In this document: positions 1-64,000 of the stretch, piece after piece | Numbering within the stretch: the first letter of the stretch is position 1 | How the letters are laid out: every line of letters starts with the position of its first letter | Assembly: GCA_035637235.1 (NCBI GenBank) | Contig: DASPXO010000245.1 | Location: 9,591 to 73,590 of the forward strand | From: Gemmatimonadales bacterium | GTDB lineage: Bacteria > Gemmatimonadota > Gemmatimonadetes > Gemmatimonadales > GWC2-71-9 | DNA: 64,000 nt | Direction of reading: 5' to 3' | Program-made: the position numbers and the translations under genes | Notes under the pieces: generated by a model | The model's database searches: none | What the model saw: only the letters and a program-made list of their open reading frames with translations | Told to the model about the DNA's origin: nothing

Positions 1-324
1 ACCGCGCGCAGCGGCGGCCAGACCCGTCCCGGTTTCGAGGGCGGCCAGATGCCGCTCATCCGCCGGATTCCGAAGCGCGGCTTCACCAATCCATTCAGGC
101 AGCCCGCCCAGGTCGTCAACGTCCGGCACCTCGGCAAGCTGGCCGACGGCGTCGAAGTGACGCCCGACACGCTGTTCGGGGCGGGACTCGTCCGGCGGCC
201 CGACCGGCCCATCAAGCTCCTCGGCATGGGCGACGTCGAGCGCCGGTTCAACGTGAAGGGCGTCTCCGTCTCCGCCTCCGCCCGCGCGAAGATCGAGCAG
301 GCGGGCGGCACCATCGCGAGCTGA
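1..324 (+). CDS. rplO: 50S ribosomal protein L15, C-terminal part (5' end lies outside the window)
   Basis: Frame is open from base 1. Translation TARSGGQTRPGFEGGQMPLIRRIPKRGF matches the L15 signature. Followed by secY-adk-map as in spc operons. Confidence 0.9.
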   Translation, partial: TARSGGQTRPGFEGGQMPLIRRIPKRGFTNPFRQPAQVVNVRHLGKLADGVEVTPDTLFGAGLVRRPDRPIKLLGMGDVERRFNVKGVSVSASARAKIEQAGGTIAS

Positions 325-328
325 TCCC

Positions 329-1642
329 GTGACCGGGCCCCAGATTCCCAACCTGTTCAAGGTTCCGGAGCTGAAGAACAAGATCCTCTTCACGCTCCTG
401 TGCCTGCTCGTGTACCGCATCGGAGCGCACATCGCGACCCCCGGCGTCAACGTCCCGGCGCTCGCCGACTACCTGCGCCAGCAGGGGCAGGGCACCCTGT
501 TCGTGCTGTACGACCTGTTCGCCGGCGGCAGCTTCGGCCGGGCCACGGTGTTCGCGCTCGGAATCATGCCGTACATCTCGGCGAGCATCGTGTTCCAGCT
601 GGCGGCCCCGGTGTTCCCGGTGGTCGAGAAGATGCAGCGCGACGAGGAGGGGCGAAAAAAGCTCACGCAGTGGACCCGCTACCTGACCGTGATGCTGTGC
701 GTCTTCCAGGCGTACGGCTACGCGCTCTTCACCGAGCAGATCGTCGGCGCGGTGGCGCATCCCGGCTTCGCGTTCCGGATGACCACAGTGCTCACGCTCA
801 CCACCGGCGGGGTCTTCGTCATGTGGCTGGGCGAGCAGATCACCGAGCGCGGAATCGGCAACGGGGCGAGCCTGCTCATCTTCTTCTCGATCGTCGAGCG
901 CATCTGGCCGGAGACGATCCGGACGATCGAGGCGCTCAAGGCGCGCACCCTGACCGTCCCGGTCCTGCTCGTCGTGCTCGCGGTGATGGTGCTCGTCGTG
1001 GGGGGGACGGTGGCGGTCACGGTGGCGGCGCGCCGCATCCCCATCCAGATCCCACGCAAGGTGATGGGGCGCGGGCGGATCCGCGAGGGACAGAAGACCT
1101 TCATCCCGCTGCGGATCAACTCTTCGGGCGTGATGCCGATCATCTTCGCCCAATCGCTGATCATCGTCCCGGGCACGATCGCCCAGTTCAGCGGCAACAC
1201 GACGCTCAAGCACCTGGCGGAATACTTCAACGTCACCTCGCCGCTCTACGTGCTGACGAGCGCGGTGCTGATCATCTTCTTCGCCTACTTCTACACGTCG
1301 ATCATCTTCAACCCGGTGGATCTGGCGGAGAACCTCAAGAAGCAGGGCGGGTTCATCCCGGGCGTCAAGCCCGGCGCGGCCACCGCCGATTACATCGACG
1401 ACGTGCTGTCGCGGATCACCCTCCCGGGCGCCCTCTTCCTCACCGTGGTCGCGATGCTGCCGATCGTGGTGTCGAACGTGCTGAACATGCCGTTCGGGTT
1501 CGGCGGCACCGCGCTGCTGATCGTGGTCGGCGTGGCCCTCGACACGGTCCAGCAGGTGCAGCAGCATTTGCTGCTCCGGCACTACGACGGGTTCATGAAG
1601 GAAGGGCGCGTCAAGTTCCGCGGACGCCAGCGCTACCTGTAG
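329..1642 (+). CDS. secY: Preprotein translocase subunit SecY
   Basis: 437 aa with about 10 hydrophobic segments. N-terminus PELKNKILFTLLCLLVYRIGAHIATPG and C-terminal HYDGFMK are typical SecY. GTG start 4 nt after the rplO stop. Confidence 0.95.
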   Translation: MTGPQIPNLFKVPELKNKILFTLLCLLVYRIGAHIATPGVNVPALADYLRQQGQGTLFVLYDLFAGGSFGRATVFALGIMPYISASIVFQLAAPVFPVVEKMQRDEEGRKKLTQWTRYLTVMLCVFQAYGYALFTEQIVGAVAHPGFAFRMTTVLTLTTGGVFVMWLGEQITERGIGNGASLLIFFSIVERIWPETIRTIEALKARTLTVPVLLVVLAVMVLVVGGTVAVTVAARRIPIQIPRKVMGRGRIREGQKTFIPLRINSSGVMPIIFAQSLIIVPGTIAQFSGNTTLKHLAEYFNVTSPLYVLTSAVLIIFFAYFYTSIIFNPVDLAENLKKQGGFIPGVKPGAATADYIDDVLSRITLPGALFLTVVAMLPIVVSNVLNMPFGFGGTALLIVVGVALDTVQQVQQHLLLRHYDGFMKEGRVKFRGRQRYL

Positions 1643-1649
1643 GGTTCGT

Positions 1650-2213
1650 GTGTTCATCCTCCTCCTCGGCGCGCCGGGCTCAGGCAAGGGGACCCAAGGG
1701 AGGATCCTGGCGGAGCGGCTTGGCCTGCCCAAGATCACGACGGGAGATATCCTCCGCGCCGCCGTGAAGGCCGGCACGCCACTCGGCCGGGAAGCACAGC
1801 AGTACATGGACGGCGGCAAGCTCGTCCCCGACACGCTCATCCTCAGACTCATCGACCAGGAGCTGGCGAAGCCCGAAGCGGCGCACGGGGCGGTCCTCGA
1901 CGGCTTCCCGCGCACGGCCGCACAGGCGGAGGTCGTCGATGGCACGCTCGCCCGGCGCGGGGCTAGCCTGGACCATGTCGTCCTGCTCGACGTCCCCGAA
2001 GAGGAGCTGATCCGCCGGATGACGGGCCGGGCCGGCCAGGAAGGCCGCTCGGACGACGTGCCCGCGGCGATGAAGACCAGGCTCCAGGTGTACCAGCGGG
2101 ACACCGCTCCTCTCGTGGCCCATTACGCCGAGCGCGGCGTCGTGCACCGCGTGCCCGGCACCGGCGTGGTCGACGAAATCGCGGCGGAGATCAAGCGCAT
2201 CATCGGGCGATGA
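1650..2213 (+). CDS. adk: Adenylate kinase
   Basis: GAPGSGKGTQ P-loop, GDILRAAV, LVPD and DGFPRT motifs. Conserved position after secY. GTG start. Confidence 0.95.
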   Translation: MFILLLGAPGSGKGTQGRILAERLGLPKITTGDILRAAVKAGTPLGREAQQYMDGGKLVPDTLILRLIDQELAKPEAAHGAVLDGFPRTAAQAEVVDGTLARRGASLDHVVLLDVPEEELIRRMTGRAGQEGRSDDVPAAMKTRLQVYQRDTAPLVAHYAERGVVHRVPGTGVVDEIAAEIKRIIGR

Positions 2214-2971
2214 TCACCATCAAATCGCCGCGGGAGATCGAGACGATGGCGACCGCCGGTCGCATGGTCGCGCAGACGCTCGCGCTGGTGCAGCGCCGCG
2301 TGCGCCCCGGCGTCTCCACCGAGGAGCTCGATCGCCTCGCCGAGGAGTTCATCCGCTCGCATCCGGGCGCGCGGCCGTCGTTCAAGGGGCTGTACGACTT
2401 CCCCGCGACGCTGTGCACGTCCCTCAACCACGAGGTGGTGCACGGCATCCCCTCGGCGAAGCGACTGCTCGCCGAAGGCGACCTCCTGAGCGTGGACGTC
2501 GGCGTGTGGCTCGAGGGGCTACATGCGGACTCCGCCGCGACGTTCCCCGTAGGGTCGGTGAGCCCGGAGGCGGAGCGGCTGCTCAGCGTGACCCGGCAAG
2601 CCCTCGCGGCCGGGGTCGCGCAGGCACGCGCCGGGAATCACGTCGGCGACATCGGACACGCGGTGCAGGAGGTGGCCGAAACGGCGGGCTACTCGGTCGT
2701 CCGCGAGCTCGTGGGGCACGGCATCGGCTCCGCGTTCCACGAGGAGCCGCAGGTGCCGAACTACGGCAAGCCGAAGCGGGGCCCGCGCCTCATGCCGGGG
2801 ATGACCATCGCCATCGAGCCGATGGTGAACGCCGGCGGCGCAGGAATCCGCACACTGGACGACAAATGGACGGTGGTGACCGAGGACGGGTCGCTCTCCG
2901 CCCACTTCGAGCACACGGTGGCCATCCGCGAGAACGGGGGGCCGCCGCGGCTGCTGACGGTGGCTGACTAG
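2210..2971 (+). CDS. map: Type I methionine aminopeptidase
   Basis: 253 aa with EVVHGIP, DVG, GHGIG and EPM motifs. ATGA overlap with the adk stop. Confidence 0.93.
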   Translation: MITIKSPREIETMATAGRMVAQTLALVQRRVRPGVSTEELDRLAEEFIRSHPGARPSFKGLYDFPATLCTSLNHEVVHGIPSAKRLLAEGDLLSVDVGVWLEGLHADSAATFPVGSVSPEAERLLSVTRQALAAGVAQARAGNHVGDIGHAVQEVAETAGYSVVRELVGHGIGSAFHEEPQVPNYGKPKRGPRLMPGMTIAIEPMVNAGGAGIRTLDDKWTVVTEDGSLSAHFEHTVAIRENGGPPRLLTVAD

Positions 2972-3204
2972 GTCGCTTTCTGTATCGAATTTCGTGGCGT
3001 CTCTTCAACGACTGTCGGACCATCGCAGCACGAGCTCGCTGGTGAACCTCCGCTAAGGACTCTCCGCAACACCTGTTACCCTGTCGCAGCGCAAGTGCAC
3101 AAGTCGTGCAAACGGGAGCGGCGCCTACCGGACCCCGCTCCCCATGCCACGGCATGGCCGGGTGCCGAGCTCCACAGAACTCCGAGACCCGAGGTGGCCC
3201 GTCC

Positions 3205-6200
3205 ATGTCCATCGCCCGTCCGGCTGCGCTCACCGTTCTTGCCGTGGTCGCCGCCTCTCTGGTTGTCGCCACCTGCCGCGACAACGGCGGCCCGGAGCCG
3301 TCCACGAGGTCGACGTCGACGCCGCCGAGCTTCGCCACGTCGTCCGGCCCGGTGACGCTCGTGGGCGCGGGAAACATTGCGCGCTGCGACCGGACGGGGG
3401 ATGACCAAACCGCGAGCCTGCTCGACGGGATTCCCGGCAGCGTGTTCGCCGCCGGTGACAACGCCTTCGACAAAGGCACGCTCGACCAGTACAACAGGTG
3501 CTACAACCCGACCTGGGGCCGCCACAAGGCGCGCACCGCGCCTACGCCGGGCGACTGGGACTACAAGACGGCCGGGGCGGCGGGGTATTTCGGCTACTTC
3601 GGCGCGGCCGCCGGTGATCCCAGCCAGGGCTACTACAGCTACGACCTCGGAGCGTGGCACGTCATCGTGCTCAACAGCAACATCGCCCGGGGCGCGGGCT
3701 CCGCTCAGGAGCAGTGGCTGCGCGGCGACCTCGCCGCCCATCCCGCGCGCTGCACGCTCGCCTACTGGCACCACCCCCTGTTCGACTCCAAGGACAGTCC
3801 CAACACGAGCGTCCAACCGCTCTGGAACGATCTCTACGCCGCCGGGGCCGAGCTCGTGATCAACGCCCACTACGTCTTCTACGAGCGCTTCGCGCCGCAG
3901 ACGCCGGCGGGCGCCGCGGATCCTTCGTTCGGGATCCGGGAGCTTGTCGTCGGCACCGGGGGCGGCGGCGACGCCACGAAGTTCGGCACGATCCGGGCGA
4001 ACAGCGAGGTCCGCAACAGCGGCACGTTCGGCGTCCTGAAGCTCACGCTCGACGATGGCAGCTACGCGTGGCAGTTCGTGCCGATTCCGGGCAAGTCGTT
4101 CACCGACTCCGGCACCGGCACGTGCCACGGCGTGCCCCCGCTGTCCGTGAACGCGGGCCCCGATCTCACGGCCAGCCCCGGCACGCCGGTGAACCTTTCG
4201 GTCACGTTCACGGATCCCGGGGGCAGCACCAACGCGCCGTGGAGCTACTCTGTCGCGTGGGGCGACGGCGCCGCGAGCACGGGCACGACCCAGTCCTCGC
4301 CCATCGTGGCGTCGCACGTCTACTCCGCAGAAGGCCGGGACAGCGTGCGCGTCACGGTCACGAACGCCGCGGGCGGGTCCGGCTCGGATTCGCTGGCCGT
4401 GATCGTCTCCGCGTCCGTGTCCATGGTCTTCGTAGGCGCGGGCGACATCGGCGACTGCACCAGAACGGGCGATGACCAGACCGCCAACCTGCTCGACGGG
4501 ATTCCCGGCACCGTGTTCGCCCTCGGCGACAACGCCTACCCGAGCGGCTCGAGCAGCGACTTCACCAACTGCTACGACCCGACCTGGGGCCGGCACAAGG
4601 CCCGCACCCGGCCGGTTCCCGGCAACCACGAGTACGACACACCGGGCGCCCCCGCCTACTTCAGCTACTTCGGCGCGGCGGCGGGCGATCCCACCAAAGG
4701 GTACTACAGCTTCGATCTCGGTAGCTGGCACATCATCGCCCTGAACAGCGAGATCGCCCACGCCGCGGGATCGGCTCAGGAGCAGTGGCTGCGCGCCGAT
4801 CTCGCCGCCCACCCGGCGCTCTGCGCGCTCGCCTACTTGCATCGTCCCCTCTTCAGCTCCGGCATCCTGGCCGATCCCACGACGCAGGTCCTGTGGCAGG
4901 ACCTGTACAACGCCGGCGCCGAGGTCGTGCTCGCGGGCCACGAGCACAACTACCAACGCTTCGCCCCGCAGACGCCAGGCGGCGTGGCGGATCCGGCCAA
5001 CGGGATCCGCCAGTTCATCGCCGGCATGGGCGGCGCGGGCCATTTCAGCGTGGGCACACCCCTGCGGAACACCGAGGTGCAGGAGGACCAGACCTATGGC
5101 GTGCTGAAGCTGACGCTGTCCGCAAACGGCTACGACTGGAGGTTCATCCCCATCGCCGGCCAGACGTTCACCGACGCGGGCAGCGGCGCGTGCCATGGCG
5201 GCTCGGCAGCCGGCAATAACCCTCCCACGGCCGCGGTGGGAGGGCCCTACTCCGGTTCCGAGGGCACGACCGTAGCCTTCGATGGCAGCGGCTCGTCGGA
5301 CCCCGACGGCGACGCGCTCACCTATGCCTGGACCTTCGGGGATGGGAGCACCGGCACCGGCGTCAGGCCGACGCATGCCTACGCGGACAATCGGAGCTAC
5401 ACCGTCACGCTCACCGTCGCCGACGCGAAGGGCGCTGCGAGCTCGCCCTCCTCGACCACGACGACGATCGCCAATATGGCGCCCGCGGTGAACGCGGGAG
5501 CGAACCAGACCGCCACCGTGGGGAGCCCCTTCACGCTCAGCGCCAGCTTCAGCGATCCCGGCGTGAACGACGCGCCCTGGGCGTACGCCATCGATTGGGG
5601 CGACGGCTCCGCGCAGACGACGGGCAGCACGACGAGCCAGGGGAGTCCCATCACGGCCACGCACACCTATACCGCTGCGGGCACGAACACCGTGGGGGTG
5701 ACTGTCACCGACAAGGATGGCGAAGCGGGGTCCGGCCAGCTCACCGTGACGGTGACGACCGTGGCCAATCGGGCTCCCACCGCCGTGACCGGCGGGCCGT
5801 ACTCCGGCGTGGAAGGCACCGCTCTGAGCTTCGACGGCAGCGGGTCGTCCGACCCCGACGGCGACGCGCTCACCTATGCTTGGACCTTCGGGGATGGGAG
5901 CACCGGCACCGGCGTCAGGCCGACGCATGCCTACGCGGACAATCGGAGCTACACCGTCACGCTCACCGTCACCGACGCGAAGGGCGCTGCGAGCTCGCCG
6001 TCCTCGACCGCGACGACGATCGCCAATGTGGCGCCCGCGGTGAACGCGGGAGCGAACCAGACCGCCACCGTGGGGAGCCCCTTCACGCTCAGCGCCAGCT
6101 TCAGCGATCCCGGCGTGAACGACGCGCCCTGGGCGTACACGATTGACTGGGGCGACGGCTCCGCGCAGACGACGGGCAGCACGACGAGCCAGGGGAGTCC

Positions 6201-7128
6201 CATCACGGCCACACACACCTATACCGCCGCGGGCACGAACACCGTGCGGGTGACCGTCACCGACAAGGATGGCGGAGCGGGGTCCGGCCAGCTCACCGTG
6301 ACGGTCACGCAACCGGCGACGACCGTCACGCTTGTGGGAGCCGGCAACGTCGCGCGCTGCGACCGCACGAACGACGAGGCCACAGCGGCGCTGCTCGACG
6401 GGATTGCGGGCACCGTCTTCACGCTCGGCGACGGCGCCTACCCGGGCGGGCGGCTCGTCGACTACCAGACCTGCTACGACCCGAGCTGGGGGCGGCACAA
6501 GGCGCGCACCTCCCCCGTGCCGGGCCACCGCGACTACGACTCGAGCGCGACCGCCGTCGGCTACTTCACGTATTTCGGCGCCGCGGCCGGCGATCCGAGC
6601 AAGGGATACTACAGCTACGACCTCGGCGCCTGGCACATCATCGTGCTGAACAGCAACAATACCTACGTCCCGACCGCCGCGGGCTCGCCTCAGGAGTTGT
6701 GGCTCAAGGGAGACCTCGCCGCGACGACGAAGCGGTGCGTGCTGGCCATGTGGCACCGGCCGCGCTTTAACTCTACCACGGACACCGTGTTGTACGTGCC
6801 CAGCTCGGTGAAACCCTTCTGGGACGACCTCTACGCCGCCGGGGCGGAGCTGATCCTCAACGCGCACGTGCGCGACTACGAGCGGTTCGCGCCCCAGACG
6901 CCGGCCGGCACGGCCGACCCCGTGAACGGGATCCGCGAGATCATCGTGGGCACGGGTGGCGAGGGCCAGGACGCCCCCAACACGCTCATGGCCCCGAACA
7001 GCGAGGTCAACCTCAGTCTCGTGTACGGGGTGCTGAAGCTCACCCTGGGCGACGGGACGTACGCGTGGCAGTTCGTCCCGGTCGCGGGGCAGACGGCCAC
7101 CGATTCGGGGAGCGGGACGTGCCACTAA
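3205..7128 (+). CDS. Secreted lipoprotein with three calcineurin-like metallophosphoesterase modules separated by PKD-like Ig domains
   Basis: The ATG at 3205 gives the lipoprotein signal MSIARPAALTVLAVVAASLVVATC. Three ~260-aa modules recur: VGAG..C.RT.D..TA.LLDGI.G.VF..GD.A, WGRHKART.P.PG, YFG.AAGDP..GYYS.DLG.WH, and ERFAPQTP. Five PKD-like units carry FTDPG / DPDGD..TY.W.FGDG motifs. The ORF track starts upstream at 3106, but only 3205 yields a signal peptide. Confidence 0.8.
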   Translation: MSIARPAALTVLAVVAASLVVATCRDNGGPEPSTRSTSTPPSFATSSGPVTLVGAGNIARCDRTGDDQTASLLDGIPGSVFAAGDNAFDKGTLDQYNRCYNPTWGRHKARTAPTPGDWDYKTAGAAGYFGYFGAAAGDPSQGYYSYDLGAWHVIVLNSNIARGAGSAQEQWLRGDLAAHPARCTLAYWHHPLFDSKDSPNTSVQPLWNDLYAAGAELVINAHYVFYERFAPQTPAGAADPSFGIRELVVGTGGGGDATKFGTIRANSEVRNSGTFGVLKLTLDDGSYAWQFVPIPGKSFTDSGTGTCHGVPPLSVNAGPDLTASPGTPVNLSVTFTDPGGSTNAPWSYSVAWGDGAASTGTTQSSPIVASHVYSAEGRDSVRVTVTNAAGGSGSDSLAVIVSASVSMVFVGAGDIGDCTRTGDDQTANLLDGIPGTVFALGDNAYPSGSSSDFTNCYDPTWGRHKARTRPVPGNHEYDTPGAPAYFSYFGAAAGDPTKGYYSFDLGSWHIIALNSEIAHAAGSAQEQWLRADLAAHPALCALAYLHRPLFSSGILADPTTQVLWQDLYNAGAEVVLAGHEHNYQRFAPQTPGGVADPANGIRQFIAGMGGAGHFSVGTPLRNTEVQEDQTYGVLKLTLSANGYDWRFIPIAGQTFTDAGSGACHGGSAAGNNPPTAAVGGPYSGSEGTTVAFDGSGSSDPDGDALTYAWTFGDGSTGTGVRPTHAYADNRSYTVTLTVADAKGAASSPSSTTTTIANMAPAVNAGANQTATVGSPFTLSASFSDPGVNDAPWAYAIDWGDGSAQTTGSTTSQGSPITATHTYTAAGTNTVGVTVTDKDGEAGSGQLTVTVTTVANRAPTAVTGGPYSGVEGTALSFDGSGSSDPDGDALTYAWTFGDGSTGTGVRPTHAYADNRSYTVTLTVTDAKGAASSPSSTATTIANVAPAVNAGANQTATVGSPFTLSASFSDPGVNDAPWAYTIDWGDGSAQTTGSTTSQGSPITATHTYTAAGTNTVRVTVTDKDGGAGSGQLTVTVTQPATTVTLVGAGNVARCDRTNDEATAALLDGIAGTVFTLGDGAYPGGRLVDYQTCYDPSWGRHKARTSPVPGHRDYDSSATAVGYFTYFGAAAGDPSKGYYSYDLGAWHIIVLNSNNTYVPTAAGSPQELWLKGDLAATTKRCVLAMWHRPRFNSTTDTVLYVPSSVKPFWDDLYAAGAELILNAHVRDYERFAPQTPAGTADPVNGIREIIVGTGGEGQDAPNTLMAPNSEVNLSLVYGVLKLTLGDGTYAWQFVPVAGQTATDSGSGTCH
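5245..6312. repeat. Near-identical tandem duplication (552-bp period) encoding two PKD-domain pairs, inside the 3205-7128 CDS
   Basis: ccccgacggcgacgcgctcacctatgc occurs at 5301 and again at 5853. Two almost identical 89-aa antisense shadow ORFs sit at 5397..5666 and 5949..6218, also 552 bp apart. The protein copies differ at only a few residues. Confidence 0.9.
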
Positions 7129-7137
7129 ACAGCTAGG

Positions 7138-7161
7138 GGCTAAGAGGCTAAGGCGCTAAGG
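7138..7161. repeat. Three tandem octamers, GGCTAAGA GGCTAAGG CGCTAAGG
   Basis: Read directly from the sequence. They lie at the junction of two convergent genes (stops at 7126-7128 and 7148-7150) and overlap the last codons of the minus-strand gene. Confidence 0.6.
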
Positions 7162-8638
7162 GCAGCGCCTCCGCCTCGTCCAGCAGCGACTTCCCCAGCT
7201 CCGGCTCGGACAGCGACGCCACGTTGACCCGGACGTTCTCCAGCGCTCCCGCGAGCGCGGCGCGAGCGAGCGCCTCGCCGACTGTGGCGTCCGAGCGTGC
7301 GTTCCGGTTGCCGATCGTCCCGATCTCTCGCGCCAGGGCGATGAGCCGCACCGCTCCCCGCGCCATGGCGAGCGGCGGCCGGGCGGCGCCGATCAGCGCC
7401 TGGTCCACCGCCCGCTTCCGGCCCGGATCGTCCTTCGGGAGCCGGAAGGCCGCGCTGACCTTGGCGTACGCCGCCGCGTCGTCGTCCACCAGCTGGCGGA
7501 GCTGGGCCCGGAGGGCGTCCGCCTCCGCGAGGATCTCCGCCACGCGTCCCTGCACGGCGGCGTAGGCCTTTCGCCCGGTGGTGAGCCGGGCCACCATCGC
7601 GACGAGCGCCCCGGCCAGCGCCGCGGCGAGCGCCGCCGCGCCCCCGCCGCCGGGGACGGGAGAGGGACCCGCCAGCTCTTCCAGCCAGCCGTCGAGCGTG
7701 GGGCCTTCGGCGGCGCGGATCTTCGCCTCGAGCAGGTGATCGGCCGGGTCGGGGAGCTTGAGGTACGTCGCTCCCGCGCCGAGGATGCCCCGCTCCGGGA
7801 TGAGGCCAACGACTTCGCTCCGCAGCACGGCAACGCCCCGCGCTGCTGCCTCTGCCGCGACCAGCGCGAACGCGGCCGCGGGCGGCGTGGTGTCGATGTC
7901 GAGCAGGTTCATCGACACCTGGGCCTTCCCGTCCACCTCGAAGCCGGACGCCTGCACGGCCGGGAGCCCGCCGCTCGACGTGCGGACTTTCTTGGCGATG
8001 TCCTTCGCGACTCGGACGTCGCTCGTGTCGAGGAAGATGTTGAACGCGACCAGGAAGGCCCGGGCGCCGATCGCCGTGGCGCCCGCGGTGGGGTGGATGC
8101 GCCGGGGCCCGAAATCCGGGTCCGCCGTGGGGTCCGCTCCAATCCGTTCGCGCAAGCCCTCGAACTCGCCCTTCCGGATGTCCGGCAGACGCTCCCGCTC
8201 GGGGCGCTTGGCCGCCTTCGCGTACAGGAAGATCGGGATGCCGAGCTCGTTGCCCGCGCGCTCGGCCAGCCGCCGGGCGAGCGCCACACAGTCGTCCATC
8301 GTGAGGTCGCGCACCGGGACGAAGGGGACGACGTCGGTCGCCCCCATGCGCGGGTGCTCGCCGCGGTGCGCGGTGATGTCGATCCGCTCCGTCGCGACCC
8401 GCATCGCGCGGAACGCGGCTTCGACGGCCGCGTCGGGCGGCGCGACGAACGTGAACACGGAGCGGTGGTGGGCCGCGTCCGCTTGGACGTCCAGGAGCCT
8501 CACGCCCGGCACGGCCACGATCGCGGCCCGCAAGGCGTCGAGCGTGGCCCGGTCGCGCCCCTCGGAAAAGTTGGGAACGCACTCGACGAGCGGGGAGGGC
8601 ACTCCAAATTCCGCACTCCCCTGAGTCCGCATTCTCAT
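7148..8638 (-). CDS. Fused glutamate formiminotransferase / formiminotetrahydrofolate cyclodeaminase
   Basis: The N-terminus LVECVPNFSEGRD is the formiminotransferase hallmark. The C-terminal ~190 aa (PVPGGGGAAALAAALAGALVAMVARLTTGRK) is cyclodeaminase-like. The ATG at 8638 overlaps the upstream gene's stop as ATGA. The longer 726-aa ORF extension is Arg/Gly-rich junk overlapping suhB. Confidence 0.85.
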   Translation of the reverse strand: MRMRTQGSAEFGVPSPLVECVPNFSEGRDRATLDALRAAIVAVPGVRLLDVQADAAHHRSVFTFVAPPDAAVEAAFRAMRVATERIDITAHRGEHPRMGATDVVPFVPVRDLTMDDCVALARRLAERAGNELGIPIFLYAKAAKRPERERLPDIRKGEFEGLRERIGADPTADPDFGPRRIHPTAGATAIGARAFLVAFNIFLDTSDVRVAKDIAKKVRTSSGGLPAVQASGFEVDGKAQVSMNLLDIDTTPPAAAFALVAAEAAARGVAVLRSEVVGLIPERGILGAGATYLKLPDPADHLLEAKIRAAEGPTLDGWLEELAGPSPVPGGGGAAALAAALAGALVAMVARLTTGRKAYAAVQGRVAEILAEADALRAQLRQLVDDDAAAYAKVSAAFRLPKDDPGRKRAVDQALIGAARPPLAMARGAVRLIALAREIGTIGNRNARSDATVGEALARAALAGALENVRVNVASLSEPELGKSLLDEAEALPLAP

Positions 8639-9423
8639 GCGCTCCGCAGCAGCTCCATCAGCCACCGGTGCATCGCCGGATTCCCCGCGACGATCGACCC
8701 GTGGCGCAGGATGTCCGGCTCCCCGTCCGGCGTCGTCGCCACGCCTCCGGCCTCGCGGATCAGCACCACGCCCGCGGCCACGTCCCAGGGCGCGAGGCCG
8801 TGCTCCCAGAACGCGTCGAAGCGCCCCGCCGCGACGTCGGCCAGGTCGAGCGCCGCCGAGCCCGCGCGCCGGATCCCGCTCGCCGCCCGCGTCACGGCCG
8901 CGAGCTCCCGCAGGTAGGGCTCGAGACGGTCGAGCTGCCTGAACGGGAACCCGGTGCCGACGAGCGCGTGCCCCGGCTCGGCGATCTGCGAGACGCGGAG
9001 CCGCCGCTCGCCCAGCCACGCGCCGTGACCGGTCGCCGCCCGGTACACCAGGTCGCGTGCGACGTCGTGGACGACCCCGACCGCCAGCGCCCCACCGACC
9101 AACGCCCCGATGGAGACCGCGTACTGCGGATAGCCGTGCAGGAAGTTGGTGGTGCCGTCGAGCGGATCCACGATCCACACCACGTCGCCCGAGCGCGCCG
9201 CCCCGGGCGACAGCTCCTCTCCGACGACCGTACAACCCGGCAGCCCCCGCGTGAGCGTTTCGGCGATGACCGTTTCGGCCGTCCGGTCGGCGGCGGTGAC
9301 GAAATCGTGCCGCCCCTTCTCGGCCCACTCGGCCGGCGGCGCGGGCGGGAGCCGGCGGAGCTGGGTCGCGGCGCGCTCGGCGGCGCTCAAGGCCAGGTCG
9401 ACTAACTCTTTGAGTTCACGCAC
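8635..9423 (-). CDS. Inositol monophosphatase family protein (SuhB-like)
   Basis: Motifs WIVDPLDGTTNF, GTGFPF and APWDVAAG. The GTG start at 9423 was chosen to give a typical ~262 aa. No in-frame ATG exists near the N-terminus, so the start is uncertain. Confidence 0.8.
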   Translation of the reverse strand: MRELKELVDLALSAAERAATQLRRLPPAPPAEWAEKGRHDFVTAADRTAETVIAETLTRGLPGCTVVGEELSPGAARSGDVVWIVDPLDGTTNFLHGYPQYAVSIGALVGGALAVGVVHDVARDLVYRAATGHGAWLGERRLRVSQIAEPGHALVGTGFPFRQLDRLEPYLRELAAVTRAASGIRRAGSAALDLADVAAGRFDAFWEHGLAPWDVAAGVVLIREAGGVATTPDGEPDILRHGSIVAGNPAMHRWLMELLRSA

Positions 9424-9424
9424 C

Positions 9425-9454
9425 TTGCGGCGCTGTGCCCCCGCGTCGTAGGTT
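9425..9454 (+). promoter_or_regulatory. Putative promoter TTGCGG-18-TAGGTT, 8 nt upstream of the trpS ATG
   Basis: Hexamers read directly from the sequence. No Shine-Dalgarno fits between the -10-like box and the ATG at 9463, which suggests a leaderless or near-leaderless mRNA. Confidence 0.3.
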
Positions 9455-9462
9455 GTCCCCCC

Positions 9463-10461
9463 ATGGCGCGCGTCTTCTCCGGCATCCAACCCTCCGGCGA
9501 CCTGCACATCGGCAACTACCTCGGGGCGGTGCAGAACTGGGTCCGGCTGCAGCATCAGCACGACTGCGTGTTCTGCGTCGTGGACCTGCACGCCATCACT
9601 CAAGCGTACGAGGCGGCGACCCTGGCACAGCGGACGCTCGACATGGCCGTCTCGCTCTGCGCGGCCGGGCTCGACCCCGAGCGCTGCATCGTGTTCGTGC
9701 AGTCGCACGTCGCGGAGCATGCCGAGTTGAACTGGCTGCTCAATACGGTCACGCCCCTCGGGGAGCTCGAGCGGCAGGTGCAGTTCAAGGACAAAGCGCA
9801 GCGCCAGGAGAGCGTGCCGGCCGGGCTCCTCAACTACCCCGTGCTGCAGGCGGCGGACGTGCTGCTGTACGAGGCGACCCTCGTGCCCGTCGGGGAAGAC
9901 CAGCTCCAGCATCTCGAGCTGATGCGGGAGATCGCGCGCCGCTGGAACGCCCGCTACGCGGACGGGCCGGGCTTCGCGTTCCCCGAGCCGCAGGCGCTGC
10001 TCTCGACGGCGAAGCGCGTGCTCGGGCTCGACGGCCAGGCGAAGATGTCGAAGAGCCTCGGCAACACGATCAGCCTGTTCGACACGCCGGAGACGATTTG
10101 GGAGAAGCTCAAGCCCGCCACCACCGATCCGGCGCGGGTCACCAGGAAGGACCCGGGCAACCCGGACATCTGCAACATCTTCACCATTCACCAGGGCTTC
10201 TCGCCGCCCGACACCCAGACGCTCGTGGCGCGTAACTGCCGCACCGCCGGCTGGGGGTGCCTCGACTGCAAGCGGGTCCTCGCAGACAATATGATAGCCG
10301 CGCTCACCCCCATCCGCGAGCGGGCGAGGGCGCTCGAGGCCGAGCCGCAGCGGATGCGGGACGCGCTGCGCGCCGGCGCAGGGAAGGCGCGTGCCATCGC
10401 CCGCCGCACGATGGCTCAGGTGCGGCGGCGAATGGGGTTCCTGGACGACCCGGAGGCTTGA
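9463..10461 (+). CDS. trpS: Tryptophanyl-tRNA synthetase
   Basis: 332 aa. SGIQPSGDLHIGNYLGA (HIGH-type motif), KMSKS present, and class I Rossmann pattern. Confidence 0.95.
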   Translation: MARVFSGIQPSGDLHIGNYLGAVQNWVRLQHQHDCVFCVVDLHAITQAYEAATLAQRTLDMAVSLCAAGLDPERCIVFVQSHVAEHAELNWLLNTVTPLGELERQVQFKDKAQRQESVPAGLLNYPVLQAADVLLYEATLVPVGEDQLQHLELMREIARRWNARYADGPGFAFPEPQALLSTAKRVLGLDGQAKMSKSLGNTISLFDTPETIWEKLKPATTDPARVTRKDPGNPDICNIFTIHQGFSPPDTQTLVARNCRTAGWGCLDCKRVLADNMIAALTPIRERARALEAEPQRMRDALRAGAGKARAIARRTMAQVRRRMGFLDDPEA

Positions 10462-11132
10462 TGGCTGACCTGCTTGCGCGGATCGCCGATGTGTTCCACC
10501 TCGAGCTGCTGCTCCAGCTCGTGCTCGCCATCCTGCTCGGCGGCGCGATCGGGCTGGAGCGCGAGCTGAGCGGCAAGCCGGCGGGTCTCCGGACCAACGT
10601 CCTGATCTGCGTCGGCGCCACGCTCTTCACTGCCCTGTCGGTCACGCTGTCGCTGGGCCGCGGCGATCCGGCACGCATCGCCGCCCAGATCCTTCCCGGC
10701 GTCGGGTTCATCGGCGCCGGCACCATCCTGCACACGCGGGGATCGGTCACGGGTCTGACCAGCGCCGCGACCATCTGGGTGGTGGCGGCGATCGGGATGG
10801 CGCTCGGCGCCCACGCCTACGAGGCGGCGCTCGGCACCGCGCTGCTGGTCCTGGTCGTGCTCCAGGGCCTCAGGTGGGTCGAAGACCTCGTCGCGCGCGC
10901 CTCGAGCCGCAGCCGGCTCCTCGTCCACGCGAAGCCCGAGCCGACCGCCCTCGAAGACCTGGAAGCGCTCGTCCGGCGGACCGGGCTCGAAATCGAGCGC
11001 GCCGCGTCCCGCCACGAAAACGTGGACCTGGTGATCGAGCTCGAGCTGCGCGGCCCCAAGCGCCTGCACGACCAGGTGCTGGTGGGCGTGCTGCACCACC
11101 CGGGCGTGCGCACGGTTTCGACGGGAGAGTGA
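10461..11132 (+). CDS. mgtC: MgtC/SapB family membrane protein
   Basis: LLGGAIGLERELSGKPAGLRTNVLICVGATLF is the typical MgtC N-terminal motif. The ATG overlaps the trpS TGA by 1 nt (TGATG). The upstream 291-aa ORF extension overlaps trpS and was rejected. Confidence 0.85.
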   Translation: MADLLARIADVFHLELLLQLVLAILLGGAIGLERELSGKPAGLRTNVLICVGATLFTALSVTLSLGRGDPARIAAQILPGVGFIGAGTILHTRGSVTGLTSAATIWVVAAIGMALGAHAYEAALGTALLVLVVLQGLRWVEDLVARASSRSRLLVHAKPEPTALEDLEALVRRTGLEIERAASRHENVDLVIELELRGPKRLHDQVLVGVLHHPGVRTVSTGE

Positions 11133-12157
11133 CGCGACGCCTCGTCGTCGACCTGGCGTCGCCGCGCGCCGCCTGGCGCGTGCCGCCGTCCGCGGTGCAG
11201 GCGATCCGGGCGGCGCTGGGCGCCGGGTGGGAAGTGACGGCCGTGGAGGCGCCCGCGGCGTCCGACGGCGACGGCGGCTCGGCGACCCCCGAGGCGGTGG
11301 CGGCGGCCCGCGGCGCCGAGATCTACGTCGGCTACGGAGTCCCCGCGGGTGTGGTGGCGGCGGCCCGCGGCACCTTGCGGTGGGCCCACAGCGGCACGGC
11401 GGGGATCGGGGCGACCTTGCCGCACGTCCGGGGCAGCGGAATCGTGCTCACCAACTCCGCGGCGGTGCACGCCGAGCCGATCGCGGATTGGGCGATCGCC
11501 GCCATCGCGTATTTCGCGCGCGGGCTCGACCGGATGCGCGAGTTCCAGGCCGCGGAACGCTGGGCTAGGCCCGAGTTCGCGGACTTCGCGGTGCGGGTGC
11601 GCGAGTTCGCCGAGCTCCGGGTCGGGGTCTTCGGGCTGGGCGGGATCGGTGGTGCGGTCGCGCGGCGCGCCCTCGCTCTGGGGATGAGCGTGGCGGGGGT
11701 GCGGCGGCGCCGGGGCCGGGGTGGGCCGCCGGGCGTCCGCTGGGTCGGCGGGCCGGCGGAGCTGGCGCGCCTCGCCGCCGAGAGCGATTGCCTCGTGATC
11801 GCCGCGCCCCACACCTCTGAGACGCAGGGCGCGGTGACCCGCGCCGTGCTCGAGCGCCTCCCGGAGAACGCGATGGTCGTGAACGTTTCACGCGGGACGC
11901 TGTTGGATGAGGCGGCGTTGCTGGACCTCCTCGACGCCTCTCGCCTGCGTGGCGCGGCGCTCGACGTGTTCAGCGTCGAGCCGCTCCCGCCCGGGCATCC
12001 GTTCTGGCGGCACCCGCGTGTGCTCGTGAGCCCGCACGTGGCCGCCGTGACCGGCCGGTTCTGGGAGCGCGAGACGGGGCTCATTGTGGAGAACATCCGG
12101 CACTATCTTGCAGGGACGCCCCTGGTCAACGTGGTGGACCCGGAAGCCGGGTACTGA
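11129..12157 (+). CDS. D-isomer-specific 2-hydroxyacid dehydrogenase family protein
   Basis: NAD-binding VGVFGLGGIGGAVARRA, catalytic-region motifs VNVSRG, LDVF..EPLP and SPHVAA. GTG start in a GTGA overlap with the mgtC stop. Confidence 0.8.
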   Translation: MTRRLVVDLASPRAAWRVPPSAVQAIRAALGAGWEVTAVEAPAASDGDGGSATPEAVAAARGAEIYVGYGVPAGVVAAARGTLRWAHSGTAGIGATLPHVRGSGIVLTNSAAVHAEPIADWAIAAIAYFARGLDRMREFQAAERWARPEFADFAVRVREFAELRVGVFGLGGIGGAVARRALALGMSVAGVRRRRGRGGPPGVRWVGGPAELARLAAESDCLVIAAPHTSETQGAVTRAVLERLPENAMVVNVSRGTLLDEAALLDLLDASRLRGAALDVFSVEPLPPGHPFWRHPRVLVSPHVAAVTGRFWERETGLIVENIRHYLAGTPLVNVVDPEAGY

Positions 12158-13300
12158 ATGGAAAAAATCATCAAGGCGGCAGTTGATCGCGGCGCGTCGG
12201 ACCTGCACATCAAGGCCGGAGACGTGTTCCGCGCTCGCATCGACGGAAAGCTCGTGCCCCTGACGAAGCAGCGGCTCACGCCCGAGCAGACCAAGGCGAT
12301 CGCGCTGCGCTTCCTGCCCTCTGAGGATGCCCGGGCGCGGATCGACGAGCTGCGCGACTACGACTGCTCGTGGGGGATGCCCGGCGTCGGACGCTTCCGG
12401 GTCAACATCCTGCGCCAGCGCTCCTCGTTCATGATCGTCCTGCGGGTCATCCCGTTCGACGTGCCCACGTTCGAGTCGCTCCGGCTGCCTCCCGTCCTCA
12501 TGACGATCGCCTCCGCGGAGCAGGGGATGATCTTCGTCACGGGCGGGACGGGCGCGGGGAAGAGCTCGACGATGGCCGCGATCGTGAACCACATCAACCA
12601 GACGCAGAACAAGCACATCGTGACGCTCGAGAACCCGATCGAGTTCCTGCACCGCGACGTCACGAGCTCGGTCACGCAGCGCGAGGTCGGCGTCGATACG
12701 GAGGACTTTCAGGCCGGGCTGCGGGCCGCCCTGCGGCAGGACCCGGACGTGGTGCTCATCGGCGAGATGCGGGATGCCGAGATGCTCGGCACCGCGATGC
12801 GGGCCGCGGAGACCGGGCGCCTCGTGATCTCCCAGCTGCCCACGCCCGACGCGCTCAGCACGATCAGCCGGATCGTGTCGATGTTCCCGGCCGAGGAGCA
12901 TGCGGTGGCGCGCGCGCGACTCGCCGAGTCCCTGCAGGCGGTCATCTGCCAGCGCCTGCTGCCGCGCGGCGACGGGGCCGGGCGGGCCGCGGCGCTCGAG
13001 ATCGTCATCTGCACCGACGCGGTGCGCGATGCGATCAGGAACGAGGGTCGCGCGGCCGAGCTGCACGAGTACATGCGGGAGGCCCGCGACCAGTACGGCA
13101 TGCAGACGTTCGACCAGCACCTGATGGATCTGGTGGCGGAGGGGGTCGTGACGTACGAGACGGCGCTGGCCGCGGCCCCCAAACCGGCGGACTTCGAGCT
13201 GCAGATCCGCAGCGTGCGGCGCCGCTCGCGCGTCGCGCCTCCCGCCCACGGAGCGCAGGCGTCGGGGGACGACCTGTCGCCCTTTTTGCCCGGGCAGTGA
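12158..13300 (+). CDS. pilT: PilT/PilU-family type IV pilus retraction ATPase
   Basis: ASDLHIKAG, Walker A GGTGAGKSST, IVTLENPIEF and DPDVVLIGEMRD (Asp and His box region). ATG directly follows the upstream TGA. Confidence 0.85.
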   Translation: MEKIIKAAVDRGASDLHIKAGDVFRARIDGKLVPLTKQRLTPEQTKAIALRFLPSEDARARIDELRDYDCSWGMPGVGRFRVNILRQRSSFMIVLRVIPFDVPTFESLRLPPVLMTIASAEQGMIFVTGGTGAGKSSTMAAIVNHINQTQNKHIVTLENPIEFLHRDVTSSVTQREVGVDTEDFQAGLRAALRQDPDVVLIGEMRDAEMLGTAMRAAETGRLVISQLPTPDALSTISRIVSMFPAEEHAVARARLAESLQAVICQRLLPRGDGAGRAAALEIVICTDAVRDAIRNEGRAAELHEYMREARDQYGMQTFDQHLMDLVAEGVVTYETALAAAPKPADFELQIRSVRRRSRVAPPAHGAQASGDDLSPFLPGQ

Positions 13301-14178
13301 CGGAGCGGTCGCCCGCGGGGGTGCTCGCCCCCCTCACGACGCCGTTCGACGGCGCCACCGGGGACGTGGCCCCGGTCCACCTCCGCCAGAACGTCCGGCG
13401 CCTGGTGGACGCGGGGCTCGACGGCGTCGTCGTCGGGGGCTCGACGGGCGAGTCCGCCTTGCTCGACCCCGAGGAGCAGCGCCGCCTCGTCGGCTGGGTG
13501 CGCGAAGTACTGCCGGACGGGCGCTGGCTGATCGCCGGCACCGGCGCGGAATCCACGCGGCAAGCGGTCGCGCTCACCCGCGCGGCGGCGGCCGAGGGCG
13601 CGGACGCCGTGCTGGTGCGGCCCCCCGCGTACTTCTCGGCCGCCACCACGCCGGCGAGCCTCGCCGACTACTACCGCGCGGTGGCGGATGCGAGCGCCGT
13701 GCCGCTCCTCGTCTACAACATCCCCAAGTACACGCATCTCGCCATCGCCCCCGGGCTGCTGCTGCAGCTCGCGGGGCACGCGAACATCGTCGGGGTGAAG
13801 GACTCCTCGGGGGACGCGAGCAACCTCGCCGCCTTTCGCGGCGCGGCGCCCGGCTGGTCGGTGCTCGCGGGATCGGGCTCGCTCTTGTACACGGCGCTCG
13901 AGCTGGGATGCGAGGGCGGCATCGTCGCGGTCGCGTGTTTCGCCGCCCGCCTGTGCGCGGACATCGTGGCCGCCTTCCGGGCGGGCGACCGGGCGCGCGC
14001 GGGGGCCTTGCAGGAGCGGCTGGTCCCGCTCGACAAGGAGATCGTGGGGAAGCTCGGTCCCGCGGGCGTCAAGGCCGCCATGGACGCCGTGGGGCTGTAC
14101 GGCGGGGCGTGCCGGGCGCCGCTCGCCCCGCTGGCGCCGGCCGACCGGGAGCGGGTGGCGATGCTCGTCTGCGCGTGA
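13297..14178 (+). CDS. Dihydrodipicolinate synthase/N-acetylneuraminate lyase family protein (DapA-like)
   Basis: GSTGES, GTG, VYNIP and VGVKDSSGD (Schiff-base Lys context). GTG start in a GTGA overlap with the pilT stop. True DapA cannot be distinguished from a paralogous aldolase by eye. Confidence 0.75.
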   Translation: MTERSPAGVLAPLTTPFDGATGDVAPVHLRQNVRRLVDAGLDGVVVGGSTGESALLDPEEQRRLVGWVREVLPDGRWLIAGTGAESTRQAVALTRAAAAEGADAVLVRPPAYFSAATTPASLADYYRAVADASAVPLLVYNIPKYTHLAIAPGLLLQLAGHANIVGVKDSSGDASNLAAFRGAAPGWSVLAGSGSLLYTALELGCEGGIVAVACFAARLCADIVAAFRAGDRARAGALQERLVPLDKEIVGKLGPAGVKAAMDAVGLYGGACRAPLAPLAPADRERVAMLVCA

Positions 14179-14215
14179 CGGACTGGCGCGTGACGGACTG
14201 GCGCGTTGACGGAGC
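14171..14215. repeat. Three tandem 15-mers, GCGCGTGACGGACTG x2 plus the variant GCGCGTTGACGGAGC
   Basis: Read directly. The first copy spans the dapA-like stop codon. The third copy creates the TTGACG hexamer. Confidence 0.85.
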
Positions 14216-14234
14216 CTGGTCGCCGGCCTAGCTT
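14206..14234 (+). promoter_or_regulatory. Putative promoter TTGACG-17-TAGCTT upstream of purA
   Basis: Hexamers and spacing counted directly from the sequence. Confidence 0.4.
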
Positions 14235-14252
14235 CCGCCGGAGGATGCTCGC

Positions 14253-14280
14253 ACGCCCCGCCCCCCGGGGCGTTTTTGTT
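14253..14280 (+). terminator. Intrinsic-terminator-like hairpin ACGCCCCG-ccccc-CGGGGCGT followed by TTTTTGTT
   Basis: 8-bp GC stem plus T-run. Lies 75 nt after the dapA-like stop and ends only 8 nt before the purA ATG. The GGAG Shine-Dalgarno follows the T-run. Confidence 0.6.
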
Positions 14281-14288
14281 GGAGCGAC

Positions 14289-15569
14289 ATGTTCGGACCG
14301 AAGATACACTGCGCCGTCGTCGTCGGCGCCCAATGGGGCGACGAGGGCAAGGGGAAGATCGTGGACGTGCTCGCCGAGCGCGCCGACCTGGTGGTGCGCT
14401 ATCAGGGCGGGGCGAACGCCGGACACACGGTGCACACGGGCGCCGGCGAGTTCGTGCTGCACCAGATCCCATCGGGGATCATCCAGGGCGCCGTCTGCCT
14501 GGTCGGGAATGGCGTCGTCCTCGACCCGGAGACGTTCTTCACCGAGCTCGACGCCCTCACGTCCCGGGGCATTCGCACCGACCACAAGCTCTATGTCTCG
14601 GACCGCGCGCATCTCACACTGCCGTACCACAAGCTGCTCGACCGGGCGCGCGAGCAGCGCGACCAGATCGGCACGACCGGGCGCGGCATCGGGCCCACCT
14701 ACGAGGACAAGTACGGCCGCCGCGGGATTCGGGTCGGCGACCTCCGCAATCTCGCGCGGGCGCGCGAACTCGTCTGTGCGCGCGTGCAGTCCGCGAACGA
14801 GTTCCTCGAGCTCCTGCACTCGCGCGAGCGCGCCGACCCTGAGGAGCATGTCCGGCTGCTCGAACGGCTCGCGCCGCGGCTCCTGCCGCTCGCCGTGGAC
14901 GTGGGGCGGGTCGTTTACGAGGCGCTGCAGCGCGGGGAGTCGGTGCTCCTCGAAGGGGCGCAGGGCGCCCTGCTCGACGTCGATCATGGAACGTATCCCT
15001 TCGTGACGTCGTCCAACACCACGGCCGGCGGGGCCGCGGTCGGGGCGGGGATCGGCCCCACCGCGATCGATGCCGTGCTGGGCGTCGTGAAAGCCTACAC
15101 GACGCGGGTGGGGAACGGGCCGCTCCCGACCGAGGCGGAGCCGGAGGTCGCCGAGCGGATTCGCGGACTGGGCGACGAGTTCGGGGCCACGACCGGCCGG
15201 CCGCGGCGCTGCGGGTGGTTCGACGCGGTGGTGGTCAGCTACGCCGTGCGGGTCAGCGGCCTCACGGGCCTCGCCGTCACGAAGCTGGACGTGCTCGACT
15301 CGTTCGCCGACATCCCGGTGTGCGTCGGCTACCGGCTCGACGGCGAGTCGCTCGACAGCATGCCGGCAGAGGTCGAGCGGCTCGCCCGCGTGGAGCCCGT
15401 GTACGAGGCCCTTCCCGGGTGGCAGAAATCCCTCAATCAGGTGCGGCGGCTGGCCGACCTCCCGCCGGCGGCCCGGGCGTACCTCGATCGACTCCAGGAC
15501 CTGGCCCACGCGCCGATTCAGTACGTGAGCGTCGGCACCCGCCGGGACCAGATCATCGAAGTGTCGTGA
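14289..15569 (+). CDS. purA: Adenylosuccinate synthetase
   Basis: VVVGAQWGDEGKGKIVD, GGANAGHTV and GTTGRGIGPTYEDK motifs. 426 aa. Confidence 0.95.
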   Translation: MFGPKIHCAVVVGAQWGDEGKGKIVDVLAERADLVVRYQGGANAGHTVHTGAGEFVLHQIPSGIIQGAVCLVGNGVVLDPETFFTELDALTSRGIRTDHKLYVSDRAHLTLPYHKLLDRAREQRDQIGTTGRGIGPTYEDKYGRRGIRVGDLRNLARARELVCARVQSANEFLELLHSRERADPEEHVRLLERLAPRLLPLAVDVGRVVYEALQRGESVLLEGAQGALLDVDHGTYPFVTSSNTTAGGAAVGAGIGPTAIDAVLGVVKAYTTRVGNGPLPTEAEPEVAERIRGLGDEFGATTGRPRRCGWFDAVVVSYAVRVSGLTGLAVTKLDVLDSFADIPVCVGYRLDGESLDSMPAEVERLARVEPVYEALPGWQKSLNQVRRLADLPPAARAYLDRLQDLAHAPIQYVSVGTRRDQIIEVS

Positions 15570-15609
15570 GCGGCGTGCACCGACTCGTGTTCGTGCCGGA
15601 GCGGCGCTG

Positions 15610-16611
15610 ATGCAGGAGGTCGCGGTGATCGGGGCGGGGCCGTGCGGGCTGGCGGTGGGCGTCGCCGCCAAGCGCGCCCATCTCACCTGCTCGCTGTTCG
15701 ACAAGGGGCCCGTGGTCTCGAGCCTGATGCGTTACCCGCTCTACATGACGTTCTTCTCGACGCCGGAAAAGCTCGAGATCGGCGGCGTGCCGTTCGTCAC
15801 GGCCGCTGAGAAGCCGACCCGCCGCGAGGCCCTCACCTATTACCGGAAGGTGGCGGAGTACTTCGAGCTCGACGTGCGGGCCTACCACGAGGTGCGGCGG
15901 GTGCAGCGGGTTGACGGCGGGTTCGAGGTCGTCGCGCACCACCGGGGCAACCTCGAGCCGGAGATGGTCCACGCCCGCCACGTGGTCTACGCCACGGGCT
16001 ACTTCGAGACGCCCAACCTCCTGGAGGTGCCCGGCGAGGAGCTGCCGCACGTGTCGCACTTCTTCGTGGAGGGGCACCCGTACTGGCAGCAGCGGGTGGT
16101 CGTGGTAGGCGGGGGCAACAGCGCCGTCGAAGCGGCGCTCGAGCTCCACCGAGTGGGCGCGCGGGTCACGCTGGTGCACTTCCTGGGCGAGTTCGACCGC
16201 GGGGTGAAGCCCTGGATCCTCCCGGACGTCACCAACCGCGTGAAGGACGGGAGCATTGCCGCCCGGTGGTGCAGCCGGGTCGTGGAGATCCGCCGCGCGG
16301 AGGTCGTGATCCGGTCGGACGTGGACGGGCGGGTCGACGCGCTCGCGACCGACTTCGTGATCGCGCTGACCGGATACCGGGCGAACTTGACCCTGCTCCG
16401 CCAGATCGGCGTGCAGGTCGACGACACGAGCGGCGTGCCGCGCCACGATCCCGCCACCATGGAGACGAATGTCCCGGGCGTCTACATCGCGGGCGTGCTG
16501 GCCTCGGGCCTCGACGCCAACAAGCTCTTCATCGAGAACGGGCGGGCGCACGGCGGGCTGATCTGCAACCACATCAAAAGCAAACCCCCCAGAGTTTCCC
16601 CTGGGGGGTGA
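15610..16611 (+). CDS. ypdA: YpdA-family FAD-dependent disulfide oxidoreductase (putative bacillithiol disulfide reductase)
   Basis: Collinear with my recollection of Bacillus YpdA: IGAGPCGLA, TFFSTPEKLEIGGVPF, ATGYF..PN, VVVVGGGNSAVEAALEL, KPWILPD, FIENGR.HGG. Confidence 0.8.
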   Translation: MQEVAVIGAGPCGLAVGVAAKRAHLTCSLFDKGPVVSSLMRYPLYMTFFSTPEKLEIGGVPFVTAAEKPTRREALTYYRKVAEYFELDVRAYHEVRRVQRVDGGFEVVAHHRGNLEPEMVHARHVVYATGYFETPNLLEVPGEELPHVSHFFVEGHPYWQQRVVVVGGGNSAVEAALELHRVGARVTLVHFLGEFDRGVKPWILPDVTNRVKDGSIAARWCSRVVEIRRAEVVIRSDVDGRVDALATDFVIALTGYRANLTLLRQIGVQVDDTSGVPRHDPATMETNVPGVYIAGVLASGLDANKLFIENGRAHGGLICNHIKSKPPRVSPGG

Positions 16612-16675
16612 TCGTCTGCCCGACATCGTGCGCCCTAGAACCCGATGTGAGCGAGACGAATCTTCGCTTGCGCGG

Positions 16676-16718
16676 CCAAACAAAAAGGCCCCGCGCTCTC
16701 TTGTCAGGGCGTGGGGCC
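16676..16718 (-). terminator. Rho-independent terminator oriented on the minus strand
   Basis: Minus strand reads GGCCCCACGC-(12 nt loop)-GCGCGGGGCC followed by TTTTTGTTTGG. On the plus strand the hairpin is preceded by A-run and not followed by T-run, so it is minus-specific. Both flanking genes are on the plus strand. Confidence 0.65.
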
Positions 16719-16802
16719 GGATGCTTCCTCCGGCAGCCGGGCTGTCTCGTGCCAACACCGAGACCCCGAGCTTTGCGTCCCGCCGTCGCCGGCGGTTTGC
16801 CC

Positions 16803-16832
16803 TTGACAGAGATGTGCCGAGGCGTGTATCTC
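16803..16832 (+). promoter_or_regulatory. Putative promoter TTGACA-18-TATCTC upstream of glycerate kinase
   Basis: Perfect -35 hexamer read directly. The -10 is weaker. Overlaps the candidate minus-strand sRNA. Confidence 0.3.
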
Positions 16833-16923
16833 GCAAGATCAGTGCCCAAACCGCAAGATAGCACCGCAGAATCACATAGCTCAATGTTGAAAACCAAACA
16901 CCCATCGCAAAGCGCGCGTTTCT

Positions 16924-18027
16924 ATGCACAATGCAATTACACGGCCTGTCGTGCTGGCCGCACCGGCCGCCTTCAAGGGTACATTCGGCCCCCGACAGGT
17001 TGCCGAAGCGGTCGCGGCCGGCATCCGGCGCGCCCTGCCGGGGGCTGCGATGCTGCTATGCCCGATCTCGGACGGGGGCGACGGCCTGCTCGATGCCGTG
17101 CTGCCGCCCGACTCCCGGCGCGAGCACGTCCCAGTGACCGGCCCGCTCGGCGCACCGGTGAAGGGCGTGCTCGGCTGGGTCGATGCCGAGACGGCGATCT
17201 TCGAGAGTGCGACCGCGTGCGGGATCGCGCTGCTCCGGCCGGAGGAGCTCGATCCGCTGCGCACCACGACGCGGGGCGTGGGCGAGCTGATCCGGGAGGC
17301 GGTGGAGCGTGGCGCCAAAGTGGTCGTCGTGGGGCTGGGAGGCTCGGCGACGGTGGACGGCGGGACCGGCGCCGGGCGCGGGCTGGGGTGGACGTGTCGG
17401 GATGCTGAGGGCGCGCCGCTGCCCGACGGTGGCGGGGCGCTGGCGCGGCTCGCCGACTTGGGCGGCGGCTGGGCGCGGGGGCTCGAGGCCCGGGTCATCG
17501 CGCTCGCCGACGTGACGACGCCGCTGGTCGGCCCGGAGGGAGCGGCACCGGTGTTCGGCCCCCAGAAGGGAGCCGGCCCGGAGGGCGTGAAGCTCCTGGC
17601 ACGCGGCCTCGAGCGCCTGGCGCAGCTCATGGCGCGGCACGGGCGGCCCGACCTCGGGACGCTCGCCGGCGGCGGAGCGGCGGGGGGGCTCGGCGCCGGA
17701 CTGGCGTTTTTCGCGAAGGCGCAACTCACGCCGGGGGCCGAGTGGGTGCTGTCCCGGGTGGGGTTTGACGCGGCCCTCGCCCGGGCGGACTTCGTCGTCA
17801 CGGGCGAGGGGTCGTTCGACCGCACGTCGCTCGTCGGCAAGGCGTCGGGGGAGGTGGTACGCCGCGCTCAGGCGGCGAAAAAGCAGCTCGCGGTCGTGGC
17901 CGGGAAGGTCGAGGGCTGGAGCGGCGTGCACGCCCTGGACGGCGGGGGCGGCGTGCTCGACGCCGCGGGGATCGCGGCGCTCGCCGAGCGGGCGACGCGG
18001 GAAGCGTTCGGGTTGCCTCAGGCCTAG
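16924..18027 (+). CDS. Glycerate kinase
   Basis: AAPAAFKGT, PISDGGDG, GLGGSATVDGGTG and VVTGEGSFD are typical of the glycerate kinase family. 367 aa. Confidence 0.85.
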   Translation: MHNAITRPVVLAAPAAFKGTFGPRQVAEAVAAGIRRALPGAAMLLCPISDGGDGLLDAVLPPDSRREHVPVTGPLGAPVKGVLGWVDAETAIFESATACGIALLRPEELDPLRTTTRGVGELIREAVERGAKVVVVGLGGSATVDGGTGAGRGLGWTCRDAEGAPLPDGGGALARLADLGGGWARGLEARVIALADVTTPLVGPEGAAPVFGPQKGAGPEGVKLLARGLERLAQLMARHGRPDLGTLAGGGAAGGLGAGLAFFAKAQLTPGAEWVLSRVGFDAALARADFVVTGEGSFDRTSLVGKASGEVVRRAQAAKKQLAVVAGKVEGWSGVHALDGGGGVLDAAGIAALAERATREAFGLPQA

Positions 18028-18053
18028 CCGGCGGTCTATTTTCCCGCGCTCCT

Positions 18054-19394
18054 ATGCCCCCCAACGACGGCGTGATGGACAAGCTCGTGTCCCTCGCCAA
18101 GCGACGCGGCTTCGTCTTCCAATCGTCCGAGATCTACGGCGGTGTGGGGTCGGTGTGGGACTACGGCCCGCTCGGCGTCGAGCTCAAGAAGAACATCAAA
18201 GAGCAGTGGTGGCGCTCGCTGGTGCACGAGCGCGACGACATCGAGGGCCTGGACGCGGCGATCCTGATGCACCCCAGGGTGTGGGAGGCGTCCGGCCACG
18301 TCGCGGGGTTCACCGATCCGCTGGTGGACTGCAAGCAGTGCAAGAATCGCTTCCGCGCCGACGACCCGCGCATCAAGGGCACCCCCGGCCAGCCCGACGC
18401 GCAGTGCCCGGTGTGCGGCACCCGGGGTGCTCTCACCGCACCGCGCCTGTTCAATCTGATGTTCAAGACGTTCATGGGGCCGGTCGAAGAAGCGGCCGCC
18501 GTGGTGTACCTGCGTCCCGAGACGGCCCAGGGGATTTACGTCAACTACCTCAACGTGCTGCAGTCGTCGCGCCAGAAGATTCCCTTCGGCATCGCCCAGA
18601 TCGGCAAAGCGTTCCGGAACGAGATCACCCCGGGGAACTTCATCTTCCGCACCCGGGAATTCGAGCAGATGGAGATGCAGTTCTTCGTGAAGCCGGGGAC
18701 GGACCAGGAGTGGTTCGAGTTCTGGCGCCACGAGCGGATGAAGTGGATGGTGGAGCGGCTCAAGATCCGCCCGGAGAAGCTGCGGTTCCACCAGCACACG
18801 CCGCAGGAGCTCGCCCATTACGCCAAGGATGCGTACGACATCGAGTACGAGTTCCCCTTCGGCTGGAACGAGTTCGAGGGAGTCCACAACCGCGCGAGCT
18901 TCGACCTGTCGCGCCACCAGGAGTACTCGGGGAAAAGGCTCGAGTACTTGGACGCCGCAACGAAGGAGCGCTTCATCCCTTACGTGGTCGAGACGTCGGC
19001 GGGCGCCGACCGGACGACGCTGGTGGTGCTGTGCGACGCGTATCACGAAGAGGAGGTCGCGGGCGAGCTGCGCGTCGTGCTGCGGCTGCACCCGGCGCTC
19101 GCGCCGCTGAAGGCGGCCGTGTTCCCGCTCGTGAACAAGGACGGGATGCCGGAGCTGGCGCGCCGCATCTACGACGACGTGCGCCGGCAGCACCACCTGT
19201 TCTACGACGACGGCGGCTCGATCGGGCGGCGCTACCGGCGCCAGGACGAAGCCGGCACCCCGTTCGGGGTGACCGTGGACGGCCAGTCGACCCAGGACGG
19301 GACGGTCACCGTGCGGGATCGCGACACGCTGCAGCAGATTCGCCTGGCCGCCGATCGGCTCGGTGAGTACCTGGCGGAGCGGCTGAAGAGCTGA
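18054..19394 (+). CDS. glyQS: Glycyl-tRNA synthetase (dimeric class II type)
   Basis: RRGFVFQSSEIYGG, WDYGPLGVELKKNI, FRNEITPGNFIFRTREFEQMEMQFF and ETSAGADR motifs. The start could instead be the ATG at 18075 (MDKLV). Confidence 0.93.
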   Translation: MPPNDGVMDKLVSLAKRRGFVFQSSEIYGGVGSVWDYGPLGVELKKNIKEQWWRSLVHERDDIEGLDAAILMHPRVWEASGHVAGFTDPLVDCKQCKNRFRADDPRIKGTPGQPDAQCPVCGTRGALTAPRLFNLMFKTFMGPVEEAAAVVYLRPETAQGIYVNYLNVLQSSRQKIPFGIAQIGKAFRNEITPGNFIFRTREFEQMEMQFFVKPGTDQEWFEFWRHERMKWMVERLKIRPEKLRFHQHTPQELAHYAKDAYDIEYEFPFGWNEFEGVHNRASFDLSRHQEYSGKRLEYLDAATKERFIPYVVETSAGADRTTLVVLCDAYHEEEVAGELRVVLRLHPALAPLKAAVFPLVNKDGMPELARRIYDDVRRQHHLFYDDGGSIGRRYRRQDEAGTPFGVTVDGQSTQDGTVTVRDRDTLQQIRLAADRLGEYLAERLKS

Positions 19395-19399
19395 GGCCT

Positions 19400-19481
19400 C
19401 AATTGCGGATTGCGAATTGCGCATTGCGGATTGGACGCCCGCCCTTCGAATCCGCAGTCCGCAATCCGCAATCCGCAATTG
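19400..19481. repeat. Long imperfect hairpin built from heptamer tandem repeats (TTGCGGA-type arm versus AATCCGC-type arm)
   Basis: Left arm caattgcggattgcgaattgcgcattgcggatt (19400-19432), 16-nt loop, right arm aatccgcagtccgcaatccgcaatccgcaattg (19449-19481). About 33 bp with 3 mismatches. Starts 6 nt after the glyQS stop and ends at the GGGAGGG Shine-Dalgarno of the next gene. Confidence 0.9.
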
Positions 19482-19494
19482 GGAGGGCGGTGCG

Positions 19495-20196
19495 GTGAGG
19501 CTGGATGACTTCCGGACGCTGGTCGACCGCCTCCTGAAGGACGTCCCTCCGACGTATCTGGAGGGGGTGGTGGCGGTGGAAGTGAGCCCCAAGGTCGTCC
19601 CCCACCCCCTGCGCGGCGACGTCTACACCCTCGGCGAGTGCATCCCCCTCGAATGGAGCGGCAGCGGGGCTGACCTGCAGTCGCGGATCGTCCTGTATCA
19701 CGGCTCGTTCGAGGGCCTCGCGCGGCTCGGGGAGCTCGCGTGGCGCGAGGAGGCGTGGGAGACGCTCACCCATGAGCTGCGCCATCACCTCGAGTGGCGC
19801 GCCAACGCGGGGGCGCTCGAGGCGTACGACTGGGCCGCCGAGGAGAACTTCAAACGGCACGCGGGGCAGCCGTTCGACCCCGTGTTCTATCGGTCGGGCG
19901 AGCAGGTCGCGGACGGGATCTGGAAGGTCGACGACGACGTGTTCATCGAGCGGCAGGAGAAGGCGAGCGGGAAGGGGGAAGGGCTGGAGCTCGTCTGGCA
20001 CGGGCGGCGCTACCGGGCGCGGGTGCCGCGCGCGCGCGGGCGCGCGCCGGCGTTCTTCGTGCTCGAGGGCCTCGCCGAGCCGCCGCCGGGCGATGCGGTC
20101 TTGGTGCTGCGCCGCACAGCGTCGCCCCTGGACCTGCTCCGCACGACGCCGGCTCCGGTTCAGCAGGCCGTCACCCTCGAGCCGCTCGATGCCTAA
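19495..20196 (+). CDS. Zincin-like metallopeptidase family protein (DUF1025-like) with a ~100-aa C-terminal extension
   Basis: F..LV..LL..VP, LG.C.PL and RIVLYHGSFE followed by THELRHHLEW (HExxH) match the pattern I recall for PF06262-type proteins. GTG start 8 nt after GGGAGGG. Confidence 0.55.
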   Translation: MRLDDFRTLVDRLLKDVPPTYLEGVVAVEVSPKVVPHPLRGDVYTLGECIPLEWSGSGADLQSRIVLYHGSFEGLARLGELAWREEAWETLTHELRHHLEWRANAGALEAYDWAAEENFKRHAGQPFDPVFYRSGEQVADGIWKVDDDVFIERQEKASGKGEGLELVWHGRRYRARVPRARGRAPAFFVLEGLAEPPPGDAVLVLRRTASPLDLLRTTPAPVQQAVTLEPLDA

Positions 20197-20491
20197 GCGC
20201 GCTTTTCTCGGGACGCACGATCTGCTGTTTCGCTCGAAGCTCGAGGGCCTGGTGAAAGCCGGCGGCTGGGAAGTCACGCGGGACGAAGCGGCATGCGAGG
20301 TCGCCGTCCTGGAAATCGAGGCCGGCGCGACGGACCGGATCCGGGGATTCGTCGCGCGCGGGGTTCCGGTGCTCGCCTATGGCTCGCACGTCCGAGCGGA
20401 CCTGCTGCGCGCCGCGCGCGAAGCGGGTGCGACCGCGGTGCCGAATTCGAGCCTCGAGGGGAAGCTCCGGGAGCTGATGGACGCGCTCTAG
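20189..20491 (+). CDS. Hypothetical 100-aa protein
   Basis: ATG overlaps the upstream stop (ATGCCTAA). Amino-acid composition looks coding-like. No motif recognised. Confidence 0.45.
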   Translation: MPKRAFLGTHDLLFRSKLEGLVKAGGWEVTRDEAACEVAVLEIEAGATDRIRGFVARGVPVLAYGSHVRADLLRAAREAGATAVPNSSLEGKLRELMDAL

Positions 20492-20503
20492 GCTTCCCCG
20501 AGG

Positions 20504-20971
20504 TTACGTCGACGCGACCTGCACCGCGATCTGGCGGGGCTTCGCCTTCTCGACCTTCGGCAGCGTCACCGTGAGCACGCCGTGCTCGTAGGTGGCCTTG
20601 ATGTTGTTCGCGTCCACGGTGATCGGCAGCGTGAAGCTGCGCTCGAACGCGCCGTAGGTCCGCTCGTAGCGGTGTACGCGCTCCGTACGCTCCTCGGCGA
20701 CCTGCTCTTTGGTCCCGCGGATCGTGAGGACGTTGTTCTCGAGCGAGATCTTGACGTCTTCGGGCTTCACCCCGGGCACTTCGGCCGTGATGCGGATTGC
20801 ATCGGGCTGCTCGAGGATGTCCACCGGCGGCACCCACGACGCGCCCGCGTTGTCGCGGTACTGCCAGTCGAAGTTGCCCAGCGCTTCGTTGAAGAGGCGG
20901 CTCATCCGGCGCTCGAGATTGGACGCCTCCACCGCCGGATCCCTCAAGCTACGAGTAGTCGTGACGAGCAT
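20504..20971 (-). CDS. Hsp20/alpha-crystallin small heat-shock protein
   Basis: WVPPVDI.E, ITAEVPGVKPEDVKISLENNVLTIRG, F.RSFTLP and A.YEHGVLTVTLPK motifs. ATG at 20971 preceded by GGAGGTG. Confidence 0.92.
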   Translation of the reverse strand: MLVTTTRSLRDPAVEASNLERRMSRLFNEALGNFDWQYRDNAGASWVPPVDILEQPDAIRITAEVPGVKPEDVKISLENNVLTIRGTKEQVAEERTERVHRYERTYGAFERSFTLPITVDANNIKATYEHGVLTVTLPKVEKAKPRQIAVQVAST

Positions 20972-21278
20972 GGTCCAGCACCTCCGCTGTTGGACAGGTG
21001 ACTCAGTGACTCGCTGCTGCTCTGCGCCCGCGCCGTCAGGCAAAGGGCGTGCCCACCCAAGGTGCCGTCCTGACCGCGTGCGCCGCTCAGATTGACCGAC
21101 CGCGCTGCCGCTCTGACATAATCGAGTCGGGGACGCGTTCCACCTGGCGCGTGCGATCAGTCCTCCAGGTGCGTCGCGGCTGCTTTGGGCGTGGATCGCG
21201 CGGGGGTGTCAGCCCGGCACGCGGGGCTCTATCTTTCTCGCTCACAGCCCCTGGTGCCGCAGACCTGAGGAACCATCG

Positions 21279-22352
21279 ATGACGAGACTTGTTGCGGCTG
21301 TGCTTGTGGCCGCGCTCGGCGGGAGCGGCGCGGACGTGCCGAGCTACCGCATCCTGGTCTCGAGCGAGTCGGGGGACGTCGTCACCCAGCTGACCTGGGA
21401 CGGGGCGGCGCTCGAGACCGTGCGGGTCGTGCCGGTCGGGGTCATGCCGGTGGACATCGACGGTCCGCACAACGTGACGGTCTCACCCGATGGGAAGTAC
21501 TGGTACGTGACGATCGCCCACGGCACGCCGTACGGCAGCCTCTGGAAGATGGCGGCGGGCGCCGACACGGTCGTGGGGAAGGCGCCGGTCGAGATGTTCC
21601 CGACGACCATCTCGCTCACGCCGGACGGCGAGCTCGCCTTCGTGGCGAACTCCGACTTCCACGGCGACCATCCGCGCATGAACGTCGTGTCCATCATCTA
21701 CACGCCGCAGATGGTGACCATCACGAACCTGCCGGCATGCGACATGCCTCATGGGGTGAAGGTGAATCACGCGGGGACGCGGGTCTACGTGACCTGCATG
21801 AACTCGGACGAGGTGCTCGAGATCGACCGGGCGCGGCTCGCGATCACCCGGCGCCACAAGACGGGTGCCGGGATGACCCACATGACGGCTCCTGCGGCCG
21901 GTGGCGCGGCGTCCTCCGACTGCTCGCCCACCTTCGTGTCGGTGTCTCCCGACGACCGGCGCTTGTACGTGGCCTGCAACCACGGCAACTCCCTCCAGGT
22001 GCTGGACGCCGCCACACTGGACCCGGTCAAGGAAATCCCGACCGGGGCCGGCGCCTACAACACCGAGCCGTCTCCCGACGGCAAGTGGATCATCGTCACC
22101 AACAAGAAGGATAAGAGCGTCTCCTTGATCGACGCCGCAGCGCTGACCGAGGTGGCTCGGATCCCGACGCCGAAGGCGTTCCCGCACGGGGTCGCCTACT
22201 CGCCGGACAACCGCTATGCGTTCATCTCCCAGGAGAGCAAGGGTGTGGACCCCGGCGCCGTGAGCGTCATCGACTTGGTGACGAAGGCCCTCGTGGCGAG
22301 CGTCGCCGTGCCGCTCCAGCCGACCGGGATCACGATCCTGCGCCAGCCGTGA
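21279..22352 (+). CDS. Secreted YVTN-type beta-propeller repeat protein
   Basis: N-terminal signal peptide. Repeated SPDGKYWYVT, TPDGELAFVAN, GTRVYVTC, DRRLYVACN, SPDGKWIIVTN and SPDNRYAFIS blades, each followed by V(L)(E/D)ID-type strands. Confidence 0.75.
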   Translation: MTRLVAAVLVAALGGSGADVPSYRILVSSESGDVVTQLTWDGAALETVRVVPVGVMPVDIDGPHNVTVSPDGKYWYVTIAHGTPYGSLWKMAAGADTVVGKAPVEMFPTTISLTPDGELAFVANSDFHGDHPRMNVVSIIYTPQMVTITNLPACDMPHGVKVNHAGTRVYVTCMNSDEVLEIDRARLAITRRHKTGAGMTHMTAPAAGGAASSDCSPTFVSVSPDDRRLYVACNHGNSLQVLDAATLDPVKEIPTGAGAYNTEPSPDGKWIIVTNKKDKSVSLIDAAALTEVARIPTPKAFPHGVAYSPDNRYAFISQESKGVDPGAVSVIDLVTKALVASVAVPLQPTGITILRQP

Positions 22353-22627
22353 CCCACATGACGACCGTTCGGCTGCCGCCCGCCGACGTGCTGCAGCGGG
22401 CGAAGCAGTTCTTTGCCGAGCGGGTGCCCCACGCGGCGGCGTTCGTGGAAAAAGAGGGACCCCGTTTCGTCGTGCTGCGCGGGCAGGGTGGGGAGGAGGT
22501 CGTGTTCAGCGCCTGGGCGGACGAGGCGGGACGGACGCGGGTGCGGGCGTCGACGCTGTTCTTCGACCAGGCGGTGGACCGGTTCTTCTCGACCCTGCCG
22601 CTCGAGTCGGGCGTCGAAGTCGCGTGA
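22349..22627 (+). CDS. Hypothetical 92-aa protein
   Basis: ATGA overlap with the YVTN gene's stop. Non-repetitive, balanced composition. No motif recognised. Confidence 0.5.
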   Translation: MTHMTTVRLPPADVLQRAKQFFAERVPHAAAFVEKEGPRFVVLRGQGGEEVVFSAWADEAGRTRVRASTLFFDQAVDRFFSTLPLESGVEVA

Positions 22628-22899
22628 CGGCGGTGGCGGAGCGGTTCCCGGTGCGCGTGATGGTGACGGACGTGTGGGACCAGGTGTTGCTCGCCGTCGA
22701 GCCCGCGACCACGGCGGCGGAGCTGAAGCGGCAAGCATTGACCCAGGCCCTGAAGCGGGACTCGCTGCTGCTGGACGACTACGTCCTCAAATTCCGCGGC
22801 GCCCAGGTGCTGGACGAGTTCCTGACGCTGGGCGAGCTCGGCGCGGGGCCGAACGCCGCATTCGTCGTGCTGCCCGCGCGGCGGCAGCCGGTGCGATGA
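22624..22899 (+). CDS. Hypothetical 91-aa protein
   Basis: GTGA overlap with the upstream stop. Balanced composition. No motif recognised. Confidence 0.5.
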   Translation: MTAVAERFPVRVMVTDVWDQVLLAVEPATTAAELKRQALTQALKRDSLLLDDYVLKFRGAQVLDEFLTLGELGAGPNAAFVVLPARRQPVR

Positions 22900-23177
22900 C
22901 GCCGCACCGCTCGGCCGCGCGGCACCGGGCGCTCACCACGCTCGCCGTCGGGTTCCTCGCGCTCGACGCGCTGCTGCTGGTGTACTCCGGGCTGAGCCTC
23001 GGCCGCGTGTGGCTCACCGTGGGTGGTGGGCTCTGCGCGCTCGCCGCGGTGCTCGTCGTCGTCGGCTGGCGCCGCTACCGGCGCGTGTTGACGGAGCTCG
23101 ACGCGGCGCGACAGGAGATGCGGGCCGAGGTCGAGTCGATACGGGAATTGCTGCGAGGACCAGGGGCTAGGGACTAG
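22896..23177 (+). CDS. Hypothetical 93-aa membrane protein (two predicted TM segments plus a charged helical tail)
   Basis: ATGA overlap with the upstream stop. LTTLAVGFLALDALLLVYSGL and VWLTVGGGLCALAAVLVVVGW, followed by RRYRRVLTELDAARQEMRAEVESIREL. Confidence 0.55.
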   Translation: MTPHRSAARHRALTTLAVGFLALDALLLVYSGLSLGRVWLTVGGGLCALAAVLVVVGWRRYRRVLTELDAARQEMRAEVESIRELLRGPGARD

Positions 23178-23260
23178 GGGCTGGGGACTAGGGGCTAGAT
23201 TAGCCCCAGCCCCGAACCTCCACTCGCTAGCTGCTCGCCCCAGCCCCCAGCCCCTAGTCC
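23163..23260. repeat. G-rich tandem repeats (GGGGCTAGGGACTAG-type) forming nested inverted repeats that span the whole intergenic gap
   Basis: Direct units at 23163-23198. Local 7-bp hairpin ggggcta-gat-tagcccc (23191-23207). Perfect 16-bp long-range inverted repeat, ggactaggggctgggg (23171-23186) with ccccagcccctagtcc (23245-23260), ending 1 nt before the next ATG. Confidence 0.85.
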
Positions 23261-24163
23261 ATGCCCGTCCCCGTCCTGTTTCACCCCGCGTGCCAGCGTC
23301 ATGACCCCGGCCTCGGACACCCCGAGCGGCCCGGGCGCATCGCGGCGGTGCTGGAGGGACTGCGTGCGCCCGACGTCGCCCCTCTCGTGGAGTGGTGCGA
23401 GGCGCGCCTCGCGCCGCGCGCGGCCGTCGAGCGGGTGCATCCGGCGCGCTACCTCGACGGCCTCGAGCGGCTGGCCGCGCAGGGCGGTGGCGTCCTCGAC
23501 GCGGACACGGTGATGAGCGCGGACAGCTGGGACGCCTGCATGGCCGCGGCGGGGACCGCGATCGGCGCGGTGGAGCGGGGGATCGCCGCGGGCGCCGCGT
23601 TCGGTGCGACACGGCCGCCGGGCCATCACGCGCTCGCCGCGCGCGCCATGGGGTTCTGTCTCGTCAACAACGTCGTCGTCGCGGCGCGGCACGCGCAGCA
23701 CCTGGGCACGGAGCGGGTGCTGATCGTGGATTGGGACGTGCACCACGGGAATGGCACGCAGGCGTTGGTGGAGCAGGACCCGTCGATCCGCTACGTCTCG
23801 ATGCATCAGTATCCGTGGTATCCCGGAACGGGCGCGGAGCACGAGCGCGGGGTGGGGAACGTCTTCAACGTGCCGCGGCCCCCGGGGCTCCTCCGCGAGG
23901 TGTACGTCCACGACTTGCTGGCGGTGGTGGACCGGGCGCTGGCCGGCTGGCGGCCCGATCTGCTGCTCGTGTCGGCCGGGTTCGACTCCCTGGCGGGTGA
24001 CCCGCTCGGCGGCTTCACGCTCGAGCCCGAGGACATGGCGCGCTGGACCACGGCGTTCCGCGAGCGCGTCGCGCCGGCGCCGGTCGTGGGGGTGCTCGAG
24101 GGCGGCTACCGGCTCGACCTGCTCGCCGCGGGCGCGCGCGCACTCGTGCGCGCGCTTGCATGA
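23261..24163 (+). CDS. Histone deacetylase-family amidohydrolase (AcuC/HDAC-like)
   Basis: [36 protein letters not shown] and LEGGY motifs. Confidence 0.9.
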
Positions 24164-24190
24164 GCGCGCCGTGTTTCCGATACTTCAGCC

Positions 24191-25207
24191 GTGACCGAGG
24201 TCGTCGCGCAGCCGCAGGTTTCCAAGCACTGGCCCGCCAGCATCTACCGGCGTCCCGATGGGGCCCTGGAGCAATGCCTCTCGCCGGCCCGGTTGCGGGA
24301 GGTCGTGGGGTCGGGCGAGGGCGAGCTATGGGTCGACATCGACAGCACCGACATGCACCAGCATGCGCTGCTCGAGAAGGTGTTCGAGTTCCACCCCCTG
24401 GCCGTCGAGGACACGCTGTCACCCAGGACGCGGGTCAAGCTGGAGGAATACGACCGCTACGTGTTCGTGGTGATGGCGGGCATCCGCTTCGATCGCACCA
24501 CGGCCGATCCGTTCGACCTCGAGACCTTCAACCTCTACTACTTCCTCGGCAAGAACTTCCTGGTCACCGTCCACGCCGTCGCGGCGACGGGGTGCGAGGC
24601 GGTGCGCGAGCGGCTGGTGCGCAGCTCCGATCTCCTCACCCGCGGAGCGGAGGCGACCATGCACGCCATCATCGACCAGGCGGTGGACGCCTACTTCCCG
24701 CTGGTCGAGCAGATGAACGCGCTGGTGGATCGGCTCGAGGAGCGGCTGTTCGCGGAGTTCGACGAGGGCCTCATCCACGAGATCTTCCGGGCGAAACGCG
24801 CCGCGTTCGCGTTCCGCCGCCACGTCGGGCCGTTGCGCGAAGTGCTGAACACGCTCACCAACCGCCCCTCGGCGTACATCCGGCCGGAGACGCAGCTCTA
24901 CTATCGGGACGTGTACGATCACACGATCCGCATCATGGAATCGGTGGACTCGACCCGCGACCTGCTCGCCGGCGTGCTGGAGACGTACCTGTCCCAGACG
25001 TCCAATCGCATGAACAAGGTGATGAAGCAGCTCTCGATCGTGTCCACGATCGCGCTTCCGCTCATCGTCATCGGCGGGATCTACGGGATGAACTTCAGCA
25101 GGCTCCCGTTCGCCGATGATCCCCTGGGCTTCTACTTGGCCCTCGCGTCGATGGTCGTCGTGTCGGTGGGCATCCTGGGGTGGCTGAAGCGGCAGCGATG
25201 GCTCTGA
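24191..25207 (+). CDS. corA: Magnesium/cobalt transporter CorA
   Basis: 338 aa. C-terminal two TM segments with the YGMNF signature. N-terminal WVDI...E..HPLAVED pattern. Confidence 0.92.
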   Translation: MTEVVAQPQVSKHWPASIYRRPDGALEQCLSPARLREVVGSGEGELWVDIDSTDMHQHALLEKVFEFHPLAVEDTLSPRTRVKLEEYDRYVFVVMAGIRFDRTTADPFDLETFNLYYFLGKNFLVTVHAVAATGCEAVRERLVRSSDLLTRGAEATMHAIIDQAVDAYFPLVEQMNALVDRLEERLFAEFDEGLIHEIFRAKRAAFAFRRHVGPLREVLNTLTNRPSAYIRPETQLYYRDVYDHTIRIMESVDSTRDLLAGVLETYLSQTSNRMNKVMKQLSIVSTIALPLIVIGGIYGMNFSRLPFADDPLGFYLALASMVVVSVGILGWLKRQRWL

Positions 25208-26217
25208 AGCTCGCCGCCGAAGTCATCACCCTCAAAACCAGGCACCCGTTCGTCATCGCCCGCGGCGGCGAGGAGGACTATCGCGTGGTTTGGGTGCGGC
25301 TGTGCGACGGCGACGGGGTGGAAGGGTGGGGCGAGGCCGATCCGTCCAAATACTACGGCGAGACGGCGGACACGGTGCTCGCGGTGCTCGAGCGGCTGGC
25401 GCCGCACCTGCCCGCGGATCCGTTCGACCTCGAGGCGGCGGAGGCGAAGTTCGCCGCGCTCGTGCCGCGCAACGGCGCAGCCCGGGCCGCCCTGTCGGCG
25501 GCGCTGCATGACCTCGTGGGTAAGCGGTTGGGCCAGCCGCTCTGGCGGCTCTGGGGGCTCGATCCCGCCCGCGCGCCGCGGTCGTCCTTCACGATCGGGA
25601 TCGACACGCCCGACAAGGTCCGCCAGAAGGTCGCGGAGGCGTCCGCCTACGCCATCCTCAAGATCAAGCTCGGCACCGACCGCGACGAGGCGATCCTGCG
25701 CACCATCCGCGACGCCACCGACAAGCCGATCCGCGTCGACGCGAACGCGGGCTGGACGCGGGAGCGGGCCCTCGCGCTGCTCCCCCTCCTCAAGGAGTAC
25801 GGCGTCGAGTTCGTGGAGCAGCCCCTGCCGCCCGAGGACCTGGAGGGGCTCGCCGCCCTGCGCCGCCGCGGCGTCCTGCCGGTCGTCGTGGACGAGAGCT
25901 GCCTCGTGTCCGCGGACATCCCGCGCGTGGCGGGTGCGGCGGACGGGATCAACATCAAGCTCGCCAAGTGCGGCTCGCTGCGCGAGGCGCTGCGCATGAT
26001 CGCCACGGCCCGTGCCCACGGGCTGCTCGTGATGGTCGGGTGCATGATCGAGTCGTCGCTCGGCATCACGGCGGCCGCGCATTTCACGCCCCTCGTCGAT
26101 GCCGCCGATCTCGACGGCGCCGCGCTCACGGCCAATGACCCGTTCGTCGGCGCCGGGATCGATGGCGGGCGGATCCGACTCCCCGTCGAGCCGGGCCTTG
26201 GCGTCCGGCGCCGGTGA
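25198..26217 (+). CDS. Dipeptide epimerase of the enolase superfamily (L-Ala-D/L-Glu epimerase-like)
   Basis: ILKIKLG, IRVDANAGW, FVEQPL, VVVDES, INIKLAKCG and GCMIES motifs. Start chosen at the MALKL ATG (25198), overlapping the corA 3' end by 10 nt. 25180 is an alternative. Confidence 0.75.
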   Translation: MALKLAAEVITLKTRHPFVIARGGEEDYRVVWVRLCDGDGVEGWGEADPSKYYGETADTVLAVLERLAPHLPADPFDLEAAEAKFAALVPRNGAARAALSAALHDLVGKRLGQPLWRLWGLDPARAPRSSFTIGIDTPDKVRQKVAEASAYAILKIKLGTDRDEAILRTIRDATDKPIRVDANAGWTRERALALLPLLKEYGVEFVEQPLPPEDLEGLAALRRRGVLPVVVDESCLVSADIPRVAGAADGINIKLAKCGSLREALRMIATARAHGLLVMVGCMIESSLGITAAAHFTPLVDAADLDGAALTANDPFVGAGIDGGRIRLPVEPGLGVRRR

Positions 26218-26229
26218 GTGTACGTCGTT

Positions 26230-26256
26230 CCCCCTCTCCGCCATGCGGAGAGGGGG
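26230..26256 (+). terminator. Perfect 12-bp GC-rich stem-loop (ccccctctccgc-cat-gcggagaggggg) after the epimerase stop, with no T-run
   Basis: Read directly. The missing U-tract makes terminator function uncertain. Confidence 0.35.
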
Positions 26257-26284
26257 TCAGGGGGTGAGGTATAGGCGTGATCCC

Positions 26285-28516
26285 GTGACCCAGCCCGCCC
26301 GGTACGCCGGGGTGGTCCTCCCCGTTCCGGTTCGCCGCACCTACACCTACGAGATTCCCGACGGCCTCGCCGAGCGTGTGGCGCCCGGCGCGCGGGTGGT
26401 CGTGCCACTCGGGCGACGCCGGGTGGTGGGCGTCGTGGCGGCGCTGGACGTCCCCGCGCCGGACGTGGCGGCGAAGCCGATCGCGGCGGCCCCTGACGAC
26501 GAGCCCGCCTTGAGCCCGGGGCTCGTCGAGCTGGGCCGCTGGATCAGCCGGTACTACGGCACGCCGCTGGGCCTCGCCACGCGGGCGCTCCTGCCGGGGG
26601 CGTTGTGGAGCGTGCGCCGGCCGGGCGGACCCGCCGAGCAGGCGGAGCGCGTCCTGGTGCTGGCGCAGTCGCTGCCCTCGCTGCTCGAGCGCGAGCGGGC
26701 CTTCCGGCGCGCGCCCAAGCGACGCGTCGCGTACGAGGCGCTCGAAGCGCTGGGCGGCTCCGCTCCCGTACGCCACCTCGTCACGCAGCTGCGCCTTTCT
26801 CCCGCGGCGCTCGACGGTCTCGTGCGCCAGCGGTTCGCGCGCTACGCGGACGTGCCCAGGCCACGGGATCCGTTCGCCGAGCTCTCCTCGCCGCCGCCGC
26901 CCGCGCTGACGGACGCGCAGCGCGGGGTCGTCGCCGCGATCGCGGCGACGCCGCCGGACGTTCCCGTCCTGCTCCACGGCGTCACCGGCTCGGGCAAGAC
27001 GCTCGTCTATCTCGAGGTGCTGCGGGGCGTCGTGGCGGCGGGGAACGGTGCGATTCTCCTCGTCCCGGAAATCGCGCTCACTCCTCAGACGGTCGCGCGG
27101 GTGCGGGGCGTCTTCGGGGACCAGGTCGCGGTGCTGCATTCGGGGCTCTCGGACGGCGAGCGCGCCGACGCCTGGCGGGCGCTGCGCCGCGGCGAGCGGC
27201 GTGTGGCGGTTGGCCCGCGGTCCGCCGTGTTCGCCCCGGTCCAGCGGCTCGCCGCGGTCGTGGTGGACGAGGAGCACGAGCCCGGCTACAAGCAGGGGAC
27301 GGCGCCGCGCTACCACGCGCGCGACGTGGCGCTGGTGCGCGCCAAGCTCGAGCACGCGCGCGTGATTCTGGGCAGCGCCACGCCGTCGCTCGAAACGCTG
27401 GCCCTGGTGCAGGCCGGCAGCATCCGGATGTTCGGCTTGCCCGAGCGGATCGGCGCGCGGCCGCTGCCGCCGGTCGACGTCATCGATCTGCGGAGCGCGC
27501 CCCGCGCGGCGGAGGCGCGGGGGATCCCGTGGAGCGAGGCGCTCGACGAAGCGGTGCGGGGCGCGCTCTCCCGCGGTGAGCAGGTCATGCTCCTGCTCAA
27601 CCGCCGCGGCTTCGCCACCTACCTCCAGTGCCCGTCGTGCGGCGACGTGCACGAGTGCCCGCGGTGCGCCATCGCCCTCACGGTCCACCAGACGCCGCCC
27701 GCCCTGCGGTGCCACTACTGCGGCCATGAGGAGCCGATCCCGACGTCCTGCCGCGTGTGCGGCAAGGAGACCCAGCGGATGCGCGGGCTCGGCACGCAGC
27801 AGCTCGAGCACTTCGTGGCGCTGCGATTCCCCGCGGCGCGCGTGGCGCGCATGGACCTGGACACCACCAGCACCAAGTGGGCGCACCACCGCATCCTCGC
27901 GCGCATGGCGGACGGCAAAATCGACCTCCTGCTCGGCACCCAGATGATCGCGAAGGGGCTCGACTTCCCGAACGTGACCGTCGTCGGCGTGGTGGATGCG
28001 GACACGGGGCTCAACCTGCCCGACTTCCGCGCCGCCGAGCGCACCTTCCAGCTCGTGGCGCAGGTGGCCGGCCGGGCGGGCCGCGGTCCGAAGGGCGGTC
28101 GGGTGTTCGTGCAGACGCGGTCGCCGGATCATCACGCGATCCGGGCCGCCGCCGCCCACTCGGTCGCGGACTTCGCGGCGGCCGAGCTGCCGCTCCGGGC
28201 GCCGCCGCACCCGCGCTACCCGCCGCACGTCGGCTTGGCGCGCTTCGTGGCTCTGGACGAGGACCCTGCGGCCGCGGAAGGGGCGGCGGAGCGGGTCGCC
28301 GCGTGGCTCCGGCGCGCCAACGCCGAGCGACTCGCCGGCGCGCTCACGGTGCTCGGCCCCGCGCCATGCCCGATCATGCGTCTCCAGGGGCGCTGGCGCT
28401 GGCACGTGCTCGTGAAGTCGGCGGAGCCGCGGGCGATCGGGCGGGTGGTGCGGGCGTGGGGAGCGAGCGGGCCTCGCACGGTGGTGGTCGACCGCGATCC
28501 CGTGTCGCTCATGTGA
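26285..28516 (+). CDS. priA: Primosomal protein N' (replication restart helicase PriA)
   Basis: Y.Y.IP......G..V.VP.G N-terminus, Walker A GVTGSGKT, DEEHE, Cys-rich zinc region CPSCGD..ECPRC....H......L.CHYCG and CRVCG, and GTQM.AKG.DFP. Confidence 0.9.
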   Translation: MTQPARYAGVVLPVPVRRTYTYEIPDGLAERVAPGARVVVPLGRRRVVGVVAALDVPAPDVAAKPIAAAPDDEPALSPGLVELGRWISRYYGTPLGLATRALLPGALWSVRRPGGPAEQAERVLVLAQSLPSLLERERAFRRAPKRRVAYEALEALGGSAPVRHLVTQLRLSPAALDGLVRQRFARYADVPRPRDPFAELSSPPPPALTDAQRGVVAAIAATPPDVPVLLHGVTGSGKTLVYLEVLRGVVAAGNGAILLVPEIALTPQTVARVRGVFGDQVAVLHSGLSDGERADAWRALRRGERRVAVGPRSAVFAPVQRLAAVVVDEEHEPGYKQGTAPRYHARDVALVRAKLEHARVILGSATPSLETLALVQAGSIRMFGLPERIGARPLPPVDVIDLRSAPRAAEARGIPWSEALDEAVRGALSRGEQVMLLLNRRGFATYLQCPSCGDVHECPRCAIALTVHQTPPALRCHYCGHEEPIPTSCRVCGKETQRMRGLGTQQLEHFVALRFPAARVARMDLDTTSTKWAHHRILARMADGKIDLLLGTQMIAKGLDFPNVTVVGVVDADTGLNLPDFRAAERTFQLVAQVAGRAGRGPKGGRVFVQTRSPDHHAIRAAAAHSVADFAAAELPLRAPPHPRYPPHVGLARFVALDEDPAAAEGAAERVAAWLRRANAERLAGALTVLGPAPCPIMRLQGRWRWHVLVKSAEPRAIGRVVRAWGASGPRTVVVDRDPVSLM

Positions 28517-28586
28517 AGTCGTCCGCGCGCGGCGGCGAGTCCTCCGGTTGCGTGGGAGGATTCCCTTCCGGTAACTTGACCGTTCT

Positions 28587-29711
28587 GTGAGCCGGCCCCG
28601 CTTTCACTACCGACCACCCGACTTCGACGCGCCCCCCTTCGCGGGCGCTCCCGATGCGCGCTTCGAGCCCGCGCCGGCCGACGGGGTGCTTCCCGACGGC
28701 TTCTTTTCGACCACGAATCTCCCCACCTACGTCAAGGTTGCGGGGGCGTGGCGCCGGCCCCGGTTGCCACGGATGGACTGCGGCATCGTCCTGCACCCGA
28801 CCGGGGATCTCGTCGTCACCGAGCCCCGCAAGGTGACGCGAGGCCAGCGGGTCGCGGTCGGCACGGAAGAGGACGGCAGCGCGGGGATCTTCGTCCACGG
28901 CGAGGGTTTCCTGGGCGGCGGCCACAGCGCGAACGAGTTCGGTTTCATGCAAACCGAGGTGTCGCGCGAGCGGCCCGTGGACTACGGCGTGCTCGCGCAG
29001 CTGCTCGGCGAGGAGAAGCAGCGGGGTGGGACGATTCTCTGGGTGGTGGGCCCCGCGCTGGTGCACGCACGGGCGCGCGAGGACATGATCTGGTTCATCC
29101 GCAAGGGCTACGTTCAGGCGTTCCTGGGCGGGAACGCGGTGGCGGTGCACGACCTCGAAGCCGCGATCTTCGGGACGACGCTCGGCATGTCGAGCTCCGG
29201 CGAGGGAGTGGCAGGCGGCCACGCCCTGCATATGCGCGCCATCAACGCGATTCGGCGCGCCGGCGGCACGCGGGCCGCCGTGGAGCAGGGGCTGGTCACG
29301 TCGGGCATCATGCACGCGCTCGTGTCCTGCCACGTCCCGTTCGTGCTCGCCGGCTCGATCCGCGACGACGGCCCGCTCCCCGAGGTGCTCTCCGACACGC
29401 TCGCCGCCCAGGACGCGATGCGGGAGGTCACGGCATGCGCGACGTTCGCCGTGTTCGTCGCGACGGCCCTGCACGCGATCGCGGTCGGGAACATGCTGCC
29501 GGCGTTCGTGGACGCGTCCAGCCCGGACGACCTGCGGCCGCTTGCGACCATCTGCGTCGACCAGACGGAATTCGTCGTGAACAAGCTGCGGGACCGCGGC
29601 ACGCACCAGGCGTACGGCGTGGTGACGAACGCGCAGGACTTCATGCACGTCCTGCGGTTCTACACGGAGCGATGGGAGCAAGCTCGGACCCCCGCCGCCC
29701 TCCTCCGCTAG
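28587..29711 (+). CDS. TIGR00300/AgrE-ArgZ C-terminal-like protein (possible ornithine cyclodeaminase-type enzyme)
   Basis: STTN.PT.VK, MDCGIV, GPALVHA, GYVQAFLGGNAVAVHDLEAAIFGTTLG, LAGSIRDDGPLPEV, LHAIAVGNMLP and ICVDQ match my recollection of the archaeal/cyanobacterial TIGR00300 family. The N-terminal LOR/SDH-type domain seems absent. Assigned from memory only. Confidence 0.5.
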   Translation: MSRPRFHYRPPDFDAPPFAGAPDARFEPAPADGVLPDGFFSTTNLPTYVKVAGAWRRPRLPRMDCGIVLHPTGDLVVTEPRKVTRGQRVAVGTEEDGSAGIFVHGEGFLGGGHSANEFGFMQTEVSRERPVDYGVLAQLLGEEKQRGGTILWVVGPALVHARAREDMIWFIRKGYVQAFLGGNAVAVHDLEAAIFGTTLGMSSSGEGVAGGHALHMRAINAIRRAGGTRAAVEQGLVTSGIMHALVSCHVPFVLAGSIRDDGPLPEVLSDTLAAQDAMREVTACATFAVFVATALHAIAVGNMLPAFVDASSPDDLRPLATICVDQTEFVVNKLRDRGTHQAYGVVTNAQDFMHVLRFYTERWEQARTPAALLR

Positions 29712-30064
29712 AGCCGGGCCGGGGGCCGGGCTGGGCGAAGGTCGCCGAGGCGGTGGCGGCGCAGCTGCCGCCGGCCGAGATCGAGACCATCTACCTGTTC
29801 CAGCCGCTGAAGCGCGACGGCCGCGAGTGGGGCACGGCGGTGATCGCCCGCCGGGGCGTGGAGGGCGGCCGGCTGCGCGTCTATACGGCGCGCTACATGC
29901 TGGTCGTGCGCGGCAAGGAGCGCGGGCGGTCGAAGGTGGAGGTCGAAGAGACGGGGCTGTCATCCGCGGACGCCATCGCGCAGGTGATGCACGCGGTGGC
30001 GGATCGCGCCGGCGACCCTGCGGTCCCGGTCGCGGTGGGGGCCGGCGTGTGGTATGAAGCTTGA
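29672..30064 (+). CDS. Hypothetical small protein, start uncertain (ATG 29672 or GTG 29753)
   Basis: Open frame with coding-like composition between two confident genes. The 3' end overlaps the fur start by 11 nt. No motif recognised. Confidence 0.4.
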   Translation: MGASSDPRRPPPLEPGRGPGWAKVAEAVAAQLPPAEIETIYLFQPLKRDGREWGTAVIARRGVEGGRLRVYTARYMLVVRGKERGRSKVEVEETGLSSADAIAQVMHAVADRAGDPAVPVAVGAGVWYEA

Positions 30065-30518
30065 CGGCGCCAAGCTGCTGCAGCAGTTCCGCCGCTATCT
30101 CGCCGACCACAACCTGCCGGCGACGCACCAGCGCCTGGCCGTGGCGGAGGCCGTGTTCTTCGCAGCCGAGCACCTGTCGGCCGACGAGGTGGGCCGATCG
30201 GTGGTGAGGCGAGGCGTCGCGGTCGGGACCGCGACGATCTACCGGACGCTCGATCTCCTGGTCGGCGCCGGCCTCGCCAAGGAGCACGATTTCGGCGAGG
30301 GCTTCAAGCGGTACGAGCCGCTCGCGCCCGGCCAGGCGCATGAGCACTGCATCTGCTCGTCGTGCGGGAAGGTGATGGAGTTCTCGAACGACCGGCTCGA
30401 GCGGATGATCGCGCTGCTCGCAGAGGAGGTGGAGTTCCGGCCCCATCACCACCGCTTGGAGGTCTACGGGCTGTGCCGGAGCTGTCAGCAGGCGAACCCA
30501 TTGGCGCGCGCGAGGTGA
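30054..30518 (+). CDS. fur: Fur-family metalloregulator (Fur, Zur or PerR not distinguishable)
   Basis: [10 protein letters not shown] winged-helix region, H.H.C..CG and two CxxC pairs (CSSCG, CRSC). Confidence 0.88.
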
Positions 30519-30537
30519 CGGATTGATCGACTCACGA

Positions 30538-31083
30538 ATGTTCGTGCCTACCAAGGCCTTTCTCTCGAAGGGCGTGGGTCGGCACAAGGAAAAGCTCACG
30601 AGCTTCGAGATGGCGCTGCGCGACGCGCATTTGGCGAACTTCAACCTCGTGCGGGTGAGCTCGATCTTTCCGCCCCACTGCGAGCTGGTCGACCGCGAGG
30701 AAGGGCTGTCGATGCTCAAGCCCGGACAGGTGGTCTTCGCCGTCATCGCCGAGTCGTCGACCAACGAGCCGAGCCGGCTCGTGGCCGCGTCCATCGGCGT
30801 CGCCATGCCGGCCGATCCGACCCACCACGGCTACATCTCCGAGCACCACAGCTACGGCCAGAACGAGGTCACGGCGGGCGAGTACGCTGAGGACCTCGCC
30901 GCCTCGATGCTCGCCACCGTGCTGGGCGTGCCGTTCGACCCGGAGAAGGCGTGGGACGAGCGCCGCGAGCAGTGGCTCTTGTCGGGGGAGATCGTGCGCA
31001 CGATGAACGTCTCATCCACCGCCGAGTGCGGCGACGACGGCCGCTGGACGACCGTCCTCTCGGCGGTGTGCTTCTGCGGCTGA
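30538..31083 (+). CDS. pdaD: Pyruvoyl-dependent arginine decarboxylase
   Basis: [43 protein letters not shown] matches the PdaD N-terminal region, including the SS self-cleavage context. The TTG at 30523 is an alternative start. Confidence 0.85.
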
Positions 31084-31089
31084 GGGCCG

Positions 31090-31809
31090 GTGAGCGGCGT
31101 CTCGCTCGCCGCGGCGTTCCAGGCGGGTCTCCTGAGCTTCCTGAGTCCCTGCGTGCTGCCCCTCGTGCCGAGTTATGTCGGATTCCTCACGGGGCTTTCG
31201 GTTGAACAGCTCGAGGTGCGGCGCGGAACGGCGCTCGCGCATGCGCTGTGGTTCGTCGCCGGGTTCTCCCTCATCTTCGTCGCGCTCGGCGCGACCGCCT
31301 CGGCCCTCGGGGCTCTGCTGCTGCACTCGCAGGTGTGGATCGGACGGATCGGCGGGGTGATCGTCATCCTGTTCGGCCTCTACCTCCTCGGTATCGTGCG
31401 GCCCGCGTTTCTGATGCGGCAACGGAAGCTCGAGCTCGCGCGCAAACCGCCGGGCTACCTGGGCTCCGCGTTCGTCGGCATCACCTTTGGGGCGGCGTGG
31501 ACGCCCTGCATCGGTCCCATCCTGGGCGCGATCCTGACGCTGGCCGCCGCGCAGGCGAGCGTGGCGCAGGGCACGACGCTGCTCGCCGTCTACGCCCTCG
31601 GCCTCGCCGTGCCCTTCGTCCTGACGGCGCTCGCGCTCGACCGCTTCCTTGCGTGGTTCCAGCGGTTCCGGCCCTACATCGCGTGGGTGGACCGGATCGC
31701 CGGCGGGCTGCTCATCGTTCTGGGAATCCTCCTGGTCACCGACCGGTTCACGCTGCTCGCGGGCTGGCTCCAGGGGCTGACGCCGGACTTTCTGAAGAGC
31801 CGGCTGTAG
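31090..31809 (+). CDS. ccdA: Cytochrome c biogenesis thiol-disulfide transporter CcdA (DsbD-family core)
   Basis: FLSPCVLPLVP and TPCIGPILG motifs. About six TM segments. GTG start. Confidence 0.9.
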   Translation: MSGVSLAAAFQAGLLSFLSPCVLPLVPSYVGFLTGLSVEQLEVRRGTALAHALWFVAGFSLIFVALGATASALGALLLHSQVWIGRIGGVIVILFGLYLLGIVRPAFLMRQRKLELARKPPGYLGSAFVGITFGAAWTPCIGPILGAILTLAAAQASVAQGTTLLAVYALGLAVPFVLTALALDRFLAWFQRFRPYIAWVDRIAGGLLIVLGILLVTDRFTLLAGWLQGLTPDFLKSRL

Positions 31810-31818
31810 TCGGGCGGT

Positions 31819-31864
31819 CAGGCGGACGGCAGGACAGGGGTCCGCCTGTCCCCCCGTCCGCCTG
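31819..31864 (+). terminator. 20-bp (18 paired) hairpin built from CAGGCGGA / TCCGCCTG octamer units, followed by a T-containing tail
   Basis: caggcggacggcaggacagg-ggtccg-cctgtccccccgtccgcctg begins 10 nt after the ccdA stop. An extra tccgcctg copy and TTATATT follow. Confidence 0.55.
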
Positions 31865-31884
31865 TCCGCCTGTTATATTGGGTC

Positions 31885-31916
31885 CGAGCGATCCGAATCA
31901 CTTCGAGCGATCCGAA
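31885..31916. repeat. Direct 13-bp repeat CGAGCGATCCGAA x2 (19-bp period) just upstream of the lipoprotein gene
   Basis: Copies at 31885-31897 and 31904-31916, read directly. The second copy ends 15 nt before the ATG. Confidence 0.7.
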
Positions 31917-31931
31917 AAGAGAGGCGCAAAC

Positions 31932-32714
31932 ATGATCCGCTATACCCTGGTGCCGATCGCCGCCGCCGCGTTGTTGGCGTGCGCGAAGGGCGAGCAGGCG
32001 AGCCAGTCGGAGGACGCGACCGCGCGGAACCTGGCGCTGGCCCCGACCGAATCGACGGCGGCGCTGAGGGACGTGCCGCCCCCGCCCGCGCCGTCCCCGA
32101 CCCCGAGGCCTGCGCCCCGGACGCGGACGCCCCAGCCGGTGAGTCCCGCCCCGGCCAGATCCACGACTCCCGCGTCGTCGGCGACCTTGACCGTCGGGGC
32201 GGGGACCAGAGTCTCCCTGGCGGCGAGCGACACCATCACCACGCGGCACGTCAAAGCCGGCGACCCCTTCACCGCCACGGTGAGTCAGGACGTGAGGGAC
32301 GCCGCCGGGCGGGTGGTGATCCCGGCGGGCTCCACGGTGCAGGGCGCGATCGTCGCGGCGGAGCCTGCGCCCAACCCCAGCTCGAGCGGGAAGCTCGAGC
32401 TCGCGGTGACGAGCGTGTCGGTCCGCGGGACGAGCTACCCCGTCGAGGCCACAGTGGAGGGGAAGGACACGGTGATGCAGGGGCGCGGCGTGACGGGGGC
32501 CGACGCCGCGAAAGTGGGCGTGGGCGCCGCGGCCGGCGCCCTCGCCGGGAGGCTGCTCGGCAAGAATACCAAGGGTGCCGTGGTCGGCGGGGCGGTGGGC
32601 GCCGCCGCCGGCGCGGCCGCCGCACGGGTCTCGCGCGACATCGACGTGGTGCTGCCCAAGGGTGCCGCGATCACCATCAAGCTGGCGAAGTCGCTGACGG
32701 TGAAACGGATGTGA
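31932..32714 (+). CDS. Lipoprotein with a proline-rich linker and a C-terminal glycine-zipper segment
   Basis: Signal and lipobox IAAAALLAC, PPPPAPSPTPRPAPRTRTP linker, GVGAAAGALAGRLLG..GAVVGGAVGAAAGAAAA glycine zipper. AAGAGAGG Shine-Dalgarno upstream. Confidence 0.65.
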   Translation: MIRYTLVPIAAAALLACAKGEQASQSEDATARNLALAPTESTAALRDVPPPPAPSPTPRPAPRTRTPQPVSPAPARSTTPASSATLTVGAGTRVSLAASDTITTRHVKAGDPFTATVSQDVRDAAGRVVIPAGSTVQGAIVAAEPAPNPSSSGKLELAVTSVSVRGTSYPVEATVEGKDTVMQGRGVTGADAAKVGVGAAAGALAGRLLGKNTKGAVVGGAVGAAAGAAAARVSRDIDVVLPKGAAITIKLAKSLTVKRM

Positions 32715-32738
32715 CGTAGGGACACCGTCGCCGGTGCC

Positions 32739-34490
32739 TCAATATCCGGCCGCACCGCCGCTGCGTCTCGGATCCGCCACGCCGATCCAGCCGGCGGCGG
32801 TTCGTTCGATGGCCGCGATGTTGCCCATGCTGTCCCGCTCGCGCAGCTCGTAGCCCATGGCGCGCAGCCCGTCGACGGTGCCCGGCGGCAATCCGTCGCG
32901 CTCGTAGAAGACCACGTCCGGCAGCGCCTGCTGGTGGACGCGCGGTGCGGCCACCGCGTCGGGCAGCGACATCCCGTGATCCACCACGTTCACGATCACC
33001 TGGTACACGCTGTTGATGATGGTTGGCCCGCCCGGCGTGCCCAGCACCATGAAGAGCTTGCCGTCGCGGTCGAGCACGATGGACGGGGTCATGGCCGACA
33101 GCATGCGCTTGCGCGGCCGGATGGCGTTCGCGTCGCCCTGGACGAGCCCGTACATGTTGGGCTTCCCGGGCGCCGTGGTGAAGTCGTCCATCTCGTTGTT
33201 GAGGAGGAATCCCGCGCCCGTCACGGTGACGGCGCTTCCGAAGCCGCCGTTCAGGGTCGTGGTGACGGCGGCCGCGTTGCCGTCGGCGTCGACGATCGAG
33301 TAATGCGTGGTGTGCGCGCCCTCGGTGCCCGTGACGGCGGCCGGCGGCGTGGGCGTGGCACGGTCGGGGAGGATCTGTGCCCGCAGCCGGGCCGCGTACG
33401 ACTTGGACAGGAGCCGCTCGATCGGCATATCCACGAAATCCGGGTCGCCCAGCCAGCGGTTCCGGTCGATGAAGGCGCGCCGCATCGCCTCGGCCTCGAG
33501 ATGCACGTAGGGCGCGCTGCCAAACGGGGGAAGCGTGTCGTATCCCTCCATGATGTTCAGGATCTCGCCCATCGTGACGCCGCCCGAGCTCGCGGGAGGC
33601 ATCGAGTAAATCGTGTAGCCGCGGTAGCTGAGCCCCACCGGGGTCCGCCACTTCGGCCGGTAGCGCTTCAGGTCGTCCTTCGTGATCAGCCCGTGGCCGC
33701 GCCGCATCTCGGCGACGACGAGGTCGGCGATCTGCCCGCTGTAGAACACGGTCGGGCCCGAGTCGGCGATGAGCTGGAGGGTGCGCGCCAGGTCGGGCTG
33801 GCGAAACGCCGTGCCGGGCGGCGGCGCGCGGCCGTCCGTGAGGAACTGCAGCGCCGACGCGGGGAACAGCGCCAGTCGCCCGGCGTCCTCGTCGATCGCG
33901 AGGCTGCGCGCGGAGTCGAGGGTGTGCTCGCGCGCGAGTCGGATCGCGGGAGCGAGCAACGCGGCCCACGGCAGGCGTCCGTGGCGCCGCCACGCCGCGT
34001 ACATCCCCGCGACGCTGCCGGGCACCCCCGCCGCGAGATGGCCGGTGACGCTCTGCGCGCTGGGCTGCCCGCTCGAGTCGACGTACATGTCCGGAGTCGC
34101 CGTCCCGGGGGCCGTCTCGCGGTAGTCGAGCGCGTCCACTCTGCCGGCCGAGTCCCGGTACACGAGGAACCCGCCGCCGCCGATGTTACCGGCCTCGGGG
34201 AGGACGGCGGTGAGCGCGAACCCGACCGCCACCACGGCGTCGACCGCGTTCCCGCCCAGCGTGAGGATCTCGATCCCGGCCTCGCTCGCGAGCGGATGGC
34301 CGGACACCACGATCGCCTGCCGGGCCGTGACCGGGATGCTCCTCCCGGACAGCGGCCACGTGTCGGGGATGATGGGCCGGCCCGTGACGACGGCGTCGGC
34401 GGACGGGGGCGGCGCCGGCGCGGTTTTCCGTGGCTGGACGCCGCCGCAGGCCGTGAGCAGCGCGAGCGCGGGGAGGGTCGGCGGGCGCAT
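32739..34490 (-). CDS. ggt: Gamma-glutamyltranspeptidase
   Basis: GGGGF, TTHYSIVD (autocleavage Thr), TLNGGFGS, MDDF, PGKPN and GTPGG motifs. Lipoprotein-like signal LALLTAC. ATG at 34490 preferred over the TTG at 34496. Confidence 0.93.
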   Translation of the reverse strand: MRPPTLPALALLTACGGVQPRKTAPAPPPSADAVVTGRPIIPDTWPLSGRSIPVTARQAIVVSGHPLASEAGIEILTLGGNAVDAVVAVGFALTAVLPEAGNIGGGGFLVYRDSAGRVDALDYRETAPGTATPDMYVDSSGQPSAQSVTGHLAAGVPGSVAGMYAAWRRHGRLPWAALLAPAIRLAREHTLDSARSLAIDEDAGRLALFPASALQFLTDGRAPPPGTAFRQPDLARTLQLIADSGPTVFYSGQIADLVVAEMRRGHGLITKDDLKRYRPKWRTPVGLSYRGYTIYSMPPASSGGVTMGEILNIMEGYDTLPPFGSAPYVHLEAEAMRRAFIDRNRWLGDPDFVDMPIERLLSKSYAARLRAQILPDRATPTPPAAVTGTEGAHTTHYSIVDADGNAAAVTTTLNGGFGSAVTVTGAGFLLNNEMDDFTTAPGKPNMYGLVQGDANAIRPRKRMLSAMTPSIVLDRDGKLFMVLGTPGGPTIINSVYQVIVNVVDHGMSLPDAVAAPRVHQQALPDVVFYERDGLPPGTVDGLRAMGYELRERDSMGNIAAIERTAAGWIGVADPRRSGGAAGY

Positions 34491-34502
34491 GCTCAATTGT
34501 GC

Positions 34503-34528
34503 ACGTTGACCCGAGTTCGGGTCAACGT
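34503..34528. promoter_or_regulatory. Perfect 26-bp palindrome ACGTTGACCCGA-GT-TCGGGTCAACGT in the 65-bp ggt/murQ divergent gap
   Basis: Read directly. Each arm carries an outward-facing TTGACC hexamer. TAACTT lies 18 nt downstream on the murQ side and CACAAT 18 nt downstream on the ggt side. Confidence 0.6.
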
Positions 34529-34555
34529 CTAACTTGGGGCCACCCCGACCTCCTC

Positions 34556-35485
34556 ATGACCGCCCCCGACTTCCTCGACCCGCGCCTCACCGAGCAGCGC
34601 AACCCCCGGACCGAGCGCATCGACGTCGCCTCGACGCTGGAGATCGTCGACCTCATCAATACGGAGGACGCGGGCGTTCCGGGGGCGGTGCGCGGGGTGC
34701 GCGAGGAGATCGCGCGCGCGGTCGACCTCGTGGTGGCGGCGTTCCGCCAGGGCGGCCGGCTGGTCTACGTGGGGGCCGGCACGTCGGGCCGGCTCGGCGT
34801 GTTGGATGCGAGCGAGTGCCCGCCGACGTTCGGGACGCCGCCCGAGATGGTGGTCGGCATCATCGCCGGCGGCTCCCAGGCGCTCGTGAAGGGCCTCGAG
34901 GGAGCGGAGGACGACGTGAACGCCGGCATGGGGGCGATGGACACGGCGCGCGTCGCGCCGCGGGACTTCGTGCTCGGCATCGCGGCGAGCGGCACCACCC
35001 CGTTCGTGCGCGCGGCGCTGTCCCGCGCGCAGACGATCGGCGCCGTCACGGGCCTTCTCTCCTGCTCCGATCCCCCCAAGCAGCTCGCCGAGACGTGCGA
35101 CGTGCTGATCCTGCCCAAGGTCGGGCCCGAGGTGCTCACCGGGTCCACGCGGATGAAGGCGGGGACGGCCACCAAGCTCGTGCTCAACATGGTGTCGACC
35201 GGCGCGATGATCCGGATGGGCCGGGCCTACGGCAACCTGATGGTGGACCTGATGGCGTGGAGCGACAAGCTGCGGGATCGCGGCGAGCGCATCGTCATGG
35301 AGTGCTGCGGCGTGGACCGCCGGACCGCGCGGCAGGCGATCGAGGCCGCGGCGGGCAGCGTAAAGCTCGCGCTCGTGATGGTCGCGCAAGGGGTAGGGAA
35401 GACGGAGGCCGGGCGGCTGCTCGAGCAGGCGGGCGGGTTCGTGCGCCGCGCCGTGGGCGATCCGCCGCCCGTCCGGTCCCCGTGA
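34556..35485 (+). CDS. murQ: N-acetylmuramic acid 6-phosphate etherase
   Basis: TEQRNPRT..ID, GAGTSGRLGVLDASECPPTFG (SIS domain) and GSTRMKAGTATKLVLNM motifs. Confidence 0.9.
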   Translation: MTAPDFLDPRLTEQRNPRTERIDVASTLEIVDLINTEDAGVPGAVRGVREEIARAVDLVVAAFRQGGRLVYVGAGTSGRLGVLDASECPPTFGTPPEMVVGIIAGGSQALVKGLEGAEDDVNAGMGAMDTARVAPRDFVLGIAASGTTPFVRAALSRAQTIGAVTGLLSCSDPPKQLAETCDVLILPKVGPEVLTGSTRMKAGTATKLVLNMVSTGAMIRMGRAYGNLMVDLMAWSDKLRDRGERIVMECCGVDRRTARQAIEAAAGSVKLALVMVAQGVGKTEAGRLLEQAGGFVRRAVGDPPPVRSP

Positions 35486-36603
35486 CTGGCTGTCTCGCCG
35501 TCGGGCTGATGTCGGGCACGTCGCTCGACGGGGTCTCGACGGCGCTCGTGCGGCTGAGCGACGAGCCCCTGGACGTGCAGCTCGTCGCCTTCCGCCAGGA
35601 GCCTTACGCGAGGCACGAGCGCGGGCAGATCATCGACGCCATCGCCCGTGGGGGCTCGAAGGACTTGGCACTCCTGCATGTCGCGCTCGGCGAGCGATTC
35701 GCGGGCGCGGTGCTGGAGCTGCTCGCGCAGGCGAAGCTCGCTCCCAAAGACATCGCGTTCATCGCGTCGCACGGCCAGACGATCTGGCACGAGCCCGGTC
35801 GCGCCACGCTGCAACTCGGCGACCCGGCGGTGATCGCCGAGCGCGTGACGGCCCGCGTGGTGAGTGATTTCCGCTCGCGCGACGTGGCCGCGGGCGGGCA
35901 GGGGGCGCCGCTCGTGCCGCTCGCGGACGTCATGCTGTTCGGCCACCCGCAGCACGGCCGGCTGCTCCTCAACGTCGGCGGGATGGCGAACGTCACCTGG
36001 GTGCCGCGCCGGGGCGTGACGGACGGGGCGATCGCCTTCGATACCGGTCCTGGTGTCGCCGTGATCGACGCGGTGACCCGCCGGGTCGATCCGGAGGCGC
36101 CGTACGACCTGGACGGCGAGCGGGCGCGGCGCGGGAAGCCGCTGATGCAGGCGCTGGAGGCGCTCCTCGCCGATCCCTACTTCGAGCAGCGCCCACCCAA
36201 GAGCACGGGGCGGGAGCGCTTCGGGCTCGACTTCGCCGAGCGGCTGGTCGCGCTCGCGGAGCAGGGGGGCGGCTCCGACAATGACATGGTGGCGACGGCC
36301 ACCGCACTGACGGCCGAAACCATCGCCCGGGGCATCGAGCGCTGGACGCCCGCGGACACGGGGACCGAGCTGGTGATCTCGGGAGGCGGAGCCCGCAACC
36401 CGATGCTAGTCGAGCTGCTCGCCGCCCGCGTGCGCCCCCGGCCGGTGCTGGCGTTCGACCGGCTGTTCTTCGACGGCGAGGCGAAGGAAGCGGTGGTGTT
36501 CGCGTTTCTCGGCTACCTCACCCTGCAGGGACGGGCGGGGAACCTGCCGGCGGCGACGGGTGCCCGTGGCCCACGGGTCCTCGGCCACGTCACCCCGGCG
36601 TGA
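35482..36603 (+). CDS. anmK: Anhydro-N-acetylmuramic acid kinase
   Basis: GLMSGTSLDGV N-terminus, SHGQTIWH, NVGGMAN and GGGARNP motifs. GTGA overlap with the murQ stop. Confidence 0.88.
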   Translation: MTGCLAVGLMSGTSLDGVSTALVRLSDEPLDVQLVAFRQEPYARHERGQIIDAIARGGSKDLALLHVALGERFAGAVLELLAQAKLAPKDIAFIASHGQTIWHEPGRATLQLGDPAVIAERVTARVVSDFRSRDVAAGGQGAPLVPLADVMLFGHPQHGRLLLNVGGMANVTWVPRRGVTDGAIAFDTGPGVAVIDAVTRRVDPEAPYDLDGERARRGKPLMQALEALLADPYFEQRPPKSTGRERFGLDFAERLVALAEQGGGSDNDMVATATALTAETIARGIERWTPADTGTELVISGGGARNPMLVELLAARVRPRPVLAFDRLFFDGEAKEAVVFAFLGYLTLQGRAGNLPAATGARGPRVLGHVTPA

Positions 36604-38039
36604 CCAACCCGCTCGCCTCGCTCGTGTTCCCCGCGCTGCGCTGGCGGCGCGAGAGCTTCGACCACGAGCAGCCGAAGATCGACGCGGCGCTGGCGGCGGG
36701 GGTCGGCGGGTTCATCATCTTCGGGGGGACGCGCGCGACGGTCACCGCCCTCACGGGCGAGCTGCGCCGCCAGGCGGGACGGCCGCTCCTCATCGGGGCC
36801 GATCTCGAGCGCGGCGCCGCGCAGCAGGTGCAGGGGCTCACCGAGCTCCCACCCCCCGCCGCCCTGGGATTCCTCGACGACCTCGACGCGACCCACGCGG
36901 CCGGACTCATCACCGCGCGGGAAGCGCTCGACGTCGGCATCAACTGGGCGTTCGCGCCCGTGTGCGACCTCGACCTGGAGCCGCGGAACCCCATCGTGCA
37001 GACCCGCTCCTTCGGCGCGGACCCCGGGCGCGTGGGCGCGCACGCGGCGGTGTGGGTCCGCGGGCTCCAGGAGCACGGCGTCCTTGGCTGCGCCAAGCAT
37101 TATCCCGGCCACGGGCGCACCACCCGGGACTCGCACGAGACGCTGCCGCGGGTCACCACGCCCGCCGCCCTACTCCAGCAGGTGGACGTCGCCCCCTTTG
37201 AATACGCGATCCGGGCGGGCGTGGGAAGCGTGATGAGCGCGTTCGTCGCGTTTCCCGGCTGGGATCCATCCGGCCGGGCGGCGGGCTTCTCGCCGGAGAT
37301 CCTGGGCTATCTCCGCGACCCGCTCGACTTCGCCGGCCTCCTGGTGAGCGACGCGCTCATCATGGCGGGCGCGAGCGCCGCCCAGCCGGTTCCCGCCGCC
37401 ACGGTGACCGCGATCGCCGCGGGGTGCGACGCGCTGCTCTATCCCGAGGACTTCCGGAGCGTCGTGCGCGCGCTGGATCGCGCCGCCGGCTCCGAGATCC
37501 CGACCGCGCGCGTGGACGAGGCGCTGGCACGCTACGAGGACGCCCTCGCGGCCTGGGGTGCGGGCGCCGGCCAGGGTGCGCCGGATCTCGCGGCCCACGC
37601 CGCCTTCGCCGACGCGCTCGCCGATCGCGCGGTGCATCTGGTCCGCGGTGAGACGCCGGCGGTCCGCGCGCCCCTCGCCGTGTCGATCGTGGACGACGAC
37701 GTGGGCGGGCCGTACACCGTAGGGCCACGGGACGTTTTCACGCAGCAGCTCCGCGATGCCGGCGTTCCCGTTGCAACCGGGCAGCGGACACCGAGCACCG
37801 GTCACCGGGTGGTCCTCGTCTACGCCGAGCCGCGGTCGTGGAAAGGGCGGGCGAACCTCGGAGCCGGTTCCCTCGCCGCCCTGCGGCGGCGCGCGCCCGG
37901 GGCCGGGCTGGTCGTCCTGTTCGCGCACCCGCGGCTCGCGGCGCAGATCCCGGGACGGGCGCCGATCCTCTGCGGCTGGCACGGGCAGCCGCTGCTGCAG
38001 CGAGCCGCAGCGAGACGTCTCATGACGTGGTTGAGCTGA
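36600..38039 (+). CDS. nagZ: Beta-N-acetylhexosaminidase, glycoside hydrolase family 3 (NagZ-like)
   Basis: GGFIIFGG, NWAFAPVCDL, KHYPGHG and SDAL.M motifs. GTGA overlap with the anmK stop. Confidence 0.8.
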   Translation: MTNPLASLVFPALRWRRESFDHEQPKIDAALAAGVGGFIIFGGTRATVTALTGELRRQAGRPLLIGADLERGAAQQVQGLTELPPPAALGFLDDLDATHAAGLITAREALDVGINWAFAPVCDLDLEPRNPIVQTRSFGADPGRVGAHAAVWVRGLQEHGVLGCAKHYPGHGRTTRDSHETLPRVTTPAALLQQVDVAPFEYAIRAGVGSVMSAFVAFPGWDPSGRAAGFSPEILGYLRDPLDFAGLLVSDALIMAGASAAQPVPAATVTAIAAGCDALLYPEDFRSVVRALDRAAGSEIPTARVDEALARYEDALAAWGAGAGQGAPDLAAHAAFADALADRAVHLVRGETPAVRAPLAVSIVDDDVGGPYTVGPRDVFTQQLRDAGVPVATGQRTPSTGHRVVLVYAEPRSWKGRANLGAGSLAALRRRAPGAGLVVLFAHPRLAAQIPGRAPILCGWHGQPLLQRAAARRLMTWLS

Positions 38040-38097
38040 GGTCGCGGGCGAATTCCGCGCGCCGACGTTGGCGGCGACGGGTTCTGCGGGACGTCGT

Positions 38098-39477
38098 CTA
38101 TTTCACGAGCAGCCGGTCCAAGTACGCGACAACGTGGGCCGCGGGTACGCCGTAGATGATCCTCCCCTGCGACTCGCGGTTCCCGCCGTACAGCACTGCC
38201 ACCACACGCCCTTCGCGGTCGAAGATCGGGCTGCCCGATGAGCCCGGCGCCCCGTAGCCGTCCACCTGCACCACGTGGGGCAGCACCTTGCTCACCGTGC
38301 CGACGGTGAGCGTGGGGTCCGCCACCGCGGTCCGTCCCCGCTGTTCCATCGGGAGGTCCTCGCCCAGGGGGTAGCCGATGATGGCCACGGGATCGCCGCG
38401 CTCGAGGCCGTGGAGGTCGCGGGCGAAGCCGACCACTCGCGGCGTGCCGCCCCGGATCGCCACCCTCAGCACGCCGACGTCGGTCGTGTCGGCGGCGCCC
38501 ACGAACTGCGCCGGGAACCACTGCTCGCTGCCGGAGAACTTCACGGCGATGGCCTCGGGGCGACGGTCCCCCTGCTCGCCCGCCAGCACGTGCTTGTTGG
38601 TGACGAGCGTGCCCCCCGAGTCCACGGCGAAGGCGGTCCCGCCGACGATCTCGGCGTCCGAGAACTTGATGACCAGCAGCGCGACGGCGTCCTGGTTCCG
38701 TTGCGCGATGGACCGGTAGTCCACCGTCGCGGCGCCGGCGAGCCCGCGCTGACGCGCCTCGGCGGCGTCGAGCCGGGAGCGCAGCCGGGCCACGGAGCCC
38801 GCCGCGCCGCTGGAGCGCGCCGCCGCGAGCTCGCTGCGCAACCGAGCGACCTCGGCCTGCGACTGCTCGAGCACGCTTCGCAGGTTCGCCAGCTCCGCCT
38901 GGAAGCGCGACAGCAGCTGTTGTGTCCCGCGGGTGAGGCGGTCGGCGCGAGACTGCAGCCCGGCGACCGCGCGCGCGTCCCGGGCGCGCTGCCACTGGTC
39001 CCAGCCGAGGCCCACCAGCGCGACCGCCAGCAGGCCGACGAGCAGCTTGGTCGCGCGCCGCAGCCCTCGCGTCTGGCGCGCCACCTCCGCCGCGATCCGG
39101 AGCGCGGTGCTCGAGCGCCGCGGCGCCGCGACCGCCGGCGGCATCGCCTGGTCCGCGCCGGTCTCCGCGAGCACGATGCGGAACTCCACGGCGGGCCCCG
39201 TCTGCCCGAAGCCGATCACGTCGCCATCCTGTAGCTCGGCGTCGCCCGTGATGCGCTGGCCGTTGACGAAGGTCCCGTTCTTCGAGCCCAGATCGCGCAC
39301 GATGAAGCTGTCGGCCTGGCGCAGGATCGCGGCGTGGCGCGATGAGACATCGAGGTCCCGGTCCGCGTCGAAGTGGACGTCGGACAGGGGGTGGCGGCCG
39401 AGTTCGATGTACGGCTTGCGGAACGTCTCGACCTGACCGGCGCGCGCCCCCGACTGGAACGTGAACCGGACGGTCAC
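38098..39477 (-). CDS. FHA domain / single TM / coiled coil / trypsin-like (S1) serine protease fusion protein
   Basis: N-terminal FHA (GR....D......VSRHHA-like VSSRHAAI, DLGSKNGTFVNG). TM segment LLVGLLAVALVGLGW. Heptad-rich Arg/Leu/Ala segment. Protease triad candidates TNKHV, DVGVLRV and GAPGSSGSP. GTG start in a GTGA overlap with the PP2C stop. Confidence 0.8.
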   Translation of the reverse strand: MTVRFTFQSGARAGQVETFRKPYIELGRHPLSDVHFDADRDLDVSSRHAAILRQADSFIVRDLGSKNGTFVNGQRITGDAELQDGDVIGFGQTGPAVEFRIVLAETGADQAMPPAVAAPRRSSTALRIAAEVARQTRGLRRATKLLVGLLAVALVGLGWDQWQRARDARAVAGLQSRADRLTRGTQQLLSRFQAELANLRSVLEQSQAEVARLRSELAAARSSGAAGSVARLRSRLDAAEARQRGLAGAATVDYRSIAQRNQDAVALLVIKFSDAEIVGGTAFAVDSGGTLVTNKHVLAGEQGDRRPEAIAVKFSGSEQWFPAQFVGAADTTDVGVLRVAIRGGTPRVVGFARDLHGLERGDPVAIIGYPLGEDLPMEQRGRTAVADPTLTVGTVSKVLPHVVQVDGYGAPGSSGSPIFDREGRVVAVLYGGNRESQGRIIYGVPAAHVVAYLDRLLVK

Positions 39478-40505
39478 GGGCTCCGTGTGGCGAGGTAGAG
39501 CGCGACGGCGATTGCCGCCGCGGCGAGCAGGGCCACCGCGAGGACCCGCGAGCGCGCCGCCTTCGCGGGCACCGGCGGGCGGCTCCCCTTGTAGACGGGC
39601 ACCGGCTCCGTGCTCGTCTCGGTGTCGATCAGAGGGTAGATCTGGTGGCCCACGTCCTCGCTCGCCGCGGCGGCGGGCAACGCGTCTCCCTGGAACCGCG
39701 CGATGACGACGGTGATGTTGTCGGGGCCGCCGCGTTCGTTGGCGAGTGCAATCAACCGCTCGCAGGCGGCCCGCAGATCCCGCTCGCCGCTCGCGACCGC
39801 GGCGATCTCTTCCTTCTTAACCTGGCCGGAGAGGCCGTCGGAGCAGAGCACCAGCATGTCGCCCCGGCGGACCGCCTCGTGCGTGAGGACCACGTTCACC
39901 TTCGGATCCGGGCCCAGGGCCTGGAGGATGATGTTCCTCCGCTCGCTGTGGGCGGCCTCTTCCTCGGTCAGCTCACCCGCCTCCACCAGGCGCTGCATGA
40001 GCGACTGGTCCTTCGTGAGCTGGAACGCCCGGCCGTCGCGGACCAGATAGGCGCGGCTGTCGCCGACCTGCGTGAGGTAGAGGTGGTCGCCCAGCACCCC
40101 GACCGCGGTGGTCGTGGTGCCCATCCCGCGCAGCTCCGGGTGCGTCTTCGCATGCGCGTGAATGCGGGCGTTCGCGGCCTCGACCGCCTCCTTCAGCCGA
40201 TAGGCGAATCGCTGCGGCGTCGCTTGCCGTTCGGCCGTCCACACGCGGGCCATCTGGTCGTAGATCGTCTCGGTGGCCATCTCGCTCGCCAGTTCCCCCG
40301 CCGCGGCCCCACCCATCCCGTCGGCCACGATGAACAGGGATCCCCGCTCGCCCACCTCGTGCTCGCGCACCGCCGGCTGGAGCGACGCCTCCCGGTGCGT
40401 CAGGTCCGCGACGAGGAAGCGGTCCTCGTTGTGGTCGCGCGTGCGGCCGCGGTCGGTCTTGGCGAAGACCTGGACTCGAACCGGTTTGGGCGAGCGTCCG
40501 AACAC
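39474..40505 (-). CDS. PP2C-family Ser/Thr phosphatase with a C-terminal TM anchor
   Basis: TDRGRTRDHNEDRF, VADGMGG, LCSDGL and GGPDNITVV motifs. C-terminal VLAVALLAAAAIAVALYL. GTG start at 40505, 1 nt after the kinase TAG. Confidence 0.85.
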   Translation of the reverse strand: MFGRSPKPVRVQVFAKTDRGRTRDHNEDRFLVADLTHREASLQPAVREHEVGERGSLFIVADGMGGAAAGELASEMATETIYDQMARVWTAERQATPQRFAYRLKEAVEAANARIHAHAKTHPELRGMGTTTTAVGVLGDHLYLTQVGDSRAYLVRDGRAFQLTKDQSLMQRLVEAGELTEEEAAHSERRNIILQALGPDPKVNVVLTHEAVRRGDMLVLCSDGLSGQVKKEEIAAVASGERDLRAACERLIALANERGGPDNITVVIARFQGDALPAAAASEDVGHQIYPLIDTETSTEPVPVYKGSRPPVPAKAARSRVLAVALLAAAAIAVALYLATRSP

Positions 40506-40506
40506 G

Positions 40507-42048
40507 CTAGGGGCAGCCCTGATCGCGCTTGAACGTGAGGTAGCTCTCGTTGGCCGGCGCCAACCCCAGGGCGAGCCCGTTCCAGCGACAGGCTTCCTCC
40601 TTGTGCCGCTCGATGAACAACCCTTGCGCCACCATGAACGCGGCCTGGGCGCGGAGCCGCGTCGGGACGTCGGAGTTGTTGTAATACATCGTCGCCCGAC
40701 GGCGCCCGTCCTCCGCCGTGGCCGGATCCAGCACGAGTTCGACGATGCTCCCGAGGTCTCGATCGACGGCCGCGCTGTCCACGTGCTGCGGCGCGGTCGC
40801 GATGCGCTGCCGGGCGGGGGACGGCGTCGCCCGCAGCGGTCGCTCTGCGCCCTCCACCGGATTGCCGCCGACCCGTGTCGTCGTGTCGGGGCGGGCGGCG
40901 CCGTCGGTCTGCCGGCCCCCGCCCAACACCGCCACCGCAGCCCCGCCGCCGCCCAGGACCGCGACGGCACCCAGGATGATCGGCACGCGGGAGCGGCGGC
41001 GCGTGGCCGAGTCCGGACGGGGCGCGGGGCGCTCGAGCACCTGCGTCTTCTCCTCGCCCCCGCGCGTCGTGGGGAGGGGAGCAAGCGGCCCGACCCCGCG
41101 CTGCAGGCCGGCGACGCTCGCCACGTCGTTGACGAATTTGGCGACTGATTGATAGCGCTCCGCGGGACTGCGCGTGAGCGCGGCGTCGATCGTCTGCTGG
41201 AGGCCCGGGGGAAAGCGCAGGTCGGGCCGCGCCGCACCCAGCGGGAGCGGCTCGTCGGTGAGGCGCTTGAGCATCGTCTCCTGCACCGTGGTTGCCTCGA
41301 ATGGCAGCGTCCCCGTCAGCATCTTGTACAGCACGAGCGCGAGCGAGTAGATGTCGCTCCGCCCGTCGACCTTGTCACCCGAGAGCTGCTCCGGGCTCAT
41401 GAACTCCGGGGTCCCCACGACGAGGCCGGTCCTCGTCACCATCTGGCTGGCGTCGCCGCCCACCGCTTTCGCGATCCCGAAGTCCACGACCTTCACCAGG
41501 TCGGACCCGTCGCGCCCGCGGGAGAGCATGATGTTATCGGGCTTCAGGTCCCGGTGCACGATCCCGAGGTCGTGCGCCGCCTGCAGAGCGCCCCCCACCT
41601 GGACGAAGGCGGCGACCGAGCGGGCGACCGGCAGCACGCCCTCGCGCTGGAGCACGTCGGTGAGCGACTCGCCCTCGATGAACTCCATGGCCAGGTAGAT
41701 GAGCCCCTCGGGTGTTTCGCCGAAGTCGTAGACCGCGCAGACGTTGGGATGCGTGATGCGGCTGGCGTTCGCGGCCTCACGGTTGAAGCGCGCCACCGCG
41801 TCCGGGTCGTGCACCAGCGCGCGCTTCATGACCTTGATGGCGCTCTTTCGGCCCATCTTCACGTGCTCGCCGAGGTACACCTGGCCCATCCCGCCTTCGC
41901 CGACCTTCTTCAGCACGTGGTAGCGGTCCGCCACCACCTGCCCGACGAGGTCGTCGGGCGGCGACGCGGCGCGCAACGTCTGGCCGTCGCTGGGGCAGAA
42001 GCGCACGTCGTCGGGGTACTGGGTCGAGCAGACGGGGCAGATCTTCAC
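40507..42048 (-). CDS. Hanks-type Ser/Thr protein kinase with an N-terminal zinc ribbon, a TM segment and a ~110-aa C-terminal outer domain
   Basis: CPVCS...FCPSDG; GEGGMGQVY, AIKV, HRDLKPDN, DFGIAK and SPEQ motifs. TM PIILGAVAVLGGGGAAVAVLGG. GTGA overlap with the upstream stop. Confidence 0.9.
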   Translation of the reverse strand: MKICPVCSTQYPDDVRFCPSDGQTLRAASPPDDLVGQVVADRYHVLKKVGEGGMGQVYLGEHVKMGRKSAIKVMKRALVHDPDAVARFNREAANASRITHPNVCAVYDFGETPEGLIYLAMEFIEGESLTDVLQREGVLPVARSVAAFVQVGGALQAAHDLGIVHRDLKPDNIMLSRGRDGSDLVKVVDFGIAKAVGGDASQMVTRTGLVVGTPEFMSPEQLSGDKVDGRSDIYSLALVLYKMLTGTLPFEATTVQETMLKRLTDEPLPLGAARPDLRFPPGLQQTIDAALTRSPAERYQSVAKFVNDVASVAGLQRGVGPLAPLPTTRGGEEKTQVLERPAPRPDSATRRRSRVPIILGAVAVLGGGGAAVAVLGGGRQTDGAARPDTTTRVGGNPVEGAERPLRATPSPARQRIATAPQHVDSAAVDRDLGSIVELVLDPATAEDGRRRATMYYNNSDVPTRLRAQAAFMVAQGLFIERHKEEACRWNGLALGLAPANESYLTFKRDQGCP

Positions 42049-43103
42049 GCCGGGATCTCGACGCGCAGCAGCTTGTCGCCGACCAGGATCCGCGAGCCGT
42101 GGCGCAGGGGGATGTCGCCGCGCGCGGCGAGCGCGATACCGTTGCGACTGTTCGCGTCCACGACCACGAAGTCGGCGTCCTGGGAGCGGACGGTCGCGTG
42201 GCGCGCGCTCATCGACGGATCGTACGAGAAGGTCCAATCACCCTGCTCGCGGCCGATCGCGATGTCGCGGCCGGGGGAGAGCTGGACCACGTCCCGGGCG
42301 CTGCCGTCGGAGCGCAGCTGGGTGAGGCTCGCGATGTCGGCGCTGGGAATCAGGCTGCCTATGCGCTTGGTCTGGTCGGCGTCCGGGGCGTGCGGCCCGG
42401 GATACCCGAGGCGGCGGAAGCGGATCACCTGGGAGCCGACCAGCAGCAGGTCGCCCTCCACGAGACGGTGCGGCGCCTCGAGGAACACCCAGGTCCCGTT
42501 CCGGCTGCCGAGGTCGCGCACCACGAGCGCCTCCCGCTCCCACGAGAGCTTCGCGTGCAGCGGGGAAAGGAACACGTCGTCGGGGAAGCGGATGTCGCCC
42601 TCCTGCCGGCCGATCGTCGTGTCGGAGGCGTGACGCTCGAAGCGTTGGGTCGGGTTGCCACGGTCGTCGAGCAGCACGAGGACCAGCGTCGCGCCGGCTC
42701 GCTGGCTCGACGGGCCTTGGGACGCGGCGCGCCGCAGGCCGGCTGTGTCGCCGAGCAGCCCCCCGCACGTCGCGCAGTACTTCACCCCCGCCGGGACCGC
42801 TGATCCGCAGCGACCGCAGCACGGCCCGGAGCCGGGCGCGGTCAGCCGCCGGCCACAGTGGGGGCAGAAGGGAAGCAGCCCGTTGGCAGGGCTGCCGCAG
42901 AACGGGCAGGTGACGGCCTCGGGGTTTCTGGCGCCCACCGGCCGTGGCGCCGCAACCCGCGTGCCAGGCACTGCACGGCCCGCCGCCGCGGGTGCCACCG
43001 CTGCGGCCTTGGATCCCGTGGCCTGGCGCATGGGTTTGCCGCAATCCATACAGAACCGGGCGCCGGGGTCGTTGTCGCGGCCGCAGGAGGCGCAGGCCGT
43101 CAC
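42045..43103 (-). CDS. Triple zinc-ribbon, double FHA-domain protein
   Basis: CASCG..FCMDCG, CPFCG..FCPHCG and CGRCG..YCATCG, then two FHA-like modules (IGRQEGDIRF...SPLHAKL...DLGSRNGTWV, and IGREQGDW....MSARHATV....DANSRNGI). Confidence 0.8.
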   Translation of the reverse strand: MTACASCGRDNDPGARFCMDCGKPMRQATGSKAAAVAPAAAGRAVPGTRVAAPRPVGARNPEAVTCPFCGSPANGLLPFCPHCGRRLTAPGSGPCCGRCGSAVPAGVKYCATCGGLLGDTAGLRRAASQGPSSQRAGATLVLVLLDDRGNPTQRFERHASDTTIGRQEGDIRFPDDVFLSPLHAKLSWEREALVVRDLGSRNGTWVFLEAPHRLVEGDLLLVGSQVIRFRRLGYPGPHAPDADQTKRIGSLIPSADIASLTQLRSDGSARDVVQLSPGRDIAIGREQGDWTFSYDPSMSARHATVRSQDADFVVVDANSRNGIALAARGDIPLRHGSRILVGDKLLRVEIPA

Positions 43104-43159
43104 TAAAGGAGGTGCTCCACAAGCGAGCGAAGTTACGGTGTGCCAATCTATTCAGCAAA

Positions 43160-43189
43160 TTGACGGGTTGAAAGGGCCAATGCTAGCTT
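43160..43189 (+). promoter_or_regulatory. Putative promoter TTGACG-18-TAGCTT overlapping the annotated amidase ATG
   Basis: Counted directly. If it is real, transcription would begin about 43195-43198 and the GTG at 43198 would be a leaderless start. Confidence 0.3.
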
Positions 43190-45084
43190 GCGCGCCTGTG
43201 CGATCGCTCGGCCTCGCAGTCTCCGTGCTGGCGGCGACCGCGTGCGCGAGTGGCCGCAGCGGGGCCGCTCCGGCCCCGGCCGCTGCCCCCCGGGCCCTCC
43301 TCGCGCCCGTGCGGGAATCCCTGCACGTCGACGTCGTCTACCCCGGTCCCAGCGATGTCATCGAAGCCCACGACTCGTCGTTCCTGTACGGGGCGGTGCG
43401 GGGCGGCGCGCGACCCGACAGCCTCGCCGTCAACGGCATGTCCGTGCCCGTCCTCGCGACCGGGGCGTGGATCGCGTGGGTCGCGCTCCCCGACGACACG
43501 ATCGCCTCCTTCCGTCTCGTGGCTCGCGCCGGAGGCGATTCCGCGGTGCAGATCTTCGCCGCGCGCATCGCGCCGCGCTTCCGCCCCCCCGACGGCGCGG
43601 CGTGGGTCGACACGACGAGTTTCGCACCGGCGGGCACGCTCGCGCTGCCCGCGGGTGAGGGCATCCGGCTCGCGGTCCGCGCGGCGCCCGGGGCCAGCGT
43701 GCGGTTGCGGCTCCCCTGGGGCGCCACTGTCGCGTTCGTGCCCGACACGTTGCCCGGCGAGCCCGCCTGGGGGGTGCGCGCCTTCGCCACGACCGCCGCG
43801 GCGTACCGGCTGCCGCCCGCGCCCGACCGCTACGCCGCGTGGCTCCCTGCCGCGGCGCTGTGCGCGGACGGACAGACCGCCTGCGCGATGCTCGAGGTCG
43901 TCGCCGGTTCGGACACCGCGAGCGCCCGGTGGCCGCTCAGCGTCGGCCTCGTGGACCTGGCGTTCCCCACCGTCGTGGTACTCAACGACGATACCGCCCA
44001 CGTCGGCACCACCGACAGCATGACGACGGGGAAGGCGGTGCCCGGCGGCACCTACAACTGGTTCTTCCCCACGGGCACGACGGCCGTGCTGTCGGGACGC
44101 TGGAACGATCAGGTGCGGCTGCAACTGTCACGGGGCGCGGTGGCGTGGGTGAACGCAGCGGACGTCGTGCCCCTCCCCGCGGGCACGCCGCCGCCCGGCG
44201 GCGTGGTTGGCTCGGTGCGCCTCGAGCCGCGACCGGCCGCCGTCACGCTGCGGGTGCCGCTGCCCGCGAAGCTGCCGTTCCAGGTGACGGAGCAGGAGCG
44301 GAGCCTCACGCTGCGGATCTACGGCGCGGGGTCGGACATCAACTGGATGCAGTACGGCGGGACCGATCCCCTGGTGGCCCGGATGAGTTACGCCCAACCG
44401 GCCGCGGACGAGGTGACGATCGGCGTGGAGCTGTCGCGGCGCGTGTGGGGCTACCGCACGCGCTTCGAGGGGCGCGACCTGCTGCTGGAGATCCGCCGTC
44501 CGCCCGAGATCGATCGCAACCGCCCGCTCAAGGGGCGCACCATTGTGCTCGATCCGGGTCACCCTCCCGCCGGCGGCAAGGGACCGACCGGCCTGCGAGA
44601 GCCGGTGGCGACGCTGGCGGTCGCCGTCAAGGCGAAGGCCTTGCTCGAGCGGGCGGGCGCCACGGTCCTGCTGACACGCAGCGGCGCCGCGCCCGTTGAC
44701 CTGTACCCGCGTACCCGCTTCGCCGAGCAGCACGATGCTGACGTGCTCGTCTCGATCCACGCGAACGCCCTCCCCGACGGCGTGAACCCGTTCGTCAGCA
44801 ACGGCACGAGCGTGTACTACTTCCACCCGCGCAGCGCGCCGCTCGCCCGCGAGCTGGACCGCGCGCTCGTGGCCGAGCTGGGCGTGCGCGACCTTGGCAT
44901 GGGACGGGGGGACTACGCGGTGGCGCGCCCGACGTGGATGCCCGCGGCGCTCACCGAGGGGCTCTTCATCATGATGCCGGAGCAGGAAGCAATGCTCCTC
45001 TCCGAGGCCGGGCAGTGGCGGTACGCGCGGGGCGTGGCGCGGGGCATTGAGAACTTCCTGCGGGATCGGGCGCGGGAGCCGTGA
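43180..45084 (+). CDS. Lipoprotein with a large N-terminal domain and a C-terminal N-acetylmuramoyl-L-alanine amidase (Amidase_3) domain
   Basis: Signal and lipobox LAVSVLAATAC. C-terminal IVLDPGH, SIHANA, GTSVYYF and EGLFI motifs typical of AmiA/B/C-type amidases. Alternative start GTG 43198. Confidence 0.8.
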   Translation: MLACAPVRSLGLAVSVLAATACASGRSGAAPAPAAAPRALLAPVRESLHVDVVYPGPSDVIEAHDSSFLYGAVRGGARPDSLAVNGMSVPVLATGAWIAWVALPDDTIASFRLVARAGGDSAVQIFAARIAPRFRPPDGAAWVDTTSFAPAGTLALPAGEGIRLAVRAAPGASVRLRLPWGATVAFVPDTLPGEPAWGVRAFATTAAAYRLPPAPDRYAAWLPAAALCADGQTACAMLEVVAGSDTASARWPLSVGLVDLAFPTVVVLNDDTAHVGTTDSMTTGKAVPGGTYNWFFPTGTTAVLSGRWNDQVRLQLSRGAVAWVNAADVVPLPAGTPPPGGVVGSVRLEPRPAAVTLRVPLPAKLPFQVTEQERSLTLRIYGAGSDINWMQYGGTDPLVARMSYAQPAADEVTIGVELSRRVWGYRTRFEGRDLLLEIRRPPEIDRNRPLKGRTIVLDPGHPPAGGKGPTGLREPVATLAVAVKAKALLERAGATVLLTRSGAAPVDLYPRTRFAEQHDADVLVSIHANALPDGVNPFVSNGTSVYYFHPRSAPLARELDRALVAELGVRDLGMGRGDYAVARPTWMPAALTEGLFIMMPEQEAMLLSEAGQWRYARGVARGIENFLRDRAREP

Positions 45085-47954
45085 GAATGCGGATTGCGGA
45101 TTGCGGATTGCGGATTGCGGATTGCAGAGGCGGGCGTCGCTACGCAAACGACCTTCCCCGGCAATTCCGCATTCCGCATTCCGCATTCCGCATTCTTTTT
45201 CTCCTGTTCCTCGTCGGTCGAGCGGAAGCTCAGATTGATCCGTCCGGCAGCTGGCGCACGCTGCACACCCTGCACTTCCGCATTCACTTCCGCCCCGGCT
45301 ACCGGGACGTCGCATTCCTGGCGGCGCGGGAGGCGGAGCGCGCGTACGGGCTGCTCGCCTCGGAGCTGCAGCCGCCACGCCAAACCGTCGACCTCACGCT
45401 GGTGGACGATTTCGACGCCGCGAACGGCGCCGCTACGGTGTTTCCCTCGGACCGCATCTACGTCCTGCTTCCTCCGCCCGCGAGCGATCCCGGGCTGCAG
45501 CACTACGACAGCTGGCTGCGGCTCGTGACGACGCATGAGCTGACGCACGTCTTCCATCTCGACCGCGTGCGGCGCTTCTGGAGGACGCTGCAGGGCGTCT
45601 TCGGCCGGGTGCCGGGGCTGTTCCCGAACGAGTATCAGCCCAGCTGGGTGATCGAGGGGCTGGCGGTCTACTACGAGTCGAAGTTCACCAACGGCGGGCG
45701 GGTGAAGGGGAGCTTCCACACGCAGGTGCTCGCCGCCGACCGCGCCGGCGGGGTGTCGCGGGGGCCCTGGGAAGCGCTCCTGTTCACGCGCTGGGCCGAC
45801 GGCTTCGTCCCCTACGCCTACGGCGGCCGCTTCATTCATTATCTCGCGGACGCGGCAGGGGACTCCGTGGTGCCGCGGCTCGTCGAGGCGACCTCGGGGC
45901 AGCTGATTCCGTTTCGCGTCGGCCGGCAGATCCGGCGGGTGGCGACCGGGCGGACGCTGCCGCAGGAATGGCCGAAAGCCACGGCCCTCGAGCCGCAGCC
46001 GGGAGCCGTGCCGGCGCGCGGCGCGCGGGTGCTCGACGGCGAGCTGCGCACCGAGCCCGTGCCTCGCGTGTCGCCGGACGGCGGCCGGGTCGCGTACCTG
46101 CGAGACGACGGGAAGGGCGCGCGGGAGCTGCGCGTGCTCGATGCCGCGAGCTTCCGCGTGCTGCGGCGGCACCGCGTCAACGCTGCGGTGAGCTACGATT
46201 GGTTGGGCGACACGCTGGTCGTGGCCCAGCTCGACTGGACGTCTCGCTGGCGGGTGCGAAGCGATCTGTACCAGTGGCGGCCCGGGGGGGAATGGCGCCG
46301 GGTCACGCGCGGCGCGCGGCTGGTCGAGCCGGGGGGAGGCGGGGGCAGGCTGTCCGCCATCCGGCTGGTGGCGGCCGGGAACCGCCCGGAGCCGGCGGGC
46401 CCGGCGGGCCCGGCGGGAGCGACGTGGGGCGCGGTCGCGGCTTCCCCCGACGGGCGCCGCGTTGCGGGCACCCGGAACGCGGACGGCCATTGGGCGCTGC
46501 TGCGCTGGCCGGCCGACTCCCCCGGCGCGGCTGTGGTGTTGCAGGCGTCGCGCGGCGTCATCTCCGATCCGGTGTGGACGCCCGCGGGCGAGCTGCTGTT
46601 CGTCGCTGATCCGACGGGATTCCCGCAGGTGTACGGCTGGCACGATGCCTCGGGGGCCGAGCCGCTCACCGCCGAGCCGCTGGGCGCCCGCGCGCCCGCG
46701 GCGCTGCCCGACGGGACGCTCCTGTACGCGACGCTCTCGTCCCGCGGCTGGGAGCTCCGGCACGCGCCGGCGGAGGCCGGCGGCGTCCCGGCCGCGTTCG
46801 CTGCGCCGCCACCGTTCGATTCCGCGCCGCCCGCGCGGGTGCGCGAGACCGGCTACGCCGCGTGGCCCTCGCTGCGACCGCACTTCTGGGTGCCCCTGTT
46901 TCTCGACGCGGGACCGAGCGGACGGTTCGTGGGGGGCGCCACGGCGGGAACGGACGCCGTGGGGCGCTCCGCCTACTTCGCCGCGGGTCTCGTGGCACGC
47001 GACCCCTTCCGCGTCGTCGGCTCGGTCGCCGGCAGGTGGAGCGGTCTCGGCAATCCCACGCTCGACGTCTCCGCTTCGACCACCTGGGAGGACGTCCGCG
47101 CCGGCGTCACGCTCTCGGAGCGTGACCAGGACGCCGCCGTGGGAGCGACGGTGGTGGCGCGGCGCTGGCGCACGCTCGCGAGCGTGCGCGTCGCGGGCGA
47201 ATTCGAGGGCACGCGTTTCGTGACCATGCCCGACACGTCGCTCGCCGCGGTGTGTGCGGGCTGCGAAGACCAGGACCTCGTCGGTGGATCCGTCACCGCG
47301 GGGCTGTCGCACGTCGTGACCGCGCCGCTCGCCGTGTCGCCTCAGAACGGCCTCGTCTGGTCGGCCACGTATCGCCGCCGGGACGAGCAGGGGAGCCCCC
47401 GGTTTTCGAACGAAGTCCGTTCCCGGCTCGGTCTGTACGCCCGGATCCCGGGACTCGGCGGCTTCGCCCACCACGTGCTCGCGCTGCGGCTTGCGGCCGG
47501 GGCGACCGGCGGGCCGCTGGGCTCGCGTCTCAAGGTCGGCGGGGTCTCCTCGAGCAGCGTGGATCTGGCCATCGGGCAGTCGCTCGGCGGGGCGCGCGCG
47601 TTCCCCGTGCGCGGCTATCGGGGCGGGGAGCTGCGCGGCCGGCGGGCGGCGACCGCGACCCTCGAGTACCGGCTGCCGCTCGCGCTCGTCGGGAAACCGC
47701 TCGGCCATCTCCCGTTCGGCGCCGACCGACTGTGGCTCAACGTGTTCGGCGACATCGGGGACGCGTGGGACCCGGGTGCCGAGCCGCGCTTCACGCGGCT
47801 GCGCTCGACCGGGCTCGAGCTCGCGGGTGACCTCACGATCGGCTATGACGTGCCGTTGCAGATCCGGCTCGGCCTGGCGCAACCGCTCGCCGATCCGCCG
47901 TCCGGCGCCGCCCGGCGCCCGCAGGCGTACCTGGCGCTGGCGTCGGACTTCTGA
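45081..47954 (+). CDS. Outer-membrane protein with an HExxH metallopeptidase-like domain, PD40/TolB-like beta-propeller repeats and an Omp85/surface-antigen-type C-terminal beta-barrel
   Basis: VTTHELTHVFH zinc motif. SPDGGRVAYL and SPDGRRVAG PD40-like repeats. C-terminal alternating beta-strand pattern ending YLALASDF (terminal aromatic). Hydrophobic stretch ILFLLFLVGRAEA-Q around residue 40. No canonical start exists downstream of the heptamer repeats, so the start is uncertain. Confidence 0.65.
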   Translation: MRMRIADCGLRIADCRGGRRYANDLPRQFRIPHSAFRILFLLFLVGRAEAQIDPSGSWRTLHTLHFRIHFRPGYRDVAFLAAREAERAYGLLASELQPPRQTVDLTLVDDFDAANGAATVFPSDRIYVLLPPPASDPGLQHYDSWLRLVTTHELTHVFHLDRVRRFWRTLQGVFGRVPGLFPNEYQPSWVIEGLAVYYESKFTNGGRVKGSFHTQVLAADRAGGVSRGPWEALLFTRWADGFVPYAYGGRFIHYLADAAGDSVVPRLVEATSGQLIPFRVGRQIRRVATGRTLPQEWPKATALEPQPGAVPARGARVLDGELRTEPVPRVSPDGGRVAYLRDDGKGARELRVLDAASFRVLRRHRVNAAVSYDWLGDTLVVAQLDWTSRWRVRSDLYQWRPGGEWRRVTRGARLVEPGGGGGRLSAIRLVAAGNRPEPAGPAGPAGATWGAVAASPDGRRVAGTRNADGHWALLRWPADSPGAAVVLQASRGVISDPVWTPAGELLFVADPTGFPQVYGWHDASGAEPLTAEPLGARAPAALPDGTLLYATLSSRGWELRHAPAEAGGVPAAFAAPPPFDSAPPARVRETGYAAWPSLRPHFWVPLFLDAGPSGRFVGGATAGTDAVGRSAYFAAGLVARDPFRVVGSVAGRWSGLGNPTLDVSASTTWEDVRAGVTLSERDQDAAVGATVVARRWRTLASVRVAGEFEGTRFVTMPDTSLAAVCAGCEDQDLVGGSVTAGLSHVVTAPLAVSPQNGLVWSATYRRRDEQGSPRFSNEVRSRLGLYARIPGLGGFAHHVLALRLAAGATGGPLGSRLKVGGVSSSSVDLAIGQSLGGARAFPVRGYRGGELRGRRAATATLEYRLPLALVGKPLGHLPFGADRLWLNVFGDIGDAWDPGAEPRFTRLRSTGLELAGDLTIGYDVPLQIRLGLAQPLADPPSGAARRPQAYLALASDF
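45088..45195. repeat. Heptamer tandem-repeat inverted structure, (TGCGGAT)x5 ... (ATTCCGC)x4
   Basis: Left block 45088-45122, right block 45164-45195, about 40-nt spacer. As RNA the arms pair 6 of 7 per heptad, with one U-U mismatch. Lies at the very 5' end of the 45081-47954 ORF. Same GCGGATT heptad as the 19400-19481 element. Confidence 0.9.
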
Positions 47955-48005
47955 CGCCGGATGTCGGGATGAACGCCCGCTGGCGGCGCGGGATATAATT
48001 GAGTC

Positions 48006-50255
48006 ATGCGGGCCACGCTGGGCGTCCTGCTCGCGCTTGCCGCCGCGGGGCCGCGGTCGCTGTTCGCGCAGGCTCCCGCCGAGCGCGCCGCGCTGGAAGC
48101 GCTGCGGGACTCGCTGGCGCGCGCGCCGGACTCGGTGGCGCTCCGGCGCCTCGAAGCGGCGACCATCGCCGTGGCGAAGCAGCATCGGGACTCCGCGTTG
48201 CTGCACCTCCGGCTCGGGTTCATCGCGTACCGCCTTGGCGAGCTGGCGCGCAGCAAGGACCACTTCGACGACGCGGCCGGGGAGTTCGAATGGGCGAGCG
48301 AGCTGCAGTCCGATTGGCCGTACCCGTGGTACGGGCTGGGGCTCGCCGAGCTGGCGCAGGGTGAGCACTCCGCAATCGCGATCGAGAACCTCCGGCAGGT
48401 CCTCGGCAAGGACTACCTGAGCCAGGCGGGGCGCGCCTTCGCCCGCGCCACGCAGGCGGACCCCGGCTTCGCGAGCGCGGCCATCGACCTCGCGGACGCC
48501 GCGCTGTCACAGCGCATCGGGCCGCGCCTCCAGGTGGCGCTCGCGGCGGTGCGGCTCGCCGCCGCCTCCCCCGCGGGTCGGAACCCGGCCGTCCAGCTCG
48601 TCCGCGGCCGGGTGGAGCGGGAGGCGGGCGACGCGGACTCGGCCCTCACCGCGTTTCAGGCCTACCTCGCGATCGGCGGCGACTCGGGGTTAGGACTCTT
48701 GGAGCTCGCGCGCTCGTATTACTTCGCGGCGCGGCAGGCGGACGGTTGGCGCACCTATTTCGCGGGCGCGCGCGCGGCGCGCACGGCGGACGCGGTGGCG
48801 TTGTACCGGGCCGACTTGAGTTTCGTCGCGAGCCCCGACGAGCTGACCCCGTTCGACGGCTTCACGTCGCCCGAGCCGCGCGCGGCGTGGCTGGAGCGGT
48901 TCTGGGCGCGGCGCGACGTGGCGGAAGCGCGCAGCCCCGGCGAGCGGCTCGCCGAGCACTATCGGCGCTGGTTCTACGCCCGCCACAACTTTCGCCTCGT
49001 CAGCCGCCACCGGCACTACGACATCACCGAGCGCTACCGGTCCGACCAGAGCGAGTTCGACGACCGCGGGATCATCTACTTGCGGCACGGTGACCCGGAC
49101 GCCCGGGCGAGCTATCCCGCGATCCCCGACCGGCTCGAGCCGAACGAGACGTGGGTGTATCACCGGAGACCGGGGGACCTCGTCTTCCATTTCGTGGCGC
49201 GGCGTGACGTGCAGGACTACAAGCTCGTGGAGAGCCTGGCCGACGCGCTGACCGCGGGGCTCGCGGGTGCCATCGCGCTCCAGAGCGGCCGCCCGTTCGA
49301 CCCAGTGCTCTCGGACTTCTTCGCGTCCCGCGCGCACATCAGCCCGGTGTACGGGCGACTCGGCAACACCGTCGGTTCGGTTGCCGCCCGCGGCGCGCTG
49401 ACCGCGGAGCGGGAGGCGGGCCACCGCAGCATCGCCCTCGGCACGATCACCGACACCTATCACCGGACCTTCGCGCAGCCGTTCGAGACGGTCGTGTCGG
49501 AGTTCGCCGTCGGCGCGCGCGGCGGGACCGGGCAGATGTTGCACGTGCTGTTCGCGATTCCGGCGCAGCGCCTCACACCCGTGCGCGATGCAGATCGCGC
49601 GATCTATCCGCTGTCGTTCCGCCTGTTCGTGTCGGACACGACGGAGAGCCTCGTGGCGCGCCTGGACACGACGCGCGTGTTCGCCGCCCGGGAGCCGCTG
49701 CGGGGCGGGATGTATCTCACCGGGCGGCTCGCGCTCGCCGTGCCTCCCGGCACCTACCGGTACCGGCTGCTCGTGGAGGAGCGGGGGAGCGATGCGGGTG
49801 ACCTCGTGACGCGCGACTCCGTCGTCGTCGGCGCCCTCGACGGGGCGCGCTTCGCGGCGAGCGATCTCGTGCTCGGCCGCGAGGGCTCGGGGCTCGTGTG
49901 GACGCCCGGCCCGGACACCGTGCCGCTCAACCCGCTCGGCCGTTTTCCGGAGGGCGGATCGGTGGAGCTCTACTACGAAATCTACGGGCTCGCGGCGGGC
50001 GCGCCCTACCACACGGTCGTGCGGCTCGGGCGCGACGGCGGGCGATCGCTGTTCCGCCGGCTGTTCGGCGGCGGGCAGGCCCCTGTGCGGTTCGAGTTCG
50101 ACGCGCCGGCCGACGGGCCGGTGACGCGCGTGCGTCGCGCCGTGGAGCTGCGCGACGCCTCCACAGGCAGCTACGTCCTGTCGGTCGAGATCCGCGACCC
50201 CGTGACGGGCGCGTCGCTCGTGCGCCGCGGCCGATTCGTCGTCGTGTCGCGCTGA
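48006..50255 (+). CDS. Secreted TPR-like / GWxTD-domain-like protein
   Basis: Signal peptide LLALAAAGPRSLFAQA. The central segment W..FW.RRD.......N....EHYRR..YA...F.........DDRG.IYLRHG.PD resembles the GWxTD (TIGR04514) pattern as I recall it, with EFDDRG in place of GWxTDRG. Confidence 0.5.
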   Translation: MRATLGVLLALAAAGPRSLFAQAPAERAALEALRDSLARAPDSVALRRLEAATIAVAKQHRDSALLHLRLGFIAYRLGELARSKDHFDDAAGEFEWASELQSDWPYPWYGLGLAELAQGEHSAIAIENLRQVLGKDYLSQAGRAFARATQADPGFASAAIDLADAALSQRIGPRLQVALAAVRLAAASPAGRNPAVQLVRGRVEREAGDADSALTAFQAYLAIGGDSGLGLLELARSYYFAARQADGWRTYFAGARAARTADAVALYRADLSFVASPDELTPFDGFTSPEPRAAWLERFWARRDVAEARSPGERLAEHYRRWFYARHNFRLVSRHRHYDITERYRSDQSEFDDRGIIYLRHGDPDARASYPAIPDRLEPNETWVYHRRPGDLVFHFVARRDVQDYKLVESLADALTAGLAGAIALQSGRPFDPVLSDFFASRAHISPVYGRLGNTVGSVAARGALTAEREAGHRSIALGTITDTYHRTFAQPFETVVSEFAVGARGGTGQMLHVLFAIPAQRLTPVRDADRAIYPLSFRLFVSDTTESLVARLDTTRVFAAREPLRGGMYLTGRLALAVPPGTYRYRLLVEERGSDAGDLVTRDSVVVGALDGARFAASDLVLGREGSGLVWTPGPDTVPLNPLGRFPEGGSVELYYEIYGLAAGAPYHTVVRLGRDGGRSLFRRLFGGGQAPVRFEFDAPADGPVTRVRRAVELRDASTGSYVLSVEIRDPVTGASLVRRGRFVVVSR

Positions 50256-50259
50256 CGAG

Positions 50260-50289
50260 TTGACACCCGCTCCGGCGGCTCCCTAAGTT
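50260..50289 (+). promoter_or_regulatory. Putative promoter TTGACA-18-TAAGTT upstream of the second kinase gene
   Basis: Consensus -35 and TAnnTT box counted directly. A GGAG Shine-Dalgarno follows at 50302-50305. Confidence 0.45.
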
Positions 50290-50311
50290 TCCCGCACTCC
50301 CCGGAGAATGG

Positions 50312-52230
<1,919 letters not shown>

Positions 52231-52258
<28 letters not shown>

Positions 52259-52764
52259 TCAACATCCATCCGACGGCCTTCATCGCCCCCGGTGCCGTGG
52301 TGGTGGGCGAGGTATCGCTCGGCCCGCGTGCGAGCGTCTGGTACGGCGCCGTGCTGCGCGGCGACATGGAGCCGATCGTGGTGGGGGAGGCCACCAACCT
52401 CCAGGACGGCACGATCGTGCACGTGGACGCCGGCCAACCGGCGCGCATCGGCGCCCGGGTCGGGGTCGGGCACGGCGCCATCCTGCACGGCTGCATCGTG
52501 GAGGACGACTGCCTCATCGGCATGGGCAGCATTCTTCTGAACGGCGTCCACATCGGCACGGGGAGCGTGGTGGCGGCGGGTGCGGTCGTGCCGGAGGGCA
52601 CCCGGGTGCCGCCCGGATCGTTGGTCGTTGGAGTCCCGGCGCGGGTGACGCGGCCCGTGGACGAGCCCCTGCGGCAGCGGATCCGCCAGAATTGGGAGCA
52701 CTACGTGGCGGAGGCGGAGCGCCACCGCGGGCACCGCTTTCCACCCGCGCAGCCAAGTTTGTGA
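52231..52764 (+). CDS. Gamma-class carbonic anhydrase-like / hexapeptide-repeat (LbH) protein
   Basis: I.P.AFIAPGAVVVGEV.LG...SVWYGAVLRGD...I.VG..TN.QDG...H is typical of the YrdA/PaaY family. No canonical start lies after the kinase stop, so GTG 52231 (or 52222), overlapping the kinase 3' end, was chosen. Confidence 0.8.
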
Positions 52765-52778
52765 TGTGAATTGGGGAA

Positions 52779-52799
52779 AGCGCCCGTGCGGCGGGCGCT
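52779..52799 (+). terminator. 8-bp GC stem-loop AGCGCCCG-tgcgg-CGGGCGCT after the LbH gene, with no T-run
   Basis: Read directly. Function uncertain. Confidence 0.3.
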
Positions 52800-52927
52800 C
52801 TCGTGCGTGGTTGCCCGGAGGCGCACGCGGGCCTACCTTGGCCCTCCGCGCTCTACAGCCCGCGCTGTTAAATTCCACATAGCTGGATGGTTTGTGGGCA
52901 CGCTCACTCCCTGAGGGACGAGCCAGC

Positions 52928-55435
52928 ATGACCGCTTCTACGCGCCGAGGGACGCTCGACCTCAACCCCAACGCGCGCACCGTGCTCGAGCGGCGCTACC
53001 TGGTGAAGGACGACCGGGGCAAGCCGAACGAGCAGCCCGAGGATCTGTTCTGGCGGGTCGCCCGGACGGTTGCCGAGCCGGACCGGCGCTACGGCGCCGC
53101 CGACCAGGCGGTCGAGGGTCTGGCCGAGACGTTCTTCGAGTTGATGGCGACGCGCGTGTGGATGCCCAACTCGCCCACCCTCATGAACGCCGGCCGGCCG
53201 CTGGGTCAGCTGTCGGCGTGCTTCGTGCTCCCGATCGACGACTGCCTCTCGAACGGCGAAAGCGGCATCTACGACACGCTCCGGGCGATGGCCCTCGTGC
53301 ATCAGTCGGGCGGCGGGACGGGCTTCTCGTTCTCCCGGCTGCGTCCGCAGAACGACGTGGTGCGCTCCACCATGGGCGTGGCGTCCGGCCCGGTGTCGTT
53401 CATGAAGTTGTACGACGCGTCGACCGACGTCGTGAAACAGGGCGGCACCCGCCGTGGCGCCAACATGGGGATCCTGCGGGTGGATCACCCTGACATCCTC
53501 GAGTTCATCACCTGCAAGGACGACCTCACGCAGGTGACGAACTTCAACATTTCGGTCGCCGTGACGGACGCGTTCATGACGGCGGTCGAGCAGGGGGCGA
53601 GCTACGACCTGATCCACCCCCGGACCGGAGCGGCCGTGGGCCAGTTCGACGCCCGCGAGGTGTTCCGCACGATCGTCCACGGCGCCTGGAAGACGGGTGA
53701 GCCGGGCGTGTTTTTCATCGACCGGGCCAACGCCTACAACCCGGTCCCGCACCTCGGGAGCTACGAAGCGACCAATCCCTGCGGCGAGCAGCCCCTGCTC
53801 CCGTACGACGTCTGCAACCTGGGCTCGATCAACGTGGGCGGGTTCGTGCGGCCGGGGCGGGGGGACGGGGAAGCCGTGGATTGGGACCGCCTGCGCACGG
53901 CCGTGCGCCTGTGCACCCATTTCCTCGACAACGTCATCGACGCCAACCGGTACCCGCTGCCGGAGATCGACGCGCTGGCGCAGCGTATCCGCCGGGTCGG
54001 GCTCGGCGTGATGGGCTGGGCGGACCTGCTGGTGCGGCTCGGCATCCCGTACAACTCCGACGAGGGGCTAGCCCTTGGCCGCCGGCTCATGGAGTTCGTG
54101 GACGAAGCCGCGAAGCTCGCCTCCGAGCAGCTCGCGGAGCAGCGGGGCGTCTTCCCCGAGTGGGAGCGCTCCATCTGGGGCCCCGACGCCACCTGCGCCC
54201 GCGGGCCGCAGGGCGAGCGCATCCGCCCGATGCGGAAGCTCCGGAACTGCAACCTCACGACCGTGGCGCCGACGGGCACGATCTCGATCATCGCCGGCTG
54301 CTCGTCGGGAATCGAGCCGCTGTTCGCGGTCTCGTTCATGCGGAACCAGGCGGGCGTCCTCATGCCCGATGTGAACGAGGACTTCGTCGCCATCGCGCAG
54401 CGGGAGGGCTGGTACTCGGACGACCTCATCCGGCGTATCGCCGAGGCGGGGAACATCCACTTCGACGAGGTGCCGGCGCAGTGGCAGCGCGTCTTCGTCA
54501 CCGCGCACGACGTGACCCCCGAGTGGCACATCCGGATGCAGGCCGCCTTCCAGGAGTTCACCGACTCGGCGATCTCCAAGACCTGCAACTTCCCCCGCGC
54601 AGCGACCGAGGAGGACGTCGAGCACATCTACCGGTTCGCCTATCAGCTCGGGTGCAAGGGTGTGACGGTGTACCGCGACGCCTCGCGCGAGATGCAGGTG
54701 TTGTCGACCGGCGCGACCGCGAAGCAGGTCCAGCAGGGGGTGACGAGCGGCGCGCCCGCGGGGGCCGCCGCAGACGTGCAGCGCCCGCTCGCCGAAGCGC
54801 TGGGACGCATCGCCGAGCTGGAGGCCGAGCTGGAGCACACCCGCGCCCGGCTGCACGACGCGGAGGCGGAGAACCTCCAGCGCCGCGCCAAGCGCTCGCG
54901 GCCGGACCTCCTGAAAGGCTCGACCCGGCGGATCGAGACGCCGCTCGGCACGATGTACGTGACCATCACCGAGGACGACCGGGGCCAGCCGTTCGAGGTG
55001 TTCATCTCGCTCGGCAAGGCGGGCGGAGCGCTCATGGCCGACGTCGAGGCCATCGGCCGCCTGCTCTCGCTCGGGCTGCGCTCGGGGATTCCCATGCGGG
55101 AGATCTACCGTCAGCTGCGGGGCATCTCGTCGGATCGGGCGGTCGGCCTCGGCCCCAACAAGGTGCTCTCGGTGCCCGACGCAATCGGCATCGCCATCGA
55201 GAAATGGATGCGAGACAAGCAGGGCGTGCAACAGGATCTCCTCGCCGAGGCGGACGGGTCGCCGGCGGTCGTGGCGACGCGGCAGGTGATCGCTGCGGAG
55301 GAGCGCGCGGCGGCGCCCCACGCGGGTGCGCCGGAGCAGGAGTTCATCGGCGCCTGCCCGGACTGCGGCTCGCAGCTGGCGTTCATCGAGGGGTGTGCGA
55401 CATGTCACGTCTGCGGGTTCAGCGAGTGTGGCTGA
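52928..55435 (+). CDS. nrdJ: Adenosylcobalamin-dependent (class II) ribonucleotide reductase
   Basis: VLERRYL, PNSPTLMNAG, SACFVL, TNPCGEQPL, TVAPTGT and KTCNFP motifs, plus the C-terminal CPDCG....CATCHVCG zinc finger. The ATG at 52928 is preferred over the TTG at 52892. Confidence 0.92.
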   Translation: MTASTRRGTLDLNPNARTVLERRYLVKDDRGKPNEQPEDLFWRVARTVAEPDRRYGAADQAVEGLAETFFELMATRVWMPNSPTLMNAGRPLGQLSACFVLPIDDCLSNGESGIYDTLRAMALVHQSGGGTGFSFSRLRPQNDVVRSTMGVASGPVSFMKLYDASTDVVKQGGTRRGANMGILRVDHPDILEFITCKDDLTQVTNFNISVAVTDAFMTAVEQGASYDLIHPRTGAAVGQFDAREVFRTIVHGAWKTGEPGVFFIDRANAYNPVPHLGSYEATNPCGEQPLLPYDVCNLGSINVGGFVRPGRGDGEAVDWDRLRTAVRLCTHFLDNVIDANRYPLPEIDALAQRIRRVGLGVMGWADLLVRLGIPYNSDEGLALGRRLMEFVDEAAKLASEQLAEQRGVFPEWERSIWGPDATCARGPQGERIRPMRKLRNCNLTTVAPTGTISIIAGCSSGIEPLFAVSFMRNQAGVLMPDVNEDFVAIAQREGWYSDDLIRRIAEAGNIHFDEVPAQWQRVFVTAHDVTPEWHIRMQAAFQEFTDSAISKTCNFPRAATEEDVEHIYRFAYQLGCKGVTVYRDASREMQVLSTGATAKQVQQGVTSGAPAGAAADVQRPLAEALGRIAELEAELEHTRARLHDAEAENLQRRAKRSRPDLLKGSTRRIETPLGTMYVTITEDDRGQPFEVFISLGKAGGALMADVEAIGRLLSLGLRSGIPMREIYRQLRGISSDRAVGLGPNKVLSVPDAIGIAIEKWMRDKQGVQQDLLAEADGSPAVVATRQVIAAEERAAAPHAGAPEQEFIGACPDCGSQLAFIEGCATCHVCGFSECG

Positions 55436-55573
55436 CCGGCCACACGGGAAGCGCGCGTGGCTGACCAGAACCGAGAGCGAAGGGCCCCGGGGTCAGCCAT
55501 CACAATTCTGCCGGTATCGCCCGTGTGACTTCTGTCACGACCTCCGGCGGCGGCGGCATGTTATCGTCTCCTC

Positions 55574-55963
55574 GTGACGATTCCGTTCCGCGCCATCACT
55601 CCGACGCGTCTGCAGGCTAAGGGCTGGGCCCGGGTCGGGAAGCCGGGCGCCCATCTGCTGCGCCGGGGCGCATGGTACCCCGTGGTGCGCATTTCGTCGA
55701 GCCACATCGTCGTGCTGGACGTGAACCGCCGCAACGTGCCCGTGGACCGCCGCTTCCTCGAGATCCGCTACCACCCCCCGGAGCGCTGGAGCATCGTGCG
55801 CTGCGAGCCGCGCGAGATCCAGCGCGTGGGGCGGATCTTCCCGCTCACGTACGCGGTCTGCCCCAGCTGCCGCCACCGGCAAGGGTTCGACGCGCAGGTG
55901 CAGGAGCTCACCTGCGAGCGCTGCAAGAAGACGGCGGTGGTGGCGTGGGATGAGCCGGGCTAG
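55574..55963 (+). CDS. Uncharacterised 129-aa protein with a C-terminal 4-Cys zinc ribbon (paralog A)
   Basis: LLRRGAWYPVV ... PPERWSIV ... TYAVCPSCRHRQGF...LTCERC. Paralogous to 56590-56955. GTG start. Its stop overlaps the convergent MOSC stop in a shared CTAG. Confidence 0.6.
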   Translation: MTIPFRAITPTRLQAKGWARVGKPGAHLLRRGAWYPVVRISSSHIVVLDVNRRNVPVDRRFLEIRYHPPERWSIVRCEPREIQRVGRIFPLTYAVCPSCRHRQGFDAQVQELTCERCKKTAVVAWDEPG

Positions 55964-56547
55964 CCGCTTCCGAGCGACGCCACCCGGTCGCCTAGCGCGA
56001 CGATCCCGGTTCCCACTCCGAGGCAGTAGAACCCCCGCGTCCCACCGTCCAGGAACTGGAGGTGGGATTTGAGCACGTCGGACTCCACCATGCCTCCGAG
56101 GGCCCAGCCGGTGAACGGGCGGCAGGGCTGGGCGACGTCGAGCACGCGCAGCCGGAAACGCTCGACCCCGTCGGCGGAGCGGACGACCACGCCGTCGCGC
56201 AGCTCGTCGAAGGTGCACCGCCCATCCGCCTCAACGAGAATGTTCTCCCCCGCGCACCCGAGCTCGATGCGATCGCCGAAGCGCGCCCGCATCTCCGCGT
56301 AGTGGGACGTGAAGCCGACCGATACGCCGTGCTCGCCGTCGGCGTTCTTGGTGTGCGGGTGCCCCCGGTGGTGGATGTCCACGATCCAGGAGCGGTCGGC
56401 CGCTTCGCCGAGCACTCCGTCCGGGCTCACCGCGAGTCGTTCCACCGGCAGGACGGGGGCGGGGTCGTAGACGCGCTGGGGTTGCTGGCCCGTCTTCAAC
56501 GACGCGCGCTGGATCTGGAGGCGGACGACACGGCCGAGGTCGCGCAT
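55960..56547 (-). CDS. MOSC domain-containing protein
   Basis: GD......H.....AVS.YS-like region, GENILV and the conserved Cys context AQPCRPF. ATG at 56547. The upstream part of the 269-aa ORF looks non-coding. Confidence 0.7.
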   Translation of the reverse strand: MRDLGRVVRLQIQRASLKTGQQPQRVYDPAPVLPVERLAVSPDGVLGEAADRSWIVDIHHRGHPHTKNADGEHGVSVGFTSHYAEMRARFGDRIELGCAGENILVEADGRCTFDELRDGVVVRSADGVERFRLRVLDVAQPCRPFTGWALGGMVESDVLKSHLQFLDGGTRGFYCLGVGTGIVALGDRVASLGSG

Positions 56548-56589
56548 AACCAAATTTAACAAAAGGCGGTATGATATGGACGGAACGCC

Positions 56590-56955
56590 ATGCGGATCAC
56601 CCTCGGCTGGGCGCGGTGTGCGGAGAACGTCGCGGACATCCTCCGGCGCGGCGCCTGGTATCGCATCGTCGAGGAGCTGGCGGACGGCCACGTGGTCGTC
56701 GCGGTCCGGGAGCAGCGGGTGCGCCTCAGCCGCGCGGACCTGACGATCCGGCAGGAGCCCCCCGATCACTGGAGCATCGTCGTTCGCACGGGTGTGCTCC
56801 GGCCGACGCTAGGAGGGAAGGGGATGGAGGTCGTCACCACCTACGCCGTTTGCCCGCTGTGCCACTACCGTCAGGACTTCGCCGGCCGGCCCAACGCGCT
56901 GCGCTGCGTGCGTTGCGGCGCCACGTCGCCGGTGGACTGGTCGGAGACGTGCTAG
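56590..56955 (+). CDS. Uncharacterised 121-aa protein with a C-terminal 4-Cys zinc ribbon (paralog B)
   Basis: ILRRGAWYRIV ... PPDHWSIV ... TYAVCPLCHYRQDF...LRCVRC. Collinear with paralog A over essentially its whole length. Confidence 0.6.
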   Translation: MRITLGWARCAENVADILRRGAWYRIVEELADGHVVVAVREQRVRLSRADLTIRQEPPDHWSIVVRTGVLRPTLGGKGMEVVTTYAVCPLCHYRQDFAGRPNALRCVRCGATSPVDWSETC

Positions 56956-57024
56956 GTGTCGCGGGGGCGCCCGAAATACTTAGCATCCTAACAATCAACC
57001 TGTTAACTACCACCGGGCCGCCGC

Positions 57025-57486
57025 GTGTCCGACCGCTCCGAGCTCGCCTTGCAGCTCACTGAAGCCATTGCCGCCGCGCAGGGTGCCGTGCAGCGGGCGG
57101 GGGACCGCGCATTCCGCGCCTACGGCCTGTCGCACCGCGCGCACGCCGTCTTGAACGCCGTGGACCAGGGCGGCCCCGACGGGGCCCGGCCCAAGGACAT
57201 CGCCGAGCTGCTCGGCGTGTCGCGCGCCGCGGCCACGACGTTCATCCAGCGGCTCGAGACCAAGCGACTCGTCGACACCACGCGGGATGCGGCGGACGAC
57301 CGCGGGGTGCGCGTCACGCTCACGCGGCACGGCCTGGAGGTGTTACTGCGGGTCGGCCTGCTCGAGCGCCGCCTGGGCGCCCGGGCCATCGAGGGGATGC
57401 CCGCCTCGAGCCTCGCGCGCGCGGTGCACGTGCTCCGGGAGTTCAAGCGGCGGCTCGGGGAGAAGCAGATCGGGGTGGTGCCCTAG
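57025..57486 (+). CDS. MarR-family transcriptional regulator
   Basis: Winged-helix pattern: AVLNAV...G..P.DIAELLGVSRAA.T.FIQRLE.K.LV.......D.R.V.V.LT..G. Confidence 0.85.
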   Translation: MSDRSELALQLTEAIAAAQGAVQRAGDRAFRAYGLSHRAHAVLNAVDQGGPDGARPKDIAELLGVSRAAATTFIQRLETKRLVDTTRDAADDRGVRVTLTRHGLEVLLRVGLLERRLGARAIEGMPASSLARAVHVLREFKRRLGEKQIGVVP

Positions 57487-57529
57487 AGCGGCCCCTGGCA
57501 CGCGATTGGTGAGCAGCGACAACCCCGGG

Positions 57530-58948
57530 ATGGGAGCTTCGCACTTGATCCGCCGCACGAAGATTGTCGCGACGCTCGGTCCGGCGACCGGGACTTCCGA
57601 GCGGGTCGCGGCGCTGATCGACGCAGGCGCGAACGTGATCCGCGTGAACGCCTCGCACGGCACGCCGGAGCTGCGCGCGGGGTGGATCGCCGCGGCGCGC
57701 CGGGGGGCGGAGGCGGCGGGCGCGCCGGCCTGCGTGCTCGTGGACCTGCAGGGGCCGCGCATCCGCGTCGGGACGCTCCCGCATGCGCGCACCCTCCGTC
57801 CCGGGGAAACGGTGGTGTTCGCGCCGGAGCACGCGGCGCGCGGCGACGAGCTGCCGACGACCTACGACGAGCTCGCTCGCGACGCGCGGGCCGGCGCCCG
57901 GATCCTGCTCGACGACGGCCTGCTCTCCGTCGACGTCACGCGGATCGATCCACCGCGGGTGGAAGCGCGCGTCGTGGACGGCGGCATGCTCACCTCGCAC
58001 AAGGGGATGAACCTTCCGGGGCTGGTGGTGAGCGCGCCGGCGCTGACGGAGAAGGACCGGGAGGACGCCGCGCACGCCGTCGAGCACGGTTGCGATTACC
58101 TCGCGCTCTCATTCGTGCGCCGGGCGGAGGACCTCGCCGAGCTGAGGGGACTCGCTCCCGAAACCATAAAGCTCGTGGCCAAGATCGAGAAGGCCACGGC
58201 CCTCGACGACCTCGAGCGCATCCTCCAGGCGTGTGATGCGGTGATGGTGGCCCGCGGCGATCTGGGCGTCGAGCTGCCCTTCGAGGAAGTGCCCGTGGTG
58301 CAAAAGCGCCTCATCCGGGAGGCGAACATTCACGGGAAGCCCGTGATCACCGCGACGCAGATGCTCGAGTCGATGGTCCACCACCCGCGGCCGACCCGGG
58401 CCGAGGCGTCGGATGTGGCGAACGCCATCCTCGACGGCACCGACGCCGTGATGCTCTCGGCGGAGACGGCCGTCGGGGAGTATCCCGTGGAGGCGGTGCG
58501 GGCGATGGACCGGATCATCCGCGAGATGGAGCGGCACAGCCTGGGCGGGCGGCGCGACGAGCGGCGCATCCGCGCCGACCGCGCCGTGTCGGTCGAGGAC
58601 GCGATCGCGCTGGGGACGAGCGCGGTAGCGCGGATGCTCCGGACACCGGTCATCGTCACGCTCACGAAGGGCGGCTTCACCGCCCGCAAGGTCGCCGCGC
58701 AGCGACCGCCGGTGCCGATCCTGGCCGTGACCACCGAGCCCGCGACGTACCGGCAGCTCGCCCTGGTGTGGGGCGTGACCCCGGTGCTGGTGGACCGCGT
58801 TCCGGGCTACGACGCGATGCTCGCCGTGGTGCGCGACCTCATCCTCAAGCGCGGCTACGCGCGGGCGGGGGACCGGATCGTGATGACCGCCGGCGTGCCG
58901 TGGGAGGTGTCCGGCGCCACCAACCTGCTCAAGGTCGAGGTCGTCTGA
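57530..58948 (+). CDS. pyk: Pyruvate kinase
   Basis: RRTKIVATLGPA, RVNASHG, DLQGPRIR, MVARGDLGVE and ATQMLESM motifs. 472 aa. Confidence 0.95.
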   Translation: MGASHLIRRTKIVATLGPATGTSERVAALIDAGANVIRVNASHGTPELRAGWIAAARRGAEAAGAPACVLVDLQGPRIRVGTLPHARTLRPGETVVFAPEHAARGDELPTTYDELARDARAGARILLDDGLLSVDVTRIDPPRVEARVVDGGMLTSHKGMNLPGLVVSAPALTEKDREDAAHAVEHGCDYLALSFVRRAEDLAELRGLAPETIKLVAKIEKATALDDLERILQACDAVMVARGDLGVELPFEEVPVVQKRLIREANIHGKPVITATQMLESMVHHPRPTRAEASDVANAILDGTDAVMLSAETAVGEYPVEAVRAMDRIIREMERHSLGGRRDERRIRADRAVSVEDAIALGTSAVARMLRTPVIVTLTKGGFTARKVAAQRPPVPILAVTTEPATYRQLALVWGVTPVLVDRVPGYDAMLAVVRDLILKRGYARAGDRIVMTAGVPWEVSGATNLLKVEVV

Positions 58949-58949
58949 C

Positions 58950-59729
58950 GTGCGCCTCGTGTTTCTCGGCACCGGCACGTCGTACGGCGTGCCCCAGATC
59001 GGCTGCCGCTGCCGGGTGTGCACGTCGAGCGATCCCCGGGACAAGCGCACCCGTACTGCGGCGCTGATCGAGTCGGGCGGGCGGCGGCTCCTCATCGACA
59101 CGCCGCCCGAGCTCCGGCTGCAGCTCGTCGCCGCTGGGGTGGCTGCGGTGGACGCGGTGCTGTTCACCCACTCGCACGCCGACCACGTCCACGGGATCGA
59201 CGACCTGCGCGCGCTCACGGTGCGGCGGGAGGCCCGCCTGGCGGTGTACGGTCCGGCCGCGGCGATGGCGGAGCTGGCGCAGCGGTTCGGCTACATCTTC
59301 GACGCGACGCCCGCGCAGCCGGGCACGAGCAAGCCCGAGCTCGCCGCGGAGGTGCTGGCGCCGGACCGCGAGACGGAAATCGCCGGGATGCCGGTGCGTC
59401 CCCTGGCGCTGCCCCACGGCGACCGCACGGTGTTCGGGTATCGCGTGGGCCCGATCGCCTACCTGACGGACGCGAAGCACATCCCCGACGCGGCCCGCAC
59501 GCGGCTCGCGAGACTCGAACTGCTGGTGCTGAACGCCCTGCTGCCGCGGCCGCATCCGCTGCACCTCTCGATCCCCGAAGCCGTGGCGACGGCGCAGCAA
59601 ATCGGCGCGCGGCGGACGTTCCTCACGCATCTCACCCACGAAACGCTGCACGAGGAGCTCGCGGCCCGCCTCCCCCACGGGATTGCGCCGGCGTACGACG
59701 GGCTGGTCATCGACGTGGGCGCTGTCTAG
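58950..59729 (+). CDS. MBL-fold metallo-hydrolase (PhnP-like)
   Basis: FLGTGTS.GVPQIGC.C..C N-terminus and the FTHSHADHVHG zinc motif. Confidence 0.8.
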   Translation: MRLVFLGTGTSYGVPQIGCRCRVCTSSDPRDKRTRTAALIESGGRRLLIDTPPELRLQLVAAGVAAVDAVLFTHSHADHVHGIDDLRALTVRREARLAVYGPAAAMAELAQRFGYIFDATPAQPGTSKPELAAEVLAPDRETEIAGMPVRPLALPHGDRTVFGYRVGPIAYLTDAKHIPDAARTRLARLELLVLNALLPRPHPLHLSIPEAVATAQQIGARRTFLTHLTHETLHEELAARLPHGIAPAYDGLVIDVGAV

Positions 59730-59753
59730 ATTCGACCGCAGGAGGACGGTCCC

Positions 59754-61130
59754 ATGTCGAACCCACTCGCAGCGACGCTGCGGCGGTTCCAGAGCCCCTC
59801 GGTGCGCCAGAGCGCGGCGATGGACGCGCTCGTGCGGCAGGCGGTATTCGGGATGCCGGAGGAGCGGGAGCAGGCGCGCTGGCTCATCTGGGAGATCGGC
59901 CAGGCGGCGGGTGTGCGTCCGGCCTCGATCCACGGGCTGTACATGGCGCGGGGCCGCGGCGAGATCCCGCCATTCACCACGCCCGCCATCAACGTGCGGG
60001 TCCTCGCCTACGACTCGGCGCGCGCGCTGGTCCGGGCCGCGCAGCGTCTCGACGTCGGCGCGGTGATCTGCGAGATCGCCCGCAGTGAGATCGGCTACAC
60101 CGACCAGCGGCCCGCCGAGTACGTGGCGGTGATGACCGCGGCGGCGCTGCGCGAGGGCTTCGCAGGGCCGCTCTTCATCCAGGGCGACCACGTGCAGGTG
60201 AATGCCAAGAAGTACGCGGCCGACCCCGAATCCGAGCTCCAGGCGGTGCGCACGCTCGTGGAGGAGGAGCTCCACGCCGGCTTCTATAACATCGACGTGG
60301 ACACCTCGACGCTCGTGGATCTGTCGCAGCCCACGCTCGACGAGCAGCAGCGCGTCAACTACGAGCGCGCGGCCGAGCTGACCCGGTTCATCCGCGACCG
60401 CGAGCCGGACGGCGTGACGGTGTCGGTCGGCGCGGAGATCGGCGAGGTGGGCGGCAAGAACTCGGACGTCCATGAGCTGCGGGCCTTCATGGAGGGGTAT
60501 AGCCGGACGCTGCGGCGGCTCGGTCCCCACGTCGGCATCAGCAAGATCTCCGTGCAGACCGGGACCAGCCACGGCGGCGTGGTGCTCGCCGACGGCTCGA
60601 TCGCGCAGGTGCAGCTCGACCTCGAGGCGCTGAAGACGCTGTCCCAGGAGGCGCGCTCCCGGTACGGTCTGGGCGGCGCGGTCCAGCACGGCGCGTCCAC
60701 GCTGCCGCCCGAGGCGTTCGGCAGTTTCCCCACGTGCGAGGCGATCGAGATCCACCTCGCCACCAACTTCCAGACCATCGTCTTCGACCACCCGCAGCTC
60801 CCGGCGGGGCTGCGCGCCGAGCTCAACGAATGGGTGAAGGCCGAGTGCAAGGACGAGTGGAAGAAGGGCGACACGGAGCAGCAGTTCCTCTACAAGAGCC
60901 GCAAGAAGGCGATCGGCCCGTTCAAGCGGACGCTGTGGGACCTGCCGGCGGACACGCGGGCGGCCATCGCGGCGGACCTCGAGCGGACGTTCGCCTTCCT
61001 GTTCGAGCAGCTCCGGGTCACGAACACACGCGACATCGTCGCTCGCCACGTCAAGCCGCCGCTGCAGTCACACGCGCAGCCGCGCCCGGTGGCGGTCGCC
61101 GCCCCGGACGACATGGAGGCGGGCGAGTGA
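59754..61130 (+). CDS. Class II fructose/ketose-bisphosphate aldolase family protein (long form)
   Basis: INVRVL, QGDH, NIDVD.S, GAEIGEVGG, VQTGTSHGG and QHGAST motifs match class II aldolase metal- and phosphate-binding regions. Confidence 0.65.
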   Translation: MSNPLAATLRRFQSPSVRQSAAMDALVRQAVFGMPEEREQARWLIWEIGQAAGVRPASIHGLYMARGRGEIPPFTTPAINVRVLAYDSARALVRAAQRLDVGAVICEIARSEIGYTDQRPAEYVAVMTAAALREGFAGPLFIQGDHVQVNAKKYAADPESELQAVRTLVEEELHAGFYNIDVDTSTLVDLSQPTLDEQQRVNYERAAELTRFIRDREPDGVTVSVGAEIGEVGGKNSDVHELRAFMEGYSRTLRRLGPHVGISKISVQTGTSHGGVVLADGSIAQVQLDLEALKTLSQEARSRYGLGGAVQHGASTLPPEAFGSFPTCEAIEIHLATNFQTIVFDHPQLPAGLRAELNEWVKAECKDEWKKGDTEQQFLYKSRKKAIGPFKRTLWDLPADTRAAIAADLERTFAFLFEQLRVTNTRDIVARHVKPPLQSHAQPRPVAVAAPDDMEAGE

Positions 61131-61435
61131 GCGAGCGCGGCTCCGGGCTGGGTCCGTTCGTTCTGGGCCTCGGGCTCGGCGCGATCCTGGGGTTCCTGTT
61201 CGCGCCCGAAGCGGGAGCGGCGACGCGCGGCAAGCTCGAGCGCAAGCTGCGCGGCTTGCGCGACCTCGCGACCGACAAGGCGGACGAGCTCGGTCAGCTG
61301 CTCGAGACCGGCGACGAGGAGGAGGCGGCGGCGGGGTCGGCGCGCGATGCCGTCGAGCGCCGCTTCACGAACGCGAAGCGGCGGCGGCGGGGCACCAAGG
61401 AGGGGTCTCAGGAGGAGGACGAGCCGGTCGGGTGA
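61127..61435 (+). CDS. YtxH-domain protein
   Basis: GLGLGAILGFLFAPEAGAATRGKL N-terminal motif followed by a charged helical tail. GTGA overlap with the upstream stop. Confidence 0.7.
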   Translation: MSERGSGLGPFVLGLGLGAILGFLFAPEAGAATRGKLERKLRGLRDLATDKADELGQLLETGDEEEAAAGSARDAVERRFTNAKRRRRGTKEGSQEEDEPVG

Positions 61436-62322
61436 GGTCCGAGGGCGGCTGGCATCGGTCGGCGACCGGCGTCGTCCGCCGCACGCTCGAGGCGGCCTAC
61501 GAGGACAACATTCCCTTTCTCGCGAGCGCGCTGTCGTTCGATCTCCTGCTGACGATCATTCCGTTCATCGCCCTGCTGCTCGCGGTCGTCGGCGCGCTCG
61601 TCCAGCACCAGATCACGGTCCAACAGATGAGCCTGCACGAGCTGCTCGCGCGGTTCCTCCCGGTCACCGCCGGGGGATGGACCGACCGGGCGTTCGCGCA
61701 GGTGGAGGGCGCGCTGGGGAGCGTGGTGCGGCATCGTGGGCGCCTGACCGTCGTGGGCATCCCCCTGTTTCTCTGGTTCTCGACTCGACTGTTCGGGGGC
61801 CTGCGCGCGGCGCTGAACGAGGTGTTCGACACCGACGAGCAGCGCCCGTGGCCGGTCGCGAAGCTGCTCGACCTCGCCATGGTGCTCGGCGCCGGCGCCC
61901 TGCTCGTCACGAGCGCGCTCATCACCGCCTGGGAGGCGCGCAGCGGCGCGCGACTGTCCTCCGGCGTCGCACGCGATTGGGCGTGGCGCCTCGGCCTCGA
62001 ACTGGTCGCCTTCGCGCTCGGCGTGCTCCTGTTCTTCGTCATCTTCAAGCTCCTGCCCAGCCGGCGCATCCACTGGGGCACCGCGCTGGTCGCCGCGGTG
62101 TTCTGCGGGCTCGGCTTCGAGGTCGCGAAGCGGCTGTACGCGCTCTACGTGACGCGGTTCGTGACCGTGGACCGCGTCGCGTCGGACGGCAACGTCCTGG
62201 CCCTGCTGCTGTTCCTGCTGTGGGTGTATTACACGGCGTACCTCTTTCTTCTCGGGGGCGAGGTCGCGGAGACCTACGACCTGATCCGGATGCGCCGCTC
62301 GCAGCGGGTCCGGCTCGGATGA
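61432..62322 (+). CDS. YihY/BrkB-family membrane protein
   Basis: FLASALSFDLLLTIIPFIALLL, YA.YV and LL.L.WVYY.A..FLLG.E motifs. GTGA overlap. Confidence 0.8.
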   Translation: MRSEGGWHRSATGVVRRTLEAAYEDNIPFLASALSFDLLLTIIPFIALLLAVVGALVQHQITVQQMSLHELLARFLPVTAGGWTDRAFAQVEGALGSVVRHRGRLTVVGIPLFLWFSTRLFGGLRAALNEVFDTDEQRPWPVAKLLDLAMVLGAGALLVTSALITAWEARSGARLSSGVARDWAWRLGLELVAFALGVLLFFVIFKLLPSRRIHWGTALVAAVFCGLGFEVAKRLYALYVTRFVTVDRVASDGNVLALLLFLLWVYYTAYLFLLGGEVAETYDLIRMRRSQRVRLG

Positions 62323-63362
62323 GCTCCCCGCCTCCCCGGCGGATCGATCTCCGGAGCGACACCGTCACGCAGCCCTCGCCGGCGATGCGGCGCGCCATGG
62401 CCGACGCCCTAGTCGGCGACGACGTCCTGGATGGCGACCCCACGACCCGGCGGCTCGAGCAGCGCGTCGCGCAGCTGCTCGGCCAGGAGGACGCGCTGTT
62501 CTTCCCGTCCGGGACGCAGGCGAACCAGACCGCGATCGCCTTGCTCACGCGCCCGGGCACCGAGCTGCTGCTCGAGGCCAACGCTCACCTCGTGCACTAC
62601 GAGCTCGCAGGGGTCGCGGCGAACTGGGGCGTGCAGATCCGGCCGGTCGCGACGCCCGACGGGCTCCTGACGGGGGAGCTGGTGCGCGCGGCGCTGCGCC
62701 CCGCGTCGCCCCACGTGCCGCGCCCCGGTGCCGTGGCCGTCGAGAACACGCACAACGCCGCGGGCGGCAAGGTCCTGCCCCCGGCGGCGCTGGCCGACAT
62801 CGCCGCCGCGGCGGCGCAGATGGGCGTGCGCGTGCATCTCGACGGCGCGCGCCTCTGGAACGCGGCCGCCGCCCTCGGCATCCCGCCCGCGCGGCTCACG
62901 GCCGGCGTCGCCACCGTGATGGTGAGCTTCTCCAAGGGCCTCGGCTGCCCGGTGGGCTCGTGCCTCGCCTTCGGGGCGGGCGAGCGCGCGCGCGCCTGGG
63001 AGATCCGCAAGCGGCTCGGGGGAGGCATGCGGCAGTCGGGCATCCTCGCCGCCGCGGCCCTGTACGCCCTCGACCACAACGTCGGCCGCCTGGCCCACGA
63101 CCACGAGCACGCGAAGCTCCTGGCGGAGCGCCTGTGCGACTGTCCGACCGTCCGAGCGTCCGTCCCCGAAACCAACATCGTGATGATCGATCTCCTGCGC
63201 GAGACCGACGCGGCCGATCGCGTGATTCCGAAGCTCGCCCAGGCGGGCGTGCTGGTGGTGCCGTTCGGTCCGCGGCGACTGCGCGCGGTGACACACCTCG
63301 ACGTGACCCGGCAAGACGCAGAGCGGGCGGCGGAGGTGCTCGCACGGGTGCTGGGCGGATAG
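62319..63362 (+). CDS. ltaE: Low-specificity L-threonine aldolase
   Basis: DLRSDTVT.P...M..AM, GDDV..DDP, GTQANQ, HLDGARL.NA and SFSKGLG (PLP Lys) motifs. ATGA overlap. Confidence 0.88.
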   Translation: MSSPPPRRIDLRSDTVTQPSPAMRRAMADALVGDDVLDGDPTTRRLEQRVAQLLGQEDALFFPSGTQANQTAIALLTRPGTELLLEANAHLVHYELAGVAANWGVQIRPVATPDGLLTGELVRAALRPASPHVPRPGAVAVENTHNAAGGKVLPPAALADIAAAAAQMGVRVHLDGARLWNAAAALGIPPARLTAGVATVMVSFSKGLGCPVGSCLAFGAGERARAWEIRKRLGGGMRQSGILAAAALYALDHNVGRLAHDHEHAKLLAERLCDCPTVRASVPETNIVMIDLLRETDAADRVIPKLAQAGVLVVPFGPRRLRAVTHLDVTRQDAERAAEVLARVLGG

Positions 63363-63396
63363 CGCGCCGGGCCTCGCCCGTGGTTATCTTGGGCGA

Positions 63397-64000
63397 ATGG
63401 GCGCAGACGCCCCCCTCCATCAGCCGATCCCGGTCGCCGGGTCCATCCTGTGGAGCCCCGGTGGCGAGGCTCCCCGGCGCCCGGGCGACACCCCGTTTCC
63501 GATCTTCATCGCGCAGCCCGCACTGGCGGCCATCCACGAGCACCTCGCGGGGCCGCCGCGTCCGGGACAGGGTCTGATGGGCTTCCTCGTGGGGGACCTG
63601 TGCGAATGCCCCGAGACGCACGTATCCTACGTCCTCATCGATTCCGCGTTGCGACTCAACCAGCCGATCTACGGCGACCGCACGACCGACGTCGTCACCC
63701 GGCTGTGGGATCGGATCGCGGAGCAGACACGAGAGCAGCAAGGACACCTGATCGGCTGGTATCACACCCATCCACCCCTCCCGATCGTGCTCTCCCTACT
63801 CGACGTGGAGACGCACGAGCGCTACTTCGCCGAGCCGTGGCAGGTGGCCATGATCGTTGGCACGGGTTCGGACGGCCTGGAGCCGGAAGCCGCGTTCTTC
63901 CGCGCCGCCGCAGTCGACGCATGGCACAACACGCCGCTCCAGTTCTACGAGCTCCTGGGCGAGGAGTCGCTGCGGCCGGGCGGAAAGAAGCGCTCGTTCG
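63397..64000 (+). CDS. JAMM/MPN+ domain protein, 3' end outside the window
   Basis: Open frame from ATG 63397 to the window edge. It is absent from the ORF track because there is no stop. GWYHTHPPLPIVLSLLD fits the HxHx7Sx2D JAMM zinc motif, with a candidate upstream Glu in AIHEHL. Confidence 0.6.
   Translation, partial: MGADAPLHQPIPVAGSILWSPGGEAPRRPGDTPFPIFIAQPALAAIHEHLAGPPRPGQGLMGFLVGDLCECPETHVSYVLIDSALRLNQPIYGDRTTDVVTRLWDRIAEQTREQQGHLIGWYHTHPPLPIVLSLLDVETHERYFAEPWQVAMIVGTGSDGLEPEAAFFRAAAVDAWHNTPLQFYELLGEESLRPGGKKRSF

Follow-up and report, generated by a model that had tools for sequence, protein, structure and literature searches.

In this study, we examined a set of four minus-strand genes, g1-g2-g3-g4, whose open reading frames span positions 38098-43103 of the window, by which we mean the whole 64,000-nucleotide stretch of DNA analysed here (Table 1). 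An earlier note on this DNA had described the genes as overlapping in GTGA or lying 1 nt apart, and the gene limits and the junction sequences agree with this: start and stop codons overlap in GTGA at g1/g2 and at g3/g4, and a single nucleotide separates g2 from g3 (TAG-C-GTG). The same 4-nt overlaps were seen again in the gene calls of relatives. A GGAG sequence lies approximately 12 nt upstream of the GTG start of g1, in the intergenic region between g1 and a divergent Amidase_3 gene; no sigma-70 consensus promoter was found in this region, nor was a promoter or terminator consensus found that would delimit the transcript of the cassette. The placement between murQ-anmK-nagZ and an Amidase_3 lipoprotein that the note had proposed is upheld as well. 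The peptidoglycan-recycling genes (34499-38039, plus strand) lie downstream of the cassette and are convergent with it, and the Amidase_3 protein has a signal peptide followed by Cys (...LAATAC) and is a probable lipoprotein. Its next approximately 450 aa are without a Pfam match and are followed by a C-terminal N-acetylmuramoyl-L-alanine amidase domain.

Table 1. Features of the cassette and of its neighbourhood; nucleotide positions are those of the window
Feature	Position	Strand	Size, basis or remark
murQ-like SIS etherase	34499-35485	+	Pfam GKRP_SIS_N
anmK	35485-36603	+	Pfam AnmK, E 4e-97
GH3 nagZ	36600-38039	+	Pfam Glyco_hydro_3, E 1e-60
g4	38098-39477	-	459 aa
g4 HtrA-like protease	aa 265-459; nt 38101-38685	-	triad H296/D333/S414
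g4 helical stalk	aa 161-264; nt 38686-38997	-	AlphaFold2 model
g4 TM	aa 143-160; nt 38998-39051	-	hydropathy, single
g4 T136-x-x-L139	nt 39061-39072	-	conserved linker motif
g4 FHA domain	aa 1-102; nt 39172-39477	-	Pfam FHA
g3	39474-40505	-	343 aa
g3 C-terminal TM	~aa 319-340 of 343; nt 39486-39551	-	hydropathy
g3 pre-TM block YPLIDTETSTEPVPVY, holding T299-E-P-V302	nt 39600-39611 (T299-E-P-V302)	-	conserved
g3 catalytic domain	aa 16-271	-	PP2C
g2	40507-42048	-	513 aa
g2 tail, predicted periplasmic	nt 40510-40917	-	136 aa, residues after TM
g2 TM	~aa 356-377; nt 40918-40983	-	hydropathy, single TM
g2 juxtamembrane T335-x-x-L338	nt 41035-41046	-	conserved linker motif
g2 kinase domain	aa 43-310	-	Hanks-type Ser/Thr
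g1	42045-43103	-	352 aa
g1 FHA domains, two, canonical	~aa 140-232 and 268-350	-	Pfam FHA
g1 zinc ribbons, three CxxC...CxxC	aa 4-113; nt 42765-43094	-	Pfam DZR, Zn_Ribbon_1
Divergent intergenic region, g1/Amidase_3 gene	43104-43179		76 bp, sequence read
Amidase_3 protein	43180-45084	+	634 aa; divergent from g1; Amidase_3 E 5.6e-30 at aa 455-625

The FHA, Trypsin_2, PP2C and Pkinase domains that had been expected in the four proteins were all detected, and the architectures ascribed to the first three were recovered. For g1, described as a triple zinc-ribbon protein with two FHA domains, residues 4-113 match DZR/Zn_Ribbon and two stretches match FHA (E 3.8e-20), both of which on inspection carry the GR/SxxH/NG residues; the protein is predicted to be a soluble cytoplasmic adaptor. 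For g2, described as a Hanks kinase with a zinc ribbon, one TM segment and a short outer domain, Pkinase matches at 43-265 (E 2.4e-48), and GEGGMG, AIK, HRDLKPDN, DFG and SPE are kept at a level of at least 90% in 80 orthologues. The N-terminal Zn_Ribbon_1 match is below threshold (18 bits against a Pfam cut-off of 25), and CxxC...C residues back the assignment. The predicted periplasmic domain appears small and fast-evolving: a database search with the ectodomain alone returned only two relatives, alignments reached it in close orthologues only, and no known sensor family was matched in Pfam or in the database search. A PASTA domain was not found in g2, for which the PknB_PASTA model gave 311 against a cut-off of 450. 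The PP2C phosphatase with a C-terminal TM anchor, g3, matches PP2C_2/PP2C and exceeds the cut-off of the Stp1/IreP model (238.6 bits against 230); with its conserved RDHNED, DGMGG, SDG and GGPDN motifs and its hydropathy profile, it can be classed from sequence as a tail-anchored Stp1-type PP2C phosphatase.

The fourth protein had been proposed to combine an FHA domain, one TM segment, a coiled coil and an S1 protease with His/Asp/Ser in TNKHV, DVGVLRV and GSSGSP, and these elements were found in this order. Pfam places FHA at residues 25-91 (E 4e-19) and Trypsin_2 at 280-428 (E 3.5e-21). In the AlphaFold2 model (mean pLDDT 75; approximately 90 in the FHA domain), the protease is preceded by a long helix with the TM segment inside it (127-223) and by two further helices (226-250 and 254-264), and confidence is low for linker residues 105-131 and stalk residues 170-189; conserved hydrophobic residues of the stalk, at 3-4-7 spacing in the alignment of relatives, fit a coiled coil. 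Mycobacterium tuberculosis HtrA1, the best sequence match among solved structures, aligns with g4 around the triad (TNKHV/TNNHV, TDVGVLRV/TDLAVLKV and GSSGSP/GNSGGP, g4 given first), and Foldseek matched the model to the protease domains of DegS, HtrA1 and DegP with TM-scores of 0.75-0.84 (E ~1e-13). Both the triad (H296, D333 and S414) and the FHA residues G27, R28, S45, H48 and N67 are invariant in 34 relatives with 63-93% identity, and the triad is kept in nearly all relatives with 31-48% identity. Neither Pfam nor AlphaFold2 gave a PDZ domain in g4, and the chain ends directly after the protease domain. HtrA/DegS-type proteases act outside the cytoplasm. No N-terminal signal peptide was found in g4, which has one TM segment only, and in its family the N-terminal TM flank is the more positive one in 103 of 113 members (mean net charge +3.2, against +1.3 for the C-terminal flank). 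Together with the HtrA/DegS-like fold, these features point to an N-in/C-out topology, in which the FHA domain is predicted to lie in the cytoplasm and the protease in the periplasm, as the earlier note had it.

Among the species-representative genomes scanned, all 139 loci that match the g4 protease family belong to Gemmatimonadota. Synteny was counted in such genomes of Gemmatimonadales, Longimicrobiales and Gemmatimonas, using for the main clade the loci with enough flanking sequence, and the co-conservation of the four genes that had been anticipated is strict: the gene immediately upstream of g4 encodes PP2C in 93/93 loci, the kinase gene lies upstream of g4 in 75/76 and g1 is present in 68/72, being absent from deep-branching loci. 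The co-conservation holds down to 34-45% g4 identity, and the position of the cassette is stable, syntenic and chromosomal across the phylum. The suggestion that a cell-wall-related output is plausible fared less uniformly. An Amidase_3 gene lies upstream in 39/63 loci, and is directly divergent from the kinase gene even in loci where g4 is only approximately 40% identical (L106); downstream, 53/75 loci have anmK or murQ and 38/75 have nagZ. Paralogous cassettes elsewhere dilute this link. One MAG holds a second cassette beside sugar-metabolism genes and without cell-wall neighbours (L037), and a separate group of nine loci, which clusters in a neighbour-joining tree without bootstrap support, is arranged as TssM (IcmF)-small protein-kinase-PP2C-FHA-protease-TPR/CsgG-like lipoprotein, with PP2C undetected in two of the nine. 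A link of the cassette to the cell wall is only moderately supported, as frequent and not universal.

In orthologue alignments, a near-invariant T-x-x-(L/I/V/M) stands out in an otherwise variable linker of each of the four proteins. In g1, it lies between the FHA domains in an invariant D-A-T245-K-R-M-G-S stretch, with T245 and an M/I/L at +3 each kept in 69/69 orthologues. T335 of g2 is kept in 78/80 orthologues (L/I/M at +3 in 71/80), T299 and V302 of g3 in 91/93 each, and T136 and L139 of g4 in 90/93 and 101/113, respectively. These motifs, which were chosen after inspection of the alignments and are of a kind common by chance, are candidate FHA docking sites.

We hold, with about even confidence, that the cassette is a membrane-bound phosphothreonine (pThr) signalling module with a periplasmic protease as its output, the place or timing of which is set by pThr docking. 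We infer that the g2 kinase would write pThr marks and the tail-anchored g3 phosphatase would erase them, probably on the T-x-x-(L/I/V/M) motifs, which in g2, g3 and g4 lie in the cytoplasmic linker next to the membrane and in g1 in the linker between the FHA domains. The marks would be read by the FHA pair of g1 and by the FHA domain with which g4 begins in the cytoplasm, all three canonical, and docking of the g4 domain may lead to recruitment, clustering or oligomerization of the bitopic protein, whose coiled-coil stalk would position its serine protease, of the HtrA/DegS type but without PDZ, in the periplasm. The balance of kinase and phosphatase would then set where or when envelope proteolysis takes place, as an inside-out signal; if true, protein cleavage in the cell envelope of Gemmatimonadota would be under phosphorylation control. 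The leading candidate for the substrate, to which we give low confidence by itself, would be a protein that remodels the envelope, for instance the Amidase_3 lipoprotein of the divergent gene, by analogy with mycobacterial membrane-anchored periplasmic S1 proteases that degrade or process peptidoglycan hydrolases, where HtrA-LppZ opposes Ami3, an amidase, and RipA is cut by MarP (PMC6538288). In our case, the amidase gene is a divergent neighbour and its product a putative target or partner of g4; the mycobacterial proteases, unlike g4, have neither an FHA domain nor a dedicated kinase/phosphatase pair, and the MarP model gives 39 bits against a cut-off of 250. DegS shares with g4 an N-terminal membrane anchor, a periplasmic chymotrypsin-fold protease and the same triad; however, where HtrA (S1C) proteases are regulated through one or more C-terminal PDZ domains that sense periplasmic peptides, g4 instead carries FHA in the cytoplasm and a long stalk.

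The genes of the type VI threonine-phosphorylation pathway (PpkA, PppA and Fha/TagH) likewise bring together a one-TM Hanks kinase, a PP2C and an FHA reader, and in Agrobacterium type VI secretion is switched on when Fha docks on pThr14 of the inner-membrane protein TssL (PMC3953482). With this precedent, the cassette could instead gate the assembly of an envelope-spanning apparatus, with the FHA-protease as a structural or processing accessory rather than a regulated protease in its own right; in the clade of the window, the apparatus would have to be encoded elsewhere or be of unknown kind. We regard this as unlikely, even though TssM adjoins one clade of the g4 family, the N terminus of g4 passes Yop-YscD_cpl (PF16697) with 42.9 bits (cut-off 33.2), TagH (VI_FHA) and GltG models match it weakly, and in at least one divergent family member (P0270) the catalytic His and Ser have been lost, such that not every member depends on proteolysis and the protein may serve as a scaffold. 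The soluble scaffold Fha/TagH has neither a TM segment nor a protease, whereas g4 has both, and the TagH model stays at 35-39 bits (cut-off 120). Furthermore, tblastn with TssM gave no match in the 64-kb window, the neighbours in the main clade are cell-wall enzymes rather than secretion genes, and the invariant triad in the clade of the window argues that catalysis matters there. The type III inner-ring proteins YscD/MxiG/EscD share the layout of g4 (cytoplasmic FHA fold, one TM segment, periplasmic domain), but their periplasmic part consists of ring-building structural domains, and their FHA folds are generally held to be degenerate for pThr binding, whereas the FHA domain of g4 keeps all canonical residues.

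The wiring might also run outside-in, with the periplasmic protease acting on the kinase ectodomain or on its periplasmic ligand, and so tuning the kinase rather than being tuned by it, and with the FHA domain only holding the protease by the active, autophosphorylated kinase. Protease and ectodomain share a side of the membrane, their genes are always linked, the ectodomain evolves fast and T335-x-x-L is a plausible FHA dock. Nevertheless, we consider such feedback improbable: nothing in the data analysed points to kinase cleavage, the adaptor g1 and the conserved motifs in the phosphatase and the protease would be left unexplained, and the conservation of amidase and outer-membrane-protein genes nearby speaks for external substrates. 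An anti-phage or abortive-infection system, in which a defence-type Ser/Thr kinase acts with a protease effector, is very improbable. The kinase domain scores 304 bits with the PADLOC PD-T4-6 models and 223 bits with mad6, and the protease domain weakly matches RT-Protease_XI (48 bits); however, these matches span generic kinase and protease folds only, g1 has no PADLOC match and that of g3 is marginal (19.5 bits), and the stable spot among housekeeping cell-wall genes throughout the phylum is contrary to what a mobile defence island would show. Mere adjacency of four genes without functional coupling, with which the missing transcript signals would agree, deserves next to no credence given the start/stop overlaps, the co-occurrence down to approximately 35% g4 identity and the pairing of FHA-TM-protease genes with kinase genes outside the g4 family; the synteny counts effectively refute functional independence.

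That last pairing is an independent recurrence, which we count in favour of the pThr signalling module. The uncharacterized proteins P0235, P0280, P0282 and P0371, outside the g4 family, have the architecture (FHA)2-3-TM-Trypsin with one TM segment between FHA and protease, and Pkinase genes neighbour the latter three, the contigs of which were looked up. With several FHA domains per chain they need no separate adaptor, whereas g4 has one; the set shows one faint PDZ match and only distant sequence kinship to g4. In agreement with the earlier note, our literature searches found no characterized FHA-TM-trypsin protein; a 2008 survey merely lists an FHA-FHA-Tryp architecture in Bacteroides thetaiotaomicron NP_811686.1, which likewise has FHA N-terminal to a trypsin-fold protease (PMC2605481).

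Two further systems show related designs. The actinobacterial division/cell-wall cluster FhaA-FhaB(FipA)-PstP-RodA-PbpA-PknA-PknB combines FHA proteins, one of which (FipA) is tethered to the membrane, with a membrane-anchored PP2C and TM Hanks kinase(s) in a single conserved operon linked to peptidoglycan growth. It differs in phylum and gene order and is without a protease fusion; PknB reads muropeptides via PASTA repeats, which g2 lacks, and the FhaB model gives 54-56 bits against a cut-off of 125. Rv1747 follows the same design logic as g4, with cytoplasmic FHA domains fused to a membrane effector and encoded beside the regulating Hanks kinase PknF (PMC3138270). Its effector, however, is an ABC exporter where g4 has a protease, and the operon is not known to include a PP2C. 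Many FHA-ABC proteins were also present in our FHA homologue set.

In this analysis, we examined the four genes of the cassette, referred to here as g1 (zinc-ribbon/double-FHA adaptor), g2 (Hanks kinase), g3 (PP2C phosphatase) and g4 (FHA-TM-coiled-coil-S1 protease), together with their counterparts in relatives. ORF calls, junction sequences, Pfam and NCBIfam searches and hydropathy analysis agreed in every detail with the gene layout, junctions, domains and flanking genes described in the earlier note, and HMM searches matched all of the FHA, S1 protease, PP2C and Pkinase domains that it had named. The window has a G+C content of approximately 72 % and the genes are tightly joined: the stop codon of g1 overlaps the start of g2 in a GTGA, as that of g3 does with the start of g4, and a 1-nt gap separates g2 from g3 (TAG-C-GTG). 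Overlaps of 4 nt recur in the gene calls of relatives. A promoter/terminator consensus scan found no promoter; the only site resembling a terminator lies within g3 on the other strand and was not counted as real.

Cassette genes and neighbouring features in the window
Feature	Position	Strand	Length	Description
Inverted heptamer arrays	19405-19476			similar to those at 45088-45195
murQ-like SIS gene, anmK, nagZ	34499-38039	+		convergent with the cassette
Cassette g1-g4	38098-43103	-		four ORFs (ORF calls)
g1		-	352 aa	double/triple zinc-ribbon matches at aa 4-113 and two FHA domains (Pfam/NCBIfam)
g1/g2 overlap	42045-42048			GTGA
g2		-	513 aa	Hanks kinase domain; N-terminal zinc ribbon (sub-threshold Pfam match, 18 bits)
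g3		-	343 aa	PP2C, above the Stp1/IreP equivalog cut-off
g3/g4 overlap	39474-39477			GTGA
g4		-	459 aa	FHA at 25-91, Trypsin_2 at 280-428 (Pfam)
Amidase_3 gene	43180-45084	+		divergent from the cassette
HExxH/PD40 protein gene	45081-47954	+	957 aa	downstream of the amidase gene
Heptamer arrays	45088-45195			just past the amidase stop codon
Gene without Pfam match	48006-50255	+	749 aa	downstream of the HExxH/PD40 protein gene
Second Hanks kinase gene	50312-52258	+		approximately 7 kb from the cassette

The two FHA domains of g1 together scored 72.5 bits (PF00498 cut-off 20.7), and GR...S(P/A)xH...SRNG is present in both. The kinase g2 is a Hanks-type Ser/Thr kinase (PF00069, 165 bits) with one transmembrane (TM) segment at approximately 356-377 by hydropathy, and its GEGGMG, AIK, HRDLKPDN and DFG motifs are kept in 80 orthologues. 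No PASTA repeats were detected in g2 with Pfam or NCBIfam, which sets it apart from the PknB/Stk1 PASTA kinases; NF033483 aligned with the kinase part only (36-351) and scored 310.8 bits against a cut-off of 450. The periplasmic tail of the kinase is poorly conserved beyond close orthologues and matched no known sensor domain in Pfam or the database search, and the ectodomain alone (aa 337-513) retrieved only two relatives. The phosphatase g3 scored 238.6 bits with the Stp1/IreP PP2C model NF033484 (cut-off 230), its RDHNED, DGMGG, SDG and GGPDN motifs are conserved in the orthologue alignment, and it has, in addition to what is found in Stp1/IreP, a C-terminal TM anchor (approximately 319-340 of 343; hydropathy). 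The metal-binding motifs of the phosphatase and the kinase motifs are kept across 80-93 orthologues.

The protein that distinguishes the cassette is g4, whose family carries no database annotation beyond 'FHA domain-containing protein' or 'S1-C subfamily serine protease'. Its FHA domain is of the pThr-binding type (69 bits against the PF00498 cut-off of 20.7), G27, R28, S45, H48, N67 and G68 are invariant or near-invariant in family alignments, and the canonical pThr-contact residues are retained in all three FHA domains of the cassette. The Trypsin_2 match (PF13365; 76.9 bits, cut-off 27.6) identifies a PA-clan S1 protease, and the His/Asp/Ser triad that had been thought plausible is well founded, as H296, D333 and S414 each fall on the corresponding residue of M. 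tuberculosis HtrA1 and do not vary among 34 relatives. In Foldseek comparisons with the protease domains of DegS, HtrA1, HtrA3 and DegP, TM-scores of 0.75-0.84 were obtained (E approximately 1e-13), the fold thus being that of the HtrA-type (S1C) proteases. However, HtrA proteins are defined by a PDZ domain, for which Pfam gave no match in g4, and the chain ends 4 residues past the last protease helix and therefore has no C-terminal PDZ domain. The degP_htrA_DO, DegS and HhoA models gave 16-37 bits against cut-offs of 416-450 (DegP and DegS models alone, 16-34 bits against 416-423). Nor is g4 a member of the MarP family (NF033740; 39 bits against 250), a criterion of which is four N-terminal TM helices, whereas g4 has one, at approximately 143-160 by hydropathy. 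The AlphaFold2 model of g4 (mean pLDDT 75) consists of an FHA domain predicted with confidence, a linker of low confidence, a helix at 127-223 that includes the TM segment, two further helices reaching residue 264, and the protease domain; conserved leucines of the stalk have a coiled-coil-like 3-4-7 spacing. The N terminus leads directly into an FHA beta-strand, with no signal peptide, and the N-terminal TM flank is more positive than the C-terminal one in 103 of the 113 family members (mean net charge +3.2 and +1.3, respectively). HtrA-type proteases act outside the cytoplasm. Taken together with the single TM segment, the lack of a signal peptide and the flank charges, this predicts that the FHA domain of g4 is inside and the protease outside, in agreement with the topology proposed in the earlier note.

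Close homologues of g4 (60-92 % identity) all combine FHA and Trypsin_2, and those with a named source are from metagenome bins of Gemmatimonadetes/Gemmatimonadales. When 1.84 billion representatives were searched exhaustively with HMMER, 314 clusters reached E<=1e-30, many of them full-length at 31-48 % identity to g4. Genome scans, covering one genome per GTDB species, were run with alignment-based queries; g4 alone gave only two spurious partial matches, and a divergent 30-sequence alignment (A2) was too heterogeneous for a pattern scan, but a 9-sequence subset of it worked. The scans found 113 and 26 loci, and those with names are all from Gemmatimonadota (Gemmatimonadales, Longimicrobiales and Gemmatimonas). 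When window proteins were mapped by tblastn onto the main-clade loci, and only loci with enough flank were counted, the protease gene was directly preceded by the PP2C gene in 93/93, a kinase gene occurred in 75/76 and g1 in 68/72, so that the gene order is indeed co-conserved in relatives. Deep-branching loci such as L106 lack g1 and retain the kinase-PP2C-FHA-protease order, with Amidase_3 still divergent from it; judged by gene order, the conserved core is therefore the kinase, PP2C and FHA-protease, and g1 is a widespread addition. One divergent family member, P0270, keeps the FHA domain, TM segment and Trypsin_2 fold, has TTRRVV in place of the catalytic His and ASAGSP as the Ser motif, and is probably a pseudo-protease. 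The cassette can be regarded as a near-universal, phylum-specific trait of Gemmatimonadota. While its domains are individually ordinary, their combination is new, conserved phylum-wide and uncharacterised: a predicted cytoplasmic pThr reader and PDZ-less periplasmic HtrA-like protease with a kinase and phosphatase of its own and sometimes a double-FHA adaptor. A literature search on FHA with serine protease, HtrA, type VI secretion or Gemmatimonadetes found no characterised FHA-TM-protease, as had been supposed; the sole mention was in a 2008 survey of architectures, which lists an FHA-FHA-Tryp protein of Bacteroides thetaiotaomicron without characterisation (PMC2605481).

The cassette lies between genes of peptidoglycan cleavage and recycling. 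The murQ-like SIS gene, anmK and the GH3 gene nagZ are downstream, and the Amidase_3 gene, 76 bp from g1, encodes a product with a signal peptide followed by Cys. In main-clade loci, Amidase_3 was found in 39/63 (51/63 if an adjacent HExxH/PD40 outer-membrane protein is accepted instead), anmK or murQ downstream in 53/75, and nagZ in 38/75. However, the MAG DASYRJ01 has two paralogous main-clade g1-kinase-PP2C-FHA-protease cassettes, one (L073) adjoining anmK/murQ and the other (L037) beside a GFO/IDH/MocA oxidoreductase and a 3-keto-disaccharide hydrolase. Because of the latter cassette and a group of relatives linked to the type VI secretion gene tssM, the cell-wall neighbourhood is, by these counts, frequent and old but not obligatory. 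The earlier suggestion of a cell-wall-related output thus gains moderate support as a common association and not as a fixed one.

Bacterial modules of Hanks kinase, PP2C and FHA proteins are known to regulate division, type VI secretion and the synthesis of the cell wall, and in the cases known to us they act on cytoplasmic or membrane targets. The cassette resembles in its working the actinobacterial FhaA-FipA-PstP-PknA/B cluster and the type VI threonine-phosphorylation pathway, in which Fha binds pThr14 of TssL (PMC3953482), and it also resembles FHA-fused membrane effectors such as Rv1747/PknF. It belongs to neither of the matching families, scoring 35-39 bits against 120 with TagH (VI_FHA; TIGR03354) and, over the FHA domain only, 54-56 bits against 125 with FhaB/FipA (NF049868). 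The difference is that here an FHA reader is joined, by way of a single membrane helix and a stalk, to a protease predicted to lie across the membrane.

The usual FHA ligand pattern is pT-x-x-hydrophobic, and a non-globular linker of each of the four cassette proteins holds one T-x-x-(L/I/V/M) that is near-invariant in alignments. These are, in the kinase juxtamembrane region, T335 (78/80; L/I/M at +3 in 71/80); in the pre-TM block YPLIDTETSTEPVPVY of the PP2C, T299 and V302 (91/93 each); in the protease, T136 (90/93 non-gap sequences) and L139 (101/113); and between the FHA domains of g1, T245 with M/I/L at +3 (both 69/69). As the motifs were chosen after the alignments had been inspected, they are candidates only for FHA docking sites. 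We propose that the kinase would write pThr on such linkers and the phosphatase erase it, that the FHA domains of g1 and g4 would bind the marks, and that this binding would recruit or oligomerise g4, so that where or when g4 cleaves in the periplasm would track the phosphorylation state. We give this model as a whole an even chance of being correct, and the kinase/phosphatase control of extracytoplasmic proteolysis envisaged in the earlier note is supported as far as computation reaches. HtrA proteases are usually switched by PDZ-sensed peptides and oligomerisation, and the cytoplasmic FHA domain of g4 would fill this regulatory place. If true, this would be a direct path from Ser/Thr phosphorylation to periplasmic proteolysis and a new HtrA-type regulation, with a cytoplasmic FHA domain replacing a periplasmic PDZ domain.

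The best candidate substrate would be an enzyme that remodels the envelope, for instance the divergently encoded Amidase_3 lipoprotein, a doubtful guess that we base on two precedents: in mycobacteria, HtrA-LppZ works against the amidase Ami3, and the hydrolase RipA is cut by MarP (PMC6538288). More tentatively than the general model, FHA-pThr docking might assemble the coiled-coil stalks of g4 from the inside and so switch the protease on, whereupon it would degrade or process the Amidase_3 lipoprotein or another envelope enzyme. Kinase signalling would thereby be coupled to peptidoglycan cleavage and recycling, and a paralogous copy would serve type VI secretion likewise. This would be the first case in which bacterial Ser/Thr phosphorylation directly gates extracytoplasmic proteolysis. 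Gemmatimonadota are abundant soil bacteria with cultured members and we know of no work on their envelope biology; lying beside peptidoglycan amidase and recycling genes, the cassette could therefore be an entry point to the control of their cell-wall turnover.

The relatives linked to type VI secretion bear on a different explanation. A neighbour-joining tree of the 113 family members, which has no support values and gives no ancestral context (cell wall or type VI secretion), clusters nine loci as a TssM-linked group. The type VI secretion core gene for TssM/IcmF is directly upstream in six of them (L089, L092, L093, L100, L105 and L114), in the order TssM, a conserved protein of approximately 180 aa without a Pfam match, kinase, PP2C and FHA-protease (e.g. 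L089:357-9119), and a TPR/CsgG-like lipoprotein follows the FHA-protease; two of the nine, L099 and L100, gave no PP2C match. To judge from its gene content, this set appears to be a Gemmatimonadota version of the type VI threonine-phosphorylation pathway that has not been described before. The existence of this clade, and the loss of both the catalytic His and Ser in P0270, would fit a scaffold role of the cassette in a secretion or envelope machine, on the model of that pathway. However, linkage to a type VI core gene holds in the TssM-linked clade only, tblastn found no TssM in the window, which is without type VI secretion genes, and the triad is invariant in the window's own clade; a scaffold role is therefore unlikely.

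The wiring could also run from outside to inside, with the protease trimming the kinase ectodomain or its ligand, which we consider rather improbable. An anti-phage defence system is a very remote prospect: the PADLOC matches reflect no more than the generic folds of a kinase and a protease, and we rejected the idea because the locus lies in a core region that is stable and syntenic. That the four genes are adjacent by chance is refuted by the synteny counts and scarcely credible. Regulated periplasmic proteolysis remains the reading that we prefer.

Proteins of (FHA)2-3-TM-Trypsin architecture also occur outside the g4 family, namely P0235 and the products of L115:7001-8983, L116:7001-8962 and L117:7001-8971, one with a faint PDZ match. 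A Hanks kinase (Pkinase) gene adjoins the protease gene in L115-L117, the three contigs checked, and overlaps it by 4 nt in L116. On domain matches and gene order, the pairing of an FHA-tethered, putatively periplasmic S1 protease with a kinase extends beyond the g4 family. A genome scan with P0235, a 3×FHA-protease, gave no match; the alignment of its additional FHA domains with g1 is weak (29 % identity, E 2e-8), and it was therefore not counted as evidence of a g1-g4 fusion. Among the FHA homologues of P0235 are many Rv1747-like FHA-ABC transporter fusions of approximately 1000-1200 aa, mostly, where named, from Acidobacteriota (Pyrinomonadaceae and Blastocatellia), and coupling an FHA domain to a membrane effector seems to be a widespread arrangement among soil phyla.

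Several further features lie beyond the amidase gene. The 957-aa protein has a HELTH (HExxH) motif, a weak PD40 beta-propeller match and the ending ...LASDF typical of outer-membrane beta-barrels, and may be an outer-membrane metalloprotease; many loci have its gene in synteny with the cassette. At the position of the 749-aa gene, L003/L004 likewise has a 749-aa gene without a recorded Pfam match. The second Hanks kinase has an N-terminal zinc ribbon, PEGA and a C-terminal TonB_C domain, and L005 and L007 have a kinase with Zn_Ribbon and TonB_C matches in the corresponding position. The heptamer arrays past the amidase gene are perfect, (TGCGGAT)x5.4 and the near-inverted (ATTCCGC)x4.6, with nine heptamer matches in the window against 0.04 expected; on the contig shared by L004 and L017 the same array separates the amidase gene from the PD40-like gene, and L015 has it as well. 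These arrays could represent a hairpin element of the REP type; if the start of the outer-membrane protein at 45081 is correct, the 7-nt repeats would be coding and could give rise to phase variation.

Follow-up and report, generated by a model that had tools for sequence, protein, structure and literature searches.

PhnA/YjdM- and DUF35-type proteins join a zinc ribbon to a small beta-barrel, with the ribbon placed first. NrdR, a repressor of nrd genes built from a zinc ribbon and an ATP-cone, is encoded beside nrdJ in Streptomyces. The products of two genes, paralogs A and B, lying in a 64,000-nucleotide stretch of Gemmatimonadales DNA (hereafter the window), have the same two building blocks and a similar size as PhnA/YjdM and DUF35 proteins, but in reversed domain order and in unrelated genomic contexts. 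No PhnA or DUF35 barrel was matched in a Pfam scan, and zf-ChsH2, a rubredoxin-like ribbon presumably of the DUF35 kind, gave a sub-threshold match in three family members. The likeness to NrdR is that of a small zinc-ribbon protein whose gene adjoins a ribonucleotide reductase gene. However, the ribbon of NrdR is N-terminal and followed by the ATP-cone, whereas that of the A/B family is C-terminal and no ATP-cone was matched in Pfam or NCBIfam, and an NrdR-like regulator was rejected on these grounds; no NrdR-box-like tandem palindromes were recognised near A. With generic zinc ribbons (TiaS PF23783, and the IS1595, TFIIB and IBR types) the family shares the C-terminal 35 residues, with two CxxC knuckles on beta-hairpins, but these families are without the N-terminal barrel, and Y.VCP.C..R together with the C-terminal W is specific to the A/B family.

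Paralog A (positions 55574-55963, plus strand) starts with GTG and encodes 129 aa with a pI of 10.6, and belongs to subfamily A (tail AWDE..); paralog B (56590-56955, plus strand) starts with ATG and encodes 121 aa with a pI of 8.9, and belongs to subfamily B (tail DWSETC). A first-pass annotation, made from the sequence by eye, had described them as collinear paralogs that are roughly one-third identical. The paralogy held in a proper alignment while the identity proved higher, with BLASTP giving 40% over 121 columns (E=1e-23), so that A and B are paralogs with a similarity far beyond chance. The shared blocks named at that time (LRRGAWY, a VV..V stretch, PP..WSIV and TYAVCP.C..RQ.F...L.C.RC) are all present in the alignments. 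Orthologs fell into two clean groups, with 65-89% identity among the A orthologs and 62-85% among those of B, and dN/dS values of 0.12 (A) and 0.17 (B) show that purifying selection acts on both. Relatives of both genes, those of A most strongly, occur in soil metatranscriptomes, where the proposed check for expression found matching RNA contigs that share 80-95% identity with the window; eight soil datasets cover A at a depth of 10-29, with depths of 2-20 at the nrdJ 3' end and 0-9 for B and MOSC. Significant paralogy, purifying selection, many homologs and these contigs all bear out the view that the two copies are real and functional, and the earlier reading of two uncharacterised paralogous zinc-ribbon proteins was supported by every test that we ran.

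Clustered at 90% identity, the matches from profile searches numbered 1,260, 1,451 and 2,580; at 50% identity there were 419 representatives. All organism-named homologs in these searches were labelled Gemmatimonadetes, Gemmatimonadales or Gemmatimonadota, and the 80 genome loci that we kept all had Gemmatimonadota-type names but one, titled 'uncultured bacterium'. The family has so far been seen only in Gemmatimonadota, and with hundreds to thousands of homologs the worry that related genomes might hold none can be dismissed. That the proteins fit no recognised family was also correct, since Pfam, NCBIfam and PDB sequence searches gave only sub-threshold generic zinc-ribbon matches. The best Pfam and NCBIfam scores of A and B were 13-16 bits versus curated cut-offs of 22-30, and a Pfam scan of 83 further family members likewise reached no curated threshold, many of them showing sub-threshold generic zinc-ribbon matches. 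Neither single proteins nor profiles identified a family when searched against PDB sequences; the top match was the zinc ribbon of TiaS (E=0.003), which contacts tRNA. At the sequence level no DNA- or RNA-binding family was matched. Membership of an anti-phage defence or phage family was considered and discarded, as the matches there were at the level of the ribbon only (PADLOC, E=0.026; PHROGs, E=9e-4). Literature searches found no prior description of the family.

The family comprises at least five subfamilies (A, B, X, C and D) with median pI values from 8.8 to 10.2, and its members are basic proteins of about 120 aa (pI about 9-10.5) with several paralogs per genome. Invariant residues are WAR, LRRGAWY, P..W, Y.VCP.C..R, C..C and the C-terminal W. 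By position and by sequence, A is orthologous to the X gene that other lineages carry as a single copy, and B is an older diverged paralog, both being diverged copies from a large uncharacterised family. Most members belong to subfamilies C and D, whose copies are dispersed and monocistronic, in unrelated contexts far from nrdJ and MOSC.

AlphaFold models of the two proteins (pLDDT 78.7 and 80.3) gave the barrel plus 4-Cys ribbon on which the structure-prediction check at a pLDDT of about 80 rests. In the model of A, residues 1-16 form a low-confidence tail, residues 17-76 an SH3/KOW-like barrel, residues 79-85 a helix and residues 92-123 the zinc ribbon, with C96, C99, C114 and C117 as predicted zinc ligands. 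B has the same domain layout, with C88, C91, C106 and C109 as predicted ligands, and two extra subfamily-conserved cysteines, C10 within WARC and the C-terminal residue, C121. The four ribbon cysteines are invariant across 150 family members, and those of A sit on strands 92-95/102-104 and 111-113/120-123 (pLDDT 85-96), so that in the modelled ribbon a pair of beta-hairpins each carry one CxxC knuckle, with four putative metal ligands in all, as expected of a zinc-ribbon fold. The earlier assignment as a zinc ribbon therefore stands for the C-terminal part but does not describe the whole protein, the N-terminal two thirds of which is modelled as a small SH3/KOW-like beta-barrel of five to six strands and about 60 residues. 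Each protein is apparently one compact unit, with the N-terminal barrel predicted to pack against the C-terminal C4 ribbon, a combination that no solved structure matches.

Foldseek searches (two against the PDB and one against viral models) returned nothing below 1e-3, with lowest E values of 0.047 in the PDB and 0.006 among the viral models. The weak matches were all SH3-like barrels, eukaryotic SH3 domains included, and those that bind nucleic acid included the KOW domains of Spt5 and kin17, OapB, ribosomal proteins and integrase C-terminal domains. Likeness to the Spt5/NusG KOW, kin17, OapB, KOW-type ribosomal and integrase C-terminal barrels consists of a small barrel, basic charge and a place in the top Foldseek rows, but the matches lie at E>0.04 with 7-17% identity and without a KOW motif, and nothing in SH3-like/KOW barrels corresponds to the conserved WAR and LRRGAWY motifs. 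The KOW-barrel matches in particular (E 0.047-0.17, rmsd 11-12 Å) fall short of a structural match, and the Pfam KOW profile (PF00467) gave no match at E<=0.1 in any member scanned.

Our best guess is that these proteins are small nucleic-acid-binding regulators: the basic surface formed by barrel and ribbon would bind nucleic acid or nucleic-acid-bound machinery, and the proteins would work on their own as small regulators. Neither basic charge nor an SH3-like fold is proof of nucleic-acid binding, and the lack of a significant structural match speaks against it. An alternative, in which the barrel of a lineage-specific accessory factor binds RNA polymerase or the ribosome rather than free nucleic acid, would suit small, basic, stand-alone proteins with several paralogs in one phylum, the relatively abundant A-type RNA, and the presence of Spt5/DSIF KOW domains and KOW-type ribosomal proteins among the top weak fold matches. 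Those matches are non-significant, however, with poor full-length rmsd; sequence searches recognised no factor family, KOW and CarD included, and the loci examined showed no link to ribosomal or RNA polymerase genes. We consider this alternative decidedly unlikely.

The first-pass annotation had suggested looking for co-occurrence with MOSC or MarR genes, but the most conserved neighbour proved to be neither of them: it is nrdJ, immediately upstream. This gene (52928-55435, plus strand, from a probable ATG at 52928; the listed ORF begins at TTG 52892) encodes a class II (B12-dependent) ribonucleotide reductase, whose orthologs carry the Pfam domains Ribonuc_red_lgN, Ribonuc_red_lgC and TSCPD. 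An Rfam scan (E<=1) over positions 50000-60000 turned up no genuine RNA family, and no B12 riboswitch precedes nrdJ. The NrdJ C-terminus carries a six-cysteine tail, CPDC-x10-CxxCxxC-x4-C, which matches the six-cysteine array described in PMC5704485. Of 83 related loci, 75 have a ribonucleotide reductase gene immediately before A, as do 21 of 26 loci before an X-type gene, and nrdJ adjacency was also found in loci L084, L088, L098 and L101. In L101, three tandem subfamilies follow nrdJ and the start of the first copy overlaps the nrdJ stop (ATGA); in L098, an oppositely oriented aldolase gene lies between nrdJ and X. Across deep lineages one to three tandem family copies follow nrdJ. The home locus of the family is thus immediately 3' of nrdJ, and the A/B pair is one case of repeated tandem duplication at this site within a single-phylum family.

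An oppositely oriented MOSC gene does lie between the paralogs, as had been annotated. It is YiiM-like (55960-56547, minus strand), convergent with A and divergent from B, encodes 195 aa with a QPC motif, and scored above the gathering cut-off of Pfam PF03473 (27.7 bits versus 22.7, E=3e-6); a sequence search for a close relative with a solved structure found none. Its true start is ATG 56547 and not GTG 56769 of the long ORF, as 195 aa fits the 194-196 aa of its orthologs. MOSC separates A from B in 72 of the 83 related loci, follows X-type genes convergently in 8 of 22, and is missing at L001, L044, L045, L084, L088 and L098, so that it is a recurrent, frequent but dispensable convergent neighbour. 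We had considered a clade-specific insertion and dropped this idea, since the metagenome scan placed MOSC after X-type genes as well. The stops of A (TAG, 55961-55963) and MOSC (CTA, 55960-55962) share one CTAG as reported earlier, but this overlap is incidental because only 4 of 76 related loci have it, the A-MOSC gap ranging from -4 to +162 nt with two aberrant values aside; a meaning for the shared stop was ruled out accordingly. The gene after B is indeed a MarR-family regulator (57025-57486, plus strand, 153 aa; PF12802 MarR_2, E=6e-12), which in synteny tallies is conserved as a neighbour only within the A/B clade. Of the two neighbours proposed, MOSC therefore recurs often without being required and MarR is confined to one clade, whereas nrdJ is the deepest conserved.

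MOSC-family enzymes need an external electron donor. Apart from sequence, the neighbourhood of nrdJ and MOSC, two redox enzymes, is the strongest clue to function, and it favours a protein partner as much as a regulator. Such a partner would dock on, regulate or feed electrons to the zinc-finger tail, or Cys-rich domain (CRD), of the class II reductase and/or the MOSC reductase, its 4-Cys site being a redox-active or iron-binding centre and not purely structural zinc. The native reductant of CRD-type class II reductases has been reported as unknown, thioredoxins and glutaredoxin being inactive (PMC5704485), and the NrdJ of the window has the six-cysteine CRD tail. Consistent with a partner, no neighbour of subfamilies A, X, B and C is better conserved than nrdJ, the L101 copy is translationally coupled to it through the ATGA overlap, two metatranscriptome contigs span nrdJ to A and so link the nrdJ 3' end to A, and MOSC recurs beside both the A/B clade and X-type lineages. 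However, CRD-type NrdJ is widespread while the family was found only in Gemmatimonadota, so that the A/B family cannot be a general reductant. MOSC is absent from many loci and, being convergent, is never co-transcribed, and most members (C, D) are distant from both genes.

The ribbon itself also argues against an electron carrier. It resembles rubredoxin in having four cysteines, two knuckles and one CPxC, and the family genes adjoin electron-requiring enzymes, but the knuckles of rubredoxin are about 29 residues apart rather than 14, and its Gly (CxxCG ... CPxCG) and aromatic signature is missing from these basic proteins. A rubredoxin identity was rejected at an hhalign probability of 2.4%, and a split NrdJb-like gene with homology to the NrdJ CRD at 2% against the C-terminal 230 aa of the window NrdJ, which retains its own six-Cys tail. 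The CxxC-x14-CxxC spacing and the weak Pfam matches suit ordinary structural zinc ribbons, and a pI near 10 would be unusual for an electron carrier. On balance we consider a partner of the reductase tail or MOSC unlikely, and its most specific form, a dedicated partner of the Cys-rich tail (perhaps of MOSC too) that delivers or gates reducing equivalents and so fills, in Gemmatimonadota, the reductant role for CRD-type NrdJ, less probable still.

The control regions suggest that each gene has its own promoter. At 55524-55538 lies TGTGACTTCTGTCAC, a conserved palindrome whose core, TGTGA-N6-TCAC, is of the CRP type; its centre is some 42.5 nt before the A start codon, and it is unique in the window. 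In 66 of 88 loci a single exact TGTGAC-N4-GTCAC precedes A by about 50 nt, and a relaxed core was found at the same position in 78 of 83 A-type loci. Variation is confined to the N6 spacer and the other arm shows no compensation, which suggests a DNA-binding site rather than an RNA hairpin; an RNA hairpin or nrdJ terminator was rejected for the same lack of compensation and because no T-run follows. Anchored comparison of 84 upstream regions points to a -10-like hexamer, TATCGT (55562-55567, plus strand), 6 nt before the A start, with TATTCT or TAGTCT in relatives. The start lacks a Shine-Dalgarno sequence, so that the mRNA of A is probably leaderless, and its promoter resembles an activator-dependent one of the class II CRP/FNR type. 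One related RNA contig starts some 7 nt ahead of the A start codon. Another reaches 59 nt further upstream, and together with the contigs joining nrdJ to A it speaks against the leaderless reading of A.

B had also been noted to lie between the two most AT-rich stretches, and in the window, which is 71.5% GC overall, positions 56548-56577 (70% AT) and 56974-57003 (67% AT) are indeed the top 30-nt windows, the matching 40-nt windows ranking first and second as well. Both stretches are probably promoter/operator regions. The first, the divergent intergenic region of 42 nt (56548-56589), holds two back-to-back -10-like boxes: TTAAAT on the minus strand (56559-56554), which lies 6 nt before the MOSC ATG, so that the MOSC mRNA too is probably leaderless, and TATGAT on the plus strand (56570-56575), 14 nt before the B ATG. 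The pattern CAT-AAC-nnAATyTArCAAAAC-n4-TAkSAT is conserved there in 72 related loci. The second contains a MarR promoter/operator-like element, TTAGCATCCTAACAATCAACCTGTTAACTA (56980-57009). Set beside 61 intergenic regions between B and MarR, it proves to be a degenerate version of TTAGTATGTTAACTATCAACATGTTAACTA, the consensus for the clade, which has two GTTAAC boxes 15 bp apart. A consensus sigma-70 promoter and terminator scan of 55300-57700 found nothing canonical, and the promoter calls therefore rest on cross-species conservation.

Separate promoters, together with terminator-like hairpins after nrdJ in L084 and L088, are what would be expected if the neighbourhood had no functional meaning and the proteins had an unrelated role, for example as stress-responsive small proteins. 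The block of Ser/Thr kinase, hexapeptide protein, nrdJ ... pyruvate kinase and MBL hydrolase genes is syntenic across the phylum while the genes inserted in it differ, so that nrdJ adjacency may be inherited rather than functional, and the dispersed paralogs have no common neighbours. Against such an old syntenic block as the whole explanation, nrdJ adjacency outlasts many local rearrangements that replaced all remaining neighbours, the nrdJ site continues to gain fresh duplicates, and one copy overlaps the nrdJ stop codon; we regard it as doubtful, though with a real chance of being right. The explanation that we prefer overall, if tentatively and short of an even chance, is a Gemmatimonadota-only, nrdJ-linked family of small nucleic-acid-binding regulators. 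According to this model, the ancestral copy would have been tied to dNTP supply and replication, and tandem duplication at the nrdJ home site would have been followed by dispersal of copies (subfamilies C and D).

Gemmatimonadota are abundant in soil and have few cultured members. The family merits a definition and a first experiment, because thousands of sequences, paralogs, purifying selection and transcription stand beside the lack of any curated database entry. Its fixed position after nrdJ is of note in view of the question of the physiological reductant of zinc-finger-tailed class II enzymes (PMC5704485). Should the proteins prove to be nucleic-acid-binding regulators, the conserved CRP-type site and the seemingly leaderless promoters would offer an initial look at how promoters and regulons are organised in the phylum.

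Both small zinc-ribbon ORFs lie on the plus strand at the positions that the first-pass annotation had claimed, A at 55574-55963 (GTG start, 129 aa) and B at 56590-56955 (ATG start, 121 aa), and its observation was confirmed in all details. The proposed paralogy was borne out by BLASTP (40% identity, 50% positives, E=1e-23), and every block quoted as shared is present in the alignment. The minus-strand gene between them matched the MOSC family PF03473 above the gathering score; its stop codon overlaps that of A in one CTAG (55960-55963), as had been described, and its start is the ATG at 56547, giving a protein of 195 aa (orthologs, 194-196 aa). The MarR gene said to follow B was found at 57025-57486, and the AT-rich stretches said to flank B are indeed the top two 30-nt and 40-nt AT windows in a sequence of 71.5% GC overall. 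The argument that the paralogs are real genes was also upheld, by many homologs, low dN/dS and matching RNA contigs. A profile built from A and B retrieved 1,260 clusters (90% identity, E<=1e-3), the best 120 of which split cleanly in two, one group sharing 65-89% identity with A and the other 62-85% with B. Against orthologs, the median dN/dS (Nei-Gojobori) came to 0.12 in 82 pairs for A and to 0.17 in 36 pairs for B; pS was about 0.5. Expression was likewise supported, since assembled RNA contigs from eight metatranscriptome runs (soil, rhizosphere and related sources) matched the window at 80-95% identity, with mismatches at third codon positions. Word depth was 10-29 for A, 2-20 for the nrdJ 3' end and 0-9 for B and MOSC. 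Contig depth says little about expression level, and some DNA may have been carried over; these data show the presence, not the amounts, of RNA, for A-type and more weakly for B-type genes.

No family had been recognised for these proteins, and Pfam, NCBIfam, PADLOC and PHROGs gave zero matches above threshold; the recurrent sub-threshold matches were generic zinc ribbons only, covering the last 35 residues. Two AlphaFold2 predictions, made with 41 and 150 aligned sequences, were concordant (pLDDT 78.7 and 80.3; pTM 0.67 and 0.69). In A, disordered residues 1-16 precede a small barrel (strands 17-21, 34-40, 45-50, 53-58, 62-65 and 72-76), a short helix (79-85) and a four-stranded ribbon (92-123) bearing C96, C99, C114 and C117. 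The 4-Cys zinc ribbon seen at first pass therefore stands, its four cysteines being invariant and the ribbon modelled, but it is not the whole protein, which has the N-terminal barrel too. Invariant across 150 members are W18, R30, G32, A33, W34, Y35 and V75 in the N-terminal part and Y93, V95, C96, P97, C99, R102, C114 and C117 in the C-terminal part. B-type proteins have two extra conserved cysteines, one in a WARC motif of the N-terminal region and one as the final residue. The proteins are basic, with a pI of 10.6 for A and 8.9 for B and subfamily medians of 8.8 to 10.2.

Foldseek searches against the PDB and viral models returned no match below E=1e-3. Without exception, the best of the weak matches were SH3-like barrels, among them eukaryotic SH3 domains, Spt5/DSIF KOW domains, kin17, OapB, ribosomal proteins of the KOW type and C-terminal domains of retroviral integrases. 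Identity as a KOW protein was excluded at the sequence level, and a role as a factor that binds to RNA polymerase or to the ribosome seems quite unlikely to us. Among PDB sequences, the family profile best matched the TiaS zinc ribbon (E=0.003). At the fold level, the family joins two common modules; neither a curated family nor a solved structure represents the combination or the family, and the library searched held no paper on either. NrdR was excluded, because it has an ATP-cone, which the A/B family lacks, and carries its ribbon at the opposite terminus.

Searched exhaustively with a profile, 1.84 billion representatives yielded 419 clusters at 50% identity (E<=1e-3), 216 of them reaching E<=1e-10. 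At 90% identity, profiles of distant members retrieved 2,580 clusters in one search and 1,451 in another. Organism names, carried by a minority of matches, were always Gemmatimonadetes, Gemmatimonadales or Gemmatimonadota, and 79 of the 80 loci kept from the genome scan were named within Gemmatimonadota, the remaining one being titled 'uncultured bacterium'. Judged from the named matches, the family is likely confined to this phylum. Clustering and subfamily HMMs separated five subfamilies, which we named A (tail AWDELS, window paralog A), B (DWSETC, window paralog B), X (DW.NPC, the single-copy gene of other lineages), C (AWDE.YL, the largest in number) and D (AWWETG, dispersed). X is nearer to A (42%) than to B (33%), and A and B are the only members in the 64-kb window.

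In 83 related loci the prevailing order is nrdJ(+), the class II (B12-dependent) ribonucleotide reductase gene, A(+), MOSC(-), B(+), MarR(+), pyruvate kinase(+) and MBL hydrolase(+), an arrangement that 55 of them keep in full; in 72, A and B are separated by MOSC. Two loci (L001, L044) have A directly beside B without MOSC, one (L045) has A alone, and in 13 the B-MarR gap is about 2.5 kb, filled by an ABC-transporter pair in L002, where the genes were read. In more distant lineages (L084, L085, L088), one X-type gene follows nrdJ, with DUF819, GcpE, SIR2, PK and MBL downstream and neither MOSC nor MarR; in L098-L100 an oppositely oriented aldolase gene separates nrdJ from X. L101 (4138-5366) and L102 carry C-type, B-type and X-type copies in tandem after nrdJ, the ATG of the first overlapping the nrdJ TGA as ATGA. 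The X-type profile recovered 80 additional loci from metagenomes; nrdJ was immediately upstream in 21 of the 26 X-type loci that had 500 nt or more of sequence on that side, and a convergent MOSC ortholog followed the family gene or genes in 8 of the 22 loci with sufficient downstream sequence, in three of these 8 behind two tandem X-type copies. The dispersed C and D copies stand as monocistronic genes among neighbours that have nothing in common. The family has its home just 3' of nrdJ, where duplicates have arisen repeatedly, and MOSC recurs as a convergent neighbour but is dispensable. Of the co-occurrences proposed for checking, that with MOSC held in both A-type and X-type loci, but MarR is limited to the A/B clade. 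The CTAG stop overlap occurs in 4 of 76 loci and is therefore incidental. That the neighbourhood has no functional meaning, a reading that overlaps with a regulatory role, we consider doubtful. In L084 and L085, nrdJ and X are separated by a 61-aa ORF (4798-4983) that is hydrophobic in its C-terminal half and stands 17 nt before X; it may encode a small membrane protein, and it was absent from what was seen of the window.

Upstream of A, the palindrome TGTGACTTCTGTCAC (55524-55538) occurs once in the window. The exact form TGTGAC-N4-GTCAC is found, once each, in 66 of the 88 loci compared, some 50 nt ahead of A, and the core TGTGA-N6-TCAC is conserved there in 78 of 83 A-type loci. Variants change at two N6-spacer positions only, uncompensated in the other arm, and no T-run follows, a pattern that suits a DNA site bound by protein better than a hairpin. 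About 23 nt downstream lies a conserved -10-like hexamer, TATCGT (55562-55567; TATTCT or TAGTCT in relatives), ending 6-8 nt before the start codon, and no Shine-Dalgarno sequence precedes A in the window. If transcription begins at the start codon, the palindrome is centred near -42, the site position of class II CRP/FNR-type activation, whose geometry the A promoter would then share. The RNA contigs are ambiguous on this start: one starts some 7 nt ahead of the first codon, another reaches 59 nt further upstream, and two metatranscriptome contigs join nrdJ and A. In L089 and L090, a perfect TGTGA-N6-TCACA (TGTGAATTCTTTCACA, 1383-1398) placed directly ahead of a RuBisCO-large-like gene suggests that a regulator of such specificity exists in the group, which may have a CRP-like regulon.

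The 42-nt MOSC-B gap holds two conserved -10-like boxes back to back. The minus-strand box (within 56548-56559) is 5-6 nt before the MOSC ATG, so that the MOSC mRNA is probably leaderless; the plus-strand box is 14-25 nt before the B ATG. Before MarR, 56980-57009 is a degenerate version of an element that carries two GTTAAC boxes and is near-invariant in the clade (TTAGTATGTTAACTATCAACATGTTAACTA); in the window the first box has turned into CCTAAC. The stretch is most simply read as a putative MarR promoter and operator. Both AT-rich stretches are thus predicted promoter regions. Several relatives have short tandem repeats (for example of GACGTCT and CGGATGA units) between this element and the MarR start. 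Boxes 5-8 nt from the start codon without a Shine-Dalgarno sequence were seen at A, at MOSC and, in several relatives, at MarR; leaderless mRNAs may be common in this Gemmatimonadales lineage.

The region upstream of nrdJ (52760-52927) contains a conserved promoter-like TTGCCC-N17/18-TACCTT and, after it, a conserved leader of about 100 nt, with GTTAAATT and a hairpin-like GGTGAGCAAGCTCACC immediately before the ribosome-binding site GAGGGACGAG; the window version of the hairpin is GTGGGCACGCTCAC, its stem preserved by a G-U pair. Rfam has no family for this leader, possibly a regulatory element of class II ribonucleotide reductase that has yet to be described. Further upstream, the motif AAGTTTGTGATGTGAAT (52755-52775) is conserved in related loci, for example as AACTTTGTGATGTTAATACTCGG (L046-L058) and CAAGTTTGTGATGTGAATT (L033, L048, L052). 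The final 17 nt of nrdJ including the stop (55421-55437, AGCGAGTGTGGCTGACC) recur 29 nt downstream (55450-55466, AGCGCGCGTGGCTGACC; 88% identity), possibly a remnant of a small 3'-end duplication.

The predicted structure, the charge, the weak similarities and the occurrence as several stand-alone paralogs, each under its own regulation, are best fitted, tentatively, by small nucleic-acid-binding regulators whose ancestral copy would be tied to a dNTP-supply gene. We regard it as unlikely that the 4-Cys protein is a partner or electron donor of NrdJ and/or MOSC, and as very unlikely that it is specifically the NrdJ reductant. This reading is suggested by the neighbourhood: MOSC enzymes require an external electron donor, and a 4-Cys protein is retained between or beside NrdJ and MOSC. 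The window NrdJ, moreover, ends in a six-Cys array (CPDC-x10-CxxCxxC-x4-C); such a Cys-rich zinc-finger domain was shown to mediate turnover in class II enzymes, and that study failed to find its native reductant, thioredoxins, glutaredoxin and lysates all being inactive (PMC5704485). However, the family is basic, has been seen in one phylum only, and has most of its members elsewhere in the genome. It also lacks profile similarity to rubredoxins (probability 2.4%) and to the NrdJ tail (probability 2%), which excludes identity as a rubredoxin or a split NrdJ tail.

We rate A and B as members of a new family of small zinc-ribbon proteins, from one phylum so far, with a distinctive barrel and home locus. 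Lineage-specific hypothetical families are commonplace, but this one stands out as large, clearly functional and well defined in its regulatory signature; it is cheaply testable and bears on a question about class II ribonucleotide reductases.
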